A stretch of 64,000 nucleotides of DNA from Chitinophagaceae bacterium (GCA_040510375.1 JBEVJC010000024.1:84071-148070); one strand, 5' to 3'. Numbered from the stretch's first letter, positions 1-64,000 are shown. Translations and numbers: made by a program. Notes: generated by a model from the sequence alone, not told the origin.

Positions 1-879
1 CTTTACAAAGTGGTGCAGCGCGCAGGTGAAATCAGTGGTCTTGATTTTTCCACCGTTACCAGCGGACTGAATGTGGAGGGTGTTGATCTTGGTAGCGGAA
101 GTATCCGTACTGTCAGGAAACCATCAATCGCTGTTGTGTTTGGAACCGGCACCAACTCGGAGGAAGCAGGACAGGTATGGTTTCTGTTGAACCAGCAACT
201 GAATGTATCACCCACCAAACTGGATATCCTGAATCTTCCAAGGGCTCCGTTGAACAGGTATAATACCATCATCCTGGTGAGCGGAAGTTATGCCAGCCTG
301 GACAAAGCAACAGTGGCGCGTCTTAAAAACTGGGTCGGTGAAGGGAACACCCTTATCACTTTCAAAAACGCGATTGACTGGGGTATCCAGCAGGAACTGA
401 TCCATGAAAAATTGTTTATCGATTCTTCAGGCGCAAAACTGAAAGAGCGGATTGATTATGTTAAACAGGATGTGACAGAAGGTGCACGCCGCATCAACGG
501 TGGTGTATTCACGGCTGATATTGACACTACCAGTCCCATTGCATTTGGTTTGCATAACCGTAAGATCTTTTTCACAAAGAACAGCCAGACGATCCTGCAA
601 CCTTCGGCCAACAAGTATGCGAACGTAGCGATCTATGATGCTCAATCGTATGTGGGTGGGTATGTATCAAAAAAGAATATCTCGAGGATCAATAATACTG
701 CAGCCATTGTGGTTAGCCAGGAAGGCGCAGGTAAGATCGTTCTTTTTGCTGATGATCCCACTTATCGCAGCTACTGGCATGGAACCGACAGGTTACTGAT
801 CAACGCTATTTACTTTGGTAACCTTATTAATCTTGCCGTACCTTCATTTGCATCCGCTGAAGAAGACGAAAGTCATTAA
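1..879 (+). CDS. 3' part of a larger gene; secreted peptidase-like protein, possibly the C-terminal (GATase1-like) region of an M14 carboxypeptidase-family protein
   Basis: Frame 1 is open from nt 1, with no stop before the GTG at 10. TAA at 877-879, and a hairpin+T-run follows at 897-928. The family call rests on remembered resemblance only; no catalytic motif lies inside the window. Confidence 0.4.
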   Translation, partial: LYKVVQRAGEISGLDFSTVTSGLNVEGVDLGSGSIRTVRKPSIAVVFGTGTNSEEAGQVWFLLNQQLNVSPTKLDILNLPRAPLNRYNTIILVSGSYASLDKATVARLKNWVGEGNTLITFKNAIDWGIQQELIHEKLFIDSSGAKLKERIDYVKQDVTEGARRINGGVFTADIDTTSPIAFGLHNRKIFFTKNSQTILQPSANKYANVAIYDAQSYVGGYVSKKNISRINNTAAIVVSQEGAGKIVLFADDPTYRSYWHGTDRLLINAIYFGNLINLAVPSFASAEEDESH

Positions 880-896
880 CCCGTAAACGTCAATAT

Positions 897-928
897 GCCG
901 TTCCTGCGTGAGCGGGAACGGCTTTTTT
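897..928 (+). terminator. Rho-independent terminator candidate
   Basis: gccgttcc (897-904) pairs with ggaacggc (915-922), followed by tttttt (923-928). Confidence 0.6.
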
Positions 929-957
929 ATTGGCCCCCAACGGATATTTTAGACAAT

Positions 958-973
958 TAGCGAAATATCGCTA
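958..973. promoter_or_regulatory. 16-nt palindrome upstream of the AraC gene (possible operator)
   Basis: TAGCGA-AATA-TCGCTA, perfect 6-bp arms, about 100 nt upstream of the ATG at 1071. Confidence 0.2.
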
Positions 974-1070
974 TGACCATCCTCGAAGATCTGTCGTATC
1001 TTATTGAAAATGTGCGATTTAATTGTTGGCACAGGTATTGAAAATCCGTTGTACAATTAACTACATCAAT

Positions 1071-1997
1071 ATGAACTACAACTACGCGCTCAGTGAATTT
1101 ACCCCGGCACTGCTGACGCCAGTAAGGGGAGGGAAAAGCCAGATCGAGCAGGATCTGCGGATCGCCAATCTTTCGCATTTTTTAAGTTGCGAGAATTTCG
1201 ATAGTCCTTCACGTAAGGCGTGCCTGGAAATCTTCTGGATTCGTGAAGGATCCTGCCATGTAGTGGTAAACGGTACGGAGCACCCTTTATCAGCAGGAAA
1301 GGTCTGCTGTGTGGCACCAGGTCAGTCCTGCCTGCTCACAGAAATCAATCCGCTGAAAGGCCAGTACCTGCGTGTGTCCGGTGAGATGCTTCACAATGTG
1401 CAGCCCGACCAGAAACCGTTGTTCTTCCCAACTCCGATGGCTTGTCGCCAGTTACTCGTGTTACCCATTGATGCACCGATGGAACTGGCAGGTGAAATCC
1501 TTTTGAAGATGCAGGATATCCTGCAGGATTTTGCCGGCAATGATACCGAGATCCTGAAAGGTTATCTCCGCATCTTTTTGTTATACATGTCCAGGAGTGG
1601 TGTGGCACCGGCCGAGACCAGGGTTTATAGCCGTGAAAATGATATCGTGGAACAATTCCTTTCACTTATCCGTGAAAAATTTATCCAGCAGAAAATGGTG
1701 GCCGACTATGCCGCTGAACTTTTTGTCACTGCGGCCTATCTTAACCGCATTGTGAAAAAAGTTTCGGGATATACCGCCAGTCATCATATCCAGCAGTACA
1801 TCATACTCGAAGCAAAGAGACTTTGCATGAACAGCCGGATGAGTATGAAAGAAATTGCATACGGACTTGGTTTTAACGATATAGCACACTTCAGCAAATT
1901 TTTCAAAAATTATACAGGAAAGAATTTTACGAGTTTCAAACGCGAAGTGGTGCAGGTCGACCTGGTTTATGCAGGAGTCACCACAATAAATGCCTAA
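1071..1997 (+). CDS. AraC/XylS family transcriptional regulator
   Basis: C-terminal double HTH (AAELFVTAAYLNRIVKKVSGYTASHHIQQYIILEAKRLC...IAYGLGFNDIAHFSKFFKNYTG) and a cupin-like N-terminus. The track start at 1023 is TTG; the first ATG is at 1071. Confidence 0.85.
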   Translation: MNYNYALSEFTPALLTPVRGGKSQIEQDLRIANLSHFLSCENFDSPSRKACLEIFWIREGSCHVVVNGTEHPLSAGKVCCVAPGQSCLLTEINPLKGQYLRVSGEMLHNVQPDQKPLFFPTPMACRQLLVLPIDAPMELAGEILLKMQDILQDFAGNDTEILKGYLRIFLLYMSRSGVAPAETRVYSRENDIVEQFLSLIREKFIQQKMVADYAAELFVTAAYLNRIVKKVSGYTASHHIQQYIILEAKRLCMNSRMSMKEIAYGLGFNDIAHFSKFFKNYTGKNFTSFKREVVQVDLVYAGVTTINA

Positions 1998-2782
1998 TGG
2001 ATATCAGGATCACTCACATCGATACAGCTTGCATACTTCTTGAAATAAACGGATACCGGATCCTGACAGACCCGACGCTGGATAAGGGCGGTCACGTTTA
2101 CTATCATGGATATGGTTCCTTTTCAAGGAAGACGGGTGACCCTGCGATTGATCCGGATTCGCTGGCAAAAGTGGACATGGTGTTGCTTAGCCATCACCAG
2201 CACCAGGATAATTTTGATGACGCAGGAAAGGAATTTACTACCGGTGTACCGCTTGTTATCTCAACGGTCATTGCAGCGCGCGACCTGCGGGGAGTGCGTG
2301 GACTTAATGAATGGGAAACAATCAGGATTCATGACGAACGTGTGCCGGGACTGCGCATTACCGCAACGCCTGCGCAACACCGGCCATGGTGGATCCCGGA
2401 ATTTGTATCTGGAAAAGTAATCGGATTCGTCATTGAATATGATGGTCAGGAAAACGGCGTAGTATATATTTCGGGTGATACCGTTTATTTCAAAGGCATT
2501 GAACAGGTGGCGAGCCGTTATAAAATTGATACGGGAATATTCCATGTGGGATCCGTGCAGTTCCGCTACCTCACGGGTTTCGGAAAATATACAATGGATA
2601 GTAACGACCTTATAAAAGCCGTGCAGGTATTACAACCATCCAGGGTGATCCCGATTCACCAGAAAGGTTGGTCGCATTTTAAGGAAACAGAAAACCACCT
2701 GCTGAACAGGCTTCACGAACAACCTGAATTATCGCGCCGCTTAATCTACCTGAATATGGGAGAAAGAACCAGTCTCTATTAA
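1997..2782 (+). CDS. MBL-fold metallo-hydrolase
   Basis: [12 protein letters not shown] metal-binding motif with the beta-lactamase-fold pattern. Its ATG overlaps the AraC stop (TAATG). Confidence 0.75.
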
Positions 2783-3747
2783 TCCCAGAACCCCATACCA
2801 GAAAACTTTTTAATCCGGTCACGCACCCGTTCTTTAGAATCCATGCCCTTTAATTCATCCAGATGAACCATCAGCCTTACTTTCAGCTTTACGGCAGCCT
2901 GGCGGTAGTCCCAATGCGCACCGCCATCCGGCTCGCCGACGATTTCATCTACCAATCCAAACCCCAGCATATCTTTTGCGGTGAGATGAAGCTGCTTTGC
3001 TGCATTTTCTTTCTGGTCCCAGGTATGCCACAGGATCGCACTGCAACTTTCAGGTGAGGCCACACTATACCAGGTGTGTTCAAGCATGAGCACCCTGTCG
3101 CCCACACCAATCCCCAATGCACCACCACTTCCCCCCTCACCGATTATAGCACAGATCACCGGCACTTCCAACCTTACCATTTCATAGATATTACGCGCAA
3201 TGGCTTCGCCACCACCAAGGGTCTGCGATTCAATACCCGGATGTGCACCCGGTGTATCAATAAGTGTGATGATCGGCTTGTTAAATTTCTCTGCCAGTTT
3301 CATCAACCGTAATGCCTTCCTGTATCCGGGGGGATTGGGCATACCAAAGTTCCTGTATTGCCTGCTATGCGTATCAAACCCTTTCTGGTGTCCGATAAAC
3401 ATTACAGTCTGCCCGGCAAAAAAAGCAAAGCCCCCAACGATTGCTTTATCATCTGCCTGTTTGCGGTCGCCCGACATCTCCACAAAGTCCGTGGTGAGTT
3501 GTTCAATATATCTCAGGGTATAAGGTCGTTCAGGATGACGGCTCAACTGTACCACCTGCCAGGGGGTCAGATCCCTGGTAAAAGCTATCTTCTTTTCAAG
3601 TAACTTCAATTCGAGTTTTTTCCTTGTTTCGGGAGAACTCTTGCGCGGATCTTTTTGTGAAAGCAACCGAAGCTGGATCAGTTGATCGTAGACCTCCTTT
3701 ACTTCATTTTCGAAGTCCAGAAAATGCCTGTGGATTTTTTTGGCCAT
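2779..3747 (-). CDS. accA: acetyl-CoA carboxylase carboxyltransferase subunit alpha
   Basis: [15 protein letters not shown]...[11 protein letters not shown]...[27 protein letters not shown]...[16 protein letters not shown] is the typical AccA pattern. I used the ATG at 3745-3747 rather than the 446-aa track ORF. Confidence 0.9.
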
Positions 3748-3855
3748 CGTTACTAAAGCTCTGCAATTATTACGAGATATACAATTCAATATCCTATTAA
3801 TGCATTGCCCGCCATACCTGCATAGCCGACTTTCGGAACAACCTAATACTACACC

Positions 3856-4635
3856 ATGAACCAGATCAGTTCCAAAACAATCCTGATGCTCACCGGAGCC
3901 TATGTAAATCATGCCTGCTGGGATAACTGGCAGGACTATTTCAGTACGCAGGGTTATCAGACCCTCGCTCCTGCCTGGCCAGAAAAAGATGCTCCCACCA
4001 GCACCCTGCGTAGCCGTCACCCCGATAAAAATCTTGCCCGCCTGAACCTGTACCGCCTGATTGACCACTACACCGCAATCATTAACAGGTTGCCCGAAAA
4101 GCCCATCCTGATGGGGCATTCTTTCGGTGGACTTCTTGCACAGTTACTGCTTAACCGCGACCTGGGCGCAGCGGCAATAGCGATCCACCCTGTACCACCA
4201 CTTGGTGTTATTCCCTATGAATTTAATTTCCTCCGGTCCAATGCCGCCACACTTGGTTTCTTTACCGATCTGGATAAACCCTACCTGATGCCTTTGAAAA
4301 AATGGAAGTTCGCCTTCACCAATGGATTGCCGGAGGATGTGCAGCAGGCCACCTACGAACATCTCGTAATCCCCGAGTCGAAACGGGTGGCAAGAGGCGG
4401 GATTTCTGCTGCCGCAAAACTCGACTGGGAAAAGGATCATGCACCACTCCTGATACTTGCAGGCAAACGCGACCAGTGTATTCCCCCTACGCTCAACAAA
4501 CGTAATTATGAAAAATACCGGTCAAACAGATCAGTAAGGGAATTTGTATTAAAAGACAGAAACCATCATGTGCTTGGCTTACCAACATGGAAAGAAGATG
4601 CTGCTGATATTGCCGGATGGATCAGGCGGCATTGA
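3856..4635 (+). CDS. alpha/beta hydrolase
   Basis: Nucleophile elbow GHSFGG; about 260 aa; no signal peptide. Confidence 0.75.
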
Positions 4636-4705
4636 GAATTCAACGGATAATATGCTGACCAGTGCACTCCATGTCATTAAAAAAATTGCAGTCACACAGC
4701 ACCGG

Positions 4706-5995
4706 TTACGATCCATTCTGATTATCACTTGTTCTGCGTATTCCAATGATAAGGCGAAGTGTGGGATCATTGGTGATGAATGATGCCAGCCAGCTGAATG
4801 CAAGTTTTACTTTATTACGAAATCCTACCAATGGTATGATATGTATGAATAACCAGATCAGCCAGGCAAAAAAACCCTTGAAGGAAAAACGTGGCAAATC
4901 TGCTACTGCATTGAATTTCGATATGATGGCCATACTGCCCTTGTCGTGATATTTGAATGGCTTCTGCGGTTTTCCTGACTCCCTTCTTTTAAGATTTTCA
5001 GCCAGGTTAGTTCCTCCCTGCATGGCTACCTGTGCAAGTTGTGGATGTCCATTGGGAAATTTGGGATCGGAAAGCTGCAGGCAGATATCACCCAGTGCGA
5101 ACACACCGGGAACCCCGATAGTTTCGTTAAACTGGTCAACCAGCACCCTCCTTCCGCGACCTATACATTCTTTCGGAAGACCCGGAAGTTCGCGACCGAT
5201 TACACCCGAGGTCCAGATCAGCATATTGGTAGGAATCTCTTCGCCATTGCCAAGTATGACTTTATTGTTTACATAATCTTTTACAGATACATTCAGCCTG
5301 ATATGAACCCCGAGTTTACTTAAGATATGAAAGGCTTCTTTCTGAGCGGTCTTACTCATCGTCCCAAGCAGGCTGGCACCCGCATCTATCAGATGGATAT
5401 GGGCATCAAAATTATCTATCTCCGGATATTCCTTCACCGCTACATTACGTCCAAGTTCGGCAAGCATGCCAGCGATCTCCACACCGGTAGGCCCCCCACC
5501 CGCGATCACTATATTGAGCAGGCGGTCACGTTCAACACCAGCCGTGGCCCGCACGGCCATTTCCATGGTGGTCAGCAAATGGTTTCTCATGGACAATGCA
5601 TCATTGATATTCTTCATTGGCACGGCATACTTTTTCACATTCTCCAGTCCGAAAAAATTGGGCTCGGTACCAACACATAAAACGAGGTAATCGTAATCAA
5701 GGGAACCGGTATCGGTGTCAATGGTTTTTGCAGCCACATTAATCTGCTTCAGTGTGCCCATGTAGAAGCGCCGGTTTTTCTTACGCTGGAAAAGACGCCG
5801 GAAGGGATAACTGATATTACTTGGTTCAATAAAGGCGGTGGCAACCTGGTACAAGAGCGGCGGGAAGAAAACATAATTGTTGATGTCAACAAGGGTGATC
5901 ATAAACCGCTCGTCTTTCGACAGGGATTTTATGAAGTTGATACCGGCGAAGCCGCCACCAACTACCACGACTTTTATAACAGCTTTTGTATCCAT
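4706..5995 (-). CDS. ndh: type II NADH dehydrogenase (NDH-2) / FAD-dependent pyridine nucleotide-disulfide oxidoreductase
   Basis: N-terminal VVVVGGGFAG and second Rossmann motif IAGGGPTGVE; GD motif LGDICL; C-terminal membrane-anchoring helix. Confidence 0.8.
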   Translation of the reverse strand: MDTKAVIKVVVVGGGFAGINFIKSLSKDERFMITLVDINNYVFFPPLLYQVATAFIEPSNISYPFRRLFQRKKNRRFYMGTLKQINVAAKTIDTDTGSLDYDYLVLCVGTEPNFFGLENVKKYAVPMKNINDALSMRNHLLTTMEMAVRATAGVERDRLLNIVIAGGGPTGVEIAGMLAELGRNVAVKEYPEIDNFDAHIHLIDAGASLLGTMSKTAQKEAFHILSKLGVHIRLNVSVKDYVNNKVILGNGEEIPTNMLIWTSGVIGRELPGLPKECIGRGRRVLVDQFNETIGVPGVFALGDICLQLSDPKFPNGHPQLAQVAMQGGTNLAENLKRRESGKPQKPFKYHDKGSMAIISKFNAVADLPRFSFKGFFAWLIWLFIHIIPLVGFRNKVKLAFSWLASFITNDPTLRLIIGIRRTSDNQNGS

Positions 5996-6081
5996 AACTG
6001 AAGGTAACTTTAATTAGTCAGCCTTCCACAAATCCCGGTCCAACTAAAAGCCACTGAGTATCCTGCCATGTTTTCGGAATG

Positions 6082-6104
6082 TTTATGCATAAAACATGCA
6101 TAAA
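6082..6104. promoter_or_regulatory. palindrome upstream of ndh (possible operator)
   Basis: TTTATGCAT-AAAAC-ATGCATAAA, perfect 9-bp arms, about 90 nt upstream of the ndh ATG (5995). Confidence 0.2.
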
Positions 6105-6141
6105 AAAGCCTGGGCGATTTCAAACCGAAATCTTCCCAGGC
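6102..6141 (-). terminator. Rho-independent terminator ending the SusC/SusD/lipoprotein unit
   Basis: On the minus strand: GCCTGGG...(inner GAAATC/GATTTC pairing)...CCCAGGC followed by TTTTTT. Confidence 0.6.
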
Positions 6142-6159
6142 TATTCATGGAATGCGATG

Positions 6160-6675
6160 TTACCTGATCTCCACGGGCCGGCGGAACGCAGTTGAAAAAT
6201 TATCAACTGCATACTGGTCAGTTATATTGGTCTGGATCTGCACTTCCAGTTTACGTATGCCTGGTGCGGTATTGTTCAGCATCTTCAGGTAAATGGTATC
6301 TGTTTTCCTGATTGCCTGCGGAAATGTCATGGAATACCTGCCATCCACCGGATCGATAGTTACACCATCCTTATTTACCACCTGGTAATCGACCCCGAGT
6401 ACCGCAGGTGTGGTTATACCCGTCATTTCGATGGCATAAAAAGTTGTTGCATCATAGGGCCGGGTGAACGCTGAATAAAACTGAACAGGGAATTTTACCA
6501 GTGCTGCCTGGTTGCGCTGCACGACTACGTTTGTGTTATTATTCGGAAGGTAGGCCAGGTAATAATGATGGTCATATTCCGGTAGGCCATCCGGATATTC
6601 ATGTTCATCTTTATCACAGGACACAAACAGGACCGTACCTAAAATCAGCGCGCCTAAATATTTAATAGATTTCAT
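6160..6675 (-). CDS. PUL-associated lipoprotein of unknown function
   Basis: Lipobox LFVSC after a hydrophobic signal; lies directly downstream of SusD. The ATG is at 6673-6675 (the track start at 6678 is GTG). Confidence 0.6.
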   Translation of the reverse strand: MKSIKYLGALILGTVLFVSCDKDEHEYPDGLPEYDHHYYLAYLPNNNTNVVVQRNQAALVKFPVQFYSAFTRPYDATTFYAIEMTGITTPAVLGVDYQVVNKDGVTIDPVDGRYSMTFPQAIRKTDTIYLKMLNNTAPGIRKLEVQIQTNITDQYAVDNFSTAFRRPVEIR

Positions 6676-6693
6676 CACTTGTTTTTTTGAAGA

Positions 6694-8358
6694 TTATTGC
6701 CAGTTGGGATTTTGGATCACATTTCCTTCACTCAGCGACACTTCGCGGAGCGGTATTGGATACAGGTAATCACGGTCTACCCTGAAACTCCGGTTGGCAG
6801 CTGGTTCCGCGATGATGACCCTGTCAGTATTGAGCAACAGGTTATTTGCCGGGGTATTAGGCCAGTCTGCTTCGATGTACTTTGCTCCAAGCAGATCTTT
6901 TGGCAATGCCAGTTCCGCTTTTCTCCATCGGATAAGATCATCATAGCGGAATCCTTCCAGTGCAAGCTCAACGGTTCTTTCGCGACGGATTTCTTCCCGC
7001 ATATCGAGATTGTTGCCGGTAACAAATGCGTTGGTGAGTTTCACTGCAAAACCAACCCGGGTCCGCAGGCGATTGACAGAAAGATCCAGGTCTGCATCGG
7101 AAATGGATTCGCTGAGTTCATATTTCGCCTCTGCATAGGTCAGTAATACTTCTGCATAACGGATTAAAATCCTGTCGACCGTTGCGCCATTGTTGATGGT
7201 CTGATCTATTATATTAAATCCTTTTTTTGGCGCGAATCCTGTTCTTGATCCAAGAGAGGTGGTGGGAATCCAGGGCCCTTTGTAGGCTTCTTCACCCGAC
7301 CTGTAAATGGTAAATGCCATACGCGGATCCCTGTTATCAAGAATGCTGTTATAACCTGCTTCGTTCGGTTCAGGAATGAATAAAGGGGAACGGGTAGCTG
7401 TTGCATTTCCTTCAGTAGTAAATGCGGGTAGGCCATCGCTGTAAAGGAACTGGCGCAGCAGGTTGCGCGTCGGGGCCATCCGGCCATTCTCCAGGTCACG
7501 CGAGTTATTATGTCCAAGGATAACATTTGTGTTGTCTACTCCGTAAATTTTTACCAAAATATTCTCTGTATGACCGTTGCCTTCACCAGCCTGCAGGAAG
7601 AGTCCACCGAAGTTGGCAAACAAAGTATGCCCGGCACCCATTACACTTTGCGCAGCAACCACGGCGGCTTCAAGGTGCGGCTGCCAGCCCGCGCCATTAC
7701 TGAATTTCAGCCGGGTACCTTCATACAATGCCATCCTTGCCTTAAGGGCCCACGCGGAACTTTTTGTAACACGTCCGTATTGCGCTGTTGGCAATGATGC
7801 GCGGGCAGGTAACCACTGTGCGGCAAAGTCAAGATCCTTATAGATCTGTTCCATTACCAATGCCCGGGCTGTGCGCGGCATTTTTAGTTCAGGTGCATCA
7901 AAGTCGAGCGTTACCAGCAGTAAGGGCACATCACCATATTTTTTTACCAGCAGCGAATAGGCATAGGCCCTGAAGAAACAGGCTTCACCTTTGTACCGGT
8001 TAAGAACAGCTTCTGTAACTTTTGCTTTATCAGCCTTAAGGAGGATATTATTTGCAGTAAAGATTTCGTCATACCGGTCGTCCCATTCTCTGCTGGTATT
8101 GGGCAGCGTTACACTGCCGTTGCTGATCTGGTTCAGGCCCGACTGGTTCACTGCATCGTCAGCCCGGTTATCAATCCAGTTGGAATCGAGTTGCTGGTAA
8201 AGGCGATTGCAGGCGTTCATAAGATCTGTCTCGGTGTTCCAGAATTGAAGATCGGCATATTCCGATTCGGGAAGGCGTTCAATCTTACATCCGGTGATGG
8301 CAAGACCTGCGGAAAGTAAGGTTATAAATATCAGTAAATTCTTTTTCATGTTGGTCAT
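6694..8358 (-). CDS. RagB/SusD family nutrient-uptake outer membrane lipoprotein
   Basis: Lipoprotein signal (LAITGC), TPR-like SusD pattern (FFRAYAYSLLVKKYGDVPL, RYAEVLLTYAEA, ERTVELALEGFRYDDLIRW). It sits 3 nt after the SusC stop. An alternative ATG lies at 8349. Confidence 0.9.
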   Translation of the reverse strand: MTNMKKNLLIFITLLSAGLAITGCKIERLPESEYADLQFWNTETDLMNACNRLYQQLDSNWIDNRADDAVNQSGLNQISNGSVTLPNTSREWDDRYDEIFTANNILLKADKAKVTEAVLNRYKGEACFFRAYAYSLLVKKYGDVPLLLVTLDFDAPELKMPRTARALVMEQIYKDLDFAAQWLPARASLPTAQYGRVTKSSAWALKARMALYEGTRLKFSNGAGWQPHLEAAVVAAQSVMGAGHTLFANFGGLFLQAGEGNGHTENILVKIYGVDNTNVILGHNNSRDLENGRMAPTRNLLRQFLYSDGLPAFTTEGNATATRSPLFIPEPNEAGYNSILDNRDPRMAFTIYRSGEEAYKGPWIPTTSLGSRTGFAPKKGFNIIDQTINNGATVDRILIRYAEVLLTYAEAKYELSESISDADLDLSVNRLRTRVGFAVKLTNAFVTGNNLDMREEIRRERTVELALEGFRYDDLIRWRKAELALPKDLLGAKYIEADWPNTPANNLLLNTDRVIIAEPAANRSFRVDRDYLYPIPLREVSLSEGNVIQNPNWQ

Positions 8359-8361
8359 TGT

Positions 8362-11300
8362 TTATAGTGAAACATTTAGTCCGAATGAAACAGTCCTGTA
8401 GAAAGGATAAGTGGTAGCTTCTACTCTGTTACCCACTTCCGGATCGAATACTTTCAACACTTTTGTGGATTCCCAGAGATCCTGTCCGCTGATATAAACC
8501 TTGACCTCACGGGCGATCTTTTTAGGTACCGGAATTGTATAACCGATCATTACATTTTTCAGCCGGATATAACTTCCGTTCTGTACCCATTTGTCAGAAG
8601 GACGGAAATTGTGTGCGCTGGTCTGGTACATCCTCGGAAAAAATGCATCCGGATTTTCAGGAGTCCAGCGATCCATATGTATGGTCCATGGCATATCACT
8701 GGTTTCAAGTATCGGGGAAAGCGTACGTTCGTCAATCAGGAATGCACGTTTCATAACTCCCTGGAAAAAGATGGAGAAGTCAAAGCCCTTGTAACTTGCT
8801 CCCAGGTTAAAGCCATACTGGTAACGCGCGTTGGTGGTACCCATGTACACCAGGTCACCGGGGTTCTGGGGTGTGCCCGCTGGTGATATGACTCCATCGC
8901 CATTCAGGTCAAGATACCTTACATCACCTGCATCCGGATTATTAATGAATCCCTGAATCCTCGATTTATAATCGTCTGCTTCCGCCTTTGTCTGGAAGTA
9001 ACCGTCAGTTCTATAACCCCATACTGTATTCATGGGAAATCCTTCCAGGAATTCCACCATGCCCCCGGTACCCAGTACGCTGGTGCCCCCGTACTTCACC
9101 AGTTTATTCTGGTTGTCGGAAATATTAAATCCGATATTATAATCAACCCGACCGATCCTGTCGCGCCATTTCACGTCCAGTTCAGTACCCCAGCTTTTTA
9201 ATTCACCGATATTAACATTAGGTACATCAATACCGATAATACTTGGAACCGCCAGTCCTGCCAGCATATCGATATTCCTTTTTACATAATAGTCAGCAGT
9301 AACAGTCAGCCTGTTTCCCAAAACGGCCAGGTCAAATCCGATATTTGATTGCTGAACAGTTTCCCATGTTTTATCGGCTGAGGCAAGTTCTTCCTGGAAG
9401 AAATACTGGGTTCTGGCACCATTGAACACCACATTATTCGTTTCGGTAAGCCCGCTGGTAAGAAGTGCGATATAATCATACATCCCGAGCACAGAGCCAT
9501 TTCCAAGCTGACCCCATGACCCGCGGATCTTCAAGGAATTGACCCACGAAATATTTTGCATGAAATTTTCCTGATCCACCCTCCATGCTGCGGAGAAGGA
9601 AGGGAACATCTGCCAGCGGTTCAGCGGTGCAAGTCTGGAGCTACCGTCGTACCTGTAAGACGCTTCAAAAAGATAACGGTCTTTGAAGCTATAGTTAAGA
9701 CGACCGAAAGCAGAACCAAGTGCCCATGTCTCCACCTTTTCCCGATTGGTCTTGGTCAGTGCATCGCCGAAGTTGAGACTGAAATTATCATTACTGATCA
9801 GGTTCTGCGCAAATGCACCCACCTCGTCTTTGCGGTATTCCTCAAATGATCCACCCTGTAAAATGGTAAATGAGTGTTCGCCGATTTTCAGGTTATAAGT
9901 AAGATAGCCCTGCAGGTTATTCTGGAATGCTTTGTTCTGAGTAACTGTGATTGAATTCGGACTGTTGGCTGTGAAACGAACCGTTCCTACAGAACGACCA
10001 TACCAGTTGAGGGTGCGTCTGTTGTTCTCCATGGCATAATTGCTCTGGTTTCTCCAGCCGATCACATCGAGTGTCAATCCCTTCACCACATTTTTTACCT
10101 GCAGTCCAAGCCTGCCCGTGAATGTCTGGAAATCCCTTGTCTCAAGTCCTGAGTTTTTCTCAATATCAACGGCGTTGATCTGCAGGTCACCATTGTAGAT
10201 CTGGCCGGTTATATCATCGGGAGGGGTATAGAGCAACTGACGGGTGCGGCTCCTGTAAAGCCGGTTGATGATCTGTTCGGTACCGAACGAATTTTCCCGC
10301 ACAAATGAACCGATATAACCCGCTGTCATTTTCATACTGACGTACTTGTTGATCTCTGCATTGAGATTGAGTTTAAGGTTATAACGTGAGTTGTCATCAG
10401 GTCCGTAACGTAACACCCCATCACGTTTATAATAACCTCCGCTGATCAGGTAGTTCAGTTTTTGTTCACCGCCGCCTATCGACAGGGAGTGGCTTTTCAT
10501 GCCATTGTATTTATCCATCCCTTCTTTGAGCCAGTTATTGTTGCCATAATATTCCCAACGGTCAGCAGTTGGATTGGGACGCCAGTCGAAGTTGGGATTC
10601 TGTAACCATTCGATTTGTTCTGCATTAAATTCAGGCGATCCGGTTGCATTCTTCCTGGCCTCATCGATAAGGATCTGTTCGTCCCATGAATCAAGCCGTT
10701 CCGGCTGCCGCGCAGTAATATTAATTCCGTAATAAGTATTGTAACTGATCCTGGTTTTACCCGGAGATCCCTGTTTGGTGGTAACCAGGATTACGCCAGA
10801 AGCGGCGCGTGAACCATAGATCGCAGATGCAGATGCATCCTTAAGCACAGAAATACTTTCAATATCATTTGGATCGAGCAGGTTTATATCCTGTTCAATT
10901 CCATCCACCAGAACCAACGCGTCTGCGGCATTGGAAGAAGTAAAACCACGGATCCTGATGGCAAGCCCTTCATCGCCCGGCTGGCCGCTACTCCTTAATA
11001 TAGTAACGCCTGGCAGCAGGCCCTGTAATGCACCGGTTACATTTGGAACAGGCCGGTTGATCAGGTCTTTGCCACTCACCTGTGCCACTGCACCACTGAG
11101 GTTCACTTTCTTTTGAGTGCCATAACCAACAACCACGACGGTTTCAAGTGAAGCGGGATTTCCGGTCATTGACAGGTCAATCCTGGTACGGGCATCCACT
11201 GTTTCTTCTTTACCAAAAAATCCGGAATGCGAAAAAACAAGGACAGCTCCCGGTTGCACTTCAATAGAATAATAACCCCGTTCATCGGTGGCAACACCTG

Positions 11301-11493
11301 TACTGGTTCCCTTGATGGTAACATTTACCAGGGCCAGCGGAGAACCTTTTTCGTCAGAAACAGTTCCCTCCACTTTTTTTGACTGGGCGAAAGAAAGAAC
11401 GGTCAGGCTTTGAAAAACCAGGAGAAGTAGTAATGGCCTGAGCCACTTTACCGGGGAAGATAGCCGGACACTTTGGAAAGAGAGGACTCTCAT
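8362..11493 (-). CDS. SusC/RagA family TonB-linked outer membrane protein
   Basis: CarboxypepD_reg-like N-terminus, TonB box ETVVVVGYG, plug (ISVLKDASASAIYGSRAASGVILVTTK), terminal aromatic barrel end. I used the ATG at 11491-11493 (the track start at 11559 is GTG). Confidence 0.9.
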   Translation of the reverse strand: MRVLSFQSVRLSSPVKWLRPLLLLLVFQSLTVLSFAQSKKVEGTVSDEKGSPLALVNVTIKGTSTGVATDERGYYSIEVQPGAVLVFSHSGFFGKEETVDARTRIDLSMTGNPASLETVVVVGYGTQKKVNLSGAVAQVSGKDLINRPVPNVTGALQGLLPGVTILRSSGQPGDEGLAIRIRGFTSSNAADALVLVDGIEQDINLLDPNDIESISVLKDASASAIYGSRAASGVILVTTKQGSPGKTRISYNTYYGINITARQPERLDSWDEQILIDEARKNATGSPEFNAEQIEWLQNPNFDWRPNPTADRWEYYGNNNWLKEGMDKYNGMKSHSLSIGGGEQKLNYLISGGYYKRDGVLRYGPDDNSRYNLKLNLNAEINKYVSMKMTAGYIGSFVRENSFGTEQIINRLYRSRTRQLLYTPPDDITGQIYNGDLQINAVDIEKNSGLETRDFQTFTGRLGLQVKNVVKGLTLDVIGWRNQSNYAMENNRRTLNWYGRSVGTVRFTANSPNSITVTQNKAFQNNLQGYLTYNLKIGEHSFTILQGGSFEEYRKDEVGAFAQNLISNDNFSLNFGDALTKTNREKVETWALGSAFGRLNYSFKDRYLFEASYRYDGSSRLAPLNRWQMFPSFSAAWRVDQENFMQNISWVNSLKIRGSWGQLGNGSVLGMYDYIALLTSGLTETNNVVFNGARTQYFFQEELASADKTWETVQQSNIGFDLAVLGNRLTVTADYYVKRNIDMLAGLAVPSIIGIDVPNVNIGELKSWGTELDVKWRDRIGRVDYNIGFNISDNQNKLVKYGGTSVLGTGGMVEFLEGFPMNTVWGYRTDGYFQTKAEADDYKSRIQGFINNPDAGDVRYLDLNGDGVISPAGTPQNPGDLVYMGTTNARYQYGFNLGASYKGFDFSIFFQGVMKRAFLIDERTLSPILETSDMPWTIHMDRWTPENPDAFFPRMYQTSAHNFRPSDKWVQNGSYIRLKNVMIGYTIPVPKKIAREVKVYISGQDLWESTKVLKVFDPEVGNRVEATTYPFYRTVSFGLNVSL

Positions 11494-11654
11494 ACAGCAA
11501 TCGTTTTTTACAGTTAGTAATTCTGAAAAGGGTAAACCAACGCGTGCTGGACCCTTCACTTTTCACGAGCAATCGAACCAATGCAGCATTGGCTTTAAGC
11601 TGTTAAATTGTTTAAATTTTATGAACCGAAGCACAAATGCAGAACCTTTATTTA

Positions 11655-11668
11655 CGAAAACGATTTCG
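11655..11668. promoter_or_regulatory. candidate LacI-family operator, site 1
   Basis: CGAAAACGATTTCG, about 160 nt upstream of the SusC ATG. It shares the CGnAAACGATTnCG pattern with 13866-13879 and 20022-20035. Confidence 0.4.
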
Positions 11669-11764
11669 GTCAAGCCAACTCACCAATTATAATTGTATGC
11701 TTCATCAAAACAAGATACCCCACCTGGAATACAGGCAGGGTAAGCATTTCAGAACACCAGAAAT

Positions 11765-12934
11765 TTATCTTAATGAACGGGCAATGCCGTATTCGAGTCC
11801 ACGTAACTCTGCAAGACCACGAAGGCGCCCAATAGCTGAATAACCGGGGTTTGTTATTTTATTCAGGTCATCCAGCATCTGGTGACCATGATCGGGGCGC
11901 ATAGGAATGTTTGTTTTTCGATTACCCATTACCATCACAAGGTTGTGTACTACCGAATACATATCAACATCACCTTCCAGATGATTGGCTTCATAAAAAT
12001 TTCCATCTTCATCGCGCTGTGTACTACGCAGGTGCACGAAGTGAATACGATCAGCAAATTCATTGACCATTGAAGGAAGGTCATTATCGGCCCTTACACC
12101 AAAGGAACCGGTGCAGAAACAAAGTCCGTTACTCGGTGAAGGCACCGCATCAAACAATTGTCCCAGCATGGTTGCCGTACTGACAACCCTCGGTAAACCG
12201 AAGATGGGAAATGGCGGATCATCCGGATGAATGGCCATCCTCACTCCCACCTCTTCCGCTACAGGAACGATCTCAGAAAGGAATGTGATCAGGTTTTTTT
12301 GTAAGCGGTCTTTATCAATTCCCTCATAGGTATCGAGTGTATTCTGGAATTGTTGGAGACTGAAACTTTCCTCACTTCCCGGCAATCCTGCGATGATATT
12401 ACGCTGGATAAGCTGTCGTTCTTCTTCAGTCATATTGATATACCGCTGTTCAGCGAGTGAGATTTCATGAGGTGCATTTTCCTTTTCGGCACCCGGACGC
12501 TTCAGCATAAACAGGTCAAATGCCAGCATAGCCAGACGTTCATATCGTAAAGCCCTGCTGCCATCGGGACAGGGAAAGGCCAGGTCGGTTCTTGTCCAGT
12601 CCAGCACGGGCATAAAGTTATAGGTCACCACATAGATGCTGCATTGTGCCAGGTTACGGATACTGGCCTTATAGTTTTCGATGTATTGTTCAAAGCCCGG
12701 TCTTTGGGTTTTGATATCTTCATGAACAGGTATACTTTCTACTACCGACCAGCTGAGTCCCGCTGCTTCAATGAGCGACTGCCGTTGCCTGATTTCATCC
12801 ACCGGCCATATAACCCCATTTGGCAAATAATGAAGTGCAGTTACCACACCCGTACAACCGGCCTGCCGGATATCGGAGAGACTCACCGGATCTGTTGGCC
12901 CAAACCAGCGCATTGTCTGTTCAAAACTATACAT
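11765..12934 (-). CDS. uxuA: mannonate dehydratase
   Basis: The N-terminus ([23 protein letters not shown]) and the rest of the sequence show the typical UxuA pattern. Confidence 0.85.
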
Positions 12935-12942
12935 AACTGCAA

Positions 12943-13764
12943 TTATACGCCACTATAGGCAAGAAAACCACCATCGACTACGACAGAAGTTCCGTTAACA
13001 AAAGTTGATTCATTGCCCAGCAACCATAAAAGGGCACCGGCAAGTTCATCCGGTTTACCGTAACGGCCAAATGGAGTCTGATCCACGATGGACTGGCCAC
13101 GACGGGTTATTGATCCGTCTTCATTACTAAGCAGTGACCTGTTTTGTTCCGTCAGGAAAAAACCAGGAACAATGGAATTCATCCGCACCTTATCGCCAAA
13201 ACGTTTTCCCAGTTCAACCGCAAACCAGCGTGTATAACTTTCAATGGCTGATTTGGCGAGACCATATCCCAGCACCCGTGTAAGTCCCCGGTGCGCTGCA
13301 ACAGAAGAAATATTCACGATACTGCCCGCTCCTGCCGTTTCCATCATCAGCCTGCCGAATACCTGGGTAGGCAGGAGTGTTCCGAAAAGATTCAGGTCAA
13401 GCACATCACGAAGCCCCTGTATATTCAGGTTGAACAGGTCGTGTTCCGGTTGCACTACAGCCTCCGGAATATTACCTCCGGCAGCGTTTACCAGACCATC
13501 GATCCTGCCAAACCTTTCCAGCAACAGTTTGCCGGCGTTTACCAGATCCTGTTCATTCATTACATCGGCGATCAGTGTTATTGCTGTTCCACCCGCTTCA
13601 TTAATTTCATTGACACGCTTTTCAGCTACCTTTTTATTGCGACCCAGTATGCCAACCGTTGCACCCGATTGTGCCAGACAATTATTAAAACTATTTCCCA
13701 ATACACCAGTACCACCGGTGACGACGATCACCTTGCCAGGCAATTTTTTATTCTCCATAACCAT
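12943..13764 (-). CDS. SDR-family oxidoreductase, probably D-mannonate/fructuronate oxidoreductase
   Basis: TGGTGVLG Rossmann motif and SDR core, adjacent to uxuA. The track start at 13773 is TTG; ATGs lie at 13764 and 13758. Confidence 0.7.
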
Positions 13765-13865
13765 GTATTCCAACTATCCTTAAAAGATCTGGTTTTTAAA
13801 TTTTATATTTCCGGTAATTTTAAACAAAAATGCATGCGGAGATTGACATATCCCGTTTTTATTCA

Positions 13866-13879
13866 CGCAAACGATTACG
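13866..13879. promoter_or_regulatory. candidate LacI-family operator, site 2 (divergent uxuB-like/lacI promoter region)
   Basis: CGCAAACGATTACG, 49 nt upstream of the LacI ATG. Confidence 0.4.
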
Positions 13880-13927
13880 CAACCTACCCCTGATCCGGGA
13901 AAACATGGATTCTGACAGTAACAAACA

Positions 13928-14938
13928 ATGGAGAACATCAATTTAAAACGACTTGCCCAGGAATTAAATCTTTCTGCATCCACCGTGTCGAGGGCACTGC
14001 GGGGTAGTCACGAAATCAGCCAGGAAACGAAGGAACGTGTAAAGGCACTTGCTGAAAAACTCGGCTTCCAGCCTAATCCCCATGCCAGCAGCCTTCGCCA
14101 GAGCAAGAGTAGTACCATCGCGGTGATCATTCCCGAGATCGAAAATAATTTTTTCTCCAAAGTCATGAACGGTGTGGAAGCAGTGGCACAGAAAAAAGGT
14201 TATCATGTGCTGATCTACCTGACCCATGAAGCATATATCCGTGAAAAAGATATTGTACAGGTACTTCGCAACGGTCGTGTGGATGGTATGATGATTTCCA
14301 TATCAAATACCACAACCAGCATTGAACACCTTCAGGATGTAAAATCATCGGGTTTGCCGCTTGTTTTTTTCGACAGGATCGCGGAGAGTATCGATGTGCC
14401 TACAGTAAGTACCGACGATAAAGACGCCGCATACAAGGGCACTGTTCACCTCATCGAAAAGAATTGTAAACGGATTGCTTTATTATCCATGTCGAGCCTG
14501 CTGTCTATTACCACGCGGCGGCAAAATGGCTACCAGAAGGCATTGGAGAGTAATGGACTGAGTTCGGAGGGACTGATACTTGAATGCGAAAATGATGATG
14601 AGGCCAACCGGATCAGGATCCGTGAATTACTTACGGGTGAAAACCGGCCGGACGGAATCTTTGCTTCGGTTGAAAAACTCGCTATCAATACCTATGAAGT
14701 CTGCAGTGAACTGGATATAAAAATTCCTGGTGAACTGAAAGTAATCAGCTTCTCCAACCTTTCGGCTACAGCATTATTTGATCCGCCACTGACCACGATT
14801 GTGCAACCAGCTTATGAGATCGGTAAGGAAGCAGCAGCAGTATTGTTTAAGATCATTGAAAAAAAGACCTTACTGCCAGGCGAAAACCGTTCTACATTCC
14901 CTTCACATATCATTGAAAGAAAATCGACCGCAGGTTGA
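13928..14938 (+). CDS. LacI family transcriptional regulator
   Basis: N-terminal HTH (LKRLAQELNLSASTVSRALRG) plus a periplasmic-binding-protein-like sugar-binding core. Confidence 0.9.
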   Translation: MENINLKRLAQELNLSASTVSRALRGSHEISQETKERVKALAEKLGFQPNPHASSLRQSKSSTIAVIIPEIENNFFSKVMNGVEAVAQKKGYHVLIYLTHEAYIREKDIVQVLRNGRVDGMMISISNTTTSIEHLQDVKSSGLPLVFFDRIAESIDVPTVSTDDKDAAYKGTVHLIEKNCKRIALLSMSSLLSITTRRQNGYQKALESNGLSSEGLILECENDDEANRIRIRELLTGENRPDGIFASVEKLAINTYEVCSELDIKIPGELKVISFSNLSATALFDPPLTTIVQPAYEIGKEAAAVLFKIIEKKTLLPGENRSTFPSHIIERKSTAG

Positions 14939-14949
14939 TCGATTCCCTG

Positions 14950-16146
14950 TTATTTCCAGCTGGTGGAAGTATATTTCCTGGTTGACCTGCTGCGCAACAA
15001 TGCTTCAAGATAATAGTAATCGGCATAGATAAGTGGCACATCCACCTCACTCACCGCGGGTTTTGATCCGGTGCTGTGAAGCAGGATGAACCCATCATTC
15101 CAGCCAATGGGAGAACGGTAAAAATTGGTGAGTGAATGAAGGATCAGGTCGGCTTTACTGCGATAATCTTCAACCTTACTATACCCGGCCAGTTCATAAA
15201 GTGCGGATGCCAGCACGGCAGCAGCCGAGACATCACGTTCTTCATTGGGGATCGCCGGTGCGTTATAGTCCCAATATGGCACTCCGTCTGCCGGTTTATC
15301 TGGATGATGTAACATAAAGGCCGCAGTTTTTTCCGCCTGCGAAAGATAGGCTGTGTCGCCTGTAAAACGATAACACATGGTAAAGCCGTACACCGCCCAT
15401 GCCTGTCCCCGTGACCAGGCCGATTCACTGCTGAAACCCTGATGGGTGGTCTTTATAATTGGCTTACCGGTGACAGTATCATAGTCAACCACATGATAAC
15501 AGCTATTATCCCGACGGAAATGATTTTTCATGGTATTGTTTGCGTGACTCACTGCGATCTGGTAAAAACTGGAATCACCGCTGATCTTCGTGGCCGCAAA
15601 AAGTAATTCAAGATTAAGCATATTGTCGATGATAACGGGATAGTCCCATTTATCGCGGTTATGATCCCAGGACCTGATCACACCGGCTGTTTTATTAAAC
15701 CTGCCGGAGAGGGTCCGGGCAGACTGAATCAAAATATCTTTCGAATGCTGGTCATTCAACAACCGGTACTGTGCACCCACACTATTATAGATTTTGAAAC
15801 CCATATCATGTGTGCCCCGGTTGAACCTTTCCCTTTCGATCCGGCTGGTAGCTTTTTTGGCGCCGGGAATCTGGCTGCGTTGATTTGTGTACTCATACAA
15901 ATACCAGAGTTCACCAGGATAAAAGCCACTGGTCCAGTCGCGCGAAGCCACCATCCGGAGCTGCCCTTTTTCTAATGTACGGGGCGATACAAGACTGCTG
16001 TCAATCCTGTTGATGCTGTCAACCTTCCGCATCAGCAGATCCATCTGTTTGGCAACATCCGCAAAAACCCGTTTCAATTTTACGGGCTGGGCAGCGATGT
16101 CTGCTGAAATAAAAAAGACCATTAAGCAGATGATGATTGTTTTCAT
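14950..16146 (-). CDS. glycoside hydrolase family 88 (unsaturated glucuronyl hydrolase-like)
   Basis: Signal peptide; the WDYPVIIDNMLNLELLF, HVVDYD and SRGQAWAVYGF blocks are typical of GH88. Confidence 0.8.
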   Translation of the reverse strand: MKTIIICLMVFFISADIAAQPVKLKRVFADVAKQMDLLMRKVDSINRIDSSLVSPRTLEKGQLRMVASRDWTSGFYPGELWYLYEYTNQRSQIPGAKKATSRIERERFNRGTHDMGFKIYNSVGAQYRLLNDQHSKDILIQSARTLSGRFNKTAGVIRSWDHNRDKWDYPVIIDNMLNLELLFAATKISGDSSFYQIAVSHANNTMKNHFRRDNSCYHVVDYDTVTGKPIIKTTHQGFSSESAWSRGQAWAVYGFTMCYRFTGDTAYLSQAEKTAAFMLHHPDKPADGVPYWDYNAPAIPNEERDVSAAAVLASALYELAGYSKVEDYRSKADLILHSLTNFYRSPIGWNDGFILLHSTGSKPAVSEVDVPLIYADYYYLEALLRSRSTRKYTSTSWK

Positions 16147-16200
16147 TTATACCTGTTATGTTTGGGATTAAATTTCTTTCATCTGAATCCGGAATTTATA

Positions 16201-17481
16201 TTAAAACCATAAAAGGGGATTCCTGACAGGCAGGTTACGGACTACTTCATCTGTCTGTGGATCATGTTCCCCTTTTCTCCATAATTGAAAACAATCGGAC
16301 CTGCCCAATGAAGCTGCACCGAACAGAAGGAATGGCTGCGCCACCGGCCAGTTTTCCCAGTACATCACATCTTTCGGGAAGGGCCACCGATTCTTATCTG
16401 CAACATAGGTTAACATATAATCTACCGACCTGCCCATTGAAAGTGTATCACCGGAATTATATTTCCAGAGATTGTCATTTCGTGTAGATAAAACCTGGCA
16501 GATGGTCGCCATGGCATCGAGGTTAAACAACGAATACCCATACGGTTTGGTTCTTTTCAGTTCCAGCGGAAAACTCCCGTCGGGTGCGAACTGTGTTGGC
16601 ATCAGCACTGTCTTGAATCGTTCGCGGCAAAAAGCGAGTTGTTTTTCATTTCCGGTGAAGTCGGCAAAAACCGCAACCTGCATTACCCAGCAGGTACCAT
16701 GATTATTCTTCGCATTCATTTCATCGACGCCGTATTTGTGCGTGGTAACCCATTCCAGGTATTCATTAAACCAATCCCTGAACTGGCGGTATAGATTTTT
16801 GTCGACCTTCCCTTTTTTCTCAATCATCTTTAATCCCCTTACCACTTCCATTAGCTGGATGGCATCGATGATGCCAATACCCCTTCCTGTAACACGGCCT
16901 TTAATCGCCTGGGCGTATAACAGGTGCGGATTCATCCTTGTTGCTGTATCTGCAAACCATGCCCTGCAATGTAACATAACCCGGTCGGCATATTTCCGTT
17001 CACCGGTAAGGACATATGCTGATGTCAGTGTTCCAACCAATTGACTGAACCGGATCATCGCCAGTCGATGGTCATTAAAATTGGCGGGATTGGTCATACC
17101 ATCCCGCTGCACATAGGGACTATCTGCACTTACCGGGTTGGGCCACCAGTAATCACCCTCGCTGAAAAAATCATGTTTTCCTCCGGCGCTCCGGGGTGAT
17201 GAAGTTGCGGTGACTGTTACCGGTTGCTGCTCCATTGCCCATTTTACTTTTTTCATTACGATGGGGCGAAGAGTGCGGACCAGTTCTTTTTTTATTTGCT
17301 CCGGTGAAATAGAATCCTCCCCCTGCAACCCAATTAACCCACTGTTCATTACTAGCTGTGAATTGATTCGCTGTTCGTTGAACCCGTTTAATCCACTGTT
17401 CATTTTTTCCGGGGAATTGAAATGCTCTCCATACAATTGGAGAAATAAAACAAACAAGGATATAACTATAGGTACCCGCAT
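16201..17481 (-). CDS. polysaccharide lyase with alginate-lyase fold (PF05426-like)
   Basis: KHDFFSEGDYWWPNP and RDGMTNPANFNDHR blocks; signal peptide from the ATG at 17481 (the track start at 17532 is TTG). An internal 18-aa in-frame repeat (MNSGLxG) lies in the N-terminal linker. Confidence 0.7.
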   Translation of the reverse strand: MRVPIVISLFVLFLQLYGEHFNSPEKMNSGLNGFNEQRINSQLVMNSGLIGLQGEDSISPEQIKKELVRTLRPIVMKKVKWAMEQQPVTVTATSSPRSAGGKHDFFSEGDYWWPNPVSADSPYVQRDGMTNPANFNDHRLAMIRFSQLVGTLTSAYVLTGERKYADRVMLHCRAWFADTATRMNPHLLYAQAIKGRVTGRGIGIIDAIQLMEVVRGLKMIEKKGKVDKNLYRQFRDWFNEYLEWVTTHKYGVDEMNAKNNHGTCWVMQVAVFADFTGNEKQLAFCRERFKTVLMPTQFAPDGSFPLELKRTKPYGYSLFNLDAMATICQVLSTRNDNLWKYNSGDTLSMGRSVDYMLTYVADKNRWPFPKDVMYWENWPVAQPFLLFGAASLGRSDCFQLWRKGEHDPQTDEVVRNLPVRNPLLWF

Positions 17482-17518
17482 ATATAATTTAATAAACCGG
17501 TTATTCGGAACCGTTGAT

Positions 17519-19960
17519 TTACAATTCAGCAAAAACAGTGGGTATGTCCTTAAACGAAGCGCTGACCACAGATCTTCCTTTATTGATATTCACCCTGATG
17601 ATGGCGCGGCCATTGTACAATTGCACCACCCGCGATCCGGAAGATGTTCCCAGGTTATCGATGAGTTTGCCATCGCCTGTAATTCCAAATCGCACCTGCA
17701 GACGGCTATCGAGACAAACCAATCCCTGTTCATCCCTTAACTTCACTTCCATAGTAGCCACTCCATTCTCTTCAGAAATCTTCCGCAACTCTGCTTTGGC
17801 GGGCTTGCCCCAATTGCCTGACTGGTATTCGAATTTTAACGAATCAACGAGACTGATCTTTCCTTTGCGGCCAATCACTTTCACCTGGTAGCTACCGGCA
17901 CTCATGGGAACTGCCCAACGAAGGCCAGCTGCGGGAAAATCATTGCTGTCCCGCTTTTTTGTGCCGACACTTTTACCGTTTACAAACAATTCGGCTGATT
18001 CCATATTGGAGAACACCTTGATAATATTGGATTCCTTTTCATTACCCCAACGCACCGGCCAGGAATGGCCATAGATATGGATCATGGGCTGGTCCGACCA
18101 ATACGACTGGTAAACATAAAACGATTCCTTTTTTGTAAAATCACGTTCCACAACTCCCTTCTGGTTTACATAGGGTACAGGGTTCTCCGGACGAAGAGGT
18201 GTTGAAAAATCCTTAAACGGCCATTGTGCTGTTCCGGTTAACCAGGGCATGGATTCCTGTTCTTTCAGGTGCCAGTCGACCAGGTTAATGATGTACGACT
18301 CACTCCAGTCGCCATCCTTCGATGCCCTTGCGGCACCACCAACCAATGCGGCGTCGCCTGCCCGTTCATCAGCTTTACCAACTGCAGCTATTTGCTGCAA
18401 TCCTTTATCGGGGTTTTCTGAATGACGACCTGCATGGCTATCTCCACCCCATTCCACATGCAGGAAGTGATCCACTTTTTTTCGTTCAACTTCTGAAATG
18501 CTTTTGTATTCGGTATACATACCCCGGTACCAGCCAGCCCAGATTGATGGAGAATAAATATCCACGATGTCTTTGCAAAAATCGCAACGCCTGATGGCCG
18601 TCTTTCTGGATGGATCCAGTTTATGGGAAAAGCTATTCAACTCTTTCATAAAGTTGCGGATTTTCAATGTATCATAGATGGGAAAATCCCCGGGCCAGTC
18701 GTTCTCATTACCCAGTCCCCAGATGACAACCGAAGGATGGTTATAATGTTGTTCAATCATATTGGTGAGCATCCGTTTGGCCTGATCCTGGTAGATCTCG
18801 CCACCAAGTCCGCCCCTGCACCAGGGGATCTCTTCCCAGACCAGGATACCAAGACTATCACAAAGATTCAGGATTATACGCGACTGCTGGTAATGTCCAA
18901 GCCGGATAAAATTAACGCCCATATCTTTTATCATCAGCATTTCGGTACGCATCATCTCTTCCGTCATGGCCGCACCTACAGCTGCATGGTCTTCATGCCT
19001 GTGCGTGCCCTTTAACAAAAGCCGTTTCCCATTCAACAGGAAGGGTCCCTGTTTTACAAATTCAAAATGCCGGAAGGCAAACCTGTCTTCATATGTATAA
19101 TCCCCCATCTTTATACTTATATGATAGAGGCGCGGGTTGGCGGGCGACCAGCGAATGGGTTTCTTCAGCATAACTGATACCGGCTTGTCTGGATTCAGTG
19201 ATATTGTTGAAGTATTCTGATAAACTTCTTTTCCGGTGGGATCGGTGACCCGCATTTCCCAGTTGGTTTCTGTTGTATTACTCTTATTATAAAATCGCGG
19301 AAGGATACTGATGTTGCCGGTGGTTCCATTTTCGTCGGTTTCAGCGTTGATAAATAATTTATCGATCGACAGGTCGGGTACATACACCAGGTTCAGGTAA
19401 CGGTAGATACCACCATAAACATTAAAATCCGATAAGGCTGAAGGGATCATTTCCAGATCGCGGGAATTATCCGTCCTGATAGATAAAGGAACCCTGCCTT
19501 TAAATTGCCTTACAGATACCGGCATCTCACGGAAATCAGCAACAACATCAGTGATATCGACACTGAATTCATCATAACCGCCCACATGCACCGCAACAAG
19601 CGTGTTATAGATATACACGGAAGTTTTTTGTCCGGCCCCTTCAAAATGAAGGATGGTACGACCTTGCGGATAAGGATTTTTTATATCGAGAGTGGTCCGG
19701 TACCAGGCGGGACCCTGGTAGTAATTTATATCCGGATCGGTTGCATCCAGTGCATTTACACAATGAGGTAAGGATACGGATGTCCACACAGGCACTGCCT
19801 CGGGACCACCGGGAGGAACCGGTCGCACCGCTTCCCAGACCCCGCCCAGGTCCGACCGGAGGTATTGCCAGTTATCCGTTAAACGGGTTGATTGTTGTGA
19901 TTGTGCGTTGAAAAAAAAGCAGGCAAAGGCAGGCAGGAAAATTCGGGGTAGCATCTTCAT
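17519..19960 (-). CDS. glycoside hydrolase family 2 (beta-glucuronidase/beta-galactosidase type)
   Basis: GTHRHEDH..., NFIRLGHY and NHPSVVIWGLGNEND (acid/base NE) with the EWGG nucleophile region; about 810 aa with a signal peptide. Confidence 0.8.
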   Translation of the reverse strand: MKMLPRIFLPAFACFFFNAQSQQSTRLTDNWQYLRSDLGGVWEAVRPVPPGGPEAVPVWTSVSLPHCVNALDATDPDINYYQGPAWYRTTLDIKNPYPQGRTILHFEGAGQKTSVYIYNTLVAVHVGGYDEFSVDITDVVADFREMPVSVRQFKGRVPLSIRTDNSRDLEMIPSALSDFNVYGGIYRYLNLVYVPDLSIDKLFINAETDENGTTGNISILPRFYNKSNTTETNWEMRVTDPTGKEVYQNTSTISLNPDKPVSVMLKKPIRWSPANPRLYHISIKMGDYTYEDRFAFRHFEFVKQGPFLLNGKRLLLKGTHRHEDHAAVGAAMTEEMMRTEMLMIKDMGVNFIRLGHYQQSRIILNLCDSLGILVWEEIPWCRGGLGGEIYQDQAKRMLTNMIEQHYNHPSVVIWGLGNENDWPGDFPIYDTLKIRNFMKELNSFSHKLDPSRKTAIRRCDFCKDIVDIYSPSIWAGWYRGMYTEYKSISEVERKKVDHFLHVEWGGDSHAGRHSENPDKGLQQIAAVGKADERAGDAALVGGAARASKDGDWSESYIINLVDWHLKEQESMPWLTGTAQWPFKDFSTPLRPENPVPYVNQKGVVERDFTKKESFYVYQSYWSDQPMIHIYGHSWPVRWGNEKESNIIKVFSNMESAELFVNGKSVGTKKRDSNDFPAAGLRWAVPMSAGSYQVKVIGRKGKISLVDSLKFEYQSGNWGKPAKAELRKISEENGVATMEVKLRDEQGLVCLDSRLQVRFGITGDGKLIDNLGTSSGSRVVQLYNGRAIIRVNINKGRSVVSASFKDIPTVFAEL

Positions 19961-20021
19961 GTAACAGGCATCATTTGGTCACGAATTTATTGTTCTTCCA
20001 TCAATTCAGGCAGTTGATCAT

Positions 20022-20035
20022 CGCAAACGATTTCG
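20022..20035. promoter_or_regulatory. candidate LacI-family operator, site 3
   Basis: CGCAAACGATTTCG, 62-75 nt upstream of the GH2 ATG (19960). Confidence 0.4.
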
Positions 20036-20075
20036 TATAGGGAAGAATGTTATGTGAAGACAATAACGGGCTTAT

Positions 20076-20103
20076 AAAAAAACTGCCTCAGAAATTGAGG
20101 CAG
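20076..20103 (-). terminator. Rho-independent terminator
   Basis: Minus strand: CTGCCTCA-ATTTC-TGAGGCAG followed by TTTTTTT. Confidence 0.6.
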
Positions 20104-20189
20104 TTCGTAGACGCTTAATTATTGTAAGGTATACAGGAAGTAACACGTCCTGGTCATTATTAGGATTTGGCGTTGCTTTCAAAACCGGA

Positions 20190-20351
20190 TCATACCCTCA
20201 GATAAAACCGGGCAAATTCATTTTTGTTGTTTTCCAGGTAATCAATAATTTTTTCAAGACTCACCCTGGAAATACCACAGGTTTCTAGAATGTATTCCCT
20301 CGAAACTTTTAGTTTGCTCTGGAGATACTCCAACTGTTTTTCGTATGACAT
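20190..20351 (-). CDS. 53-aa ORF below the track cutoff, HTH-like (MSYEKQLEYLQSKLKVSREYILETCGISRVSLEKIIDYLENNKNEFARFYLRV)
   Basis: ATG at 20349-20351 and TGA at 20190-20192. It is bracketed by two strong minus-strand terminators (20528-20555 upstream, 20076-20103 downstream), so it would be a stand-alone unit. Confidence 0.35.
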   Translation of the reverse strand: MSYEKQLEYLQSKLKVSREYILETCGISRVSLEKIIDYLENNKNEFARFYLRV

Positions 20352-20527
20352 GTTGGTTGTCATTATACGCCGTTTAGTATTAACACTACGTGGAAGTATC
20401 GTGCCAACAACCGTTAATAAAGGTTAGCACTTAGAGAACTAAATGAATGTGGTGAAATAACACATTAACCCCGTCAGTTGCAGCCTTAATAAAATAAATA
20501 TGGGATATGGGGTCCGTATTTATGCGC

Positions 20528-20555
20528 AAAAAAAACCTCCTGCGTTGGCAGGAGG
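20528..20555 (-). terminator. Rho-independent terminator ending the AhpD-like/MFS/SusCD/DUF3179 unit
   Basis: Minus strand: CCTCCTGC-CAAC-GCAGGAGG followed by T8, 30 nt after the DUF3179 stop. Confidence 0.7.
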
Positions 20556-20584
20556 AGTAAATTTTCAATTGGAATTGGTGTTTT

Positions 20585-21766
20585 TTATTTTTCTGTACCC
20601 GGATGGAATTGTTTCCATGAATGCCAGAACTCCTGGTATGAAGGCAAACGTTCCAGCTGGTAGCCATTCATCAGGCCAAAAATACCTGTACCATCGGTGG
20701 TCCACAATGAACCCGTTTGCCGGTCCGTCATTGTATTGTCATTATGAAGGATGGAGAAGTCGAAGACCTGATCGGCCAACCTTCGGTTGAATGTATGGAA
20801 TGACTTGCCATCATCATCCAGGGTCAGCAACAATGGTATATTACCGGCACTGTCCTGGATCACCTGTTTTTTTACAAGTTCGTTCCAGTCGTATGCCTTG
20901 TACTTTCCGGGAGCGTAGTTGACACCGATCACCCATGACTTGTCCGACCAGGATGTACTGTCACGATGTTCAAGTCCGCCCGCAATAGTGCCTTCGTCAT
21001 ATCCTTCCAGGTCATCATAACGTTTCTTAAACCCGCCGTCGGGCTGAAGCACGGTACTGTTGGGATGGAGCCTGAACCAACTTGCCAGTGTCATCTGCTG
21101 TGAAGGGATCTCTTCGAGAGTTGTTCCCTTCAGCTTGCCGGCAATGGCTTGGCCGGTAGCCTGTTGCCACCAGCTCTTTGTACCTGCATCTTCGAACATT
21201 GCATTAAAATGATCCATCCCCACAAGCCTGAATTCTTCCGGTTTGCCATTTACCAGCGGGGAATAAACGCGACCGGTGCGACAGACGGTGCAATAGGTTA
21301 CCATCACCGGTTTTTCGGAAATGCTATCGCGCACCTGGTGGTGATAACCGATGACCTCAACCGGATAAGCTTTTGATTGTCCATTGATCAATACACCCAG
21401 CACCAGTTTATTTGAATCAACTTTATTTTCCGTGCGGTTATAAAAAGTTTTAACTGTTGGCTGATAAAACATTTTATCCGCCTCAAACCGGAAGTTGACA
21501 AAATAGAATACAATAAAGTAGAGGAACAATACCAGCACAAGCGCTAACTTCTTCCATCGACGGTTATTCCTTAACGCATAAACTACGGGATAGATAAGTA
21601 TTACAGCCAGCAGGATCCTGAGCCAGATGATATTCCTGCCCAGCCAGTAGGCAAAGCCGATGGTATCTGCCTTTTGTGATCCGGGAAATGGCATGATGAA
21701 ATAAACACGCAGGATTTCAACAGCGAATAAAAGGATCAGTCCGGCAACAAGGATAAATTTTCTCAT
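20585..21766 (-). CDS. DUF3179 domain protein fused to an N-terminal 4-helix membrane domain
   Basis: About 100 aa of hydrophobic helices, then the DUF3179-type core with the VTYCTVCRTGRVYSP CxxC block. Confidence 0.75.
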   Translation of the reverse strand: MRKFILVAGLILLFAVEILRVYFIMPFPGSQKADTIGFAYWLGRNIIWLRILLAVILIYPVVYALRNNRRWKKLALVLVLFLYFIVFYFVNFRFEADKMFYQPTVKTFYNRTENKVDSNKLVLGVLINGQSKAYPVEVIGYHHQVRDSISEKPVMVTYCTVCRTGRVYSPLVNGKPEEFRLVGMDHFNAMFEDAGTKSWWQQATGQAIAGKLKGTTLEEIPSQQMTLASWFRLHPNSTVLQPDGGFKKRYDDLEGYDEGTIAGGLEHRDSTSWSDKSWVIGVNYAPGKYKAYDWNELVKKQVIQDSAGNIPLLLTLDDDGKSFHTFNRRLADQVFDFSILHNDNTMTDRQTGSLWTTDGTGIFGLMNGYQLERLPSYQEFWHSWKQFHPGTEK

Positions 21767-21772
21767 TTGATT

Positions 21773-23074
21773 TTATTCTTCGGTTAATGGTAAAGGAAAT
21801 AAAACCCACACATCATCGCCGCCGCGGTCAATGGGAAGTTCATCAAGCCGGTTGTACCTGCGCAGGTCAATCCAGCGATGGCCTTCATAAAAAAGTGAAT
21901 ACCGGCGTTGCGTAAGTAATTCGGTCAGCAATGCATCTTCAGTGGAAGCACCGCTATAGGGTGATAGTCCGTGACCCCCGCGGATAATATTGAGAGCAGT
22001 TGTTGCAGCAGGCAGTGCACCATTCTGTAAACTGACTTCAGCAGAGAGCAGGATCAGCTCTTCATTCCGGATCAGGGCAATCGGTGCCGTACTGCTTTTA
22101 TACACCCATACATCACGGTCGGAAGAAAGGCCACTGAGGGAAGCCGTAGTATTCCTTAAAGTGGCTTTATTAATTCGGTCGTCGCCGGGATTGATATCAG
22201 TAGCAAAGGAAGGATGAGCCACCCTTGTTTCCCCGTTTGTATTCTGTGGAATGAACATGGGATTGAGCTGATCGCCTGAACCGGTACCAAATGTATGGTA
22301 GACCCCGGCATTAAAATCACCGGCGGGATCAAGGAACGATTCATCCAAAGCAGTCTGTGCAGCGTCCCAGTCCTCCTGGTACACCGCTACCCTTGCTGCC
22401 AGTGCCCGGTTGAACTTTACCAGTCCGGCCGCATCGGAGAGACCAGCAAACCCTGCCAGTGGAAAGCTGACAGCAGAACCCGTAAGATCCGTTTTCCCGC
22501 TATTCAATAAAGTGATGATGGCGGTCAGCGATTGATCGTAGTTCAGTACGGGACCCAGGTTATCAGGATCGTTCACATCCACCCTTACTCCATTGGTATA
22601 GGTCAGGTTGAGATTGAGGAGAAGCTGGTAGGCCTTGATGGTTTTTGCAAATCCTGTATAGGCCTTACGTTGTGGCTCTGTGATCAATGTTGAATTGGTG
22701 GCAGCTTCGATCAGCACATTACAGTTCTTTATAACCCGGTACCGGGCAGACCATGGGGTTGCAATATAAAAGTTACTATTGCTGAGCGTACCACTGTTGA
22801 ACCCAAGCAGGTCTGTCACATAACGGGGTTCAGAGCCTGAGAAGCGGTACCCTTCGCGACCAATGGTGCCTACATCATCAATGTAAAACGCCATGGATGT
22901 GCGCATACCCGATTCGGTGCCGCTGACAAGATTATTCAGCTGGCTTTGTGAGGCATTGGCGAGAAAATCCTCCACGGTCGGATTGTTGAGATTACCGAAA
23001 TCCTTCTTGCACGAATTGAATGCAAGCGCCATTACGGCAAGCAGGAGTGAATTTTTTATATGAATCATTTTCAT
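21773..23074 (-). CDS. SusD/RagB-like outer membrane lipoprotein (short, 433 aa)
   Basis: Lipobox AFNSC; SusD-like helical repeats (IKAYQLLLNL, LLTQRRYSLFYEGHRWIDLRR); lies 18 nt downstream of SusC. Confidence 0.8.
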   Translation of the reverse strand: MKMIHIKNSLLLAVMALAFNSCKKDFGNLNNPTVEDFLANASQSQLNNLVSGTESGMRTSMAFYIDDVGTIGREGYRFSGSEPRYVTDLLGFNSGTLSNSNFYIATPWSARYRVIKNCNVLIEAATNSTLITEPQRKAYTGFAKTIKAYQLLLNLNLTYTNGVRVDVNDPDNLGPVLNYDQSLTAIITLLNSGKTDLTGSAVSFPLAGFAGLSDAAGLVKFNRALAARVAVYQEDWDAAQTALDESFLDPAGDFNAGVYHTFGTGSGDQLNPMFIPQNTNGETRVAHPSFATDINPGDDRINKATLRNTTASLSGLSSDRDVWVYKSSTAPIALIRNEELILLSAEVSLQNGALPAATTALNIIRGGHGLSPYSGASTEDALLTELLTQRRYSLFYEGHRWIDLRRYNRLDELPIDRGGDDVWVLFPLPLTEE

Positions 23075-23092
23075 CTTGGTAGTATTTAATGT

Positions 23093-26026
23093 TTAGAGGT
23101 CGATAGTCAGGTGAAAGCTGGCACGTTTAACTGCGGGATAAGGAAGTACATCAACCCCGGTCGAAAATCCTGTTCCGAAATTTGATACTTCCGGATCGTA
23201 TGATTTGTATTTGGTAATGGTCCACCAGTTATTAAGTGATACCCCCACCCTTACGCCACGCAGATAACTTAACGGCAATTTGGTGAAACTATAATAAAGA
23301 CCGATTTCGCGAAGGCGCATGTAACCTGAGTTCTGGACGAATTCTTCTGCCGTGGTACCCACCTTGCTGATCCGATAGATTCCGTTCGGCAATCCGGCTT
23401 CATTGCCGATCACATCAAAGTCTTTACTGGTCATTCCGAAATCATTCTGCAGGCTGGTCAGGTTTATATTTTGACCACCCGCTTTCAGATGCACCAGGAA
23501 ACGCAGGCTCAGCCTGTTTCTGAAGGTAATATCGTTATAGGTATTCATCTGGAATTTGGGTTCCGCATCTCCCAGTAAACCTACGCCCCTTCCATTGAGA
23601 CCAAGGATCTGGGTGGCGGATTTTCCTTCTTCAATCTGGAAACTTCCAAGTACATAACCGAATGAGCCCTGTGGGGTGGACGGGATATCGAGCCTGGTCA
23701 CGGTTGAACGGTTCTTCCAGAAGTTCAGCGTGGTATTCCATACCAGGTCACGGTTGGAAACGGGTCTTGCACTCATCCCCAGTTCCACGCCACGGTTGCG
23801 CAGGTCGCCGGCATTAACCCATTTGCTGGTGAAACCGGATGAAGAAGGCAGACTGGCCTGCATCAGGAAGTCAGTGATTTTTTTAGTGTAATAAGTAAGC
23901 TGGAACGACATCCTTCCATTCAGTACGGTGAAATCGACACCGGTTTCAAACTCCGACTGGCGTTCGGGTTTAATACCCGGCTGGCCCTGTTGTACACTTA
24001 CAATTGAACCAGGATTACCATTGATATTGGACACTACCAGTGAAGTGAACTTACTTCCATATGCCGGTACATTATTAGCCTGGCCAAATGCAGCACGTAA
24101 TTTAAGATCGTTTACAAATGTCTGTGGTATGATCCCCATCCTGGTAAGGTTCCAGGAAACACCAGCCTTTGGATAGGCATAGTATTTTGTTGCATCGCCA
24201 TTATTGGAAGAGCGGTCAAAACGTACACCACCAGTAAGGATAATTGCGTCAGCGATTAATGCTTCTTCCTGTACAAACACCCCTTCATTCTGGTATTTGG
24301 TCCTGAACTGGGTGGCATTCGAAGCACCAGCCTGGTCTACATTTGACTGACCGGAAATCACCTGTGTGGCTATGTTCAGGATATTATTGTAGTTACCCGT
24401 TTCCCTGGTAAGTCCGGCAGATGTGGTAAGTGCCAGCTGTTCTGAAACATTAAACACATTCACCAGTGAGAGGATATAGTTGGTGCTCAGGCTCCGGGTA
24501 TTCCCTTGTATGGAGGTGCCTTTGTTGATTGCCTGGAACTGCAGTTCACTCGGGAAGAGTACTGTAGTAGCGAGATTATAAAAATCGACTCCCCCGCGGC
24601 CAATAAAACTGGTAGTGCTTTTATTATTTTTCTGCAGGATAGCTTCCAGATTAAAACCATTTATAAAACGGTTGACTGCTTCGTTGTTCTTCATCAGCGC
24701 GATAGTTTGCAGCGGATTGGAAGCAGCGAACGGGTTGGCCGGGTAGTTACCAAATTCGTCGGGGTGCAGCTGGGCAAATGAAGGTGTAGAGGAAAGTGCG
24801 ATCCCCAGGGTAACACCAGCGTTATCATTTCCATTAAATCCGCGGTCGGCCGATGAATTAATATAATTGGAGCTTACACTGATCTTGATATTATCATTGA
24901 TCCGGTGATCAAGGTTGAGTCGCACACTGGTATTACGGTAACCGGTTTTTTTAACAATCCCCTCTTCATCTTTTTGCGAAGCAGAAAGATAAAAGCCGGT
25001 TTTTTCGTTGCCGCCACTCAGACTGGCAACGGTGTTGCGGGCAAATCCGGTATTCCCATAAATTTCTTTTTCATAGTCAAAGATTTTACCGGCAGCTTTC
25101 GCTGCTTCAAACTGTGCGCGTAATGCGGTGCTGGTAGCGGGATCGGATGAAAGTCCGGCTGCACGGTCGCCGTTAAATTCACGGGCGCCCAATAATTTCC
25201 TGGCCTCGATCAGGCCAAGGTCCTGTGAAACAGACACCCTTGTCTTTCCCGCCTTTCCTTTTTTAGTAGTGATGATCACCACTCCTGCTGCGGCTTTTGA
25301 TCCATATATTGCGGCCGCCGAAGCACCTTTAAGGATCTCGATATTTTCGATATCCTCCGGACGGATATCAGCGATACGGCTGGAGGGGTTATCCTGTGAA
25401 GAAGTAGTGGCAGAGCCTGACGCGTTGGTCACCACATTCAATCCACCTGATGTGGAACTGTTATCTACAAACACTCCATCGAGTACATACAATGGCTGGG
25501 TATTCCCGAATACAGAAGTAACACCACGGAGTTTTACCGAGATGCCTCCACCCGGTGCGCCGGAGTTGGCATTTATATATGCGCCCGTGATCTTTCCGTT
25601 CAGGGCCGCATCAAAAGTCTGCGCGGGTGCAATCCCGTTCAGTTCGCGGGCCGAAATGGTGGCTACTGCGTTTGCGAGGTTACGGCGTTTGACATTGGTG
25701 GCCAGACCCGTGACTACTACTTCATCCAGTCGCGCCACATCTTCTTCAAGACTGATACTTATTTCCGCAGTTGATGTTGTAACGGGAAATGTAACGGTGC
25801 GGTAACCCGTTGCACTGATGACCAGTGTGGCAGGCGGACTGACTGTAATGCTGAAACGTCCGGCGGTATTGGTCACCGTTCCCGCAGTTGATTGTGTTAC
25901 GGAAATATTTACGTTGGACGCCGGTTGTTTATCCGGCCCGGTGATTACACCGGTGATAGTTTTTGTTTGCGCCATTACTGTAGTCATCAGTAACAGAAGC
26001 GAAATCATTAGCAGGTAATTTTTCAT
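23093..26026 (-). CDS. SusC/RagA family TonB-linked outer membrane protein
   Basis: CarboxypepD_reg-like N-terminus, TonB box DEVVVTG, plug (IEILKGASAAAIYGSKAAAGVVIITTKKG). Confidence 0.9.
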   Translation of the reverse strand: MKNYLLMISLLLLMTTVMAQTKTITGVITGPDKQPASNVNISVTQSTAGTVTNTAGRFSITVSPPATLVISATGYRTVTFPVTTSTAEISISLEEDVARLDEVVVTGLATNVKRRNLANAVATISARELNGIAPAQTFDAALNGKITGAYINANSGAPGGGISVKLRGVTSVFGNTQPLYVLDGVFVDNSSTSGGLNVVTNASGSATTSSQDNPSSRIADIRPEDIENIEILKGASAAAIYGSKAAAGVVIITTKKGKAGKTRVSVSQDLGLIEARKLLGAREFNGDRAAGLSSDPATSTALRAQFEAAKAAGKIFDYEKEIYGNTGFARNTVASLSGGNEKTGFYLSASQKDEEGIVKKTGYRNTSVRLNLDHRINDNIKISVSSNYINSSADRGFNGNDNAGVTLGIALSSTPSFAQLHPDEFGNYPANPFAASNPLQTIALMKNNEAVNRFINGFNLEAILQKNNKSTTSFIGRGGVDFYNLATTVLFPSELQFQAINKGTSIQGNTRSLSTNYILSLVNVFNVSEQLALTTSAGLTRETGNYNNILNIATQVISGQSNVDQAGASNATQFRTKYQNEGVFVQEEALIADAIILTGGVRFDRSSNNGDATKYYAYPKAGVSWNLTRMGIIPQTFVNDLKLRAAFGQANNVPAYGSKFTSLVVSNINGNPGSIVSVQQGQPGIKPERQSEFETGVDFTVLNGRMSFQLTYYTKKITDFLMQASLPSSSGFTSKWVNAGDLRNRGVELGMSARPVSNRDLVWNTTLNFWKNRSTVTRLDIPSTPQGSFGYVLGSFQIEEGKSATQILGLNGRGVGLLGDAEPKFQMNTYNDITFRNRLSLRFLVHLKAGGQNINLTSLQNDFGMTSKDFDVIGNEAGLPNGIYRISKVGTTAEEFVQNSGYMRLREIGLYYSFTKLPLSYLRGVRVGVSLNNWWTITKYKSYDPEVSNFGTGFSTGVDVLPYPAVKRASFHLTIDL

Positions 26027-26066
26027 CCCTTGATTTTAAAGTTGAATAAAAATGGATCGGTACTAA

Positions 26067-26636
26067 TTATAGAGTGTCTGGTTGTTTAGCTAAACTGATG
26101 GCCCGCCCCCCATACCCTGTATCCACTACTTCCCTGGCCCGGAAGGGATAGGAAGAAAGATCGGTGGGGGTATTCGCAGCAAGTCCGTCGACATAACGGT
26201 TGAAGAGGCAGAACAGCGCTGCGATAAGCACGGTATCATGGATTTCACGGTCAGTGGCACCATGTCCTTTTGCCTGTAACACCTGGTCGGCTGTTACGGC
26301 CCTGCCACTTTGTTGTACACTCGCCGCGATACGGAGTAAGCTGCTTAGTTTGGGAGATACGGACGCTTCAGCGCCGTAAATCCTTACCTGTTCCACCAGT
26401 CCTGTGTTACCATTGAGGTATTCGCAGGCAATGGCGGCATGGGAATGCTGGCAGTAAAAACAGTCGTTCAGGTACGATACATGGGCGCCGATCATTTCGC
26501 GTTCGGCCGGGGATAGTCCGTTTTCATCACGGAGTAAAATATTCGCGAGATCCGCAAGCGGTCCCGCTACTTCGGGCCGGAAGGCAAGCAGGGAGCGGAT
26601 CCCGGGCAGTTGTTCGTTTACATTTATGAAAGACAT
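26067..26636 (-). CDS. AhpD/carboxymuconolactone-decarboxylase family 'peroxidase-related enzyme', paralog P1
   Basis: LPGIRSLL..., CFYCQHSH (CxxCxxxH) and ATDREIHDTVLIAALFCLFNRYVDGL. No signal peptide. Confidence 0.8.
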   Translation of the reverse strand: MSFINVNEQLPGIRSLLAFRPEVAGPLADLANILLRDENGLSPAEREMIGAHVSYLNDCFYCQHSHAAIACEYLNGNTGLVEQVRIYGAEASVSPKLSSLLRIAASVQQSGRAVTADQVLQAKGHGATDREIHDTVLIAALFCLFNRYVDGLAANTPTDLSSYPFRAREVVDTGYGGRAISLAKQPDTL

Positions 26637-26767
26637 TGTTGTCGCAGTTGAGTTTGGTTCTGGTATTTTTTTGGCCGGCTCTTTATCTGATGGATAAATT
26701 TTCCGGATTTCTCTCTATCGATTGGATAAATTTTATTGACGGTTGTTTATGGCAAGGTGGTCACGGT

Positions 26768-27319
26768 TCAGGTAGTCACATCAATATTTGCATAACCTGC
26801 TTCTGCTCTCATTTTTGCCCGGTCAATATAAACCTGCCGGTCGGCCGGTGCCCAGGTCTGCAGGCCATCAACATACCGGTTAAACATACAAAAGGCAGCA
26901 GCGATCAGTACGGTGTCGTGGATTTCCCGGTCGGTCGCCTCCTGCTCTCTTGCATGCGCAATCAGTTCGGCAGTCACCTGTTTCCCTCCCCGTTGCACTG
27001 CAGCGGCGATCTGCAGCAGGCTTTTCATTTTTCCGGAAATTGGCATGGCAAGTGGATTCGCCTTCACTCCGTCGATGAAGGAAGTATCACATTCCAGGTA
27101 GTGCTGGGCCATAGCGCCATGAACATTCTGGCAAAAAAAACAATCATTGAGTGATGACACGTAGGTGCCGATAAGTTCACGGTCGCCCCTGCTCAGTGTA
27201 TTGTCTTCATCGTGCAGCAGCACCTCTGCCAGTTCATTCAATGGCCTTGCAGTTTCGGGCCGGTATGCCATTGGTCCGCGGATACCGGGTAAATCATTCT
27301 TAAGATCAATAAATGCCAT
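26768..27319 (-). CDS. AhpD/CMD family peroxidase-related enzyme, paralog P2
   Basis: LPGIRGPM..., CFFCQNVH and ATDREIHDTVLIAAAFCMFNRYVDGL. Confidence 0.8.
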   Translation of the reverse strand: MAFIDLKNDLPGIRGPMAYRPETARPLNELAEVLLHDEDNTLSRGDRELIGTYVSSLNDCFFCQNVHGAMAQHYLECDTSFIDGVKANPLAMPISGKMKSLLQIAAAVQRGGKQVTAELIAHAREQEATDREIHDTVLIAAAFCMFNRYVDGLQTWAPADRQVYIDRAKMRAEAGYANIDVTT

Positions 27320-27321
27320 GG

Positions 27322-27861
27322 TTATTTTTTTTGTGGTAAAACATATCCCTTCGCCATCCGTTCACCCATTTCTGTGTAGACCTGTGGATCAGTTGGTGTG
27401 AAGGTGGCGAGGCCGTCGACATAACGATTGAATAATGAAAAAGTGGCAGCGATCAGTACCGTATCATGGATCTCGCGATCCGTTGCTGATGCAGCTTTTG
27501 CCTGGACGATATCATTGGCTGTAACATCCATGCCCGATTCCTGGACTTTACCCGCGATGCGGAGTAAGGCCTGCATCTTGCGGCTGACAGATGGATGTGT
27601 TGGATCGTTCAGTGCGGTATCGGTCAGTGAAGGGCGGGCCGACAAAACCCTTGCCGCAGCAGCGTGGCTGTCGCGGCAGAACCTGCAATCATTTTTCTGC
27701 GATACATAGGCCGCAATCAATTCGCGGTCAGATGCGGGCAGGGTGGAGTAACCACGCAATAATACCTGCACCAGCTCATATAAGGGTTTGCCGGTTTCGG
27801 GGCGGAACATTACAAGGCTCCTGATCCCAGGTATGGATGTATCGAGATCTATATGTGGCAT
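27322..27861 (-). CDS. AhpD/CMD family peroxidase-related enzyme, paralog P3
   Basis: IPGIRSLV..., CRFCRDSH and ATDREIHDTVLIAATFSLFNRYVDGL. Its ATG overlaps the MFS stop (TAATG). Confidence 0.8.
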   Translation of the reverse strand: MPHIDLDTSIPGIRSLVMFRPETGKPLYELVQVLLRGYSTLPASDRELIAAYVSQKNDCRFCRDSHAAAARVLSARPSLTDTALNDPTHPSVSRKMQALLRIAGKVQESGMDVTANDIVQAKAASATDREIHDTVLIAATFSLFNRYVDGLATFTPTDPQVYTEMGERMAKGYVLPQKK

Positions 27862-29135
27862 TAGTTATTTTTTAAAATGATTTGTTCCGCTACCTGGCCG
27901 GTGGGTTCTGCTTCGCTCACCGCCGGCTCGTCAGGGGTAAGCAGCAGGACCAGGAATCCGGCAAGGAATATGAATGAAAAGGCAAATAATGCAGAACCAT
28001 AACCACCCAGTTCCGACACAAGTACACCAACAAACAACACAGCTGCCGCGGTAAAAAAACGACCGATATTAAAACAGAAACCGGTGGCACGTCCGCGCAC
28101 CGCAACAGGAAACAGGAGTGGAATATAAACAGACAATACACCCTGGCTGATTCCAAAGGCGAGGGCAATGATTAAAATTCCCGCGTAAACCAGTGGTTTG
28201 ATTTCGTTGTTTGTTTTAAAAAGCAGCAGGGAGAACAGGGCACAGATCCCGAAACAAAGCAGCATTGATTTTCGAAGGCCGAGTGCATTAATGATCCAGC
28301 CGGAAATAAAACCACCAACTAGTCCGCCCATACCGAGCATCATCATACTTAGACCACGTTCATTTTGTCCATCACCCTCCTTCACCAGGGTTTGTATCCA
28401 GGTAGGCAGCCATGAAAAAACTGCCCAGAGTCCAATCAGCATGGTTCCAAATATCAGTGAGCCTTTTAACAGGTTAAGCCGGATCTGTTTTGCTGGCCGC
28501 ATCAATCCTGTGGCCTTCCTGGTGAACACCGACCTGCTCAGCTTCCAGCTCACCGATTCGCGGAGCAGGAAGATGGAAAGAAACGCAATGATCACCGGTA
28601 TAATCCCAACAAGAAATGCCTGTCGCCAGGAGGATACAAATAAATCTATTACACCGGCCGAAAAAATGCCAACCGGAAAAGAGATGGACAGGATGCCCAT
28701 AAAGATAGCCCGCGAACGAACGGGCCATTCTTCCATCATCAGTGTGGTAGTGGTTACCAGCACGGCTCCCATTCCCACTCCACTTAAAAAGCGGCAGGCC
28801 ACAATGCCCCACCAGTGCGGCATGTAGCCATTAACAATGGTGAAGGTCCCATAACAGGCAATGGAAAAAATGACAGCTGTTTTCCGTCCCCACCTGTCGC
28901 TGATCCATCCGGCAAATAATCCACCAAAAGCTGCACCCAATATAAATACCGAGTTGATATAACCACTGATCCGGTTAAACTGGCCGGGGTCCTGGTGGCC
29001 CATCACATCTTTCACTGCAACCGGAAGGTAGACCGACATAAGTGTGCTGACGGTTCCTGCCAATGCGGTTGCAAGGAAACAGATCAGGAACATGATCCAA
29101 TGATATCCGGTTATCTTTTCGCCTGGTTCTTTCAT
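27861..29135 (-). CDS. MFS transporter (12-TMS type)
   Basis: MFS motif A GWISDRWGRK; 12 hydrophobic segments; 424 aa. Confidence 0.85.
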   Translation of the reverse strand: MKEPGEKITGYHWIMFLICFLATALAGTVSTLMSVYLPVAVKDVMGHQDPGQFNRISGYINSVFILGAAFGGLFAGWISDRWGRKTAVIFSIACYGTFTIVNGYMPHWWGIVACRFLSGVGMGAVLVTTTTLMMEEWPVRSRAIFMGILSISFPVGIFSAGVIDLFVSSWRQAFLVGIIPVIIAFLSIFLLRESVSWKLSRSVFTRKATGLMRPAKQIRLNLLKGSLIFGTMLIGLWAVFSWLPTWIQTLVKEGDGQNERGLSMMMLGMGGLVGGFISGWIINALGLRKSMLLCFGICALFSLLLFKTNNEIKPLVYAGILIIALAFGISQGVLSVYIPLLFPVAVRGRATGFCFNIGRFFTAAAVLFVGVLVSELGGYGSALFAFSFIFLAGFLVLLLTPDEPAVSEAEPTGQVAEQIILKNN

Positions 29136-29173
29136 GCGTTTGATTTTAAATGATCATAACTCGCTTCTTTCAT
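29132..29173 (-). CDS. 13-codon relay mini-ORF 2 (MKEASYDHLKSNA); its stop overlaps the MFS ATG (ATGA)
   Basis: Read directly from repeat copies 1 and 2. Translation is not demonstrated. Confidence 0.25.
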   Translation of the reverse strand: MKEASYDHLKSNA

Positions 29174-29211
29174 GCGTTTGATTTTAAATGATCATGACCT
29201 GCTTCTTTCAT
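29170..29211 (-). CDS. 13-codon relay mini-ORF 1 (MKEAGHDHLKSNA); its ATG overlaps the P4 stop and its stop overlaps the ATG of mini-ORF 2
   Basis: Read directly from repeat copies 2 and 3. Translation is not demonstrated. Confidence 0.25.
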   Translation of the reverse strand: MKEAGHDHLKSNA

Positions 29212-29774
29212 GCATTTGATTTTAAATGATCATAACCCTGTGGAAGGCGGTAGTAGCCGTGCTCCTTTAATCGTATTGCCAGTGCCGCATAGTAACCGGG
29301 ATCGGTTGGTGTAACCGTTGCCAGTCCGTCTACATACCGGTTATATAAACTAAATAATGCGGCAATCAGTACGGTATCGTGGATCTCCAGGTCAGTAGCA
29401 CCGGCAGCCTTTGCTTCGCTGATCACTTCGGCGGTTACAGACTTGCCGCTTACGCGGACCAGGGCGGCAATGGCCAGCAGTGTTTTCATTTTTTCTGAAA
29501 CAGGCGCGGTGCTGATATCTGTCTTCACACATTCAACTGTTTCTGATTCACCCGAAAGGATTTCCACTGCTGCGGTATGTGCAGTGCTGCAAAAAACGCA
29601 GCCATTACCATGCGACACAACCGTTGCGATGAGTTCACGCTCGGGTTCAGTCAGCGTGGATGGACCACGAAGCAGGATCTGGGTCAGTTCACGGATTGGC
29701 GCAGCTGTTGCCTGGCTGTATTCCAGCAGGCCTGTAATACCGGGAAGGTGTTCTTCCAGGGGAATGTGTGGCAT
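29208..29774 (-). CDS. AhpD/CMD family peroxidase-related enzyme, paralog P4
   Basis: LPGITGLL..., CVFCSTAH and ATDLEIHDTVLIAALFSLYNRYVDGL. The C-terminal YDHLKSNA is encoded inside repeat copy 3. Confidence 0.8.
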   Translation of the reverse strand: MPHIPLEEHLPGITGLLEYSQATAAPIRELTQILLRGPSTLTEPERELIATVVSHGNGCVFCSTAHTAAVEILSGESETVECVKTDISTAPVSEKMKTLLAIAALVRVSGKSVTAEVISEAKAAGATDLEIHDTVLIAALFSLYNRYVDGLATVTPTDPGYYAALAIRLKEHGYYRLPQGYDHLKSNA

Positions 29775-29786
29775 GGGTTCATTTTA

Positions 29787-29806
29787 ATGTAAACGTGCAG
29801 TTACAT
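29787..29806. promoter_or_regulatory. 20-bp palindrome 13 nt upstream of the P4 ATG
   Basis: ATGTAA-ACGTGCAG-TTACAT, perfect 6-bp arms. Confidence 0.3.
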
Positions 29807-29864
29807 CGTTTCACCGCCATAGTGTGGCCGGGCAATACGATAGTTGTTGGTAGTCGGGAATAAA

Positions 29865-30419
29865 TCAGCAGGATAATTGCGGCGGGCGCTCGGGGATTAA
29901 ACGGAATAAAGAAAAACAGGAGGGCGGCTGCACCGCAAGTTTCAATGCTTTGGCGGGGTTGATACCGGCGATTGAATAATCAGGTAAAACGTTGCAGAAA
30001 TCAGCAGCAGCACCCGTTTTTTTCAGGTTGTCCTGTTTTGATTTTTTACCTGCAGGAAATCCATTGATCTCCTTTGTAATAAGCCGGCTTTCTTTAAGGA
30101 TCGATGTCTTCTGCTGATTGGGTATGCAGAGTACCGATAATGTATCATTGAACACCCGGCGTTTGACATAATTATAGATTATTCCCTGGTGTTCAATGCT
30201 GCCGTCACACCGTTCGTAAGCGGTGGAACTCAACAGGTAAGGTAGATTCAGCGGGATTTTTACTTCAACCAGGTTACGTTCATCGTAGTTCGATTTGTCA
30301 AGCCTTGCCACCAGCTGCGAATCGGAACGTTTGATCAATATATCAAAGACGAGAGTGTAACCCGCGAAGTTAAAGGCATGAATGGCGATCAGTAATATGG
30401 CAATCGGTCTTTTCAACAA
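29865..30419 (-). CDS. conserved-looking membrane-anchored hypothetical protein
   Basis: N-terminal TM helix (KRPIAILLIAIHAFNFAGYTLVF). The ORF contains no ATG at all, so it must start at TTG (30417-30419). It is on the same strand, between the regulator and P4. Confidence 0.5.
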   Translation of the reverse strand: MLKRPIAILLIAIHAFNFAGYTLVFDILIKRSDSQLVARLDKSNYDERNLVEVKIPLNLPYLLSSTAYERCDGSIEHQGIIYNYVKRRVFNDTLSVLCIPNQQKTSILKESRLITKEINGFPAGKKSKQDNLKKTGAAADFCNVLPDYSIAGINPAKALKLAVQPPSCFSLFRLIPERPPQLSC

Positions 30420-30464
30420 ACTAAATTTAGGAAAATAAAACAGATACGGGAATATTTTTTCCGG

Positions 30465-33407
30465 TTAGTCCCCCACCTCGTTTTTCACCTCCTTACGCTG
30501 GATATCGAAGAGGAACTGGAACAGGTTGGTTTCCCTTGGAATCTGTAATTTTTTACGTAACCGGTAACGGCTGATCTCCACGCCCCTTACGGAAATACTC
30601 ATCAGCTGTGCCACTTCCTTGCTGGAAAGGTTCATGCGCAGGTATGCACATAATTTAAGTTCATGGGCTTTCAGGTCAGGATAACGTTCTTTCAGCAACA
30701 TCAGGAAATCCCCGTTTACCTTATCAAAATGTACACTGAATTGTTCCCATTCTTCTGTTACCTTTTCCTCTTCGGCCATGATCCTTAAAATTTTTTTCAA
30801 TTCACCCGGGTCATGTTTTTCCTTTCCTGTTTTGTTCATATGCTGCAGTTCCTCCCGGATCTTCTGGAGGAATTCTTCTTTCTGTACCAGGTGCATTGCG
30901 GTGGAAGCAAGTTGCGAATTTTTGTAACCGATCTCTGCTTCCAGTTTTTCGTTTCGCAGTTTCACCACTTCCTTCTCCGATTTTTCCAGTTCAAGTGTAT
31001 GCAGGTAGGCTTGTTTTTTCTGTTCTTCCTGGTGTTTCAATCTTTCCGATTGAAGTTTGCGCTGGTGCTTTTTATAGAACCACCACATGATACCCACTCC
31101 AAGAAGAGCGTAAAAAAGCCAGGCCCATGTGGTAAAATACCAGGGCGGCAACACCACAATACTATAACTGCTGATGGCGCTCTCACCGCGGAGGTTATTG
31201 CGCATCCGCACCTGGAATGTATAATTACCCGCGGGCAGGTTGGTATAATCCTTCTCGGTTTTTTTGGACCAGTCGGACCAGTCGCGATCAAAATTCCTGA
31301 GTTTATAACTGTATTCTATATTGGATTGCTGTTCATATAAAGGAGAAGAGAATTCGAAATGGAAAGAATTAAGATCATGGCCCAGAGAGAATACATCATC
31401 TTCCCTTTGTGCACTGCTGCCGTTGGCCACGCGGGAATAACCATCATAAAGTAGTTGTTCGCTGCTACCCATGGCTTTTACCGTGCGGATAAAAACGGAA
31501 AGGCCTGCATTGGTCTGTTTATATTTTTCATAGTTGATATGGTAGAATCCTTTTTCACCTCCCACAAAAATATTATTATCGTTCACAGGATAGATATGTT
31601 CAAACCCGCTCATGATTTTACCCGTGAGTTCCGGAAAAAAAATAAGTTTTGGTTCCCGTGTGGAAAAGTCAACCACCCCGATATTTTTTTCCTGCACGAA
31701 CCAGATATTCCCGCTGCCATCTTCCTTCAGATAACGGATTCCACGGGTACCAAAAATATCTTTATAATAGTCAGACAACTGAAAACTGTCTGCCCGGTGG
31801 TTGTATTCATAAATCCCTTTTTCGGTAGCAATGATCACTTTGTTTTTGACCTTGTATACATGGTTATTCAATGTAGAGGGAAGACCGTTAGACTGTGTAA
31901 AAAGCCGGACTCCGTGGTTCAGGCCACTTTTTGCGGGGTCAATTTTATAAATGCCGCGATAAGGATGCGATACCCAGATGGTCTGGTCGTTATCGATTTC
32001 CAGAAAGCGGGCTGAGGCCCTGAAGTTCGCTACAGAACCGCGTTCTGTAAATACGCCATTATTATAATCAAACAGGCGCACACCCAGGTAGGTTCCCGCT
32101 GCGATGGTTGGTCCCTGTTTGAATTGCTGGATGGATTCGAATGTCCAGAAGCCTGTGCCCCGGCTGATGGCGCTGGCCTGGTCGCCGCGCACCAGGTAGA
32201 AACCATCGTCCATTGCGGCGAGCATTTCGTTGTTTACAATTGAAAAACCGTAGGTCTGTCCCCAGGTTACCAATGATGTTTCATTACTGGCATAACTCAG
32301 GTCGCGTATAGCCGGCAACGGCATACGGAAAATTCCTGATGATAGTCCAAAGTACAGGTTGCCGTTCATCATGGAAACGGCGAAGCCTGATCCGTCGTTC
32401 ATAACCGGGGGACTGATATGTTTTACCGCATTATTGATTGCAATGAAATCGATGCCGCTGTCCAGTCCGAACCAGATATTATTACTCTTGTCAAGGAACA
32501 TGGTGCGAATGCTGTTATGCTGTAGTCCGTCACGTTTGGAAAAATTATCAAGTACCCATCCATTTCTGTTTATCAGGTAAAAACCATTTGAGTTGGTACT
32601 TACTGCAACATGTTCCGGATCCACTATCACAGCTCCGCTGAATTCGGTACCCGTTGGTACGGCCATACCTGTAAGCCGGAGTGGTGTAAGGGTGTTGCCG
32701 CCGAAACGGAATAAACCAAAACGATTGGTACTCACCAGGGCAGTATCGTCGCCCAGTGCGGTCATATCATTTATCCGGATGCCAGCCGGAAGTTCATCAG
32801 CGGGGATAATGGTGGTAAATACTGCTCCCCTGAACTCTGATAAGCCGGTCCGGCCATCCTGGGCCAGTAACCTTCCTGAAACCAGTCCGAGGTAAATCCA
32901 TGAGCTGGCGGCTGGATAAGAAGTGATCTTATTATTATGGAAGCGGAAGATCCTGCCCGAGGATCGGAAGTACACATCCTCCCCCACTGTAATGATTGTC
33001 CAGATATCTGCAAAGCGGCGATCGGCTTCAGGAATTAGTCCCACCAGCGAATTAAAGACCAGTTTCCCGTTTTTGTCCGGTGCGAAATATCCAAATTCAT
33101 CCTGGCCTCCTACATAGATCTTTTTATCCTTCCCAAACTCCATTGCCCTTAAAATGGTTTTATTGGGCAGCGGGTAGAGTTTCCAGTAGGTACCATCGAA
33201 GCTGAGCAATCCTTCATTATTGGCAAAATACATCCGCCCCTCTACATCCTGCCTGATGGCCCAGTTCTGGGCACCGGCGTTATATTGGCTTTTTTCGTAA
33301 TTCACTATTTCACTCTGGCCGATGTAGCGCTGAGTGAATGCATCAGACACGAAAAACAGTAAAAGGAAAAATATTAATACCCTGGAAATCATTGGCAGTT
33401 TAATCAT
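30465..33407 (-). CDS. one-component sensor/regulator: periplasmic beta-propeller repeats + Y_Y_Y domain + TM helix + coiled coil + LuxR-type HTH
   Basis: Signal/TM helix at the N-terminus, a long propeller-like region, Y_Y_Y-like block (EYSYKLRNFDRDWSDW...NYTFQVR), TM (WAWLFYALLGVGIMWWFY), and C-terminal LuxR HTH (LSSKEVAQLMSISVRGVEISRYRLRKKL). Confidence 0.8.
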   Translation of the reverse strand: MIKLPMISRVLIFFLLLFFVSDAFTQRYIGQSEIVNYEKSQYNAGAQNWAIRQDVEGRMYFANNEGLLSFDGTYWKLYPLPNKTILRAMEFGKDKKIYVGGQDEFGYFAPDKNGKLVFNSLVGLIPEADRRFADIWTIITVGEDVYFRSSGRIFRFHNNKITSYPAASSWIYLGLVSGRLLAQDGRTGLSEFRGAVFTTIIPADELPAGIRINDMTALGDDTALVSTNRFGLFRFGGNTLTPLRLTGMAVPTGTEFSGAVIVDPEHVAVSTNSNGFYLINRNGWVLDNFSKRDGLQHNSIRTMFLDKSNNIWFGLDSGIDFIAINNAVKHISPPVMNDGSGFAVSMMNGNLYFGLSSGIFRMPLPAIRDLSYASNETSLVTWGQTYGFSIVNNEMLAAMDDGFYLVRGDQASAISRGTGFWTFESIQQFKQGPTIAAGTYLGVRLFDYNNGVFTERGSVANFRASARFLEIDNDQTIWVSHPYRGIYKIDPAKSGLNHGVRLFTQSNGLPSTLNNHVYKVKNKVIIATEKGIYEYNHRADSFQLSDYYKDIFGTRGIRYLKEDGSGNIWFVQEKNIGVVDFSTREPKLIFFPELTGKIMSGFEHIYPVNDNNIFVGGEKGFYHINYEKYKQTNAGLSVFIRTVKAMGSSEQLLYDGYSRVANGSSAQREDDVFSLGHDLNSFHFEFSSPLYEQQSNIEYSYKLRNFDRDWSDWSKKTEKDYTNLPAGNYTFQVRMRNNLRGESAISSYSIVVLPPWYFTTWAWLFYALLGVGIMWWFYKKHQRKLQSERLKHQEEQKKQAYLHTLELEKSEKEVVKLRNEKLEAEIGYKNSQLASTAMHLVQKEEFLQKIREELQHMNKTGKEKHDPGELKKILRIMAEEEKVTEEWEQFSVHFDKVNGDFLMLLKERYPDLKAHELKLCAYLRMNLSSKEVAQLMSISVRGVEISRYRLRKKLQIPRETNLFQFLFDIQRKEVKNEVGD

Positions 33408-33476
33408 TATTAGGTCTACCTACAATTTACCGCGATATTCATCAATACTTCCCGATTCCCGATTTTTTTTCACGCT

Positions 33477-33546
33477 GATGTACTACAGATGTAGTGAATG
33501 CATTGATTTCAGGTGTTTATTTTGGTATGATGTAGTAGTGATGTAC
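33477..33546. promoter_or_regulatory. cluster of four GATGTA(C/G) direct repeats in the divergent regulator / PKD-SusC intergenic region
   Basis: Heptamers at 33477-33483, 33488-33494, 33529-33535 and 33540-33546: two pairs with 11-nt spacing, 52 nt apart. Confidence 0.3.
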
Positions 33547-33815
33547 CCCATTATTTCCCTGTCGTCAGTACAGCGCTAACTTTGCTTTGCTTGTTCATAC
33601 GGGTCAGCCAGCCCGCTCAAAACTTAACGCTTGTACAATGAAACGAGAAAAAACGATTGCCATACTTCCCGCTCCCGGAAGTATGACCAACTTAAACCTC
33701 CCCTTAAAACATATTCAGATTTTTTACCAGTTTATCCCGAAAACCGGATGATTAATCCATGCCCGAACCCGCCTCTGCTTATCAACCAATTTTAGAAACG
33801 AAATCATTTAAAACG

Positions 33816-34625
33816 ATGAGAATCCCGCTAATTTTTACTCCGGTATTGCTGGCGATGGCAGTAGCTATATCTGGATGCCAGCCCGATAAGGTCAAGGAGT
33901 TGGGAGAACCGGCCGCTTCTTCCTTTACGATTGCCCCCGTGACGGGCAAGGCCAATACCTACGCTTTGGCCAGTACTTCAACCAATGCCTTTGGATATGC
34001 CTGGGATATGGGCAATGGAACATACATAAAAGGCGGAGCACTTGATACAGCTTATTTCCCCACTATGGGAACATACACTGTCCGCCTCCGCGCATTTGGA
34101 CCCGGAGGTTCCACCGTATCTGAGCAAACAGTTACAGTCACGTCCGACGATCTGCTGAACATTCCCCAGTTTGTATTACTTACTGCACATAGCTGGAAAC
34201 TTGATCCGGCGGATGGTGCGAATGCAATTATTGTGGGAACCGAAGGTAACCCTGGCCAGTACTTTGGCGGAGGTGGACTCGATGCCTGTCAGAAAGACGA
34301 TGTGTATACGTTTGGAACCGATCTTAAGCTGACCTATAATGCCAACGGTTCCACGTTCAATGCAGGTAATATCAGTCCCAATTATACCTGCGGGACCGAC
34401 CGGTCGTATACCGATTTCGTTTATGCATACTCACCCAATGTACCTGCGGGATCTGCGGGTGTTGGACTGATCACCCTTAATGCGAATGTGCCGGATAAAT
34501 TTATCGGTGTCACTGACATTTCAAGTAATAGTTACCGGATCATCTCGATCAGTGCTACCAATATGGTACTGCGGTCGGGAACAGCATCGCAGACCGTCCA
34601 CCAGTTCAAATTCGTGGCCAATTAA
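33816..34625 (+). CDS. PKD-domain lipoprotein
   Basis: Lipobox AISGC from the ATG at 33816. PKD-like block (FGYAWDMGNGT...GTYTVRLRAFGPGGSTVSEQTVTV). The longer 33759 start adds a non-signal extension. Confidence 0.7.
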   Translation: MRIPLIFTPVLLAMAVAISGCQPDKVKELGEPAASSFTIAPVTGKANTYALASTSTNAFGYAWDMGNGTYIKGGALDTAYFPTMGTYTVRLRAFGPGGSTVSEQTVTVTSDDLLNIPQFVLLTAHSWKLDPADGANAIIVGTEGNPGQYFGGGGLDACQKDDVYTFGTDLKLTYNANGSTFNAGNISPNYTCGTDRSYTDFVYAYSPNVPAGSAGVGLITLNANVPDKFIGVTDISSNSYRIISISATNMVLRSGTASQTVHQFKFVAN

Positions 34626-34664
34626 ATACGAACCAGAATCAGTTAACTCAATTAAAAATTGCAT

Positions 34665-37600
34665 ATGAGATATTTCGTCAGGTTTTTAAGTATGGCCCTC
34701 CTGCTTATCATTGCAGGCTCTGTCCATGCGCAGAATATCCTGGTATCCGGAAGGGTCACCAGTAAAACGACGGGTACGGCGCTTGCGTCGGCTTCGGTCA
34801 ACCTTAAGGGTACCAATATTGCAACTGTTACCAACGACTCGGGACAATATAACCTGTCACTGCCTCCGGGTGGCGGAATGCTGGTCATTTCTTATATAGG
34901 TATGGCCACACAGGAAATCCTTGCCACCAGTGCCGGGAGCTACAATGCTATCCTTGATGATGGTACCGCCAATACACTTGCCGACCTGGTAATTGTGGGA
35001 TATGGCAGCCAGCGTCGTGCAAATGTAACCGGTGCTATTTCCACCGTTGCTACAAAGGAACTGGTGCAGGCACCGGTTGCCGACCTTAGTAATGCGCTGA
35101 TCGGAAGGGTTCCCGGTATTATAACCAAACAGGCTTCGGGTGAACCGGGTGCTGATGATGCCCGTCTTTATATCCGTGGCCAGTCGACCTTCTCCGGAAG
35201 TATGGAACCCCTGGTTGTTGTTGATGGGATTGTGCGGACATTCCGTGATTTTTCACAACTGGATGCCAATGAAGTTGAATCGATCAGTATCCTGAAAGAT
35301 GCTTCTTCTGCTGCCATCTTTGGTGTTCGCGGTGCCAATGGAGTATTACTTGTAACCACCAAGAGAGGAAAAACGGGAAAGAATACAACCAGTTACTCTT
35401 TTAATTACGCACGTCAGGAAGTCTCTAAATTCAATGATAACCTTGGTTCCTTTGAATATGCCACATTGCTTTCGGAAGCACAGCTCAATGATGGTGTGCC
35501 CATTACCTATACGCCTGAGCAAATAGAAGCATTCCGCACCGGCTCTGATCCGGTACTGTATCCAAACACCGACTGGCAGCGGCTTGTACTGGGTGGCTCT
35601 GCTGGCCAGATGCAACATAACCTGAACTTCAGTGGTGGTACTGAAAAATTAAAATACTTCGCTTCACTGGGATATTTTGACCAGAAGGGTTTGTATAGTT
35701 CACTTGGATACAAACGATATAACCTGCGTCTGAATCTTGACCTGCAGGTTACCAACACTACCAAGGTATCTATCGATGTGTCAGGCCGACTGGAAAAACG
35801 CACCGCGCCACCTACCGGAATCTCGCAGATTTTTGAACATACCCTGCGTAACCCCCCAACAATACCTGCTGTATACGATGGTGTGGGATATGCACAGATT
35901 GGTTCATACACCAATACATTAAGGGCCATTGACCCGGCGGGCGGTTATAACAGAAGGGAAGACAATACAATCCTTACCAACCTTGCAATTGAACAACAAA
36001 TCCCCTGGGTAAAGGGTCTTTCTTTAAGAGGTGTACTTGCATATGACAAACGGATGAACTTTTCAAAAGCATGGCGGGATAATGTGTATGTATATACAGC
36101 AAACGGATCAGGTGGATTTGTCCAGTCGAACTACAATGCACCCAGCCTGAATCAGGATTATTACCAGAACCACCAGACCGAACTGCAGGCACAGCTGAAT
36201 TATAACCGCCGTTTTGGAAAACACAATGTATCTGCCCTTGTGCTGATACTCCGTCAGGAACGCCCTGTTGAATTCTTTGGTGCGGGCCGCAGCGGATTCG
36301 AAAACGGATTTTTCCAGGCATTGAACTTCGGGCCAGCAACCAATTCGACAGGTGGAATAACAGAAACGATCTATGGCAATCTCGACCGGTTTGCCCTGCG
36401 CAGTGCTGCCGGCCGGATTAACTATGACTACGATGGCAGGTATCTTTTCCAGGCCAGCCTTCGCCGTGATGAAACGGAAAACTTTGCACCAAAATTCCGT
36501 CGTGGTTATTTCCCCGCTTTCTCAGCAGGCTGGATAGTCTCCCGGGAAAATTTTATGGAAGGCACAGCAGGTGTACTTGATTTCCTGAAAATAAAAGGTT
36601 CATGGGGTCAGCTGGGTAACGACAAGATTGGTGATGAACTACGTTTCGCCTACATCTCCCGTTACCAGAGTGTGGCAAACAACTATGCATTTGGAGGATC
36701 GACATTACCAGGATTGAATCCACTTGCTTCCAATCCGATTGTACAGTGGGAATCTTCCACCAAGTCTGATATCGGTTTTGAAGCACGTTTCCTGAAAGGG
36801 ATGTTTGATATTGAAATGGATTTCTTCAGGGAATACCGGAAGGATATACTTGGATACCGGTACTCACAGATCCCATCTGCATATGGAGGACAATTACCTC
36901 CTGAAAACGTGGGTGCTGTGCTCAACAGGGGTCTTGAACTTAATATCGGTCACAGTAAATCAATTGACCGGAACTGGTCGTATTTCGCCCGCGCAAATAT
37001 GACCCTTGTAAAAAATGAAATCAGGAAAGCACCAGTTGCCGCCAACCTTACCGATGCATTGAATGTGATCGGCCGCCCCATTGGTGCCTACTATGGTTAC
37101 AAGGCAATTGGTATTATCCGCGACCAGGCTACACTTGACGGATATACGGTAACAACTGAGTTCCCTGTTGGACTGGGTGATATCATGTATGATGACCTGA
37201 ACAAGGATGGTGTGATAAATTCGAACGACAGGCAATACCTGACCACGGGTAATATCCCTGAACTGGTTTATGGTATTTCAGGTGGTGCACGCTGGAAAGG
37301 ATTTGAAATGAATTTCCTGTTCCAGGGAGCCGACCGTGTGCATCAGCAACTGATCAATAACGCTGGTTATGCATTCTTTAATGGCGGACGCGTATCGGCC
37401 GAATGGCTGGATCGCTGGAACCCATCGAACCCTGATGGAAAACTGCCAAAACTTTCTACCAATGCAACGGCTACTACCAATAACTACCAGATTCCCGGCG
37501 GACCAAGTTATGGTTTAGGCGGTAATAGCTTCTGGATAAAAAATGCTGCGTACCTGCGTTTGAAAAATGCAGAGATCGCTTACAATTTTTCAACGGACCT

Positions 37601-37763
37601 GGTTAAAAAAGCAGGGATATCAAACCTGAGGGTATTTGCAACCGGACAAAACCTGGTTACCTGGACTAAACTGCGGAATGTGGATCCTGAAAATACAAAC
37701 ACCAGCGGCTGGTATTATCCGGTGCAGGCGGTTTTTAATTTCGGTGTCAACGTCCAGTTTTAA
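34665..37763 (+). CDS. SusC/RagA family TonB-linked outer membrane protein
   Basis: CarboxypepD_reg-like N-terminus, TonB box DLVIVGYG, plug (ISILKDASSAAIFGVRGANGVLLVTTKRG). ATG at 34665 (the track start at 34659 is TTG). Confidence 0.9.
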   Translation: MRYFVRFLSMALLLIIAGSVHAQNILVSGRVTSKTTGTALASASVNLKGTNIATVTNDSGQYNLSLPPGGGMLVISYIGMATQEILATSAGSYNAILDDGTANTLADLVIVGYGSQRRANVTGAISTVATKELVQAPVADLSNALIGRVPGIITKQASGEPGADDARLYIRGQSTFSGSMEPLVVVDGIVRTFRDFSQLDANEVESISILKDASSAAIFGVRGANGVLLVTTKRGKTGKNTTSYSFNYARQEVSKFNDNLGSFEYATLLSEAQLNDGVPITYTPEQIEAFRTGSDPVLYPNTDWQRLVLGGSAGQMQHNLNFSGGTEKLKYFASLGYFDQKGLYSSLGYKRYNLRLNLDLQVTNTTKVSIDVSGRLEKRTAPPTGISQIFEHTLRNPPTIPAVYDGVGYAQIGSYTNTLRAIDPAGGYNRREDNTILTNLAIEQQIPWVKGLSLRGVLAYDKRMNFSKAWRDNVYVYTANGSGGFVQSNYNAPSLNQDYYQNHQTELQAQLNYNRRFGKHNVSALVLILRQERPVEFFGAGRSGFENGFFQALNFGPATNSTGGITETIYGNLDRFALRSAAGRINYDYDGRYLFQASLRRDETENFAPKFRRGYFPAFSAGWIVSRENFMEGTAGVLDFLKIKGSWGQLGNDKIGDELRFAYISRYQSVANNYAFGGSTLPGLNPLASNPIVQWESSTKSDIGFEARFLKGMFDIEMDFFREYRKDILGYRYSQIPSAYGGQLPPENVGAVLNRGLELNIGHSKSIDRNWSYFARANMTLVKNEIRKAPVAANLTDALNVIGRPIGAYYGYKAIGIIRDQATLDGYTVTTEFPVGLGDIMYDDLNKDGVINSNDRQYLTTGNIPELVYGISGGARWKGFEMNFLFQGADRVHQQLINNAGYAFFNGGRVSAEWLDRWNPSNPDGKLPKLSTNATATTNNYQIPGGPSYGLGGNSFWIKNAAYLRLKNAEIAYNFSTDLVKKAGISNLRVFATGQNLVTWTKLRNVDPENTNTSGWYYPVQAVFNFGVNVQF

Positions 37764-37798
37764 TTCAATCCGCCAGTTAAACTTTATAAACAAACAGT

Positions 37799-39484
37799 AT
37801 GCTTACAAGAAAATTAAAATGGATCACCGGAATACTCGTTGTGGTAATAATGACGGGTTCCTGTAAAAAGAGTTTCCTGGAACAGTTTCCCAGCGATTCC
37901 CTTTCAGATGTGACGGTCTTCCAGGATATCAACCTGGCTAACCGGGTCCTCACAAATATCTATGGCACGATGCCCAATGGATTTGCACGTCGCGACCAGA
38001 ATCCGGGTGATGCCGGATGGTCGAGGGGTATGTCGGCCTTCGCCATGGCAACCGATGATGCAGAAGGTAATAACCTTGCTGCTTCCACCCATGCACTTAA
38101 CCAGGGACAGTTACCGACTACCTGGGCGTATGCTGATGATATATGGGTAAGCCAGTATGCAGTTATTCGTAAATGCAATTCGTTCATCGAACAGATCGAT
38201 GCGGTTCCTGCTGATGCTGCACTGAAAACAAGGATGAAGGCAGAAGCCATATTCCTCCGGGCTTTTGCGTATGCCGAACTCATCAAATGTTTTGGTGGTG
38301 TACCCCTGATCATTACCACAGGCACTCCATCGGAATCCATCATTGCACGTAATACGTACGAAGAATGTGTGACGCAAATTGTAGCAGATTGTGATGCGGC
38401 TGCAGCGGACCTGCCACCGGTAATGCCTACGGCCGACCTGGGCCGCGCAACAAAGGTTGCAGCACTTGCCCTGAAAGCCCGGATCCTCCTGTATTTCGCC
38501 AGTCCGCTGAATACTCCCAACGCTGCCGATGCCACTACCCGTTTCACCGCAGCAGCAGCTGCCGGAAGGGAAGTGATGGCATTCGGACCCGCACCCGGCA
38601 GCGGCCAGTACGGACTTTATGCCGATTACTATCGCCTGTTCATGGATAAACTGGGAAACAATGAAGTGATCTTCGCCCGTAAATTCCAGAACCCAAGCAT
38701 CAACCCAAGTGATGGTGCAAGGAATAAATGGTATTTCAGCGCCAATGCAAACGACGGTGCCTGGGGTGGATTTGCTCCTACCCAAAACCTGGTGGATGCA
38801 TATGAAATGAAGAATGGTCTTCCAATCAGCGAACCAGGCTCGGGTTATGATGACCAGTCGCCCTATACCAACCGGGATAACCGCCTGGATAAAACGGTAA
38901 TCCATAATGGAACACTTTACAAACAAGGTAAAGTGATTGAAACATTCCGCGGTGGTAATGCCAACCTGCCTACCAATGGTGATTCATCTAAAACCGGATA
39001 TGGTCTGCTGAAACTGGTGGATACTTCCAAATATGGCGCAAATGGAAATGCTGATAATGACTGGATCTTTATACGATATGCCGAAGTATTGCTGAATTAT
39101 GCAGAAGCACAGAATGAAGCAGTGGGTCCCGATGCATCGGTATACACCGCCCTCAACCAGGTACGTACCAGGGCCGGCCAGCCGGCTATGACACCGGGTC
39201 TTTCACAAGCCGCCATGCGCGAAAAGATCAGGAATGAACGCAGGGTAGAACTGTGTTTTGAAGAACACCGTTTCTTCGATGTACGTCGTTGGAAATTGGG
39301 TGAAGTTTATTTCAAGGAGCCGGCACGTAAGGTATCGGTGGTGAAATTACCTGATAATAGTCTTCGGTTCACCTACCAGATCCTGGAAACAAGGGATTAT
39401 AAACCGTTCATGGATCGCCTGCCTATCCCGCAAAATGAGATAGACAAAAATGACCTGCTGATCCAGAACCCTGACTATAATTAA
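37799..39484 (+). CDS. RagB/SusD family outer membrane lipoprotein
   Basis: Lipobox MTGSC; FLRAFAYAELIKCFGGVPL, RYAEVLLNYAEA and ERRVELCFEEHRFFDVRRW. Confidence 0.9.
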   Translation: MLTRKLKWITGILVVVIMTGSCKKSFLEQFPSDSLSDVTVFQDINLANRVLTNIYGTMPNGFARRDQNPGDAGWSRGMSAFAMATDDAEGNNLAASTHALNQGQLPTTWAYADDIWVSQYAVIRKCNSFIEQIDAVPADAALKTRMKAEAIFLRAFAYAELIKCFGGVPLIITTGTPSESIIARNTYEECVTQIVADCDAAAADLPPVMPTADLGRATKVAALALKARILLYFASPLNTPNAADATTRFTAAAAAGREVMAFGPAPGSGQYGLYADYYRLFMDKLGNNEVIFARKFQNPSINPSDGARNKWYFSANANDGAWGGFAPTQNLVDAYEMKNGLPISEPGSGYDDQSPYTNRDNRLDKTVIHNGTLYKQGKVIETFRGGNANLPTNGDSSKTGYGLLKLVDTSKYGANGNADNDWIFIRYAEVLLNYAEAQNEAVGPDASVYTALNQVRTRAGQPAMTPGLSQAAMREKIRNERRVELCFEEHRFFDVRRWKLGEVYFKEPARKVSVVKLPDNSLRFTYQILETRDYKPFMDRLPIPQNEIDKNDLLIQNPDYN

Positions 39485-39577
39485 GGGGTTGGTTCTTTAA
39501 AAAATTCATTTGTTAAGCAATCGTTTAACCCTGGTTGTTCGACCGGGGTTATTTTTTATATCTTACTAAAAAATATT

Positions 39578-42500
39578 ATGCGACTCCCGCTGTTCCTGAT
39601 CTGTCTGCTGATCTTCGGTTGTTCAAGACCGGAGAAAATGTTTGAGAAGTTATCGCCCGGTACCACCGGTGTAAACTTCGTCAATACAATTACGGAGGAC
39701 AGGGAGCATAATGTTTTCACCTACCAGTATTATTACAATGGCAATGGTGTGGCAGTTGGTGATGTGAATGGTGACGGTCTCGCCGATCTGTTTTTTACCG
39801 GTAACCAGACCCCTTCCAGACTTTACCTGAATAAGGGTAACTTAAAATTTGAAGACATTACAACCACTGCCGGTGTGGCTGGAAAAAACGCCTGGCGTAC
39901 CGGAGCAAATATGGTTGATATTAATGGCGACGGCCTGCTTGATATCTATGTTTGTTATTCCGGATTCGGTACGGATGCCGACCGGGCCGAACAACTATTC
40001 ATCAACACGGGAGTTAAAAATGAAACACCAGTGTTTGTGGAAAAGGCCGCCGAATACGGACTTGAAACACCGGGAACCTATACCAGCCAGAGTGCGTTCC
40101 TGGATTATGATCTCGATGGCGACCTCGACATGTTCCAGCTTAACCATGCCAATGAGTTTTACTCTCCGTTTTTTAATACACAGAAACTCCGCACCCTTCG
40201 CCATCCACAGTATGGCAACCGCCTGTACCGGAATGATGCGGGCCATTTCACCGAAGTCAGTGATACTGCTGGTATATTCGGCGGTGGAAATAATTTCGGA
40301 CTGGGTATCGCCATCAGTGATATTAATAACGACGGATGGCCCGATATCCTGGTAAGTAACGATTTCCATGAACAGGATTACCTCTATCTCAATCACCGCG
40401 ATGGCCGGTTCACCGAAATCAGCCAGCAGGTATTCAACCACATGAGCCGGAATACCATGGGACTTGATATCGCCGATTTCAATAATGATGGCCTGCCCGA
40501 TGTAGTGACACTGGATATGCTCCCTGAATCAAACTACCGTCAGAAAATACTCCAGGGCGCAGATGAATATGACAAGTACACACTGATGGTGAACTCCGGT
40601 TATGGTCACCAGAATAACCGTAACATGTTACAGCTTAACCGCGGTTACGATGAACAGGGCCTGCCGGTATTCAGTGAAATCGGTCAGTTGTCGGGCATTT
40701 CCAATACAGACTGGAGCTGGGCATCTCTCTTTGCTGATTTTGATAATGATGGTTATAAAGACCTGTTCGTTACCAATGGTTACCTCCGCGAATCAACCAA
40801 TCTCGACTTCATGAAATATGAAGTGGCGGAAGCCATGCAGAAAGCCGCCGAAAGCGGCCTGGACGTCAGTACACCCCAGGGTTATGCCAGTAATATGCCG
40901 CTATATGACCTGGTTAAAAAAATGCCTTCAACAAGGATCAGCAATTACATGTACCGGAATAAAAAGGACCTGACATTTGCCAATGAAACCGGGGCCTGGG
41001 GACTGGATGAGCCAGGAATCAGCAGTGGCGCGGCTTACGCCGATCTCGACAACGATGGCGATCTGGATCTGATCGTATGTAATAACAATGATCCGGTATG
41101 GATTTACCAGAACCATGGCGACAGTAAGACAAAAAATAATTACCTGCGCATAAAACTCAGGGGCGACAGGCTGAATACGTATGCACTGGGCGCCAAAGTA
41201 TTTGTTGAAACAGACAGCACGGAACAAATGCAGGAAATGTACCCGGTGCGCGGTTACCAGTCGTCTGTTGATTATGTTCTCAACTTCGGACTTGGCCAGG
41301 CTTCCAATATTAAACAGGTACTGGTATACTGGACACCCGACTCTGTCACTGTTGTAAAGTCGCCCGCTATCAACAGCACAATTAATGTAAACCGGGCCGA
41401 TGCGGTGTTTCTGACACCAGCCGATACAAACAGAACTTCTCTCTTCAGCGACCTCAGTGTTAATTCCGGACTCGACTTCCGCCATCATGAAAACGCTTTT
41501 GTTGATTTCAAAAGAGAGTTCCTGATCCCCTACCAGCTCTCTCGGCAGGGACCAAAAATGTCGGTTGCAGATGTGAATGGTGACGGACTTGAAGATGTAT
41601 TCATTGGCGGAGCACTGGGTCAGGGTGGAAAAATGTTCCTGCAAAACATGGACGGCAGGTTCCGCGTTTCTGAAAGCCAGCCATGGACCGGTTCCGGCAG
41701 CGAAGAGATCGGCTCACTTTTTTTTGATGCGGATAAAGATGGCGACCCCGACCTGTACATTGTTAATGGAGGTAATGAATGGAGGATGGCAGGAGCGGAA
41801 TTGCAGGACCAGTTATACATCAATAATGGCAGGGGTTTATTTGCCCTTTCAGAAGGATCATTACCGGCGGAAGTATATAGTGGTACTTGTGTAACTGCGG
41901 CCGACTTCGACAAGGACGGCGACCTGGATCTCTTTGTAGGCGCCAGTTCTGTGCCGGGAGTTTACCCCGTCAGTACCGGTAATATTATACTGCGCAATGA
42001 TCATCGCGATGGATCCAGCCTGCCTCATTTTACAGATATTACCAGACAGGTAGCAGGTGATACCTTACTGAAAGCGGGGATGGTGACGGATGCGGAATGG
42101 GCCGACCTGGACAAAGATGGATGGCCCGACCTGGTTATTGGCGGTAACTGGATGCCGGTAACCATCTTCCATAACGAACAGGGAAAATCGTTCCGTAATA
42201 TAACCGGTGAAGCGGGTCTGCAGTCCTCCAATGGCTGGTCGTCCCGGTTACTCATCGCAGATCTCGATAATGATGGTGATCCTGATATTGTATCAGGAAA
42301 TCTTGGCAATAATACCCAGTTCCGGACAACCGCCGATGAACCCATGGTGCTTTATGCAAGTGACTTCAATGATGATGGAAGACTTGATCCGGTTATCAGC
42401 TGGTATATCCATAATATCAGTTATCCCTTTAACTCAAGGGATGAGCTGGTGGAGCAGATGCCTGCACTGAACAAACGTTTTATCCGGTATGAGGATTACG

Positions 42501-42940
42501 CGAAAGCAACCATGAATTCACTGTTCACAAAGGAGCAGATAGACAAAGCACGCAAATATTATATCTACAATACTGCAAGCCAGATCCTGATCAACAACAA
42601 GGAAAAGTTTGAAGTACGGACGCTGCCCACAGAGGTGCAGTTCAGCCTTGTCAATTCAATCCTGTATAATGACTTTGATGGAGATGGATTGAAGGACCTG
42701 TTACTTGCAGGAAATTTTTTTCCATTCCGCGCACAGCAAGGCAGGTGTGATGCAAGTATCGGCACCTTGCTTAAAGGGGATGGGAAAGGTAATTTTATAA
42801 CGGTAAACCGCCAGGAAACGGGGCTGACAATCGGTGGTGATGTCCGGGATATGGTGGAAATAAACGGAAAGACAGGCAGGCAGATCATTATATCCAAAAA
42901 CAATGATGCGGTGCAGGTTTTAAAAATTCATTCTGAGTAA
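39578..42940 (+). CDS. VCBS/FG-GAP repeat protein with ASPIC/UnbV domain (CRTAC1-like)
   Basis: Many DxNGDGxxD FG-GAP/VCBS repeats; ASPIC/UnbV-like block (RIKLRGDRLNTYALGAKVFVE...YPVRGYQSSVDYVLNFGLG). Confidence 0.8.
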   Translation: MRLPLFLICLLIFGCSRPEKMFEKLSPGTTGVNFVNTITEDREHNVFTYQYYYNGNGVAVGDVNGDGLADLFFTGNQTPSRLYLNKGNLKFEDITTTAGVAGKNAWRTGANMVDINGDGLLDIYVCYSGFGTDADRAEQLFINTGVKNETPVFVEKAAEYGLETPGTYTSQSAFLDYDLDGDLDMFQLNHANEFYSPFFNTQKLRTLRHPQYGNRLYRNDAGHFTEVSDTAGIFGGGNNFGLGIAISDINNDGWPDILVSNDFHEQDYLYLNHRDGRFTEISQQVFNHMSRNTMGLDIADFNNDGLPDVVTLDMLPESNYRQKILQGADEYDKYTLMVNSGYGHQNNRNMLQLNRGYDEQGLPVFSEIGQLSGISNTDWSWASLFADFDNDGYKDLFVTNGYLRESTNLDFMKYEVAEAMQKAAESGLDVSTPQGYASNMPLYDLVKKMPSTRISNYMYRNKKDLTFANETGAWGLDEPGISSGAAYADLDNDGDLDLIVCNNNDPVWIYQNHGDSKTKNNYLRIKLRGDRLNTYALGAKVFVETDSTEQMQEMYPVRGYQSSVDYVLNFGLGQASNIKQVLVYWTPDSVTVVKSPAINSTINVNRADAVFLTPADTNRTSLFSDLSVNSGLDFRHHENAFVDFKREFLIPYQLSRQGPKMSVADVNGDGLEDVFIGGALGQGGKMFLQNMDGRFRVSESQPWTGSGSEEIGSLFFDADKDGDPDLYIVNGGNEWRMAGAELQDQLYINNGRGLFALSEGSLPAEVYSGTCVTAADFDKDGDLDLFVGASSVPGVYPVSTGNIILRNDHRDGSSLPHFTDITRQVAGDTLLKAGMVTDAEWADLDKDGWPDLVIGGNWMPVTIFHNEQGKSFRNITGEAGLQSSNGWSSRLLIADLDNDGDPDIVSGNLGNNTQFRTTADEPMVLYASDFNDDGRLDPVISWYIHNISYPFNSRDELVEQMPALNKRFIRYEDYAKATMNSLFTKEQIDKARKYYIYNTASQILINNKEKFEVRTLPTEVQFSLVNSILYNDFDGDGLKDLLLAGNFFPFRAQQGRCDASIGTLLKGDGKGNFITVNRQETGLTIGGDVRDMVEINGKTGRQIIISKNNDAVQVLKIHSE

Positions 42941-42962
42941 ATGAAGGTCGGTGATATTACAT

Positions 42963-43010
42963 TCAATAAATGATACAGGTTCAGCATCAATAAATGGAAG
43001 ATGTTCAGCC
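42963..43010. repeat. 2 x 24-nt imperfect tandem repeat in the VCBS-GH intergenic region
   Basis: TCAATAAATGATACAGGTTCAGCA / TCAATAAATGGAAGATGTTCAGCC (18/24 identical). Confidence 0.6.
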
Positions 43011-43077
43011 ATGCGAATAATAAATTCAAACCCAAATGATCCCGGTTAAAGGGATCAAAACCTAAACAATAATAGAA

Positions 43078-44361
43078 ATGACTACAATCAGGTATGTGCT
43101 TGTTGGATTACTGGTAACATCGGTGATGGTGGCCCCTGCCCAGCCGAAATCAGGTCCGGTTAAAGTTGAACTCAGGAAGCTGGACAGCAGCTGGCAACTC
43201 GTCAGGGATGGCAAGCCCTATTTCATTAAAGGAACCGGAGGCGGCGCCTATCCCGACCGGACCGCTGCCTACGGTGGAAACTCAATCAGGACATGGAGTA
43301 CAAGGGGTGCACAAAAAATCCTTGATTCTGCAAGTAAGTATGGTCTTACCGTTTTAATGGGTCTGGATGTAGCCCGTGAACGGCATGGCTTTAATTATGA
43401 TGATACAGCTGCAGTAAAAAAACAACTGGACGAATTGCGGAAGGAGGTTTTGAAATACAAAGACCATCCGGCCCTGCTTGCATGGGGTATCGGTAATGAA
43501 TTGAACCTTCATTATACCAATCCCAAAGTCTGGGATGCGGTAAATGAAATTTCAAAAATGTGCCATGAGCTTGATAAAAATCATCCTACTTCCACCGAGC
43601 TGGCGGGCATTAACAAAAAGATGATTGATGAAATTAAAAAACGTTCGCCCGACCTGGACATACTGGGTATTAATGTATACGCATCACTTGCCGTACTCCC
43701 GGCAGCTGTCCGCACAAGCGGATGGGATAAAGCCTATATGGTCACTGAATGGGGACCTACCGGTCACTGGGAAACCCTGGAGACTGCCTGGAAACAACCT
43801 ATTGAAGAAACCAGCAGTGAAAAAGCAGGAGTATATAAAGCGCGTTATGAATTCGGTGTAGAACGTGACCTGGCCAATTGTGTGGGATCCTATGTTTTTC
43901 TCTGGGGACAAAAACAGGAACGTACTCCCACCTGGTATGGGGTCTTCACCGAAAAAGGGGAAGAGTCCGAAGTAGTGGATGTAATGCAATACCTGTGGTC
44001 GGGCAAGTGGCCGGAAAACCGGGCACCGCATATTTATTCATTACAGGTAGACGGGAAAAAAGCCATCCAGAATGTTTATATAAAAAGTGGATCCGAATAT
44101 AATGTACTGGCATTGGCCGATGATGCAGAAAAGGATAAACTTGTTTACCGTTGGGAAATCCTTCCCGAACCTACCAAGGTTGGCGATGGGGGTGATCATG
44201 AAGACCGGCCCCAACCAGTGTTGGGTCTGATCAGTTTTTCATCAGATGGAATAGCGCGTTTAAAAGCGCCCGCAAGTCCCGGTGCATACCGTTTATTTGT
44301 ATACATCACCGATGGTCACAACAATGTGGCTACTGCGAATATTCCATTTTATGTAAATTAA
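43078..44361 (+). CDS. secreted clan GH-A (TIM-barrel) glycoside hydrolase, family uncertain (GH2-TIM/GH5-like)
   Basis: Signal peptide; HPALLAWGIGNELN (acid/base NE) and MVTEWGP (nucleophile E) spaced as in clan GH-A. Confidence 0.6.
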   Translation: MTTIRYVLVGLLVTSVMVAPAQPKSGPVKVELRKLDSSWQLVRDGKPYFIKGTGGGAYPDRTAAYGGNSIRTWSTRGAQKILDSASKYGLTVLMGLDVARERHGFNYDDTAAVKKQLDELRKEVLKYKDHPALLAWGIGNELNLHYTNPKVWDAVNEISKMCHELDKNHPTSTELAGINKKMIDEIKKRSPDLDILGINVYASLAVLPAAVRTSGWDKAYMVTEWGPTGHWETLETAWKQPIEETSSEKAGVYKARYEFGVERDLANCVGSYVFLWGQKQERTPTWYGVFTEKGEESEVVDVMQYLWSGKWPENRAPHIYSLQVDGKKAIQNVYIKSGSEYNVLALADDAEKDKLVYRWEILPEPTKVGDGGDHEDRPQPVLGLISFSSDGIARLKAPASPGAYRLFVYITDGHNNVATANIPFYVN

Positions 44362-44399
44362 TTTCAGGAGTAGTTGGCCTGACACATTTTAAAATTGGG

Positions 44400-44427
44400 G
44401 GGCTGCATCTATCAAAAGATGCAGCCC
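44400..44427 (+). terminator. Rho-independent terminator candidate
   Basis: GGGCTGCATCT-ATCAAA-AGATGCAGCCC (11-bp stem) followed by TTATTTATT. Confidence 0.6.
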
Positions 44428-44471
44428 TTATTTATTAATACAATGGGATTTAAAACTGCTAGCTGGGACCA

Positions 44472-44616
44472 GGGCAAAACATTTCCTGTCCGGTGCCGTG
44501 TGGGAACAGAACAGCTTCGGAATTAAAATCAGATATACTGTATTGAAGGTAGGATCGGGGCAAAATATTACCAGTCCGGTCCCTCACGGGAACAGTACAA
44601 CTCCGAAAATAAAACC
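44472..44616. repeat. two ~62-nt imperfect direct repeats in a convergent intergenic region
   Basis: GGGCAAAACATTTCCTGTCCGGTGCCGTGTGGGAACAGAACAGCTTCGGAATTAAAATCAGA (from 44472) against GGGCAAAATATTACCAGTCCGGTCCCTCACGGGAACAGTACAACTCCGAAAATAAAACCGGA (from 44558); about 3/4 identical by eye. Confidence 0.6.
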
Positions 44617-44628
44617 GGAAATGCAGTA

Positions 44629-45060
44629 TTAAAGTGCCGCCGGGGCTGCTGCCAGTTCCTTTTCCGTCCTGTCGTCCAGGGCAATCACAGGGGCCTGTTT
44701 CGCCCTCATGATTTTTTTACGGTGGGCCATCCCCCATTTTTTCAATTCTTCCAGCACACTGCTTAATGAATCGCTGTACGGAGTAAGCTCATAAATGACG
44801 GTAACTGGTTTGGTTGGCATAACCTTCCGCTCCACAAATTCATTCAGTTCCAGGTCCTGCAATTCCTTTGAAAGGATTTTCGGAGTTATATCCCCCAGCG
44901 ACCGCTGGATCTCATTGAAACGTAACGGTCCCTCTGAAAGACTGAAAATCAGGGGAAGTTTCCATTTACCATTTAAAACATACAGCGCATCCCGGACCGC
45001 ATTCACACTGGCATTACATGCCTCCTTAGTATGGCCCGTTGGTTTAGAAAGTGTTGACAT
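44629..45060 (-). CDS. HxlR family transcriptional regulator
   Basis: VLNGKWKLPLIFSLSEGPLRFNEIQRSLGDITPKILSKELQDLELNEFVERKV. Confidence 0.85.
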   Translation of the reverse strand: MSTLSKPTGHTKEACNASVNAVRDALYVLNGKWKLPLIFSLSEGPLRFNEIQRSLGDITPKILSKELQDLELNEFVERKVMPTKPVTVIYELTPYSDSLSSVLEELKKWGMAHRKKIMRAKQAPVIALDDRTEKELAAAPAAL

Positions 45061-45162
45061 ACATTATATTTTACGTAACTATCGTAAAGGATACTACTAT
45101 CTTTTCGGATACTAATATCTTAAAGAAAGCAAAGATAGGTAGCTTTGCCGAAACAATTACAA

Positions 45163-45555
45163 ATGAAGACTACGAAAGTTATTTATTGGACCTCAACAAT
45201 TCTTGTTTCTTTGATGATGGCATTTTCGGCCTATGCTTATTTCACTAATCCGGAAGTCAATGCTGGGTTCCTCCATCTCGGATTCTCTTCCAATTTCCGT
45301 GTGCAACTTGGAATCGCAAAAATACTTGGTGTGGTGGGATTGCTGATACCGGGGCTGACCGGAGGAGTAAGTGTGATCAAGGAATGGGTGTATGCCGGTT
45401 TTACGTTTACGTTTATTGCAGCCTTTCTTGCGCATACAACATCGGGCGACCCAGCGAAAGTGGCCCTGTTCCCGCTGGTGATGCTGGCCGTACTTGCCGT
45501 TTCGTATATCAGTTATAAAAAATTGCAGAAAGGTCAAACCAGGGTGGCCATCTAA
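45163..45555 (+). CDS. DoxX-like small membrane protein
   Basis: 4 TM helices, divergent from HxlR (a common pairing). ATG at 45163 (the track start at 45145 is TTG). Confidence 0.65.
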   Translation: MKTTKVIYWTSTILVSLMMAFSAYAYFTNPEVNAGFLHLGFSSNFRVQLGIAKILGVVGLLIPGLTGGVSVIKEWVYAGFTFTFIAAFLAHTTSGDPAKVALFPLVMLAVLAVSYISYKKLQKGQTRVAI

Positions 45556-45695
45556 TTTTACAACCCGTTAATTTCCCGGGTGGTCTGCGATTTTATCGGA
45601 AATGGAATGGTTTTTTAACCGGCATCCGGAGTTATTTACCGGAACAAGGTAATAGACGCTCCATATTCGATAAATTGCAATGACAAATTAAAATT

Positions 45696-45947
45696 ATGTC
45701 AGACCAGCATAAATTGGAGCTTCTTCGTTTTATCAGCAGCGACGCAACTGTCGGTGAGCCCGCACGCCTGAGTTTCACCTCAGTGAGCAAGTCGACCACA
45801 ATTGAAAAAAAAGAAGCCGACCAATTCCTCACCGAATTAAACAAGGAACGTTTCATTACGCAGTATGCAAAAAAAGGAGTGGATGGGTTTACAGTCGTAC
45901 TCACCCAGAAAGGCCTGGATGCGGTGCAGGATGAATCATTTATTTAA
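45696..45947 (+). CDS. 83-aa hypothetical protein (possibly winged-helix-like)
   Basis: ATG ORF followed 2 nt later by a strong terminator hairpin. The antisense 90-aa ORF (45632-45904) has no such signal. Confidence 0.5.
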   Translation: MSDQHKLELLRFISSDATVGEPARLSFTSVSKSTTIEKKEADQFLTELNKERFITQYAKKGVDGFTVVLTQKGLDAVQDESFI

Positions 45948-45948
45948 A

Positions 45949-45986
45949 CAGACGGACCGGTCCTTTGAAGGACCGGTCTGTTTTTT
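45949..45986 (+). terminator. Rho-independent terminator
   Basis: GGACCGGTCC...GGACCGGTC stem (9 bp plus extensions) followed by TTTTTT. Confidence 0.7.
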
Positions 45987-46098
45987 GGAAGAAGTTGCAT
46001 TTGTACAATATACGGTGACCTTCAAAACGGCTGACCGCTTCCCTTTTTATTAACTTTGAAAGGAGTTCCGCACATTTCTCACCTTCAAAGCACCGATT

Positions 46099-46350
46099 AT
46101 GTCAGACCAACGTGAAACCATCGATCCCGGCAAGAGTTTCTACCCGCTAATCGTTGAACTCTTTGAAAAAAAACAAATGGCCGGAATCCTGTACGAAGAC
46201 CATGGGGTTACCCGGGCAAACGGGATGATAACTGCCGTTTATGAAAAGGATGGCGAATACTGGTTCACCCTGAATGATGAGTTGCAGATTCGGGTCAACA
46301 GTCTTGATGCCGTTAACGGCACGTTCAAATCGGATTATACGGAATGCTGA
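46099..46350 (+). CDS. 83-aa hypothetical protein
   Basis: ATG ORF in the same orientation as the transglutaminase-like gene and 68 nt upstream of it. It has a faint resemblance to small Rof-like beta proteins, which I cannot support further. Confidence 0.45.
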   Translation: MSDQRETIDPGKSFYPLIVELFEKKQMAGILYEDHGVTRANGMITAVYEKDGEYWFTLNDELQIRVNSLDAVNGTFKSDYTEC

Positions 46351-46418
46351 GACAGTGCCGGTTTAAGCCGTAAAGGGTTAATACGGGCTGCAATAATTTT
46401 GTTTGTACCTTCCGGCGA

Positions 46419-47261
46419 ATGAAACTGAACCTTTCCGCCGAACTTACCTATACTACTTTTGAGCCCTGCGTTATTGTACTCAATATCCATGCATCCCGCG
46501 GACCGCAGGTGATCATTGAAGAAAATTTTATTGTTACAGGCGACCAGCACTTTACCGAGATCCCTTCATTCCCCGATAATAACCGGCTGATCCGCATCAA
46601 CACCAATTCGCCCGGCCAGATCCATTGCTCTTATACTGCTACGGTCGACAACCATTTCACCATTATTGATTGCGAAGGAGCCGCACCTGTCAACGTTGGC
46701 ACCCTGCCTCCTGAAATACTGAATTATCTCAACCCGAGCCGGTATTGTCAATCGGATAAATTATACCGCCTGGCCAATCACCAGTTTGGAAAAATTGAAA
46801 ATGATTTTGAAAAAGTACTGGCCATCACTGAATGGATTTACCAGAATGTAGAATATCTCAATGGTTCAACCAATGCTGAAACATCCGCTTACGATACGGT
46901 CACACAACAGGCTGGTGTATGCCGCGACTTCGCCCACCTGGGCACAGCCCTTTGCCGGGCAATCACCATACCCGCACGTTACTGTGCCGTTTACGCCTAC
47001 CAGTTGATCCCGCAGGATTTCCACGCCTGTTTCGAAGCCTATATTGCCGGTCGTTGGGTGATCTTTGATGCAACCAAACTTGCACCCCTAAACGGAATGG
47101 CGCGTATAGCAGTTGGACGCGACGCAGCTGACACTGCTATCGCCAGCCTGTTCGGAAATGTTACGGGAGATTACCTGATGGTTGGTGCGCAATCAGCCGA
47201 TAATAATTTTGTCCCCCATTTTTATTCCGAAGGAAGTTACAAGGGTATCAGTTATGAATGA
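46419..47261 (+). CDS. transglutaminase-like cysteine protease-fold protein with a bacterial transglutaminase N-terminal domain
   Basis: Catalytic Cys block QQAGVCRDFAHL, then His/Asp region FHACFEAYIAGRWVIFDAT. Confidence 0.8.
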   Translation: MKLNLSAELTYTTFEPCVIVLNIHASRGPQVIIEENFIVTGDQHFTEIPSFPDNNRLIRINTNSPGQIHCSYTATVDNHFTIIDCEGAAPVNVGTLPPEILNYLNPSRYCQSDKLYRLANHQFGKIENDFEKVLAITEWIYQNVEYLNGSTNAETSAYDTVTQQAGVCRDFAHLGTALCRAITIPARYCAVYAYQLIPQDFHACFEAYIAGRWVIFDATKLAPLNGMARIAVGRDAADTAIASLFGNVTGDYLMVGAQSADNNFVPHFYSEGSYKGISYE

Positions 47262-47321
47262 TCATTAAGGAAGCTGCAGAAACATCAACTATCATAAATG
47301 AAACTGCAGCGGTTACGTTGA

Positions 47322-49298
47322 TTATTTTAAAAGGTATTTATCAAACCATGCATAGTATCGTTCATACCTGTCTTTAATAAAACTTGGCTGGGTGATCCCA
47401 TGGAACTGGCCGGGGTAGACGATCAGTTCAGTTGGAATATTCAACGAACGAAGGGCCTGGTACATCTGTTCACTTCCTGCAATGGGCACATTAAAATCCC
47501 TTTCACCACCCATGAACATGGTGGGTGTCCGGATCCGGTCGGCATGCAACAGCGGGTACGACATCTTTATATAACGTTGCAGGTTATCTTCTTTCCATGG
47601 CACGCCAAGTTCATTATCATACTGGAGAATATACTGGTCAATTCCATAAAGTGATAGTGGCGCTCCCATTCCCGCCCCGCTGCTGGCGGCTTTGAAACGG
47701 GTTGTGGTGGCAATTACATAGTCTGTCAGAATACCTCCGTAACTCCAGCCCATGATCCCCATCCTGGCAGAATCGGCAAGACCCTCCTTAACCAGGTGAT
47801 CGGCAACGCCCAGGATGTCCATCACTTCAAGGTTACCCCAGTCGCCCGAGATCGCATGTGTATAAGCAAGTCCCCGCCCACTGCTGCCCCGGTAATTAAC
47901 GGTAGCAACCAGGTATCCCCTTGCAGCGAGCATCTGGCTGGTCAGGTCAAACCCAAGTTCGTTTTGGGAAACGGGTCCGCCATGGATATTCATGATCATG
48001 GGGAGGCTGGTCCGGTCCTTCCCGGGCGGGAATAATAAGGTCCCCGATACCTTCGTACCATCCTTACTGGTTGAAGTATACCGTTCCACTTTTGCAAAAT
48101 TCACCGAGTCGGTAAATTTTTTGTTGACCGAAGTGATCTTCTCCAGCTGGTCGTTTTTAACCGTATAGATTTCCGAAGGTGCATTCGATTCAGCAATCAT
48201 CACTGCCCAGTTGCCAACCGATTGTGCTTCCAGTGCGGAGAAAGAACGATCTCCACCGATTATTTTCCGGAAAGATTTTTTTCCGGGTTCATATGTGGCC
48301 AGGTAGGACCTTGTATCATCCTGGATCAATACTCCAATCGACCTGCTGTCCTTCGACCAGGCAAATGTACTTACCGGCCGATCGAGATCTTTGGATATAA
48401 GGACCGGCTCCCCTCCCGTTGCGGGGATCACACAGAGAATTCCCTGGTCATAATATTCAGAACTTGCATCACTGGTTGACCGGATATACGCAATCGACCT
48501 GCCATCATCACTCCATTTGGGATCGTTATCGCTACCTGGCCAGGTAGTAAGTTGTTTTATAGGTGCACCCTTCCGCGCTTCAATTAACCAGAGGTCCGTA
48601 TTCATGTTGCGGTCGGGATCAGCAGTACGGTTACTGACGAATACGATCGATTTACTGTCAGGACTCCATTGCGGATCGGACTCATTAAAATTACCACTGG
48701 TCAGTGAATCGGTGGTCTTTGTTGTTATATCAAAAAGGTAAAGATGTGTACTCCGTGTATCATATTTATAACCCTGCACATCCTGTTTAAATTTATACCG
48801 GTTGATTATATAGGGTATCCGTTTGCTGTTGGCCGTATCAGGAAGATCAGTTTCCGTCAACACCAGTTTTTTACTGTCGGGACTCCACCGGTAATCATTC
48901 ACACCGCGTTTTTCATCGGTTAGTTTGATCCCTTCACCACCCCGGCGGTCGAGCAACCAGACCTGCGATTTACCTCCTTCCCTGGATGACACAAATGAAA
49001 TGTATTTTCCATCGGGGCTCCATTGCGGGTCCGATTCTGATTCCGCACTGCTGGTAAGCTGGATCGTTTCCCGGCCATCCCAGCTTGTCATCCAGATATC
49101 GGTGGATGCACGGTCCTTTGAAGAATCGGTGCTGCTGATAGCATAAGCCACCCATTTACCATCGGGGGAAACAGATGGCGAACGGATTGATTTGATCTTA
49201 TAAATATCACCAGGGCGCATTACGCGCTGGGCCTGGCTTTCATTAATCAATAAAGTGCAGAATAATACTAAGGGGAACTTGAAAAAATGTTTTTGCAT
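47322..49298 (-). CDS. S9 family serine peptidase (prolyl oligopeptidase/acylaminoacyl-peptidase type) with N-terminal beta-propeller
   Basis: Repeated SPDGK/WSPD propeller motifs; nucleophile GWSYGG; signal peptide. Confidence 0.85.
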   Translation of the reverse strand: MQKHFFKFPLVLFCTLLINESQAQRVMRPGDIYKIKSIRSPSVSPDGKWVAYAISSTDSSKDRASTDIWMTSWDGRETIQLTSSAESESDPQWSPDGKYISFVSSREGGKSQVWLLDRRGGEGIKLTDEKRGVNDYRWSPDSKKLVLTETDLPDTANSKRIPYIINRYKFKQDVQGYKYDTRSTHLYLFDITTKTTDSLTSGNFNESDPQWSPDSKSIVFVSNRTADPDRNMNTDLWLIEARKGAPIKQLTTWPGSDNDPKWSDDGRSIAYIRSTSDASSEYYDQGILCVIPATGGEPVLISKDLDRPVSTFAWSKDSRSIGVLIQDDTRSYLATYEPGKKSFRKIIGGDRSFSALEAQSVGNWAVMIAESNAPSEIYTVKNDQLEKITSVNKKFTDSVNFAKVERYTSTSKDGTKVSGTLLFPPGKDRTSLPMIMNIHGGPVSQNELGFDLTSQMLAARGYLVATVNYRGSSGRGLAYTHAISGDWGNLEVMDILGVADHLVKEGLADSARMGIMGWSYGGILTDYVIATTTRFKAASSGAGMGAPLSLYGIDQYILQYDNELGVPWKEDNLQRYIKMSYPLLHADRIRTPTMFMGGERDFNVPIAGSEQMYQALRSLNIPTELIVYPGQFHGITQPSFIKDRYERYYAWFDKYLLK

Positions 49299-49429
49299 GG
49301 TTAGTCGGTTGGCTTGAATTTAAGCAAAAAACCAATCCGATGTCTGCAAGTGATTTTTGCGCATCAATTTATTATTTTTTATCATGCAACGATAATTAAC
49401 GCCCGACTGTCATTGGTAAAAAAACGCTG

Positions 49430-49786
49430 ATGAGACGAGTTTTTTATTCCCTGATGCTGGTTACGGTATTGGCAGCCTGTTCCAAATCGGACGATACCCA
49501 TCAGGAACCGCTCCCCTGGATCGCTACCACTCAGGAACAGGAATGGCTGAACGACCTTAAGGCGCAATACGCGTCCTGCGATTGCCTCACGGGAATCCGG
49601 ATGGGAATTTACGAAGGGCAGAAAGTATACGAAGTGTACCTGTTTGATCCTCGTTGCAACGGCATCAATGCGGTATATAAAACCGATGGAACAGTCTGGT
49701 TTACCAGCGTCGAAGCCGACAAATACAAAGTTTACTGGGCCAATGTAACCGACATTTTCGAGTTGTGGAAATGCTCGCAGGGATAA
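49430..49786 (+). CDS. small lipoprotein, unknown function
   Basis: Lipobox LAACS. Confidence 0.5.
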   Translation: MRRVFYSLMLVTVLAACSKSDDTHQEPLPWIATTQEQEWLNDLKAQYASCDCLTGIRMGIYEGQKVYEVYLFDPRCNGINAVYKTDGTVWFTSVEADKYKVYWANVTDIFELWKCSQG

Positions 49787-49870
49787 CTGAAACCTTCTTT
49801 ACTGCAACTGATTCGGTAACCTCCATATGTTTTTTGCTCTCCGGTGTCGATTTCCGCATCACTCATCACC

Positions 49871-52300
49871 TCAGTTTTTTCTTTTGGAACGATATCCTGC
49901 GTAGTCGAAGAAATAAATCACTTTAAGTGAAAGACTATTAAATGACGGCGACTGCACCGCTGTTTTTAAATTACGATAGTACCTGTCCATCACTAGCTGG
50001 TCGTATGTTTCAGAAGCCGTTTTCCATGTAGCATTTATAAAACTGCCGGGTGCAAACTGCCAGGTGAAATTCATATCCATGTTTAGCAGGTTGGCATTTA
50101 TATCCGGATCACGGTAAACAGCGTTCACCGGTACCACCCTGCCATCTTCCTTTACTGCAAAAAAATCATAATAGTGCACCTTGCTCCAATAGTGACGCAA
50201 ACGCATTGTCAGCCAGGTTTTCCGGCTGAAATTATACTTTATATTCAGTATGTTTTCAACCGTACGGATCTTCCGGAGACTCATGAAGGCTGAATCTCCC
50301 GACTGGTTAAGCGTAGCGAAACCGAAGTTGCGGTTATGGAACTCACCGTAATGGCTAAGTGTTAAGCTAAGTTTTTCGTTGAACCGGAAGGTATTACTCA
50401 AGGTCGCTTCCAGGTTGCTGGTGTTGTACCTTTTTGATGTGCGGCTATAAGTCTCAAATGTAAAGCTGTATTTTTTGGCAGAGTTTGAGCCAACACCGGC
50501 TCCCTTCATAAATGAACCCGGTTGTTTGACTACCATGCCCGGAATCCTTGCCTCATAAAAATCGTTCCTCGACGGATCCAACGAGAAGTTTACCCATACC
50601 TGCCAGAGGCTTTTCAACTGGGAGTTGACATTCGTACTGAGTTTGAAATCCTGGTAACGGCGCGGCTTGTACAACTGGGTATACTCGCCGTTCATGTTGA
50701 AGTAAATATTGTTATAGAATGATTTTGGTTTTACGAGTTTATACCCTGCATAAAAACCATGGCCAACATAATTGTTGTTCCTGAAATAACCCATATCGGA
50801 CTGGTTATATTTATCATCTGCAAAGAGCCGGTGGACATCAAAATTGAAATTACCCTTGAATTTTCCCAAAAACAGCCGATATGAACTCCCTGCCCATGTT
50901 TTACCCGGTGCCTCATATCCGGTCAACCTGCTATGGTTGACCTGGCCCCATACATTCCAGTTGACATTTTTATCATAGAGATCCCAGTCGATAGCACTTA
51001 CATTGGCATCGTAGGCGCTGCCATTTCTCAAAACGTTGGTGTTGACAAGGGTTACCCGCGAATTATTCGGGAGCGACTGATCAAGCACCAATACATTGTA
51101 ATTGGTAAGTGGTGAGGTTTCGATCTTGTATTTTTCTTTAAGGTTCGTCTCCACTGTAGCATACTGCGCATCAGTAATGGCGTTGAAAAAACCGATCCCC
51201 AGTTTCTTCTTTGTACGGCCGCTGATCTTGGTTGCATTGATAAGTTTGGTCTGACCTGGATTTTCAATCACTGTATGTCCCCCGGGAATATCATACGCCC
51301 GGCTATAATTAATTGGCGTACCACCGATCCGGCGGCTGTAAAACAGGTTGGCCTTACTGAAAAGTTCGGTACCCTCATTAAAGAATTGCCGGTTCTCATT
51401 AAACCTTACTTCAAACGGACTCAGGTTCAACACCTGGTTATCACTTTGCACCTGACCAAAGTCAGGAATCAGGGTCATATCCATTGTAAAGCCATCAGTG
51501 ATTCCGTATTTGACATCCATACCCCCGTTTACACTGGTCTCCCATTTATCGGCTTCACCGGGACGGCGATTAGCATACGTGGAGAAATAGGGCGAAAACG
51601 AAAGCCGCAAGGGCGGTTTGATGTCGCGGATTCCGGTCCAGGATCCCGACTGGTTAACAAATCCGAAACGGGTGGGATCAACCGGACTCCAGGAGTATTG
51701 CTGGCCGGTCCTTGCGCGTCGCCGCAGGATATTTATATTCCAGTCCTGCATTTTTGCCCGGCTGAACCGGAGGGCATGATAAGGAATCTGCATTTCAAAA
51801 GTCCAGCCTTTATCAGTTATCTGCGTTTGCGTAAAATAAACTGCATTCCAGCTGATGTCTTCATTGCCGATCGAATATTTTACATCGAACTGTTCATTTA
51901 AGGGAGATACATAAAAACCAAGACCATTAATTTTATCCTGATAGGTGTCGAAGATAATACCGGCAAAATCGTTGATACCGATCTCGTCGCGTCCGGCTAA
52001 CTGGGTGGTAACACTGTCTTTCGACCGTTCCCGGATGATGCCGGCAAAATATACATTTTCATCATCGTACAATAGATAGTAGGAAGAACTGGTTTCCGCA
52101 TCTTCCGGCCGGTTGAATGTTGGCCGCATTTCCACCATTCCGTTAATGGCTTCACCGGATTTCCAGACAGCCTCGTCCGGAATGCCATCAAGCTTCACCG
52201 GTGCGGTTGCACGGGTAGCCGGAAGTTTTTTTAACGCAGGTAGTTGCGCGTTACCTGTAATGGTAGCCAGAAGAAGTACGAAGCAGCAGGTCTTTCTCAT
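49871..52300 (-). CDS. DUF5916 / CBM9-like domain outer-membrane-associated protein
   Basis: N-terminal VKLDGIPDEAVWKSGEAINGMVEMRP...YLLYDDENVYFAG (CBM9-like), then about 550 aa of beta-rich region ending in an aromatic-rich C-terminus. Confidence 0.65.
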   Translation of the reverse strand: MRKTCCFVLLLATITGNAQLPALKKLPATRATAPVKLDGIPDEAVWKSGEAINGMVEMRPTFNRPEDAETSSSYYLLYDDENVYFAGIIRERSKDSVTTQLAGRDEIGINDFAGIIFDTYQDKINGLGFYVSPLNEQFDVKYSIGNEDISWNAVYFTQTQITDKGWTFEMQIPYHALRFSRAKMQDWNINILRRRARTGQQYSWSPVDPTRFGFVNQSGSWTGIRDIKPPLRLSFSPYFSTYANRRPGEADKWETSVNGGMDVKYGITDGFTMDMTLIPDFGQVQSDNQVLNLSPFEVRFNENRQFFNEGTELFSKANLFYSRRIGGTPINYSRAYDIPGGHTVIENPGQTKLINATKISGRTKKKLGIGFFNAITDAQYATVETNLKEKYKIETSPLTNYNVLVLDQSLPNNSRVTLVNTNVLRNGSAYDANVSAIDWDLYDKNVNWNVWGQVNHSRLTGYEAPGKTWAGSSYRLFLGKFKGNFNFDVHRLFADDKYNQSDMGYFRNNNYVGHGFYAGYKLVKPKSFYNNIYFNMNGEYTQLYKPRRYQDFKLSTNVNSQLKSLWQVWVNFSLDPSRNDFYEARIPGMVVKQPGSFMKGAGVGSNSAKKYSFTFETYSRTSKRYNTSNLEATLSNTFRFNEKLSLTLSHYGEFHNRNFGFATLNQSGDSAFMSLRKIRTVENILNIKYNFSRKTWLTMRLRHYWSKVHYYDFFAVKEDGRVVPVNAVYRDPDINANLLNMDMNFTWQFAPGSFINATWKTASETYDQLVMDRYYRNLKTAVQSPSFNSLSLKVIYFFDYAGYRSKRKN

Positions 52301-52449
52301 TTTTTGTGTTGGGGTGTAAATAAAACGATATCAAATCGGTTTCGTTACAAAAACAGATATAAAAAAATCCTAACAAATGATGAGTGGTATTACGGGTAGA
52401 TGGGTGGATTTTTTCTCATATGAAGAAAATAATTGCGCCTTCGTTAGCA

Positions 52450-52462
52450 ATTGATTATCAAT
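52450..52462. promoter_or_regulatory. 13-nt palindrome in a divergent promoter region
   Basis: ATTGAT-T-ATCAAT, 116 nt upstream of the ATG at 52578. Confidence 0.15.
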
Positions 52463-52577
52463 AGTTTTAATTTGTCCGACGATCGAACCCGTGTAGAAAA
52501 AAGTCCCCACAATCACTAAGGGTATTGCAGTTATCAAACTAAGTGTTTACATTTACTATATCCAATCTTGTTCGATA

Positions 52578-53729
52578 ATGAAAAACCAACTAACGCAACA
52601 AAATCAGGACTCTAAAGTCCTATCCAGCAGATATTTACAACTGCTGGCTACCCCAATCATCCTTCTTTTCCTGACCACATCACCAGTGCGGTCGCAAATT
52701 CTGGCACAGTGGGGTTTTAATGGTAATAATACGGGTATAGCGGGACCCCTGACTTCCTTAATGCCGGCAGTTTTTTCACCCTCAGTCACTTCAACCGCCT
52801 ATAATTCTACCGTTTTCTATGGGGAAGGTGGGTGGCCTGCGGCGGGACTGAGTCCTGCCCATTATTTTGAATTCGGTCTTGCACCACTGGTTGGTAATTC
52901 ACTCAATATTGCAACAATTGCCCTGACTATCCGGCGCAGCTCAACAGGTACATCGGGAAGTGGTCCCACCCAGTTTGCTATCCGTTCCAGTATTGATGGT
53001 TATACATCCGATATACTTACGGGAAATCTTACCCCTTCTGCTACAACGTTTACATTTTCGCCGGGCAGTTCATTCATCAGTCTGTTACTGGGAGTAAGGT
53101 TCCGGGTTTATGGGTACCAGGCAGTGATAAGTTCAGGCGGGTTAAGCCGCCTGGTGATGGAAAACCTGCAGGTCAATGGTATTGGTACCATCCTTCCGGC
53201 GAGGATCGTCCAGTTCGGTGCAGTATTAAGAAACAGGAATGTGCAGGTGAAGTATGAAATAACAAATAACGAACCCGGGACAATATTCGCGATCGAACGT
53301 TCTGTCAATGGTACTGATTATAAAACCATCGACCTATATAGTGGCAGAAACGATCAGGATCAGTTCGTATATAGTTTTGATGATGCGGTGCAGTCAATCG
53401 CGGGTCAACTTCTTTATTACCGGCTGCGAATAACATTCCCGTCGGGACAGAAAATTTATTCAAATGTTTCTTCAGTAGACCTGACAACTGTATTACCTGA
53501 GCGGCTGACAACAATCCAGCAAGGCAGTACCCTGATCGTGCGCCCTACTCTTCATGGATCAGGTGAGCTGAGAATTTTCAATACAAACGGCCAGATACTT
53601 CATGTTGCGAAAGCAATAGCAGGAAATTCGCTGATCTCGGTCGACCTGCCACAACACCCGGCTGGCGTGTATTTCATCCAGGTAACAAACGGAAAACTTC
53701 TGGAGAGCACCAGTGTTTTTTTAAGATAA
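52578..53729 (+). CDS. T9SS type A sorting-domain (Por C-terminal domain) secreted protein, N-terminal function unknown
   Basis: The C-terminal ~80 aa (LIVRPTLHGSGELRIFNTNGQILHVAK...AGVYFIQVTNGKLLESTSVFL) match the T9SS CTD pattern. Confidence 0.7.
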   Translation: MKNQLTQQNQDSKVLSSRYLQLLATPIILLFLTTSPVRSQILAQWGFNGNNTGIAGPLTSLMPAVFSPSVTSTAYNSTVFYGEGGWPAAGLSPAHYFEFGLAPLVGNSLNIATIALTIRRSSTGTSGSGPTQFAIRSSIDGYTSDILTGNLTPSATTFTFSPGSSFISLLLGVRFRVYGYQAVISSGGLSRLVMENLQVNGIGTILPARIVQFGAVLRNRNVQVKYEITNNEPGTIFAIERSVNGTDYKTIDLYSGRNDQDQFVYSFDDAVQSIAGQLLYYRLRITFPSGQKIYSNVSSVDLTTVLPERLTTIQQGSTLIVRPTLHGSGELRIFNTNGQILHVAKAIAGNSLISVDLPQHPAGVYFIQVTNGKLLESTSVFLR

Positions 53730-53762
53730 AACTCATTTAGCCACCAATAGCGACGACTAACA

Positions 53763-53791
53763 CACCCCGGGCCTTAAATAACCCCGGGGTG
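53763..53791. terminator. GC-rich hairpin between convergent genes
   Basis: CACCCCGGG (53763-53771) pairs with CCCGGGGTG (53783-53791). There is no clear T-run on either side. Confidence 0.4.
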
Positions 53792-53803
53792 CAGTCGTTT
53801 ATA

Positions 53804-53882
53804 TCAGGTTTTATATTCCAACCACTTCACCTTCATTACCTCAGGCTTTATATTCCACCCACTTCAATTCGCCTTCATTACT
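53804..53882. repeat. tandem duplication of the 3' end of the Gfo/Idh/MocA gene
   Basis: 53804-53840 (tcaggttttatattccaaccacttcaccttcattacc) matches 53841-53882 (tcaggctttatattccacccacttcaattcgccttcattact). The second copy holds the real stop codon and the last 13 codons. Confidence 0.8.
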
Positions 53883-54998
53883 TTTTACAACGGTATCAAT
53901 AAAGGCCATACCCCTGACACCTTCGGTTGCTGAAGGGAATTCAACCAATGCCGGATCCACGGGTTTGCCACCCATTTTAGCCATTACAGTAAGTACGAAA
54001 TTGCGGTAAAGATTGGCGAATGCTTCGAGGTAACCCTCCGGATGCCCGCCCGGTGTGCGTGTATTGGCTTTTGCAAGCGGACTCAGGTATGGTTGACCTG
54101 CACGGATCACTTCGGAGGGTTTATCAAGCCAGCGAAGTAATAAAGTATTCGGTTCCATCTGGTGCCATTCAAGTGCACCTTTCTCTCCATAGATTTTTAA
54201 ACTGATATTATTCTCCTCTCCTGCCATTACCTGGCTTGCAATAAGAACACCCGTGGCGCCATTATTGAATTTCAGGAGAACAGTTCCATCATCGTCCAGC
54301 TGTCTTCCTTCCACAACAGTTGAAAGGTGTGCGCAGACACTGGTTACTTCCAGGCCGGTAATATATTCAGCCAGGTTAAACGCATGCGTACCGATGTCCC
54401 CCATCACAGAACTCTTGCCCGCTTTTTTGGGATCCGTGCGCCAGGCTGCGCCTGCATTTCCTTCCCTTTCCGACAGGCGGCTCAACCATCCCTGGCGATA
54501 TTCGGCGGTGACCTTGCGGATTTTGCCGAGCACACCTTGTTTTACGAGGTCTTTGGCATGTTTTACCAATGGATAACCCGTGTATACATGGGTGAGGCAA
54601 AGTGTAAGGCCTTTCTCCTCTGTTTTCTTCTGCAGTTGTATGGCTTCTTCCACCGACACGGCAATCGGTTTTTCAATTACCACATTAAAGCCTTTTTCCA
54701 ATGCCATCATCGCAGGTGCAAAATGAAGGAAGTTGGGAGTAACGATACTTACAAAATCCATACGCACACCTTCCGGAAGCTGGCTTTCTTTCTCCAGCAT
54801 TTCTTCCCAGGTGGTGTAGATGCGGTCGTCCGGAAGAAACAATGATTTACCACTTTCAATGGCCACATCGGGATGCATGCTCAATGCACCGCAGACGAAC
54901 TCCACCTTTCCATCCATATTGGCGGCGTTGCGGTGAATGGCTCCTATAAACCCATCCAGGCCACCCCCGATCATACCCATCCTTAACTTACGATTCAT
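53841..54998 (-). CDS. Gfo/Idh/MocA family oxidoreductase
   Basis: N-terminal Rossmann motif MGMIGGGLDGFIGAIH; C-terminal alpha/beta domain typical of the family. Confidence 0.8.
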   Translation of the reverse strand: MNRKLRMGMIGGGLDGFIGAIHRNAANMDGKVEFVCGALSMHPDVAIESGKSLFLPDDRIYTTWEEMLEKESQLPEGVRMDFVSIVTPNFLHFAPAMMALEKGFNVVIEKPIAVSVEEAIQLQKKTEEKGLTLCLTHVYTGYPLVKHAKDLVKQGVLGKIRKVTAEYRQGWLSRLSEREGNAGAAWRTDPKKAGKSSVMGDIGTHAFNLAEYITGLEVTSVCAHLSTVVEGRQLDDDGTVLLKFNNGATGVLIASQVMAGEENNISLKIYGEKGALEWHQMEPNTLLLRWLDKPSEVIRAGQPYLSPLAKANTRTPGGHPEGYLEAFANLYRNFVLTVMAKMGGKPVDPALVEFPSATEGVRGMAFIDTVVKSNEGELKWVEYKA

Positions 54999-55053
54999 TT
55001 TTTTGCTTTTTTGGTTATCACCTTAATAAGGTGCCTAAGTTAAAGCAAACGGA

Positions 55054-57492
55054 TTAATTCCTCACGCGGTTCTTCTCGCTGTCGGCACCCGAGGATTCAT
55101 GTTTCTTTTGTGCGAATGCTTCCCCGAAATTATAACTGAAGGTCAATGTGGCGTTCCGGGAATCATTCTTGTTGGTCCAGCTCGCTTCTGCCGAAGCCAG
55201 GTTATTGATGATTCCCCGGTTGATCCGGCTGTAGAACAGATCGTTTACTGCCAGCTTCATATTCATTTTGGCTGAGAACTTTTTCTGGATGGCGAGATTG
55301 GCTCCCCAGATTGTTTTCAGGATAAACTGTGCACTTGTAACATTGGTCCGGTAGTTTCCACTCAGTTCGCCGGTCCAACCCTTCTTCATCGTAATCCTGG
55401 CCATGGGTCCGATGTACCAGTAATTACCACTGGTGTTTAATGTGCCGGTGTAAAATGCGCTTTTTGAATGGATATTGCCGAATTCGGTGTACACATGAAT
55501 ATTAAGCCATTTAAACGGATCGAATGTACCATCCACTGCAATGGTTTTAGTAATACTGCGGCCGATATTTCCCGGGCGGCTGTAATAAATTCCTTCAGAG
55601 ATTTCGATGGTTTCAGAAACATTATCCGTTGTCTGGCTGTATGAAAAAGTAGTAGTAATCCGGTTCTTCCAGGTATGTGACAACTCGAGACTATTTGTAA
55701 AGGCTGGCTTCAGGAAGGGATTGCCGGAATAATAAGTGAATTTATCCATCGGATAAAAAAACGGATTGAGGTCCTGGTAATAAGGCCGGTCAATGCGGCG
55801 ACCATAATTCAATCCGATCTGGTTAACGGATGAAGTATCGAGTTTCCAGGTTACATAAAAAGTGGGAAACAGACTGGTGTATTTACGCAGGAACGATGAA
55901 TCGGGTTTCAGCGCATTACCCAGCTGGTTACCGTCGGAGTTGGTGTGTTCTGCCCTCAAACCCGCCTGCAGCGAAAGTTTCGAACCTTCATAACTCAGGT
56001 TTGTATAACCTGCAAGGATAGTTTCTTTATAAATAAACTGATTGCTTTTTTCATAATCCGGTTTGGTTACACCACCGGTGGTGATATTGTATCCGGCCGT
56101 ATTGTTGGTTTCGGTGTAACTGTTTTTTAAACCCGATTCAAAACGAAAACCTTTTGAAAGGGGGCGTGTATAGTCGGTCTTTACGGTATAGATATCGATA
56201 TTGTTCGGCAGGTCGCCATCCAACCGGTCGTCGTACCTGGGTGAACCATCCGGATTGTAAATATAGTTGCGGTAATCCTGCCGCGTATGATTGCGGTAAC
56301 GGATAAAGTCAACATCGGCCGTGATACCATGACCGCTTTTGTTGAACTGGTGACGGAAGTTGAAGTTGGTACCGATGTTGCGGAACCGGATGCGGTCGTC
56401 GTTCAGGGCAACGATCACAGAGTCTACCTGCCGCGATGATCCAAGCAGGTTACTGGTATTATCATTTATCTGTGTCGATTTCCTGGTCATTCCATTGACC
56501 ATAATCCCCCAGGTGCTTCGTTCGTTCTGGTAAAAGTCAGCACCAGTACGGAACGAAGCCGTATTTCCTTCACGGTCAAAATAACTGTTCTGTTCAAAGA
56601 AAGCACCGGGGCTGCCATCAGGTTTTTTATAAGTCCTGAAAAGATCCAGATCAGTAAAACTGTTATTGTAGGAATTGGCGATGTTGGCGAACACGGTAAA
56701 CTTGTTACGCCGCAGATTGATATTGGCACTGCTGTTGGAACGGGTAAGTTGTCCCTGTGTCAGTCCCAGGTTAACACCTCCGTTCCATCCTTTCTGCCGG
56801 ATTTTTTTTGTACGGATATTGATCACGCCACCGGTACCTGCTGCATCATACCTGGCGGGGGGATTGGTCATCAGTTCTACCTGTTCCAATGAAGAAGCGG
56901 GAAGGGATTTAAGGTAGTTCGCCAGATCATCACCCGAAAGATAGGTTGGTTTATCATCAATAAAAACCATGACACCCTTACCCTTCAGGCTAATGGCCCC
57001 GTTCTGGTCCACCTGCACACCCGGTGATTTTTCCAGTACATCGAGGGCAGTAGATCCGGCGGCTGAGATCATGGCATCAACATTCACGATAGTGCGGTCA
57101 TTTTTCCGGGTCACCAGGGGTTTCCTTGAATTCACTACCACATCATTTAATAAACCCACTTCGGGTTGAAGGATCAATTGCCCAAGATCGTTACCTGCCT
57201 CAGTGGTTTGGATAGTATCAATTTGGTAGGGTGTGAATCCTGTTAGTGTGATAAGTAAGGAATAAGATCCTTTGTTAACCTGATTGAAAGAAAATTGTCC
57301 GCTGCTGTCGGCCATCGCGGTTAATGAAGCCTGCCCGGTTATAAATGGTTTAAGAACAATGGTAGCACCAACTGCGGGTTCGTTTTTTTGATTGTAAATA
57401 CTACCGGTAATATGCAACTGATGTTGGGCGGCAGATACGGATGGGACAAAGATTGCCAGGGTCGCCAGTATGGCAACAAAAAATAGTCTCAT
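55054..57492 (-). CDS. TonB-dependent-receptor-like outer membrane beta-barrel protein with CarboxypepD_reg N-domain
   Basis: Signal peptide, carboxypeptidase-regulatory-like domain, plug-like region (LDVLEKSPGVQVDQNGAISLKGKG), long barrel. Confidence 0.75.
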   Translation of the reverse strand: MRLFFVAILATLAIFVPSVSAAQHQLHITGSIYNQKNEPAVGATIVLKPFITGQASLTAMADSSGQFSFNQVNKGSYSLLITLTGFTPYQIDTIQTTEAGNDLGQLILQPEVGLLNDVVVNSRKPLVTRKNDRTIVNVDAMISAAGSTALDVLEKSPGVQVDQNGAISLKGKGVMVFIDDKPTYLSGDDLANYLKSLPASSLEQVELMTNPPARYDAAGTGGVINIRTKKIRQKGWNGGVNLGLTQGQLTRSNSSANINLRRNKFTVFANIANSYNNSFTDLDLFRTYKKPDGSPGAFFEQNSYFDREGNTASFRTGADFYQNERSTWGIMVNGMTRKSTQINDNTSNLLGSSRQVDSVIVALNDDRIRFRNIGTNFNFRHQFNKSGHGITADVDFIRYRNHTRQDYRNYIYNPDGSPRYDDRLDGDLPNNIDIYTVKTDYTRPLSKGFRFESGLKNSYTETNNTAGYNITTGGVTKPDYEKSNQFIYKETILAGYTNLSYEGSKLSLQAGLRAEHTNSDGNQLGNALKPDSSFLRKYTSLFPTFYVTWKLDTSSVNQIGLNYGRRIDRPYYQDLNPFFYPMDKFTYYSGNPFLKPAFTNSLELSHTWKNRITTTFSYSQTTDNVSETIEISEGIYYSRPGNIGRSITKTIAVDGTFDPFKWLNIHVYTEFGNIHSKSAFYTGTLNTSGNYWYIGPMARITMKKGWTGELSGNYRTNVTSAQFILKTIWGANLAIQKKFSAKMNMKLAVNDLFYSRINRGIINNLASAEASWTNKNDSRNATLTFSYNFGEAFAQKKHESSGADSEKNRVRN

Positions 57493-57539
57493 TAAGTTAT
57501 AGGTTGATTAAGTGAATTCGATATGTTGGAAAGGAAGGA

Positions 57540-59405
57540 TTATCTGATTACAGTATCAGTGTCGTAATTATAGTACCAGCTCCAGTCACCGTTGCCTGAA
57601 AATTTCACATACTTCTTCCTGTATTTTTCAAATACCTGTGCGGGCTGGCGTTTCCCGTTTATAATAAATTCTTTTGTACTGAGTTTAAATGACAGGTTGG
57701 TCAGGTTGTTTGATATAAGACCATCGGTCTGCATTTCGCGGATAAACTCATCGCGGTTTTTATCCACTTCAGTTGATGGTGTCGGAGCCATGGGACCGGA
57801 AGATTTCAGTTCTGCCGGCACAGGCATTTTATTATCCGTCACGTTTACGTTTACGTTTACGTTTGCCGGTTTAAACGAATTGGGAGGAACCTTGGCTACA
57901 ACCGGGTTGGCCTGATCGGTTGCTGTTACAGGTGACGGCACTGATGTGGAAGGTTTTGAAGAACGTGTTGCTGGTGCGACCGGGCGAACAACCGGACGGG
58001 AAGAAGCCGGTGCCGGAGCGGTTGGCGGAAGTGGTGGCAGAGTAGAAAGCGTTGAAGGTGGAACGGTTGGTGAAATCGCTGGCAGGGAAGAAAGTGTTGT
58101 TACCGATGGAGCAGTTGGCGGGTTGGGAACCGATACGGCTGCAGGAACAGTGGGTGGGTCGGGAACCGGTACCGCCCCGGGTGCTGATGCTGGTGGCAAC
58201 GGAGTGGCGGGTACTTTGGCAGGCGGAGGCGGTAGTGTATCTGAACTTCCTGAGGTAAAATAATGACCCGCCGACATCCGGTTTTCCAAGGTGAAGAAGT
58301 CGCCCAACGTACCTGTTAAATTGTATTGGGGTTCGGGGGCGCAGTTAGCGGGAACACTTCCAGCTACCGGTTTGCCGGTAAAAGCCAGCGCCAGCAAAAC
58401 TGCTGTGACAAGGCTGATTGAGATGATTGACTTTTCCATTTTGTTTAGTGTTCGGTTATTATGTTTATAAAGCATTCTTTTTACCCTGGTAAGAAGATGT
58501 GGTGGTTTATCCAGCAAGGCGGTGGCAAGCATCGGCGCGCGATCGTACAATTGTTGGCAGGAGATCAGGGCTTCGATGTATTGTGCAGGTTGTTTAATAT
58601 GCGCAAGTGTAAGATCATCGCAACAATTTTCGCGTTCCTTACGGATCTGGGATGCCACCCACAGTACGGCCGGGTTGAAAAAGAAAATAGTTTCCAGGAT
58701 ATTCATCAGCAGGTTGACCAGGTAGTCGCGCCTGCTGATATGCGCCAGTTCATGAAGCAGGATGGCTTCTATCTGTGAGGCTGGCAAGGTAGTCAGTAAC
58801 TGGAAGGGCAGCAGGATCACGGGTTTGAAATGACCAATCACCAGAGGTACTGTTACAGAATGGGAACGGAGCAGGGCTACTCTCCTGTTTATGCCAAGCA
58901 GGGTTGACAACCGTTCCAGCATTTCTGTCCATTCTTTACCTGCTACTTCGTTATGGTGATGTCTTAGCTGATGAACGCGATACAGTCCACCTGCGAGACG
59001 AATTGTACGGATGACCATGAACAGCAACCAGACGGCAACAATGGTCGTCGAATGATCACGTGTAAACGACATAAGTGAGTCGGTTAAATCATCCGTGTAA
59101 TTCCCACCGGTAATAACAACCGGTTTAACATAGTTGCCCGCCATTACAGTTTGTTCAACCGTTTGTATGGAGGAAGGCAAAGGCCGGAGCTGCCAGAGGA
59201 GAATCACTATCATGCCCAGGGTAAACATAGCCATGGACGCCAGCATCAGATTATATCTCCGTCGTGCACCGGCGTTCCTTGTTGCCAGGATAACTAATGA
59301 AACCAAAACTACCAGTACAAGTCCCGCCCAGAGGGAATGAATCAGCCAGGAGCTTAATAACTGTATGAGCGACGACGAATTTATAAAAAGGAATTTGGGT
59401 ACCAT
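57540..59405 (-). CDS. BlaR1/MecR1-type M56 family membrane metalloprotease-sensor with a long Pro-rich linker and a C-terminal domain of unknown function
   Basis: HELAHISRRD (HExxH) within the M56 TM core; about 170 aa of Pro/Ala/Ser/Thr/Val-rich region; NVNVNVNV encoded by (ACGTTT)4 on the plus strand at 57841-57864. Confidence 0.8.
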   Translation of the reverse strand: MVPKFLFINSSSLIQLLSSWLIHSLWAGLVLVVLVSLVILATRNAGARRRYNLMLASMAMFTLGMIVILLWQLRPLPSSIQTVEQTVMAGNYVKPVVITGGNYTDDLTDSLMSFTRDHSTTIVAVWLLFMVIRTIRLAGGLYRVHQLRHHHNEVAGKEWTEMLERLSTLLGINRRVALLRSHSVTVPLVIGHFKPVILLPFQLLTTLPASQIEAILLHELAHISRRDYLVNLLMNILETIFFFNPAVLWVASQIRKERENCCDDLTLAHIKQPAQYIEALISCQQLYDRAPMLATALLDKPPHLLTRVKRMLYKHNNRTLNKMEKSIISISLVTAVLLALAFTGKPVAGSVPANCAPEPQYNLTGTLGDFFTLENRMSAGHYFTSGSSDTLPPPPAKVPATPLPPASAPGAVPVPDPPTVPAAVSVPNPPTAPSVTTLSSLPAISPTVPPSTLSTLPPLPPTAPAPASSRPVVRPVAPATRSSKPSTSVPSPVTATDQANPVVAKVPPNSFKPANVNVNVNVTDNKMPVPAELKSSGPMAPTPSTEVDKNRDEFIREMQTDGLISNNLTNLSFKLSTKEFIINGKRQPAQVFEKYRKKYVKFSGNGDWSWYYNYDTDTVIR

Positions 59406-59411
59406 GGTAAA

Positions 59412-59795
59412 TTATTTTTCAAATTTTTTAAGTAGTTCACGGATTTCCTCGATCTCCTGGCTTGACGTTTTTTTATTCCCGAGCAGTTGCATTACCAACT
59501 GGCTGGCGGAGCCCTTGTACATGGAGTCGACAAACTTCTGCAGCAGGTACGACTTGGTTTTATTCTCCTCCTCCACCACCGAATAAACATGCTTCATCTG
59601 CGTCTCATCACGTTTCAACAAACCTTTGTCGGCCATGATCTGCATCAGCTTCAGCGTGGTGGTATAATTGATATCACGTTGTTTTTCCAGTTCATTGTGG
59701 ACAGTCCGCACAGTTGCGGGTCCGGTCTGCCATAATACCTGGAGAATTTCGAGTTCCGATTTTGTAGGCTCCGGTGCCGTTTGTTTATTTTTCAT
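59412..59795 (-). CDS. BlaI/MecI/CopY family transcriptional repressor
   Basis: LEILQVLWQTGPATVRTVHNEL...YTTTLKLMQIM winged helix; 127 aa; lies 6 nt upstream of the M56 gene. Confidence 0.85.
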   Translation of the reverse strand: MKNKQTAPEPTKSELEILQVLWQTGPATVRTVHNELEKQRDINYTTTLKLMQIMADKGLLKRDETQMKHVYSVVEEENKTKSYLLQKFVDSMYKGSASQLVMQLLGNKKTSSQEIEEIRELLKKFEK

Positions 59796-59879
59796 AACGA
59801 CCTAAAGGTAGGAAATATTTCGTACGAACAAAATATTAGCGACTATAATTTATCTTTCTTACCTAACAAACAACAAAAC

Positions 59880-61448
59880 ATGAGCAAACTAATCGCGGTC
59901 TTTTTTCTGGTGATCCTTTCTGCACCTGCTTTTTCGCAGGAAAAAGTGGATGCTGAAATGATGAAAAAAATCAGGAACGAGGGGTTAAATAATTCCAAAG
60001 TAATGGAGATAGCCTACTTCCTTACAGATGTAAGTGGTCCAAGACTGGCCAAATCGGCCGGATTCACCCGTGCTTCTGCCTGGGCGGCGGCTGAACTGAA
60101 AAAATGGGGACTGGAAAATTCAACATTGGAACCCTGGGGTGAATTTGGAAAGAGCTGGGATCTTCAAAAAAGTTATGTTGCCATGACGGCACCTTATTAC
60201 CGGCCGCTGATTGCTTTTCCAAAAACCTGGACCAGGGGAACGGGTGGTTTGAAAAATGCGGAAGTGATCCTCATTAAGGCCAGCGATTCGGTGGGTCTGG
60301 AAGTATACAGGGGAAAGTTAAAAGGGAAGGTTATCGTTATTTACAAAACAGATACATTGAAACAATCGTTTACACCCGATGCAACCCGTTATGCTGATTC
60401 AACGCTGGAGAAGCTGGCTGCTGCAGCACCTGCCGGGGCAAGGGCACCGATTGATACTGCCCAGATGCGTCGTATGCGCGAAGCCAATATGGGTCTCAAT
60501 TCCATGAACAATGCATTAAAAGCAATGGCTGAATCGGAAGGGGCTGTTGCCATGCTCAGTATGAGTACGCGCGGACACGACGGTACTTTATTTGTGCAGG
60601 GAGGTGGTGCATATGCACCGGGTTCGAAGGATAATTTTCCGGATATCATGGTTGCATTTGAAGATTATATGAGTATCTGCCGGCTGGCCAATGGAGGAGT
60701 TCCGGTTAAACTGGATGTAGAATTGCAGACCAGCATGAGCGAAACAGATACCAAAGGATACAATGTTATTGCGGAGATAAGGGGAACCGATCCAACATTA
60801 AAAGACGAATTGGTGATGCTGGGTGGACATCTCGACAGCTGGCAGGGTGCAACCGGTGCAACAGATAATGCGGCTGGATGTTCTGTCATGATGGAAGCGG
60901 TGCGCATATTGAAGGCATTGGGTGTGAAACCCCGCCGTACTATCCGTATTGCGTTATGGAATGGCGAGGAACAGGGCTTGCTTGGTTCGAGGGGTTATGT
61001 CAAAAACCATTTCGGCGACCCGGCCACTATGGAATTGAAACCCGATCATGCAAAGTTTTCCAGTTATTTTAATATTGACAATGGTACCGGTAAAATCCGC
61101 GGAATTTACACGCAGGGCAATGAACAGGTGAAGGGAATTTTCACAAGCTGGCTGGCGCCATTTAATGATCTTGGTGCATCGACTGTGAGTGTATCGAATA
61201 CCGGTGGAACGGATCATCAGTCATTTGATGCAGTGGGCCTGCCTGGTTTCCAGTTTATCCAGGATCCCATCGAGTACAATACGCGCACGCATCATACCAA
61301 TATGGATACCTATGATCACCTGATTGCAGCAGACCTTAAACAGATTTCCACTATTGTAGCAGCCTTTGTATACAATGCTGCCATGCGTGATGAAAAACTT
61401 CCCAGGAAAGAATTACCAAAGCCCAGGGGCACAGGTGGGGGACGTTAA
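59880..61448 (+). CDS. M28 family metallopeptidase (aminopeptidase) with PA-like insert
   Basis: Signal peptide from the ATG at 59880; GGHLDSW, ATDNAAG, WNGEEQGLLGS and TDHQSF metal-ligand blocks. Confidence 0.8.
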   Translation: MSKLIAVFFLVILSAPAFSQEKVDAEMMKKIRNEGLNNSKVMEIAYFLTDVSGPRLAKSAGFTRASAWAAAELKKWGLENSTLEPWGEFGKSWDLQKSYVAMTAPYYRPLIAFPKTWTRGTGGLKNAEVILIKASDSVGLEVYRGKLKGKVIVIYKTDTLKQSFTPDATRYADSTLEKLAAAAPAGARAPIDTAQMRRMREANMGLNSMNNALKAMAESEGAVAMLSMSTRGHDGTLFVQGGGAYAPGSKDNFPDIMVAFEDYMSICRLANGGVPVKLDVELQTSMSETDTKGYNVIAEIRGTDPTLKDELVMLGGHLDSWQGATGATDNAAGCSVMMEAVRILKALGVKPRRTIRIALWNGEEQGLLGSRGYVKNHFGDPATMELKPDHAKFSSYFNIDNGTGKIRGIYTQGNEQVKGIFTSWLAPFNDLGASTVSVSNTGGTDHQSFDAVGLPGFQFIQDPIEYNTRTHHTNMDTYDHLIAADLKQISTIVAAFVYNAAMRDEKLPRKELPKPRGTGGGR

Positions 61449-61509
61449 CAAGGCTCTGTATCCAATACAGAAAAACCCTTGTTAACTTTGCCGTTGAAAG
61501 TAAAATAAT

Positions 61510-62982
61510 ATGCCCGATAAACCAGTGCTGGAAACAAAGGAAAAAAAAGAACCGGGTAAATGGAAGGTTCTGGCAACGGTTGCGCTTGGTACTTTCATGG
61601 CAACACTGGATAGCAGTATTGTCAATATTGCCTTACCCACTATCCGGCGTGAGCTTGATACGGGCGACAATGTGGAATGGATCGTGCTGAGTTATTTACT
61701 GATGACCACAAGCACCTTACTCATCATGGGTAAGTTGTCTGATATGTTTGGCCGCAAGAATATCTATGTGTCCGGATTCTGCGTATTTGTGGTCGGTTCC
61801 TTTTTATGTGGTATATCATGGAATCTCTGGTCGCTTGTAGGATTCAGGATTCTCCAGGGCCTTGGGGCTTCTATGATGTTTGCGATTGGTCCCGCCATCA
61901 TCAGTGATGCCTTCCCGCCCACCGAGCGCGGGAGGGCATTGGGCTGGATGGGAACGGTGGTGGCGGCGGGCGCCAGTTTTGGTCCGGTTGCAGGCGGTTT
62001 GTTACTCGAACATTTTGGTTGGGAAAGTATTTTTTATGTGAATGTACCCATCGGGATTATTGCTATCTGGCGGGCACTAACCGTGATTCCTTCCCGGCCC
62101 CGGGTACCTTCAGTTAAATTTGATATTGGTGGTGCTGCTTTATTTTTCCTGGGAGTAACCACCTTACTTATCGGGATTGACTTTGGCGGCGATATCCGGT
62201 ATGGATGGAAAGATCCGCTGGTATCAGGTATGCTGGTATCGGGTGTGGTATTGCTTGTATTGTTCCTGTATTGGGAACGACGGGTATCCACGCCGATGTT
62301 AAAACTCAACCTGTTCAGGATAAAACCTTTCTCCTCTGCGCTCGCAACAGCAGGCCTGGCTTTTATGGCAGGTGGTGCAAATCTTTATATACTTCCATTT
62401 TTCCTGCAGTTGTTATTGGGATTCAGTCCGCAGGATGCAGGACTGATCCTGCTTGCGGGTCCGCTTACACTAAGTATTGCAGCGCCGATTGGTGGTTACC
62501 TGTCGGACAAAGTCAGTACCCGGTGGATTGCCAGTGCGGGATTACTTGTGTCGGCCTGCGGATATTTTTCACTTTCTTTTTTACAGGGCGACTGGACTTC
62601 AATTGATATCCTCTGGCGTTTGTCGCTGCTGAGCCTGGGTTTCGGTTTTTTCCAGTCGCCCAACAGCAGCAGTGCGCTCAACTCCGCTCCCATCCTGGAT
62701 CGTGGGGTAGCCAGCAGCCTGATTGCCTTTATGCGAAACCTGGGCCTGGTATTCGGTATTTCCATGAGTGCCGCAGTATGGTATGGTGTCCGCGACTGGT
62801 ATGCAATGCGTAATCATGTTGATATACTGAGTAATCAGGCCCAGGTAGATGGCATGCAAAAAGTTTACCTGGTGACAAGTATACTGGTTTTCTTTGCAGC
62901 CATGATTTCTTTGTTGCGCGGCGACAACCGCCAGGTGGTTACCACTCCCGAAGTGCCGGTACATGGAGGTCCGCCCGTTTAG
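61510..62982 (+). CDS. MFS transporter, DHA2 (EmrB/QacA, 14-TMS) type
   Basis: LDSSIVNIALPTI motif, GKLSDMFGRK motif A, 14 hydrophobic segments. Confidence 0.8.
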   Translation: MPDKPVLETKEKKEPGKWKVLATVALGTFMATLDSSIVNIALPTIRRELDTGDNVEWIVLSYLLMTTSTLLIMGKLSDMFGRKNIYVSGFCVFVVGSFLCGISWNLWSLVGFRILQGLGASMMFAIGPAIISDAFPPTERGRALGWMGTVVAAGASFGPVAGGLLLEHFGWESIFYVNVPIGIIAIWRALTVIPSRPRVPSVKFDIGGAALFFLGVTTLLIGIDFGGDIRYGWKDPLVSGMLVSGVVLLVLFLYWERRVSTPMLKLNLFRIKPFSSALATAGLAFMAGGANLYILPFFLQLLLGFSPQDAGLILLAGPLTLSIAAPIGGYLSDKVSTRWIASAGLLVSACGYFSLSFLQGDWTSIDILWRLSLLSLGFGFFQSPNSSSALNSAPILDRGVASSLIAFMRNLGLVFGISMSAAVWYGVRDWYAMRNHVDILSNQAQVDGMQKVYLVTSILVFFAAMISLLRGDNRQVVTTPEVPVHGGPPV

Positions 62983-63458
62983 TTTTGCCGGCTGCTTTCC
63001 AGTTTTTCAAACAACTCACCCTGGCCCGGATTCGCATCATAACTAACCATCCATTGAACGCCATACTTATCTGCAAAAGTGCCAAAATATGCACCCCACA
63101 TTTCCACTTTCATACCACTAAGGGCAGAACCACCATCGCTCAGTCCGGCATAAATAACATCTGCTTCTTCCTTGGAAGAAGTGCTGACCGACAGCGAAAA
63201 ATGATTCCCCATTGTTACTGTATAACCCATGGTTTCCATGGCATCAGAAGCCATGATCATTGCTCCGTTGGGTAACTGCAGGGCCATATGCATGATCTTG
63301 TTTTTATCTGCCGGCGTAAGGTTTTCCGCACCGGGCATACCAGGCATGTCTTTCATCCGCATGATAACGGGGAATTCACCACCAAGCACACTTTGGTAAA
63401 ACCGGAGAGCCTCTTCCGCCTGACCCGGGAAATTTAAATAAAAGTTGGTAAGTATCAT
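62979..63458 (-). CDS. VOC/glyoxalase-fold protein (PhnB-like)
   Basis: FYLNFPGQAEEALRFYQSVLGGEF...KYGVQWMV is the typical PhnB/3-demethylubiquinone-like VOC pattern. Confidence 0.7.
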   Translation of the reverse strand: MILTNFYLNFPGQAEEALRFYQSVLGGEFPVIMRMKDMPGMPGAENLTPADKNKIMHMALQLPNGAMIMASDAMETMGYTVTMGNHFSLSVSTSSKEEADVIYAGLSDGGSALSGMKVEMWGAYFGTFADKYGVQWMVSYDANPGQGELFEKLESSRQN

Positions 63459-63646
63459 AGCTGTAAATTTTACTCAAGGTAGCTACATTGGGATACAGCC
63501 GGAAGGGCAGAACGGTCAATTGAAAGGTCGTTTGCGACAAATATGGCCGTCGCAAAAACAACTGCACCGATATTATATATACAAATAAAAAAGGGGGCGG
63601 AAACAGATCCGGTTAAATAATCCGAGGAACTTTCCCGAGTTAAAAT

Positions 63647-63955
63647 TCAGGCAATATGGTCCTCGTTCTTCCGCGATTTTATAACAGCAAACAAGCGCTC
63701 AAGAATCAATCCATAAAACAGGCTGTTGATCAGCAATCCCGCACAGAAAACAACTGAACTGGTTTCGGCCAGCTTCGGGAACAATGTATGGGTCGGAAAC
63801 CGGAGTACCTCAAATAACCCCGAAAGAAAAACGATCAGGAAATTTGAATGTGATTCGCCCGACCTGAACTCCAATGTGCCAAAGAGACTTACAACCACAA
63901 GAAGCCCAACAATCATCGAGGCAGTGACAAATACTTTTCTGTTAAAATTTTTCAT
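63647..63955 (-). CDS. small 3-TM membrane protein, unknown function
   Basis: ATG ORF with three hydrophobic helices. Confidence 0.4.
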   Translation of the reverse strand: MKNFNRKVFVTASMIVGLLVVVSLFGTLEFRSGESHSNFLIVFLSGLFEVLRFPTHTLFPKLAETSSVVFCAGLLINSLFYGLILERLFAVIKSRKNEDHIA

Positions 63956-64000
63956 GAGTCAGATAACTAACGGCGAAGGTACAATGGAAATTTTCATTTA

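Follow-up and report, generated by a model that had tools for sequence, protein, structure and literature searches.

A SusC/SusD operon with four AhpD-like proteins and an MFS carrier in Chitinophagaceae bacterium: a candidate uptake-and-processing system without carbohydrate-active enzymes

SusC/SusD (RagA/RagB) systems, among them the polysaccharide utilisation loci (PULs), place a SusC barrel gene before a SusD lipoprotein gene, co-directional with genes for processing and inner-membrane transport. The operon described here, from a 64,000-nt stretch of Chitinophagaceae bacterium DNA (GCA_040510375.1, JBEVJC010000024.1:84071-148070; the window), has the same arrangement, but its partner enzymes are AhpD-like thiol oxidoreductases of the cytoplasm, its SusD is unusually short (433 aa) and it has no conserved hybrid two-component or ECF/anti-sigma regulator. 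Proteobacterial TonB receptor-MFS pairs such as FptA/FptX and PdtK/PdtE, which import metallophores, and DdvT/DdvK, which imports a lignin-derived aromatic acid, have a two-membrane import logic in common with this operon, and with the distant CMD (carboxymuconolactone decarboxylase, AhpD-like) gene pairs considered below; unlike the operon, they lack AhpD-like partners, a SusD lipoprotein, and the U184 and DUF3179 proteins. AhpD and the TIGR01926 "peroxidase-related enzymes" (PDB 3c1l, 2pfx, 2prr and 6k40) belong by sequence to the same fold family as the four AhpD-like proteins of the operon, P1-P4, and have the same E-x11-CxxC-x3-H motif. In contrast to AhpD, P1-P4 have no AhpC partner, each locus has four paralogues that differ by lineage in residues of the CxxC loop, and their genes are coupled to transporters of the outer and inner membranes. 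To our knowledge, such coupling has never been described for AhpD. The allicin-resistance gene sets of PfAR-1 contain ahpD, dsbA, trx, gor, osmC and kefC (bioRxiv 10.1101/769265). In them, an AhpD-family protein of the cytoplasm and a CxxC protein of the periplasm are directed at a thiol-reactive organosulfur compound, and a similar protein pair is present here, with DUF3179 in the place of DsbA; however, the PfAR-1 set is a defence island without importers, whereas the AhpD-like genes studied here are tied to uptake machinery.

The operon comprises nine co-directional minus-strand genes in the order U184, P4, MFS, P3, P2, P1, SusC, SusD and DUF3179 (Table 1). An earlier note on this DNA had placed all eight of the open reading frames that it claimed correctly but overlooked U184, the first gene, which lies 90 nt before P4 and belongs to the unit because its orthologues are syntenic in other genomes and head the cluster there. 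Between the genes listed in that note, gaps do range from a 1-nt overlap (MFS-P3) to 131 nt (P2-P1), with 72 nt between P4 and MFS, 2 nt between P3 and P2, 40 nt between P1 and SusC, 18 nt between SusC and SusD, and 6 nt between SusD and DUF3179. The Bacteroidota-type TAnnTTTG-like element 5' of U184 is a putative operon promoter, and similar A/T-rich TAnnTTT boxes are found about 20 nt before the start in the upstream regions of U184 orthologues. The terminator proposed after DUF3179 is present, lies 29 nt past the stop codon and is the sole strong one in a hairpin scan, which put the hairpin and T8 at 20555-20536. The array was also said to contain no internal terminator-like hairpin, which agrees with internal scan matches that are weak stems of 5-8 bp occurring at about the frequency expected from shuffled sequence. 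Two "relay mini-ORFs" suggested between P4 and MFS are reading frames of 13 codons, chained by ATGA overlaps, and are the product of tandem triplication of a 38-nt unit that forms the P4-stop/MFS-start junction. In L003, a relative, the end of P4 runs directly into the MFS gene, by 4 nt.

Table 1. Features of the operon and its flanks, numbered from the first nucleotide of the window
Feature	Coordinates	Strand	Description
Candidate promoter region	30420..30464	-	Short intergenic stretch 5' of U184 with TAnnTTTG-like element cctAAATTTAGTTTG
U184	29865..30419	-	184 aa, TTG start, N-terminal TM anchor, no family
P4	29208..29774	-	Motif NGCVFCSTAH; PF02627 48.8 bits, TIGR01926 88.0 bits
Tandem repeat	29127..29238	-	38-nt unit, 2.9 copies; TRF score 196, 91% matches
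Mini-ORFs	29211-29170, 29173-29132	-	Translations MKEAGHDHLKSNA and MKEASYDHLKSNA, each ending at a stop
MFS carrier	27861..29135	-	11-12 TM; MFS_1 143.6 bits
P3	27322..27861	-	Motif NDCRFCRDSH; PF02627 39.8 bits, TIGR01926 72.6 bits
P2	26768..27319	-	Motif NDCFFCQNVH; PF02627 51.7 bits, TIGR01926 75.5 bits
P1	26067..26636	-	Motif NDCFYCQHSH; PF02627 54 bits, TIGR01926 82.3 bits
SusC/RagA-type TonB-dependent outer-membrane transporter	23093..26026	-	977 aa, signal peptide
SusD-like lipoprotein	21773..23074	-	433 aa; PF07980 41.4 bits (cut-off 23.1)
DUF3179 protein	20585..21766	-	PF11376 201.5 bits, profile positions 16-292 of 292
Intrinsic terminator	20528..20555	-	8-bp GC-rich hairpin CCTCCTGC-caac-GCAGGAGG, then T8 (terminator scan and sequence)

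Profile-HMM searches place P1-P4 in the AhpD/CMD family, as had been proposed, with Pfam PF02627 scores of 40-54 bits against a cut-off of 23 bits. On the TIGR01926 profile (cut-off 81.8 bits), P4 and P1 score above the cut-off and P2 and P3 slightly below it. Pairwise identity among the four is 45-49%, and E47, C59, C62 and H66, the proton-relay and dithiol residues of E-x11-CxxC-x3-H, are invariant. A hydrophobic N-terminus is absent from all four, consistent with the earlier view that they lack signal peptides. The PDB relatives of P1 are the four entries named above (E 5e-16 to 2e-10). In related loci 215 of 221 CMD ORFs keep the motif, and the signatures differ between paralogues: P2, the most conserved paralogue (52 of 53 orthologues retain the motif), is always paired with P3, whose orthologues read NDCMFCxxSH, while the P4 orthologous group reads N[QE]C[RT]FCT[TA]AH and precedes the MFS gene or, in other genomes, an alternative TonB receptor. 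P1-P4 are four old paralogue lineages, each with a complete AhpD catalytic signature. AhpD proper, the AhpC reductase of the AhpC/AhpD/lipoamide system, is defined by genetic or functional partnership with AhpC, and P1-P4 lack the genetic part of this partnership: the operon genes include no peroxiredoxin AhpC, nor was one recognised in the annotated recurrent neighbour clusters of about 160 related loci.

The SusC and SusD assignments of the earlier note are confirmed by profile scores above curated cut-offs. SusC belongs to the SusC/RagA family (TIGR04056 495 bits, cut-off 368; TIGR04057 signature 56.3 bits, cut-off 46.2), has Plug (56.9 bits), barrel (90.6 bits) and CarboxypepD_reg domains and contains no cysteine, and SusD belongs to the SusD/RagB family, with a lipobox, LAFNSC, whose C22 is conserved in 13 of 13 orthologues. 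For the carrier, only MFS superfamily membership is established from the profiles. Its best subfamily match is TIGR00895, aromatic acid/H+ symport (AAHS), at 157 bits against a cut-off of 418, and membership of that subfamily was rejected; the scores fall far under every subfamily cut-off, the nearest being those of organic-anion/H+ symporters. We predict an anion-symporter-like candidate importer, for which scores below all cut-offs establish neither anion specificity nor import direction. Sixteen orthologues conserve C19, M33, M264-M265, C294 and C354. U184 matched no Pfam or NCBIfam profile, and its AF2 model (pLDDT 67) had no meaningful match among PDB folds. After its single TM segment (residues 6-24) come a small beta domain and a Lys-rich linker that is disordered, and the C-terminus bears a conserved PExPP motif; C98 and P176/P179/P180 are invariant in the alignment.

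The near full-length PF11376 match supports the DUF3179 assignment. The protein has three TM-like segments (residues 4-22, 46-64 and 74-92) instead of the four claimed earlier, and its charge distribution puts the domain in the periplasm, as had been supposed, along with a CxxC, C159-x-x-C162. In the AF2 model (pLDDT 82) the TM helices are followed by a beta-rich domain, and the two residues, the sole cysteines of the protein, are carried together with H142 by a Rieske-like subdomain. Foldseek matches to Rieske domains (5cxm_A, TM-score 0.63; 3gce, 0.60) describe a local likeness, at about 0.6 over some 80-90 columns and with E above 1e-3. The subdomain was considered as a Rieske [2Fe-2S] protein and rejected, as it has HH...CxxC with two cysteines only and not CxH...CxxH. 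Across 33 distant representatives H142 is invariant, and conservation of C159 and C162 is 90% or higher. Selenoprotein members of DUF3179 carry the Sec motif UxxC/T in place of CxxC (PMC9312934, PMC13188914), and we infer that C159-x-x-C162 occupies the position of that Sec site. Selenoprotein members of TIGR01926 have CxxU in place of CxxC, Sec replacing Cys (PMC13188914). Such replacements in both families support a redox or ligand role.

According to profile searches, the operon is free of glycoside hydrolases, lyases, esterases, sulfatases and peptidases, and none of its nine proteins matched a CAZyme family, which agrees with its earlier description as a CAZyme-free unit whose only enzyme-like proteins are the four AhpD-like CxxCxxxH proteins. 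A PUL, in which SusC/SusD is joined by carbohydrate-active enzymes for the imported glycan, was rejected on this count. Two terminators lie between the operon and the GH2 gene at 17519-19960, which shows no synteny in relatives, and the related clusters have no recurrent CAZyme or peptidase. Elsewhere in the window, one of the other two SusC/SusD pairs does sit, as described, with an alginate-lyase-family gene, GH88, GH2 and UxuA, and the remaining pair has an FG-GAP/UnbV protein as neighbour.

Conservation was surveyed in 80 species-representative loci retrieved by the DUF3179 profile and 80 metagenome loci retrieved by the CMD profile. The full nine-gene set was present in 7 of the species-representative loci and parts of it in 20, with CMD genes in 20, MFS in 17, SusC/SusD in 12 and U184 in 20; in the metagenome loci these genes are again found together, in several different orders. 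The cluster thus shows the synteny in related genomes that the earlier note had called for, and its recurrence in many genomes points to a real uptake system. Cultured Flavitalea sp. BT771 has U184-P4-MFS-P3-P2-P1-SusC-SusD, and Hufsiella arboris has P1-SusC-SusD-esterase-MFS-CMD-CMD with DUF3179 on another contig. P1 is directly 5' of SusC wherever downstream sequence is present and is absent from clusters without SusC/SusD. One locus (L002) has P1-SusC-SusD only, three (L018, L021 and L085) have the CMD/MFS module alone, and in some genomes P4-MFS-P3-P2 uses a non-SusC TonB receptor. In evolutionary terms the unit consists of P1-SusC-SusD and P4-MFS-P3-P2 as two modules, together with the first gene, U184, and is not one indivisible array; the modules occur apart and rejoin in different orders. 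The "complete compartment logic" once seen in the locus was an over-reading because DUF3179 is optional, being absent from the Flavitalea and Hufsiella clusters. DUF3179 is a frequent yet non-obligatory neighbour: about 60 of the 80 DUF3179 loci are without a CMD gene, and 24 of 83 sequences placed in its tree are from housekeeping contexts.

Our preferred reading, to which we give a probability of about 0.4, is that TonB powers the scavenging of a small anion, oxidised organosulfur or thiol-reactive in nature, which is then processed reductively in the cytoplasm. The cargo would most likely be an organosulfur anion in oxidised form (disulfide, thiosulfonate or thiosulfinate type), used as a sulfur source or needing reduction on entry. 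SusC/SusD would take this scarce solute from the cell surface; membrane-anchored U184 and, where present, the DUF3179 His/CxxC site may handle it in the periplasm, where the secreted PF00756 esterase of some relatives may also act on it. The anion-symporter-like MFS would then move it into the cytoplasm, where the AhpD-like proteins, probably as hetero-oligomers, would reduce its S-S or S-X bond or thiol-reactive group with their CxxC dithiol. In relatives with a MetE-like Zn thiol-methyltransferase or a Cys/Met PLP enzyme, the freed thiol could enter sulfur amino-acid metabolism.

The accessory genes of relatives suggest organosulfur or thiol chemistry, a more specific pointer than the peroxide, quinone and other candidates of the earlier note. 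MetE-like genes lie inside at least nine related clusters, and distant CMD pairs adjoin TonB receptors (10 proteins) and MFS carriers (10 proteins) of unrelated families, an SsuA-family ABC system, L-type amino-acid permeases, MetE-like thiol methyltransferases and Cys/Met PLP enzymes, among them one of the cystathionine gamma-synthase family. The nearness of the MFS to organic-anion symporters also counts for the sulfur reading. In Pseudomonas fluorescens PfAR-1, ahpD is the main determinant of resistance to allicin, a thiosulfinate (bioRxiv 10.1101/769265), and the E. coli CMD-family protein YciW is CysB-linked and influences cysteine tolerance (PMC10821248). Against the sulfur reading, the MetE-like, esterase, SsuA-type and PLP genes are accessory and all missing from the window, and searches for a SAM or other riboswitch, or a shared operator, tying the operon to sulfur status found neither. 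It also leaves four distinct reductases for one cargo without explanation.

The main rival to the organosulfur reading, and an unlikely one, is acquisition and handling of a soft metal or metalloid (Cu, Zn, Ni, As, Se or Hg, free or as a metallophore). The TonB receptor and MFS would import it, the DUF3179 His/Cys/Cys site would bind or reduce it in the periplasm, and the CxxC proteins would serve in the cytoplasm as thiol-based chaperones or reductants, for example in reduction-methylation chemistry. The transporter pairing is that of the metallophore importers named above, and the invariant His and CxxC of DUF3179 are, in the model, positioned like Rieske centre ligands. The conserved C19, M264-M265, C294 and C354 would suit a metal carrier, but the MFS is closest to organic-anion symporters and has no recognisable motif of the HxxxM type seen in CcoA-like Cu importers. 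A P1B-type HMA ATPase lies directly 3' of DUF3179 in Paracnuella aquatica, yet in that locus only; a PF00756 esterase, from the family of siderophore esterases, is present in some clusters, but the partly annotated neighbour clusters show no recurrent metal-responsive regulator, COG0523 protein or classic metallochaperone. Selenoproteins that fuse AhpD domains to arsenite methyltransferases, the counting of DUF3179 among metal-related selenoproteins, and SAM methyltransferases adjoining three distant CMD pairs are further points for a metal, although we know of no demonstrated metal-chaperone role for AhpD-like proteins. The Cys/Met residues of the MFS helices, the DUF3179 His/Cys/Cys site and the CopA-type ATPase next to DUF3179 in one genome fit a soft-metal cargo equally well, which counts against the sulfur reading.

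Another possibility, which we consider improbable, is defence rather than nutrition: the AhpD-like proteins would detoxify peroxides or thiol-reactive electrophiles (allicin-like thiosulfinates, quinones), the MFS would export, and SusC/SusD would be merely co-located. The complete family signature of P1-P4, the annotation of P1's PDB relatives as antioxidant-defence or peroxidase-related, and the allicin resistance conferred by ahpD are all in its favour. However, the operon contains no AhpC, OxyR or other stress genes and none recurs in related loci, while the strict coupling of P1 to an outer-membrane importer, and of distant CMD pairs to TonB receptors, ABC importers and amino-acid permeases, argues for uptake. 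Very improbable, finally, is a chance neighbourhood of two or three independent units, in which SusC/SusD would serve a glycan or peptide, the CMD and MFS genes would form a unit of their own and DUF3179 would be a housekeeping gene. There is room for a promoter in the 131-nt P2-P1 gap, where relatives have extra genes inserted, the modules do occur apart, and DUF3179 is mostly stand-alone; but P1 is inseparable from SusC/SusD, so that the link between redox protein and importer persists in the smallest module, both modules rejoin in several gene orders, a different TonB receptor is recruited by the CMD/MFS module where SusC/SusD is missing, and there is no recurrent CAZyme or peptidase.

The cluster is best explained as a modular, conserved, envelope-spanning uptake-and-processing operon of Chitinophagaceae and Sphingobacteriales and not as a polysaccharide utilisation locus. 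The earlier note knew of no SusC/SusD system built in this way, and we found none in the published literature; the uptake system is apparently undescribed so far. In this soil Bacteroidota operon an importer of the outer membrane is joined, in place of sugar-cutting enzymes, to a candidate small-anion carrier and four AhpD-like thiol-redox proteins of ancient origin.

The operon comprises nine genes on the minus strand: a SusC/SusD pair without CAZymes, an MFS carrier, two membrane proteins facing the periplasm and four cytoplasmic AhpD-like proteins (P1-P4), and the unit is both conserved and modular. The eight named ORFs of the earlier note are present where it had placed them, on the minus strand, and profile searches upheld all of its family assignments. 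It had missed U184 at the operon head. Since U184 is also the first gene of homologous clusters in other genomes, the unit counts nine real genes. The terminator that had been proposed is the sole strong one. As had been claimed, the two remaining SusC/SusD pairs in the window have different partners (an alginate-lyase-family gene, GH88, GH2 and UxuA, or an FG-GAP/UnbV protein). Interpretation of the MFS carrier as a CcoA-like copper importer was dropped, as family scores give it no support.

Positions of the operon genes and neighbouring features in the window
Feature	Position	Strand	Gap to next gene	Family match or property	CxxC-loop signature of the orthologues
U184	29865-30419	-	90 nt	184 aa; TTG start; one N-terminal TM helix	
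P4	29208-29774	-	72 nt	TIGR01926, 88.0 bits	N[QE]C[RT]FCT[TA]AH
MFS	27861-29135	-	1-nt overlap	Top subfamily match aromatic-acid/H+ symporter group, 157 bits, far under cut-off	
P3	27322-27861	-	2 nt	TIGR01926, 72.6 bits	NDCMFCxxSH
P2	26768-27319	-	131 nt	TIGR01926, 75.5 bits	NDCFFCQNVH
P1	26067-26636	-	40 nt	TIGR01926, 82.3 bits	NDCFYC[HQ]xSH
SusC	23093-26026	-	18 nt	TIGR04056, 495 bits; signal peptide	
SusD	21773-23074	-	6 nt	Short SusD_RagB protein; lipobox	
DUF3179 protein	20585-21766	-		DUF3179 model, 201.5 bits	
Terminator	20555-20536	-		8-bp hairpin + T8	
Tandem repeat, P4/MFS junction	29127-29238	-		38-nt unit, 2.9 copies	
Direct repeat, P2-P1 gap	26679-26734	-		~24 nt, two copies, spacing 32 nt	
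Region between operon and GH2 gene	20080-20363	-			
ORF in this region	20190-20363	-		57 aa	
Second good terminator	20106-20080	-			
Reg_prop/Y_Y_Y regulator	30465-33407	-	45 nt	980 aa, sensor-type	
Divergent SusC/SusD locus	from ~33759	+			
FG-GAP/UnbV (CRTAC1-like) proteins	39578-42940	+		After second SusC/SusD pair	

P1-P4 match PF02627 (CMD/AhpD-like) with 40-54 bits, and P4 and P1 also exceed the cut-off of 81.8 bits for TIGR01926 ("peroxidase-related enzyme"), while P2 and P3 fall below it. Their PDB relatives are uncharacterised "peroxidase-related" AhpD-like structures (3c1l, 2pfx, 2prr, 6k40). None of the four has a hydrophobic N-terminus. They share 45-49% identity with each other, and the AhpD signature E47-x11-C59-x-x-C62-x3-H66 is invariant in all four. 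Each has its own orthologues with distinct CxxC-loop residues and the motif E-x11-CxxCxxxH is entire in 215 of 221 CMD ORFs, so P1-P4 are old paralogues under selective maintenance and not recent duplicates. A nickel-adaptation island of Mesorhizobium with a "peroxidase-related enzyme" was set aside as too indirect to serve as evidence.

Using the DUF3179 profile, 80 species-representative loci were drawn from 572 confirmed relatives and then searched with the proteins of the window, which is the synteny check that had been named in the earlier note. CMD genes adjoin DUF3179 in 20 of these 80 loci; U184 was found in 20, the MFS gene in 17 and SusC/SusD in 12, and the complete nine-gene set in seven. 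The order of the window, U184-P4-MFS-P3-P2-P1-SusC-SusD-DUF3179, occurs along with U184-DUF3179-P4-MFS-P3-P2-P1-SusC-SusD in other loci and with the short form U184-P1-SusC-SusD-DUF3179. In a further arrangement, U184-P4-TBDT2-MFS-P3-P2-DUF3179, P1 and SusC/SusD are missing and TBDT2 is a 919-aa non-SusC TonB-dependent receptor. Scanning metagenome contigs with a CMD alignment added 80 loci with the same genes in additional permutations. Wherever downstream sequence exists, SusC directly follows P1, except for a second copy of U184 in between in a few loci (L069, L090 and L095 among the related loci), and clusters without SusC/SusD are missing P1 too. U184 itself matched none of the family profiles searched, and its structure model (pLDDT 67), used as query in a fold search, yielded no meaningful match.

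The two "relay mini-ORFs" reported earlier between P4 and MFS are the product of a tandem repeat. The repeat unit is the junction of the P4 stop with the overlapping start of the MFS gene, and the ATGA overlap is remade in each copy; this triplication yields two 13-codon ORFs, MKEAGHDHLKSNA and MKEASYDHLKSNA, each linked to the next by ATGA. Relatives have a single junction with direct overlap, which in a close one measures 4 nt. The P2-P1 gap holds a direct repeat, AAAATTTATCCAaTCGATAgAGAG / AAAATTTATCCATCAGATAAAGAG, a possible regulator site or a promoter inside the operon that would drive P1-SusC-SusD-DUF3179. Other loci do not conserve this repeat ahead of P1. The same gap is filled in L036, L063 and L075 by long palindromic simple repeats, such as ATGGGATATGAGATA... 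and TGGAAGTATGGAAG... with their reverse complements, which look like REP-like elements or hairpins. A search across loci for shared operators upstream of U184 and P1 brought up promoter-like A/T-rich boxes and palindromic repeats specific to lineages, and nothing else. An Rfam scan of the operon and seven related loci returned no riboswitch or other RNA element, only two sub-threshold chance matches. The region between the operon and the GH2 gene has a weak sub-threshold GcvB-like Rfam match (23 bits vs 42), probably by chance. The Reg_prop/Y_Y_Y regulator upstream of U184 was rejected as the operon regulator, since other genomes show no synteny between it and the cluster; more probably, it serves the divergent SusC/SusD locus.

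In the DUF3179 protein we found three TM-like segments rather than the four TM helices described before. The positive charges of its N-terminus (MRK) and of the RNNRRWKK loop linking TM2 and TM3 place the soluble DUF3179 domain (residues ~95-393) in the periplasm. A PDB sequence search gave no relatives, and Foldseek with the AlphaFold model (pLDDT 82) gave no structure that matches over the full length. The one local match is of the first part of the periplasmic domain to Rieske domains (5cxm_A, TM 0.63; 3gce, TM 0.60), and from their spacing H142/H143 and C159-x-x-C162 appear to lie at the positions of Rieske cluster ligands. C159 and C162 are the sole cysteines of the protein; among 33 DUF3179 representatives with 24-38% identity, H142 never varies, and conservation of each cysteine is at least 90%. 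DUF3179 has been listed as a selenoprotein family with UxxC/T (PMC9312934, PMC13188914), and CxxU forms of TIGR01926 AhpD-like proteins exist (PMC13188914). Given these Sec forms, the CxxC motifs of both families are likely catalytic or ligand sites.

DUF3179 is a recurrent yet facultative neighbour, joined to the cluster in several ways, since most of its loci (~60 of 80) have no CMD gene, its cluster-linked members form no clade of their own, and some clusters do without it. Of the 83 sequences in a tree, 24 have housekeeping genes as neighbours, which by sequence appearance are MutS2-like, dihydroorotase and YifB-like. A separate cluster-linked clade was rejected; the nearest neighbour is cluster-linked in 10 of 23 cases and no clade is pure. 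Two cultured strains, Flavitalea sp. BT771 (GCA_030546645.1) and Hufsiella arboris HMF7647 (GCA_009834875.1), possess a CMD/MFS/SusCD cluster without adjacent DUF3179, which Hufsiella arboris encodes on a different contig. The Flavitalea cluster has the order U184-P4-MFS-P3-P2-P1-SusC-SusD. One genome has U184-DUF3179 alone at the chromosomal site that holds the whole cluster in relatives. L069, from a metagenome-assembled genome, has two tandem DUF3179 genes downstream of SusD (8345-11000, +). In Paracnuella aquatica N24, which carries the form with the alternative TonB receptor, the gene immediately after DUF3179 (L021, 11272-13722, +) encodes a P1B-type heavy-metal ATPase with two HMA domains; such a neighbour of DUF3179 was noted in this locus only.

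Genes embedded in related clusters lean towards thiol and sulfur amino-acid chemistry. A MetE-like (Meth_synt_2) protein of ~355 aa occurs in at least nine of them; its H-x-C and D-C-G motifs were read by eye as zinc ligands. It comes without the N-terminal folate-binding half of MetE, and its gene lies between P2 and P1 in L022, L039, L069 and L070 and is also present in several metagenome loci. Other embedded genes encode a secreted PF00756 esterase and an FG-GAP/UnbV protein. The latter family is found between U184 and DUF3179 or beside the CMD cluster in L044 (7690-9915), L055, L084, L102, L131 and L150. More distant CMD-CMD pairs stand alongside ten TonB-dependent receptor proteins and ten MFS carrier proteins, whose families are not related to the receptor and carrier families of the window. 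These pairs are also flanked by an SsuA-family ABC transporter, L-type amino-acid permeases, a cystathionine gamma-synthase-family enzyme, MetE-like proteins and SAM methyltransferases. With these transporters, the link between paired AhpD-like proteins and uptake machinery reaches beyond Bacteroidota. Judging by the 1100-aa OMP_b-brl_4 type of TonB receptor, these contigs are probably Acidobacteriota-like.

Our main reading, to which we give a probability of about 0.4, is uptake and reductive processing of an oxidised organosulfur anion. SusC/SusD would import this scarce small solute, on which U184, DUF3179 and, in some relatives, the esterase would act in the periplasm. After passage into the cytoplasm via MFS, the AhpD-like proteins would reduce an S-S or S-X bond or a thiol-reactive group, and in relatives the product would join Met/Cys metabolism. 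AhpD-family action on organosulfur compounds has experimental precedent: ahpD is the main determinant of allicin (thiosulfinate) resistance in Pseudomonas fluorescens PfAR-1 (bioRxiv 10.1101/769265), and the CMD-family protein YciW of E. coli is CysB-linked and affects cysteine tolerance (PMC10821248). A soft-metal or metalloid cargo is an unlikely but serious alternative. The residues C19, M264-M265, C294 and C354 conserved among MFS orthologues would suit soft-metal handling equally, as would the His/Cys/Cys site of DUF3179; in one genome a CopA-type (P1B-type heavy-metal) ATPase adjoins DUF3179, and among selenoproteins AhpD domains are fused to arsenite methyltransferases. That the genes serve defence alone seems improbable, and that they are independent neighbouring units more improbable still.

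Beyond the organosulfur reading of this operon, we put forward a broader and more speculative proposal: paired AhpD-like CxxC proteins may mark unrecognised, cross-phylum TonB-dependent "redox uptake loci" for oxidised organosulfur (or organo-selenium/metalloid) compounds, in which cytoplasmic reductive cleavage would free a usable thiol. On this view, the form in Chitinophagaceae would be the first case of a SusC/SusD system dedicated to a redox-processed non-glycan nutrient, with U184 and DUF3179 as new periplasmic components.

SusC/SusD systems are known almost wholly as glycan importers, with few peptide, vitamin and siderophore exceptions. The outer-membrane logic of the operon is that of PULs and RagAB-type systems; however, CAZymes define a PUL and the operon has none, so it is not one. 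Its combination of TonB receptor and MFS import resembles proteobacterial metallophore and aromatic-acid systems. P1-P4 belong to the AhpD-like CMD superfamily but are not AhpD proper, which pairs with AhpC, because this partner is absent. In the literature on AhpD-like proteins, DUF3179, SusC/SusD and TonB loci we found no account of a TonB or SusC/SusD locus with AhpD-like proteins, DUF3179 or U184 at its core, in agreement with the earlier note, whose author knew of no described SusC/SusD system of this build. The finding stands and is broader than the earlier note could show. We know of no physiological role assigned to the "peroxidase-related" AhpD-like family, DUF3179 or U184, and the operon gives them a testable context of TonB-dependent uptake followed by thiol-based processing. 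Analogous CMD-pair/TonB/MFS loci occur in other soil bacteria, by receptor type probably Acidobacteriota. Should the cargo prove to be an oxidised organosulfur compound, the operon would represent a new sulfur-scavenging route in abundant soil Bacteroidota, and its genes would serve as a set of markers by which many "orphan" SusC/SusD pairs could be annotated.
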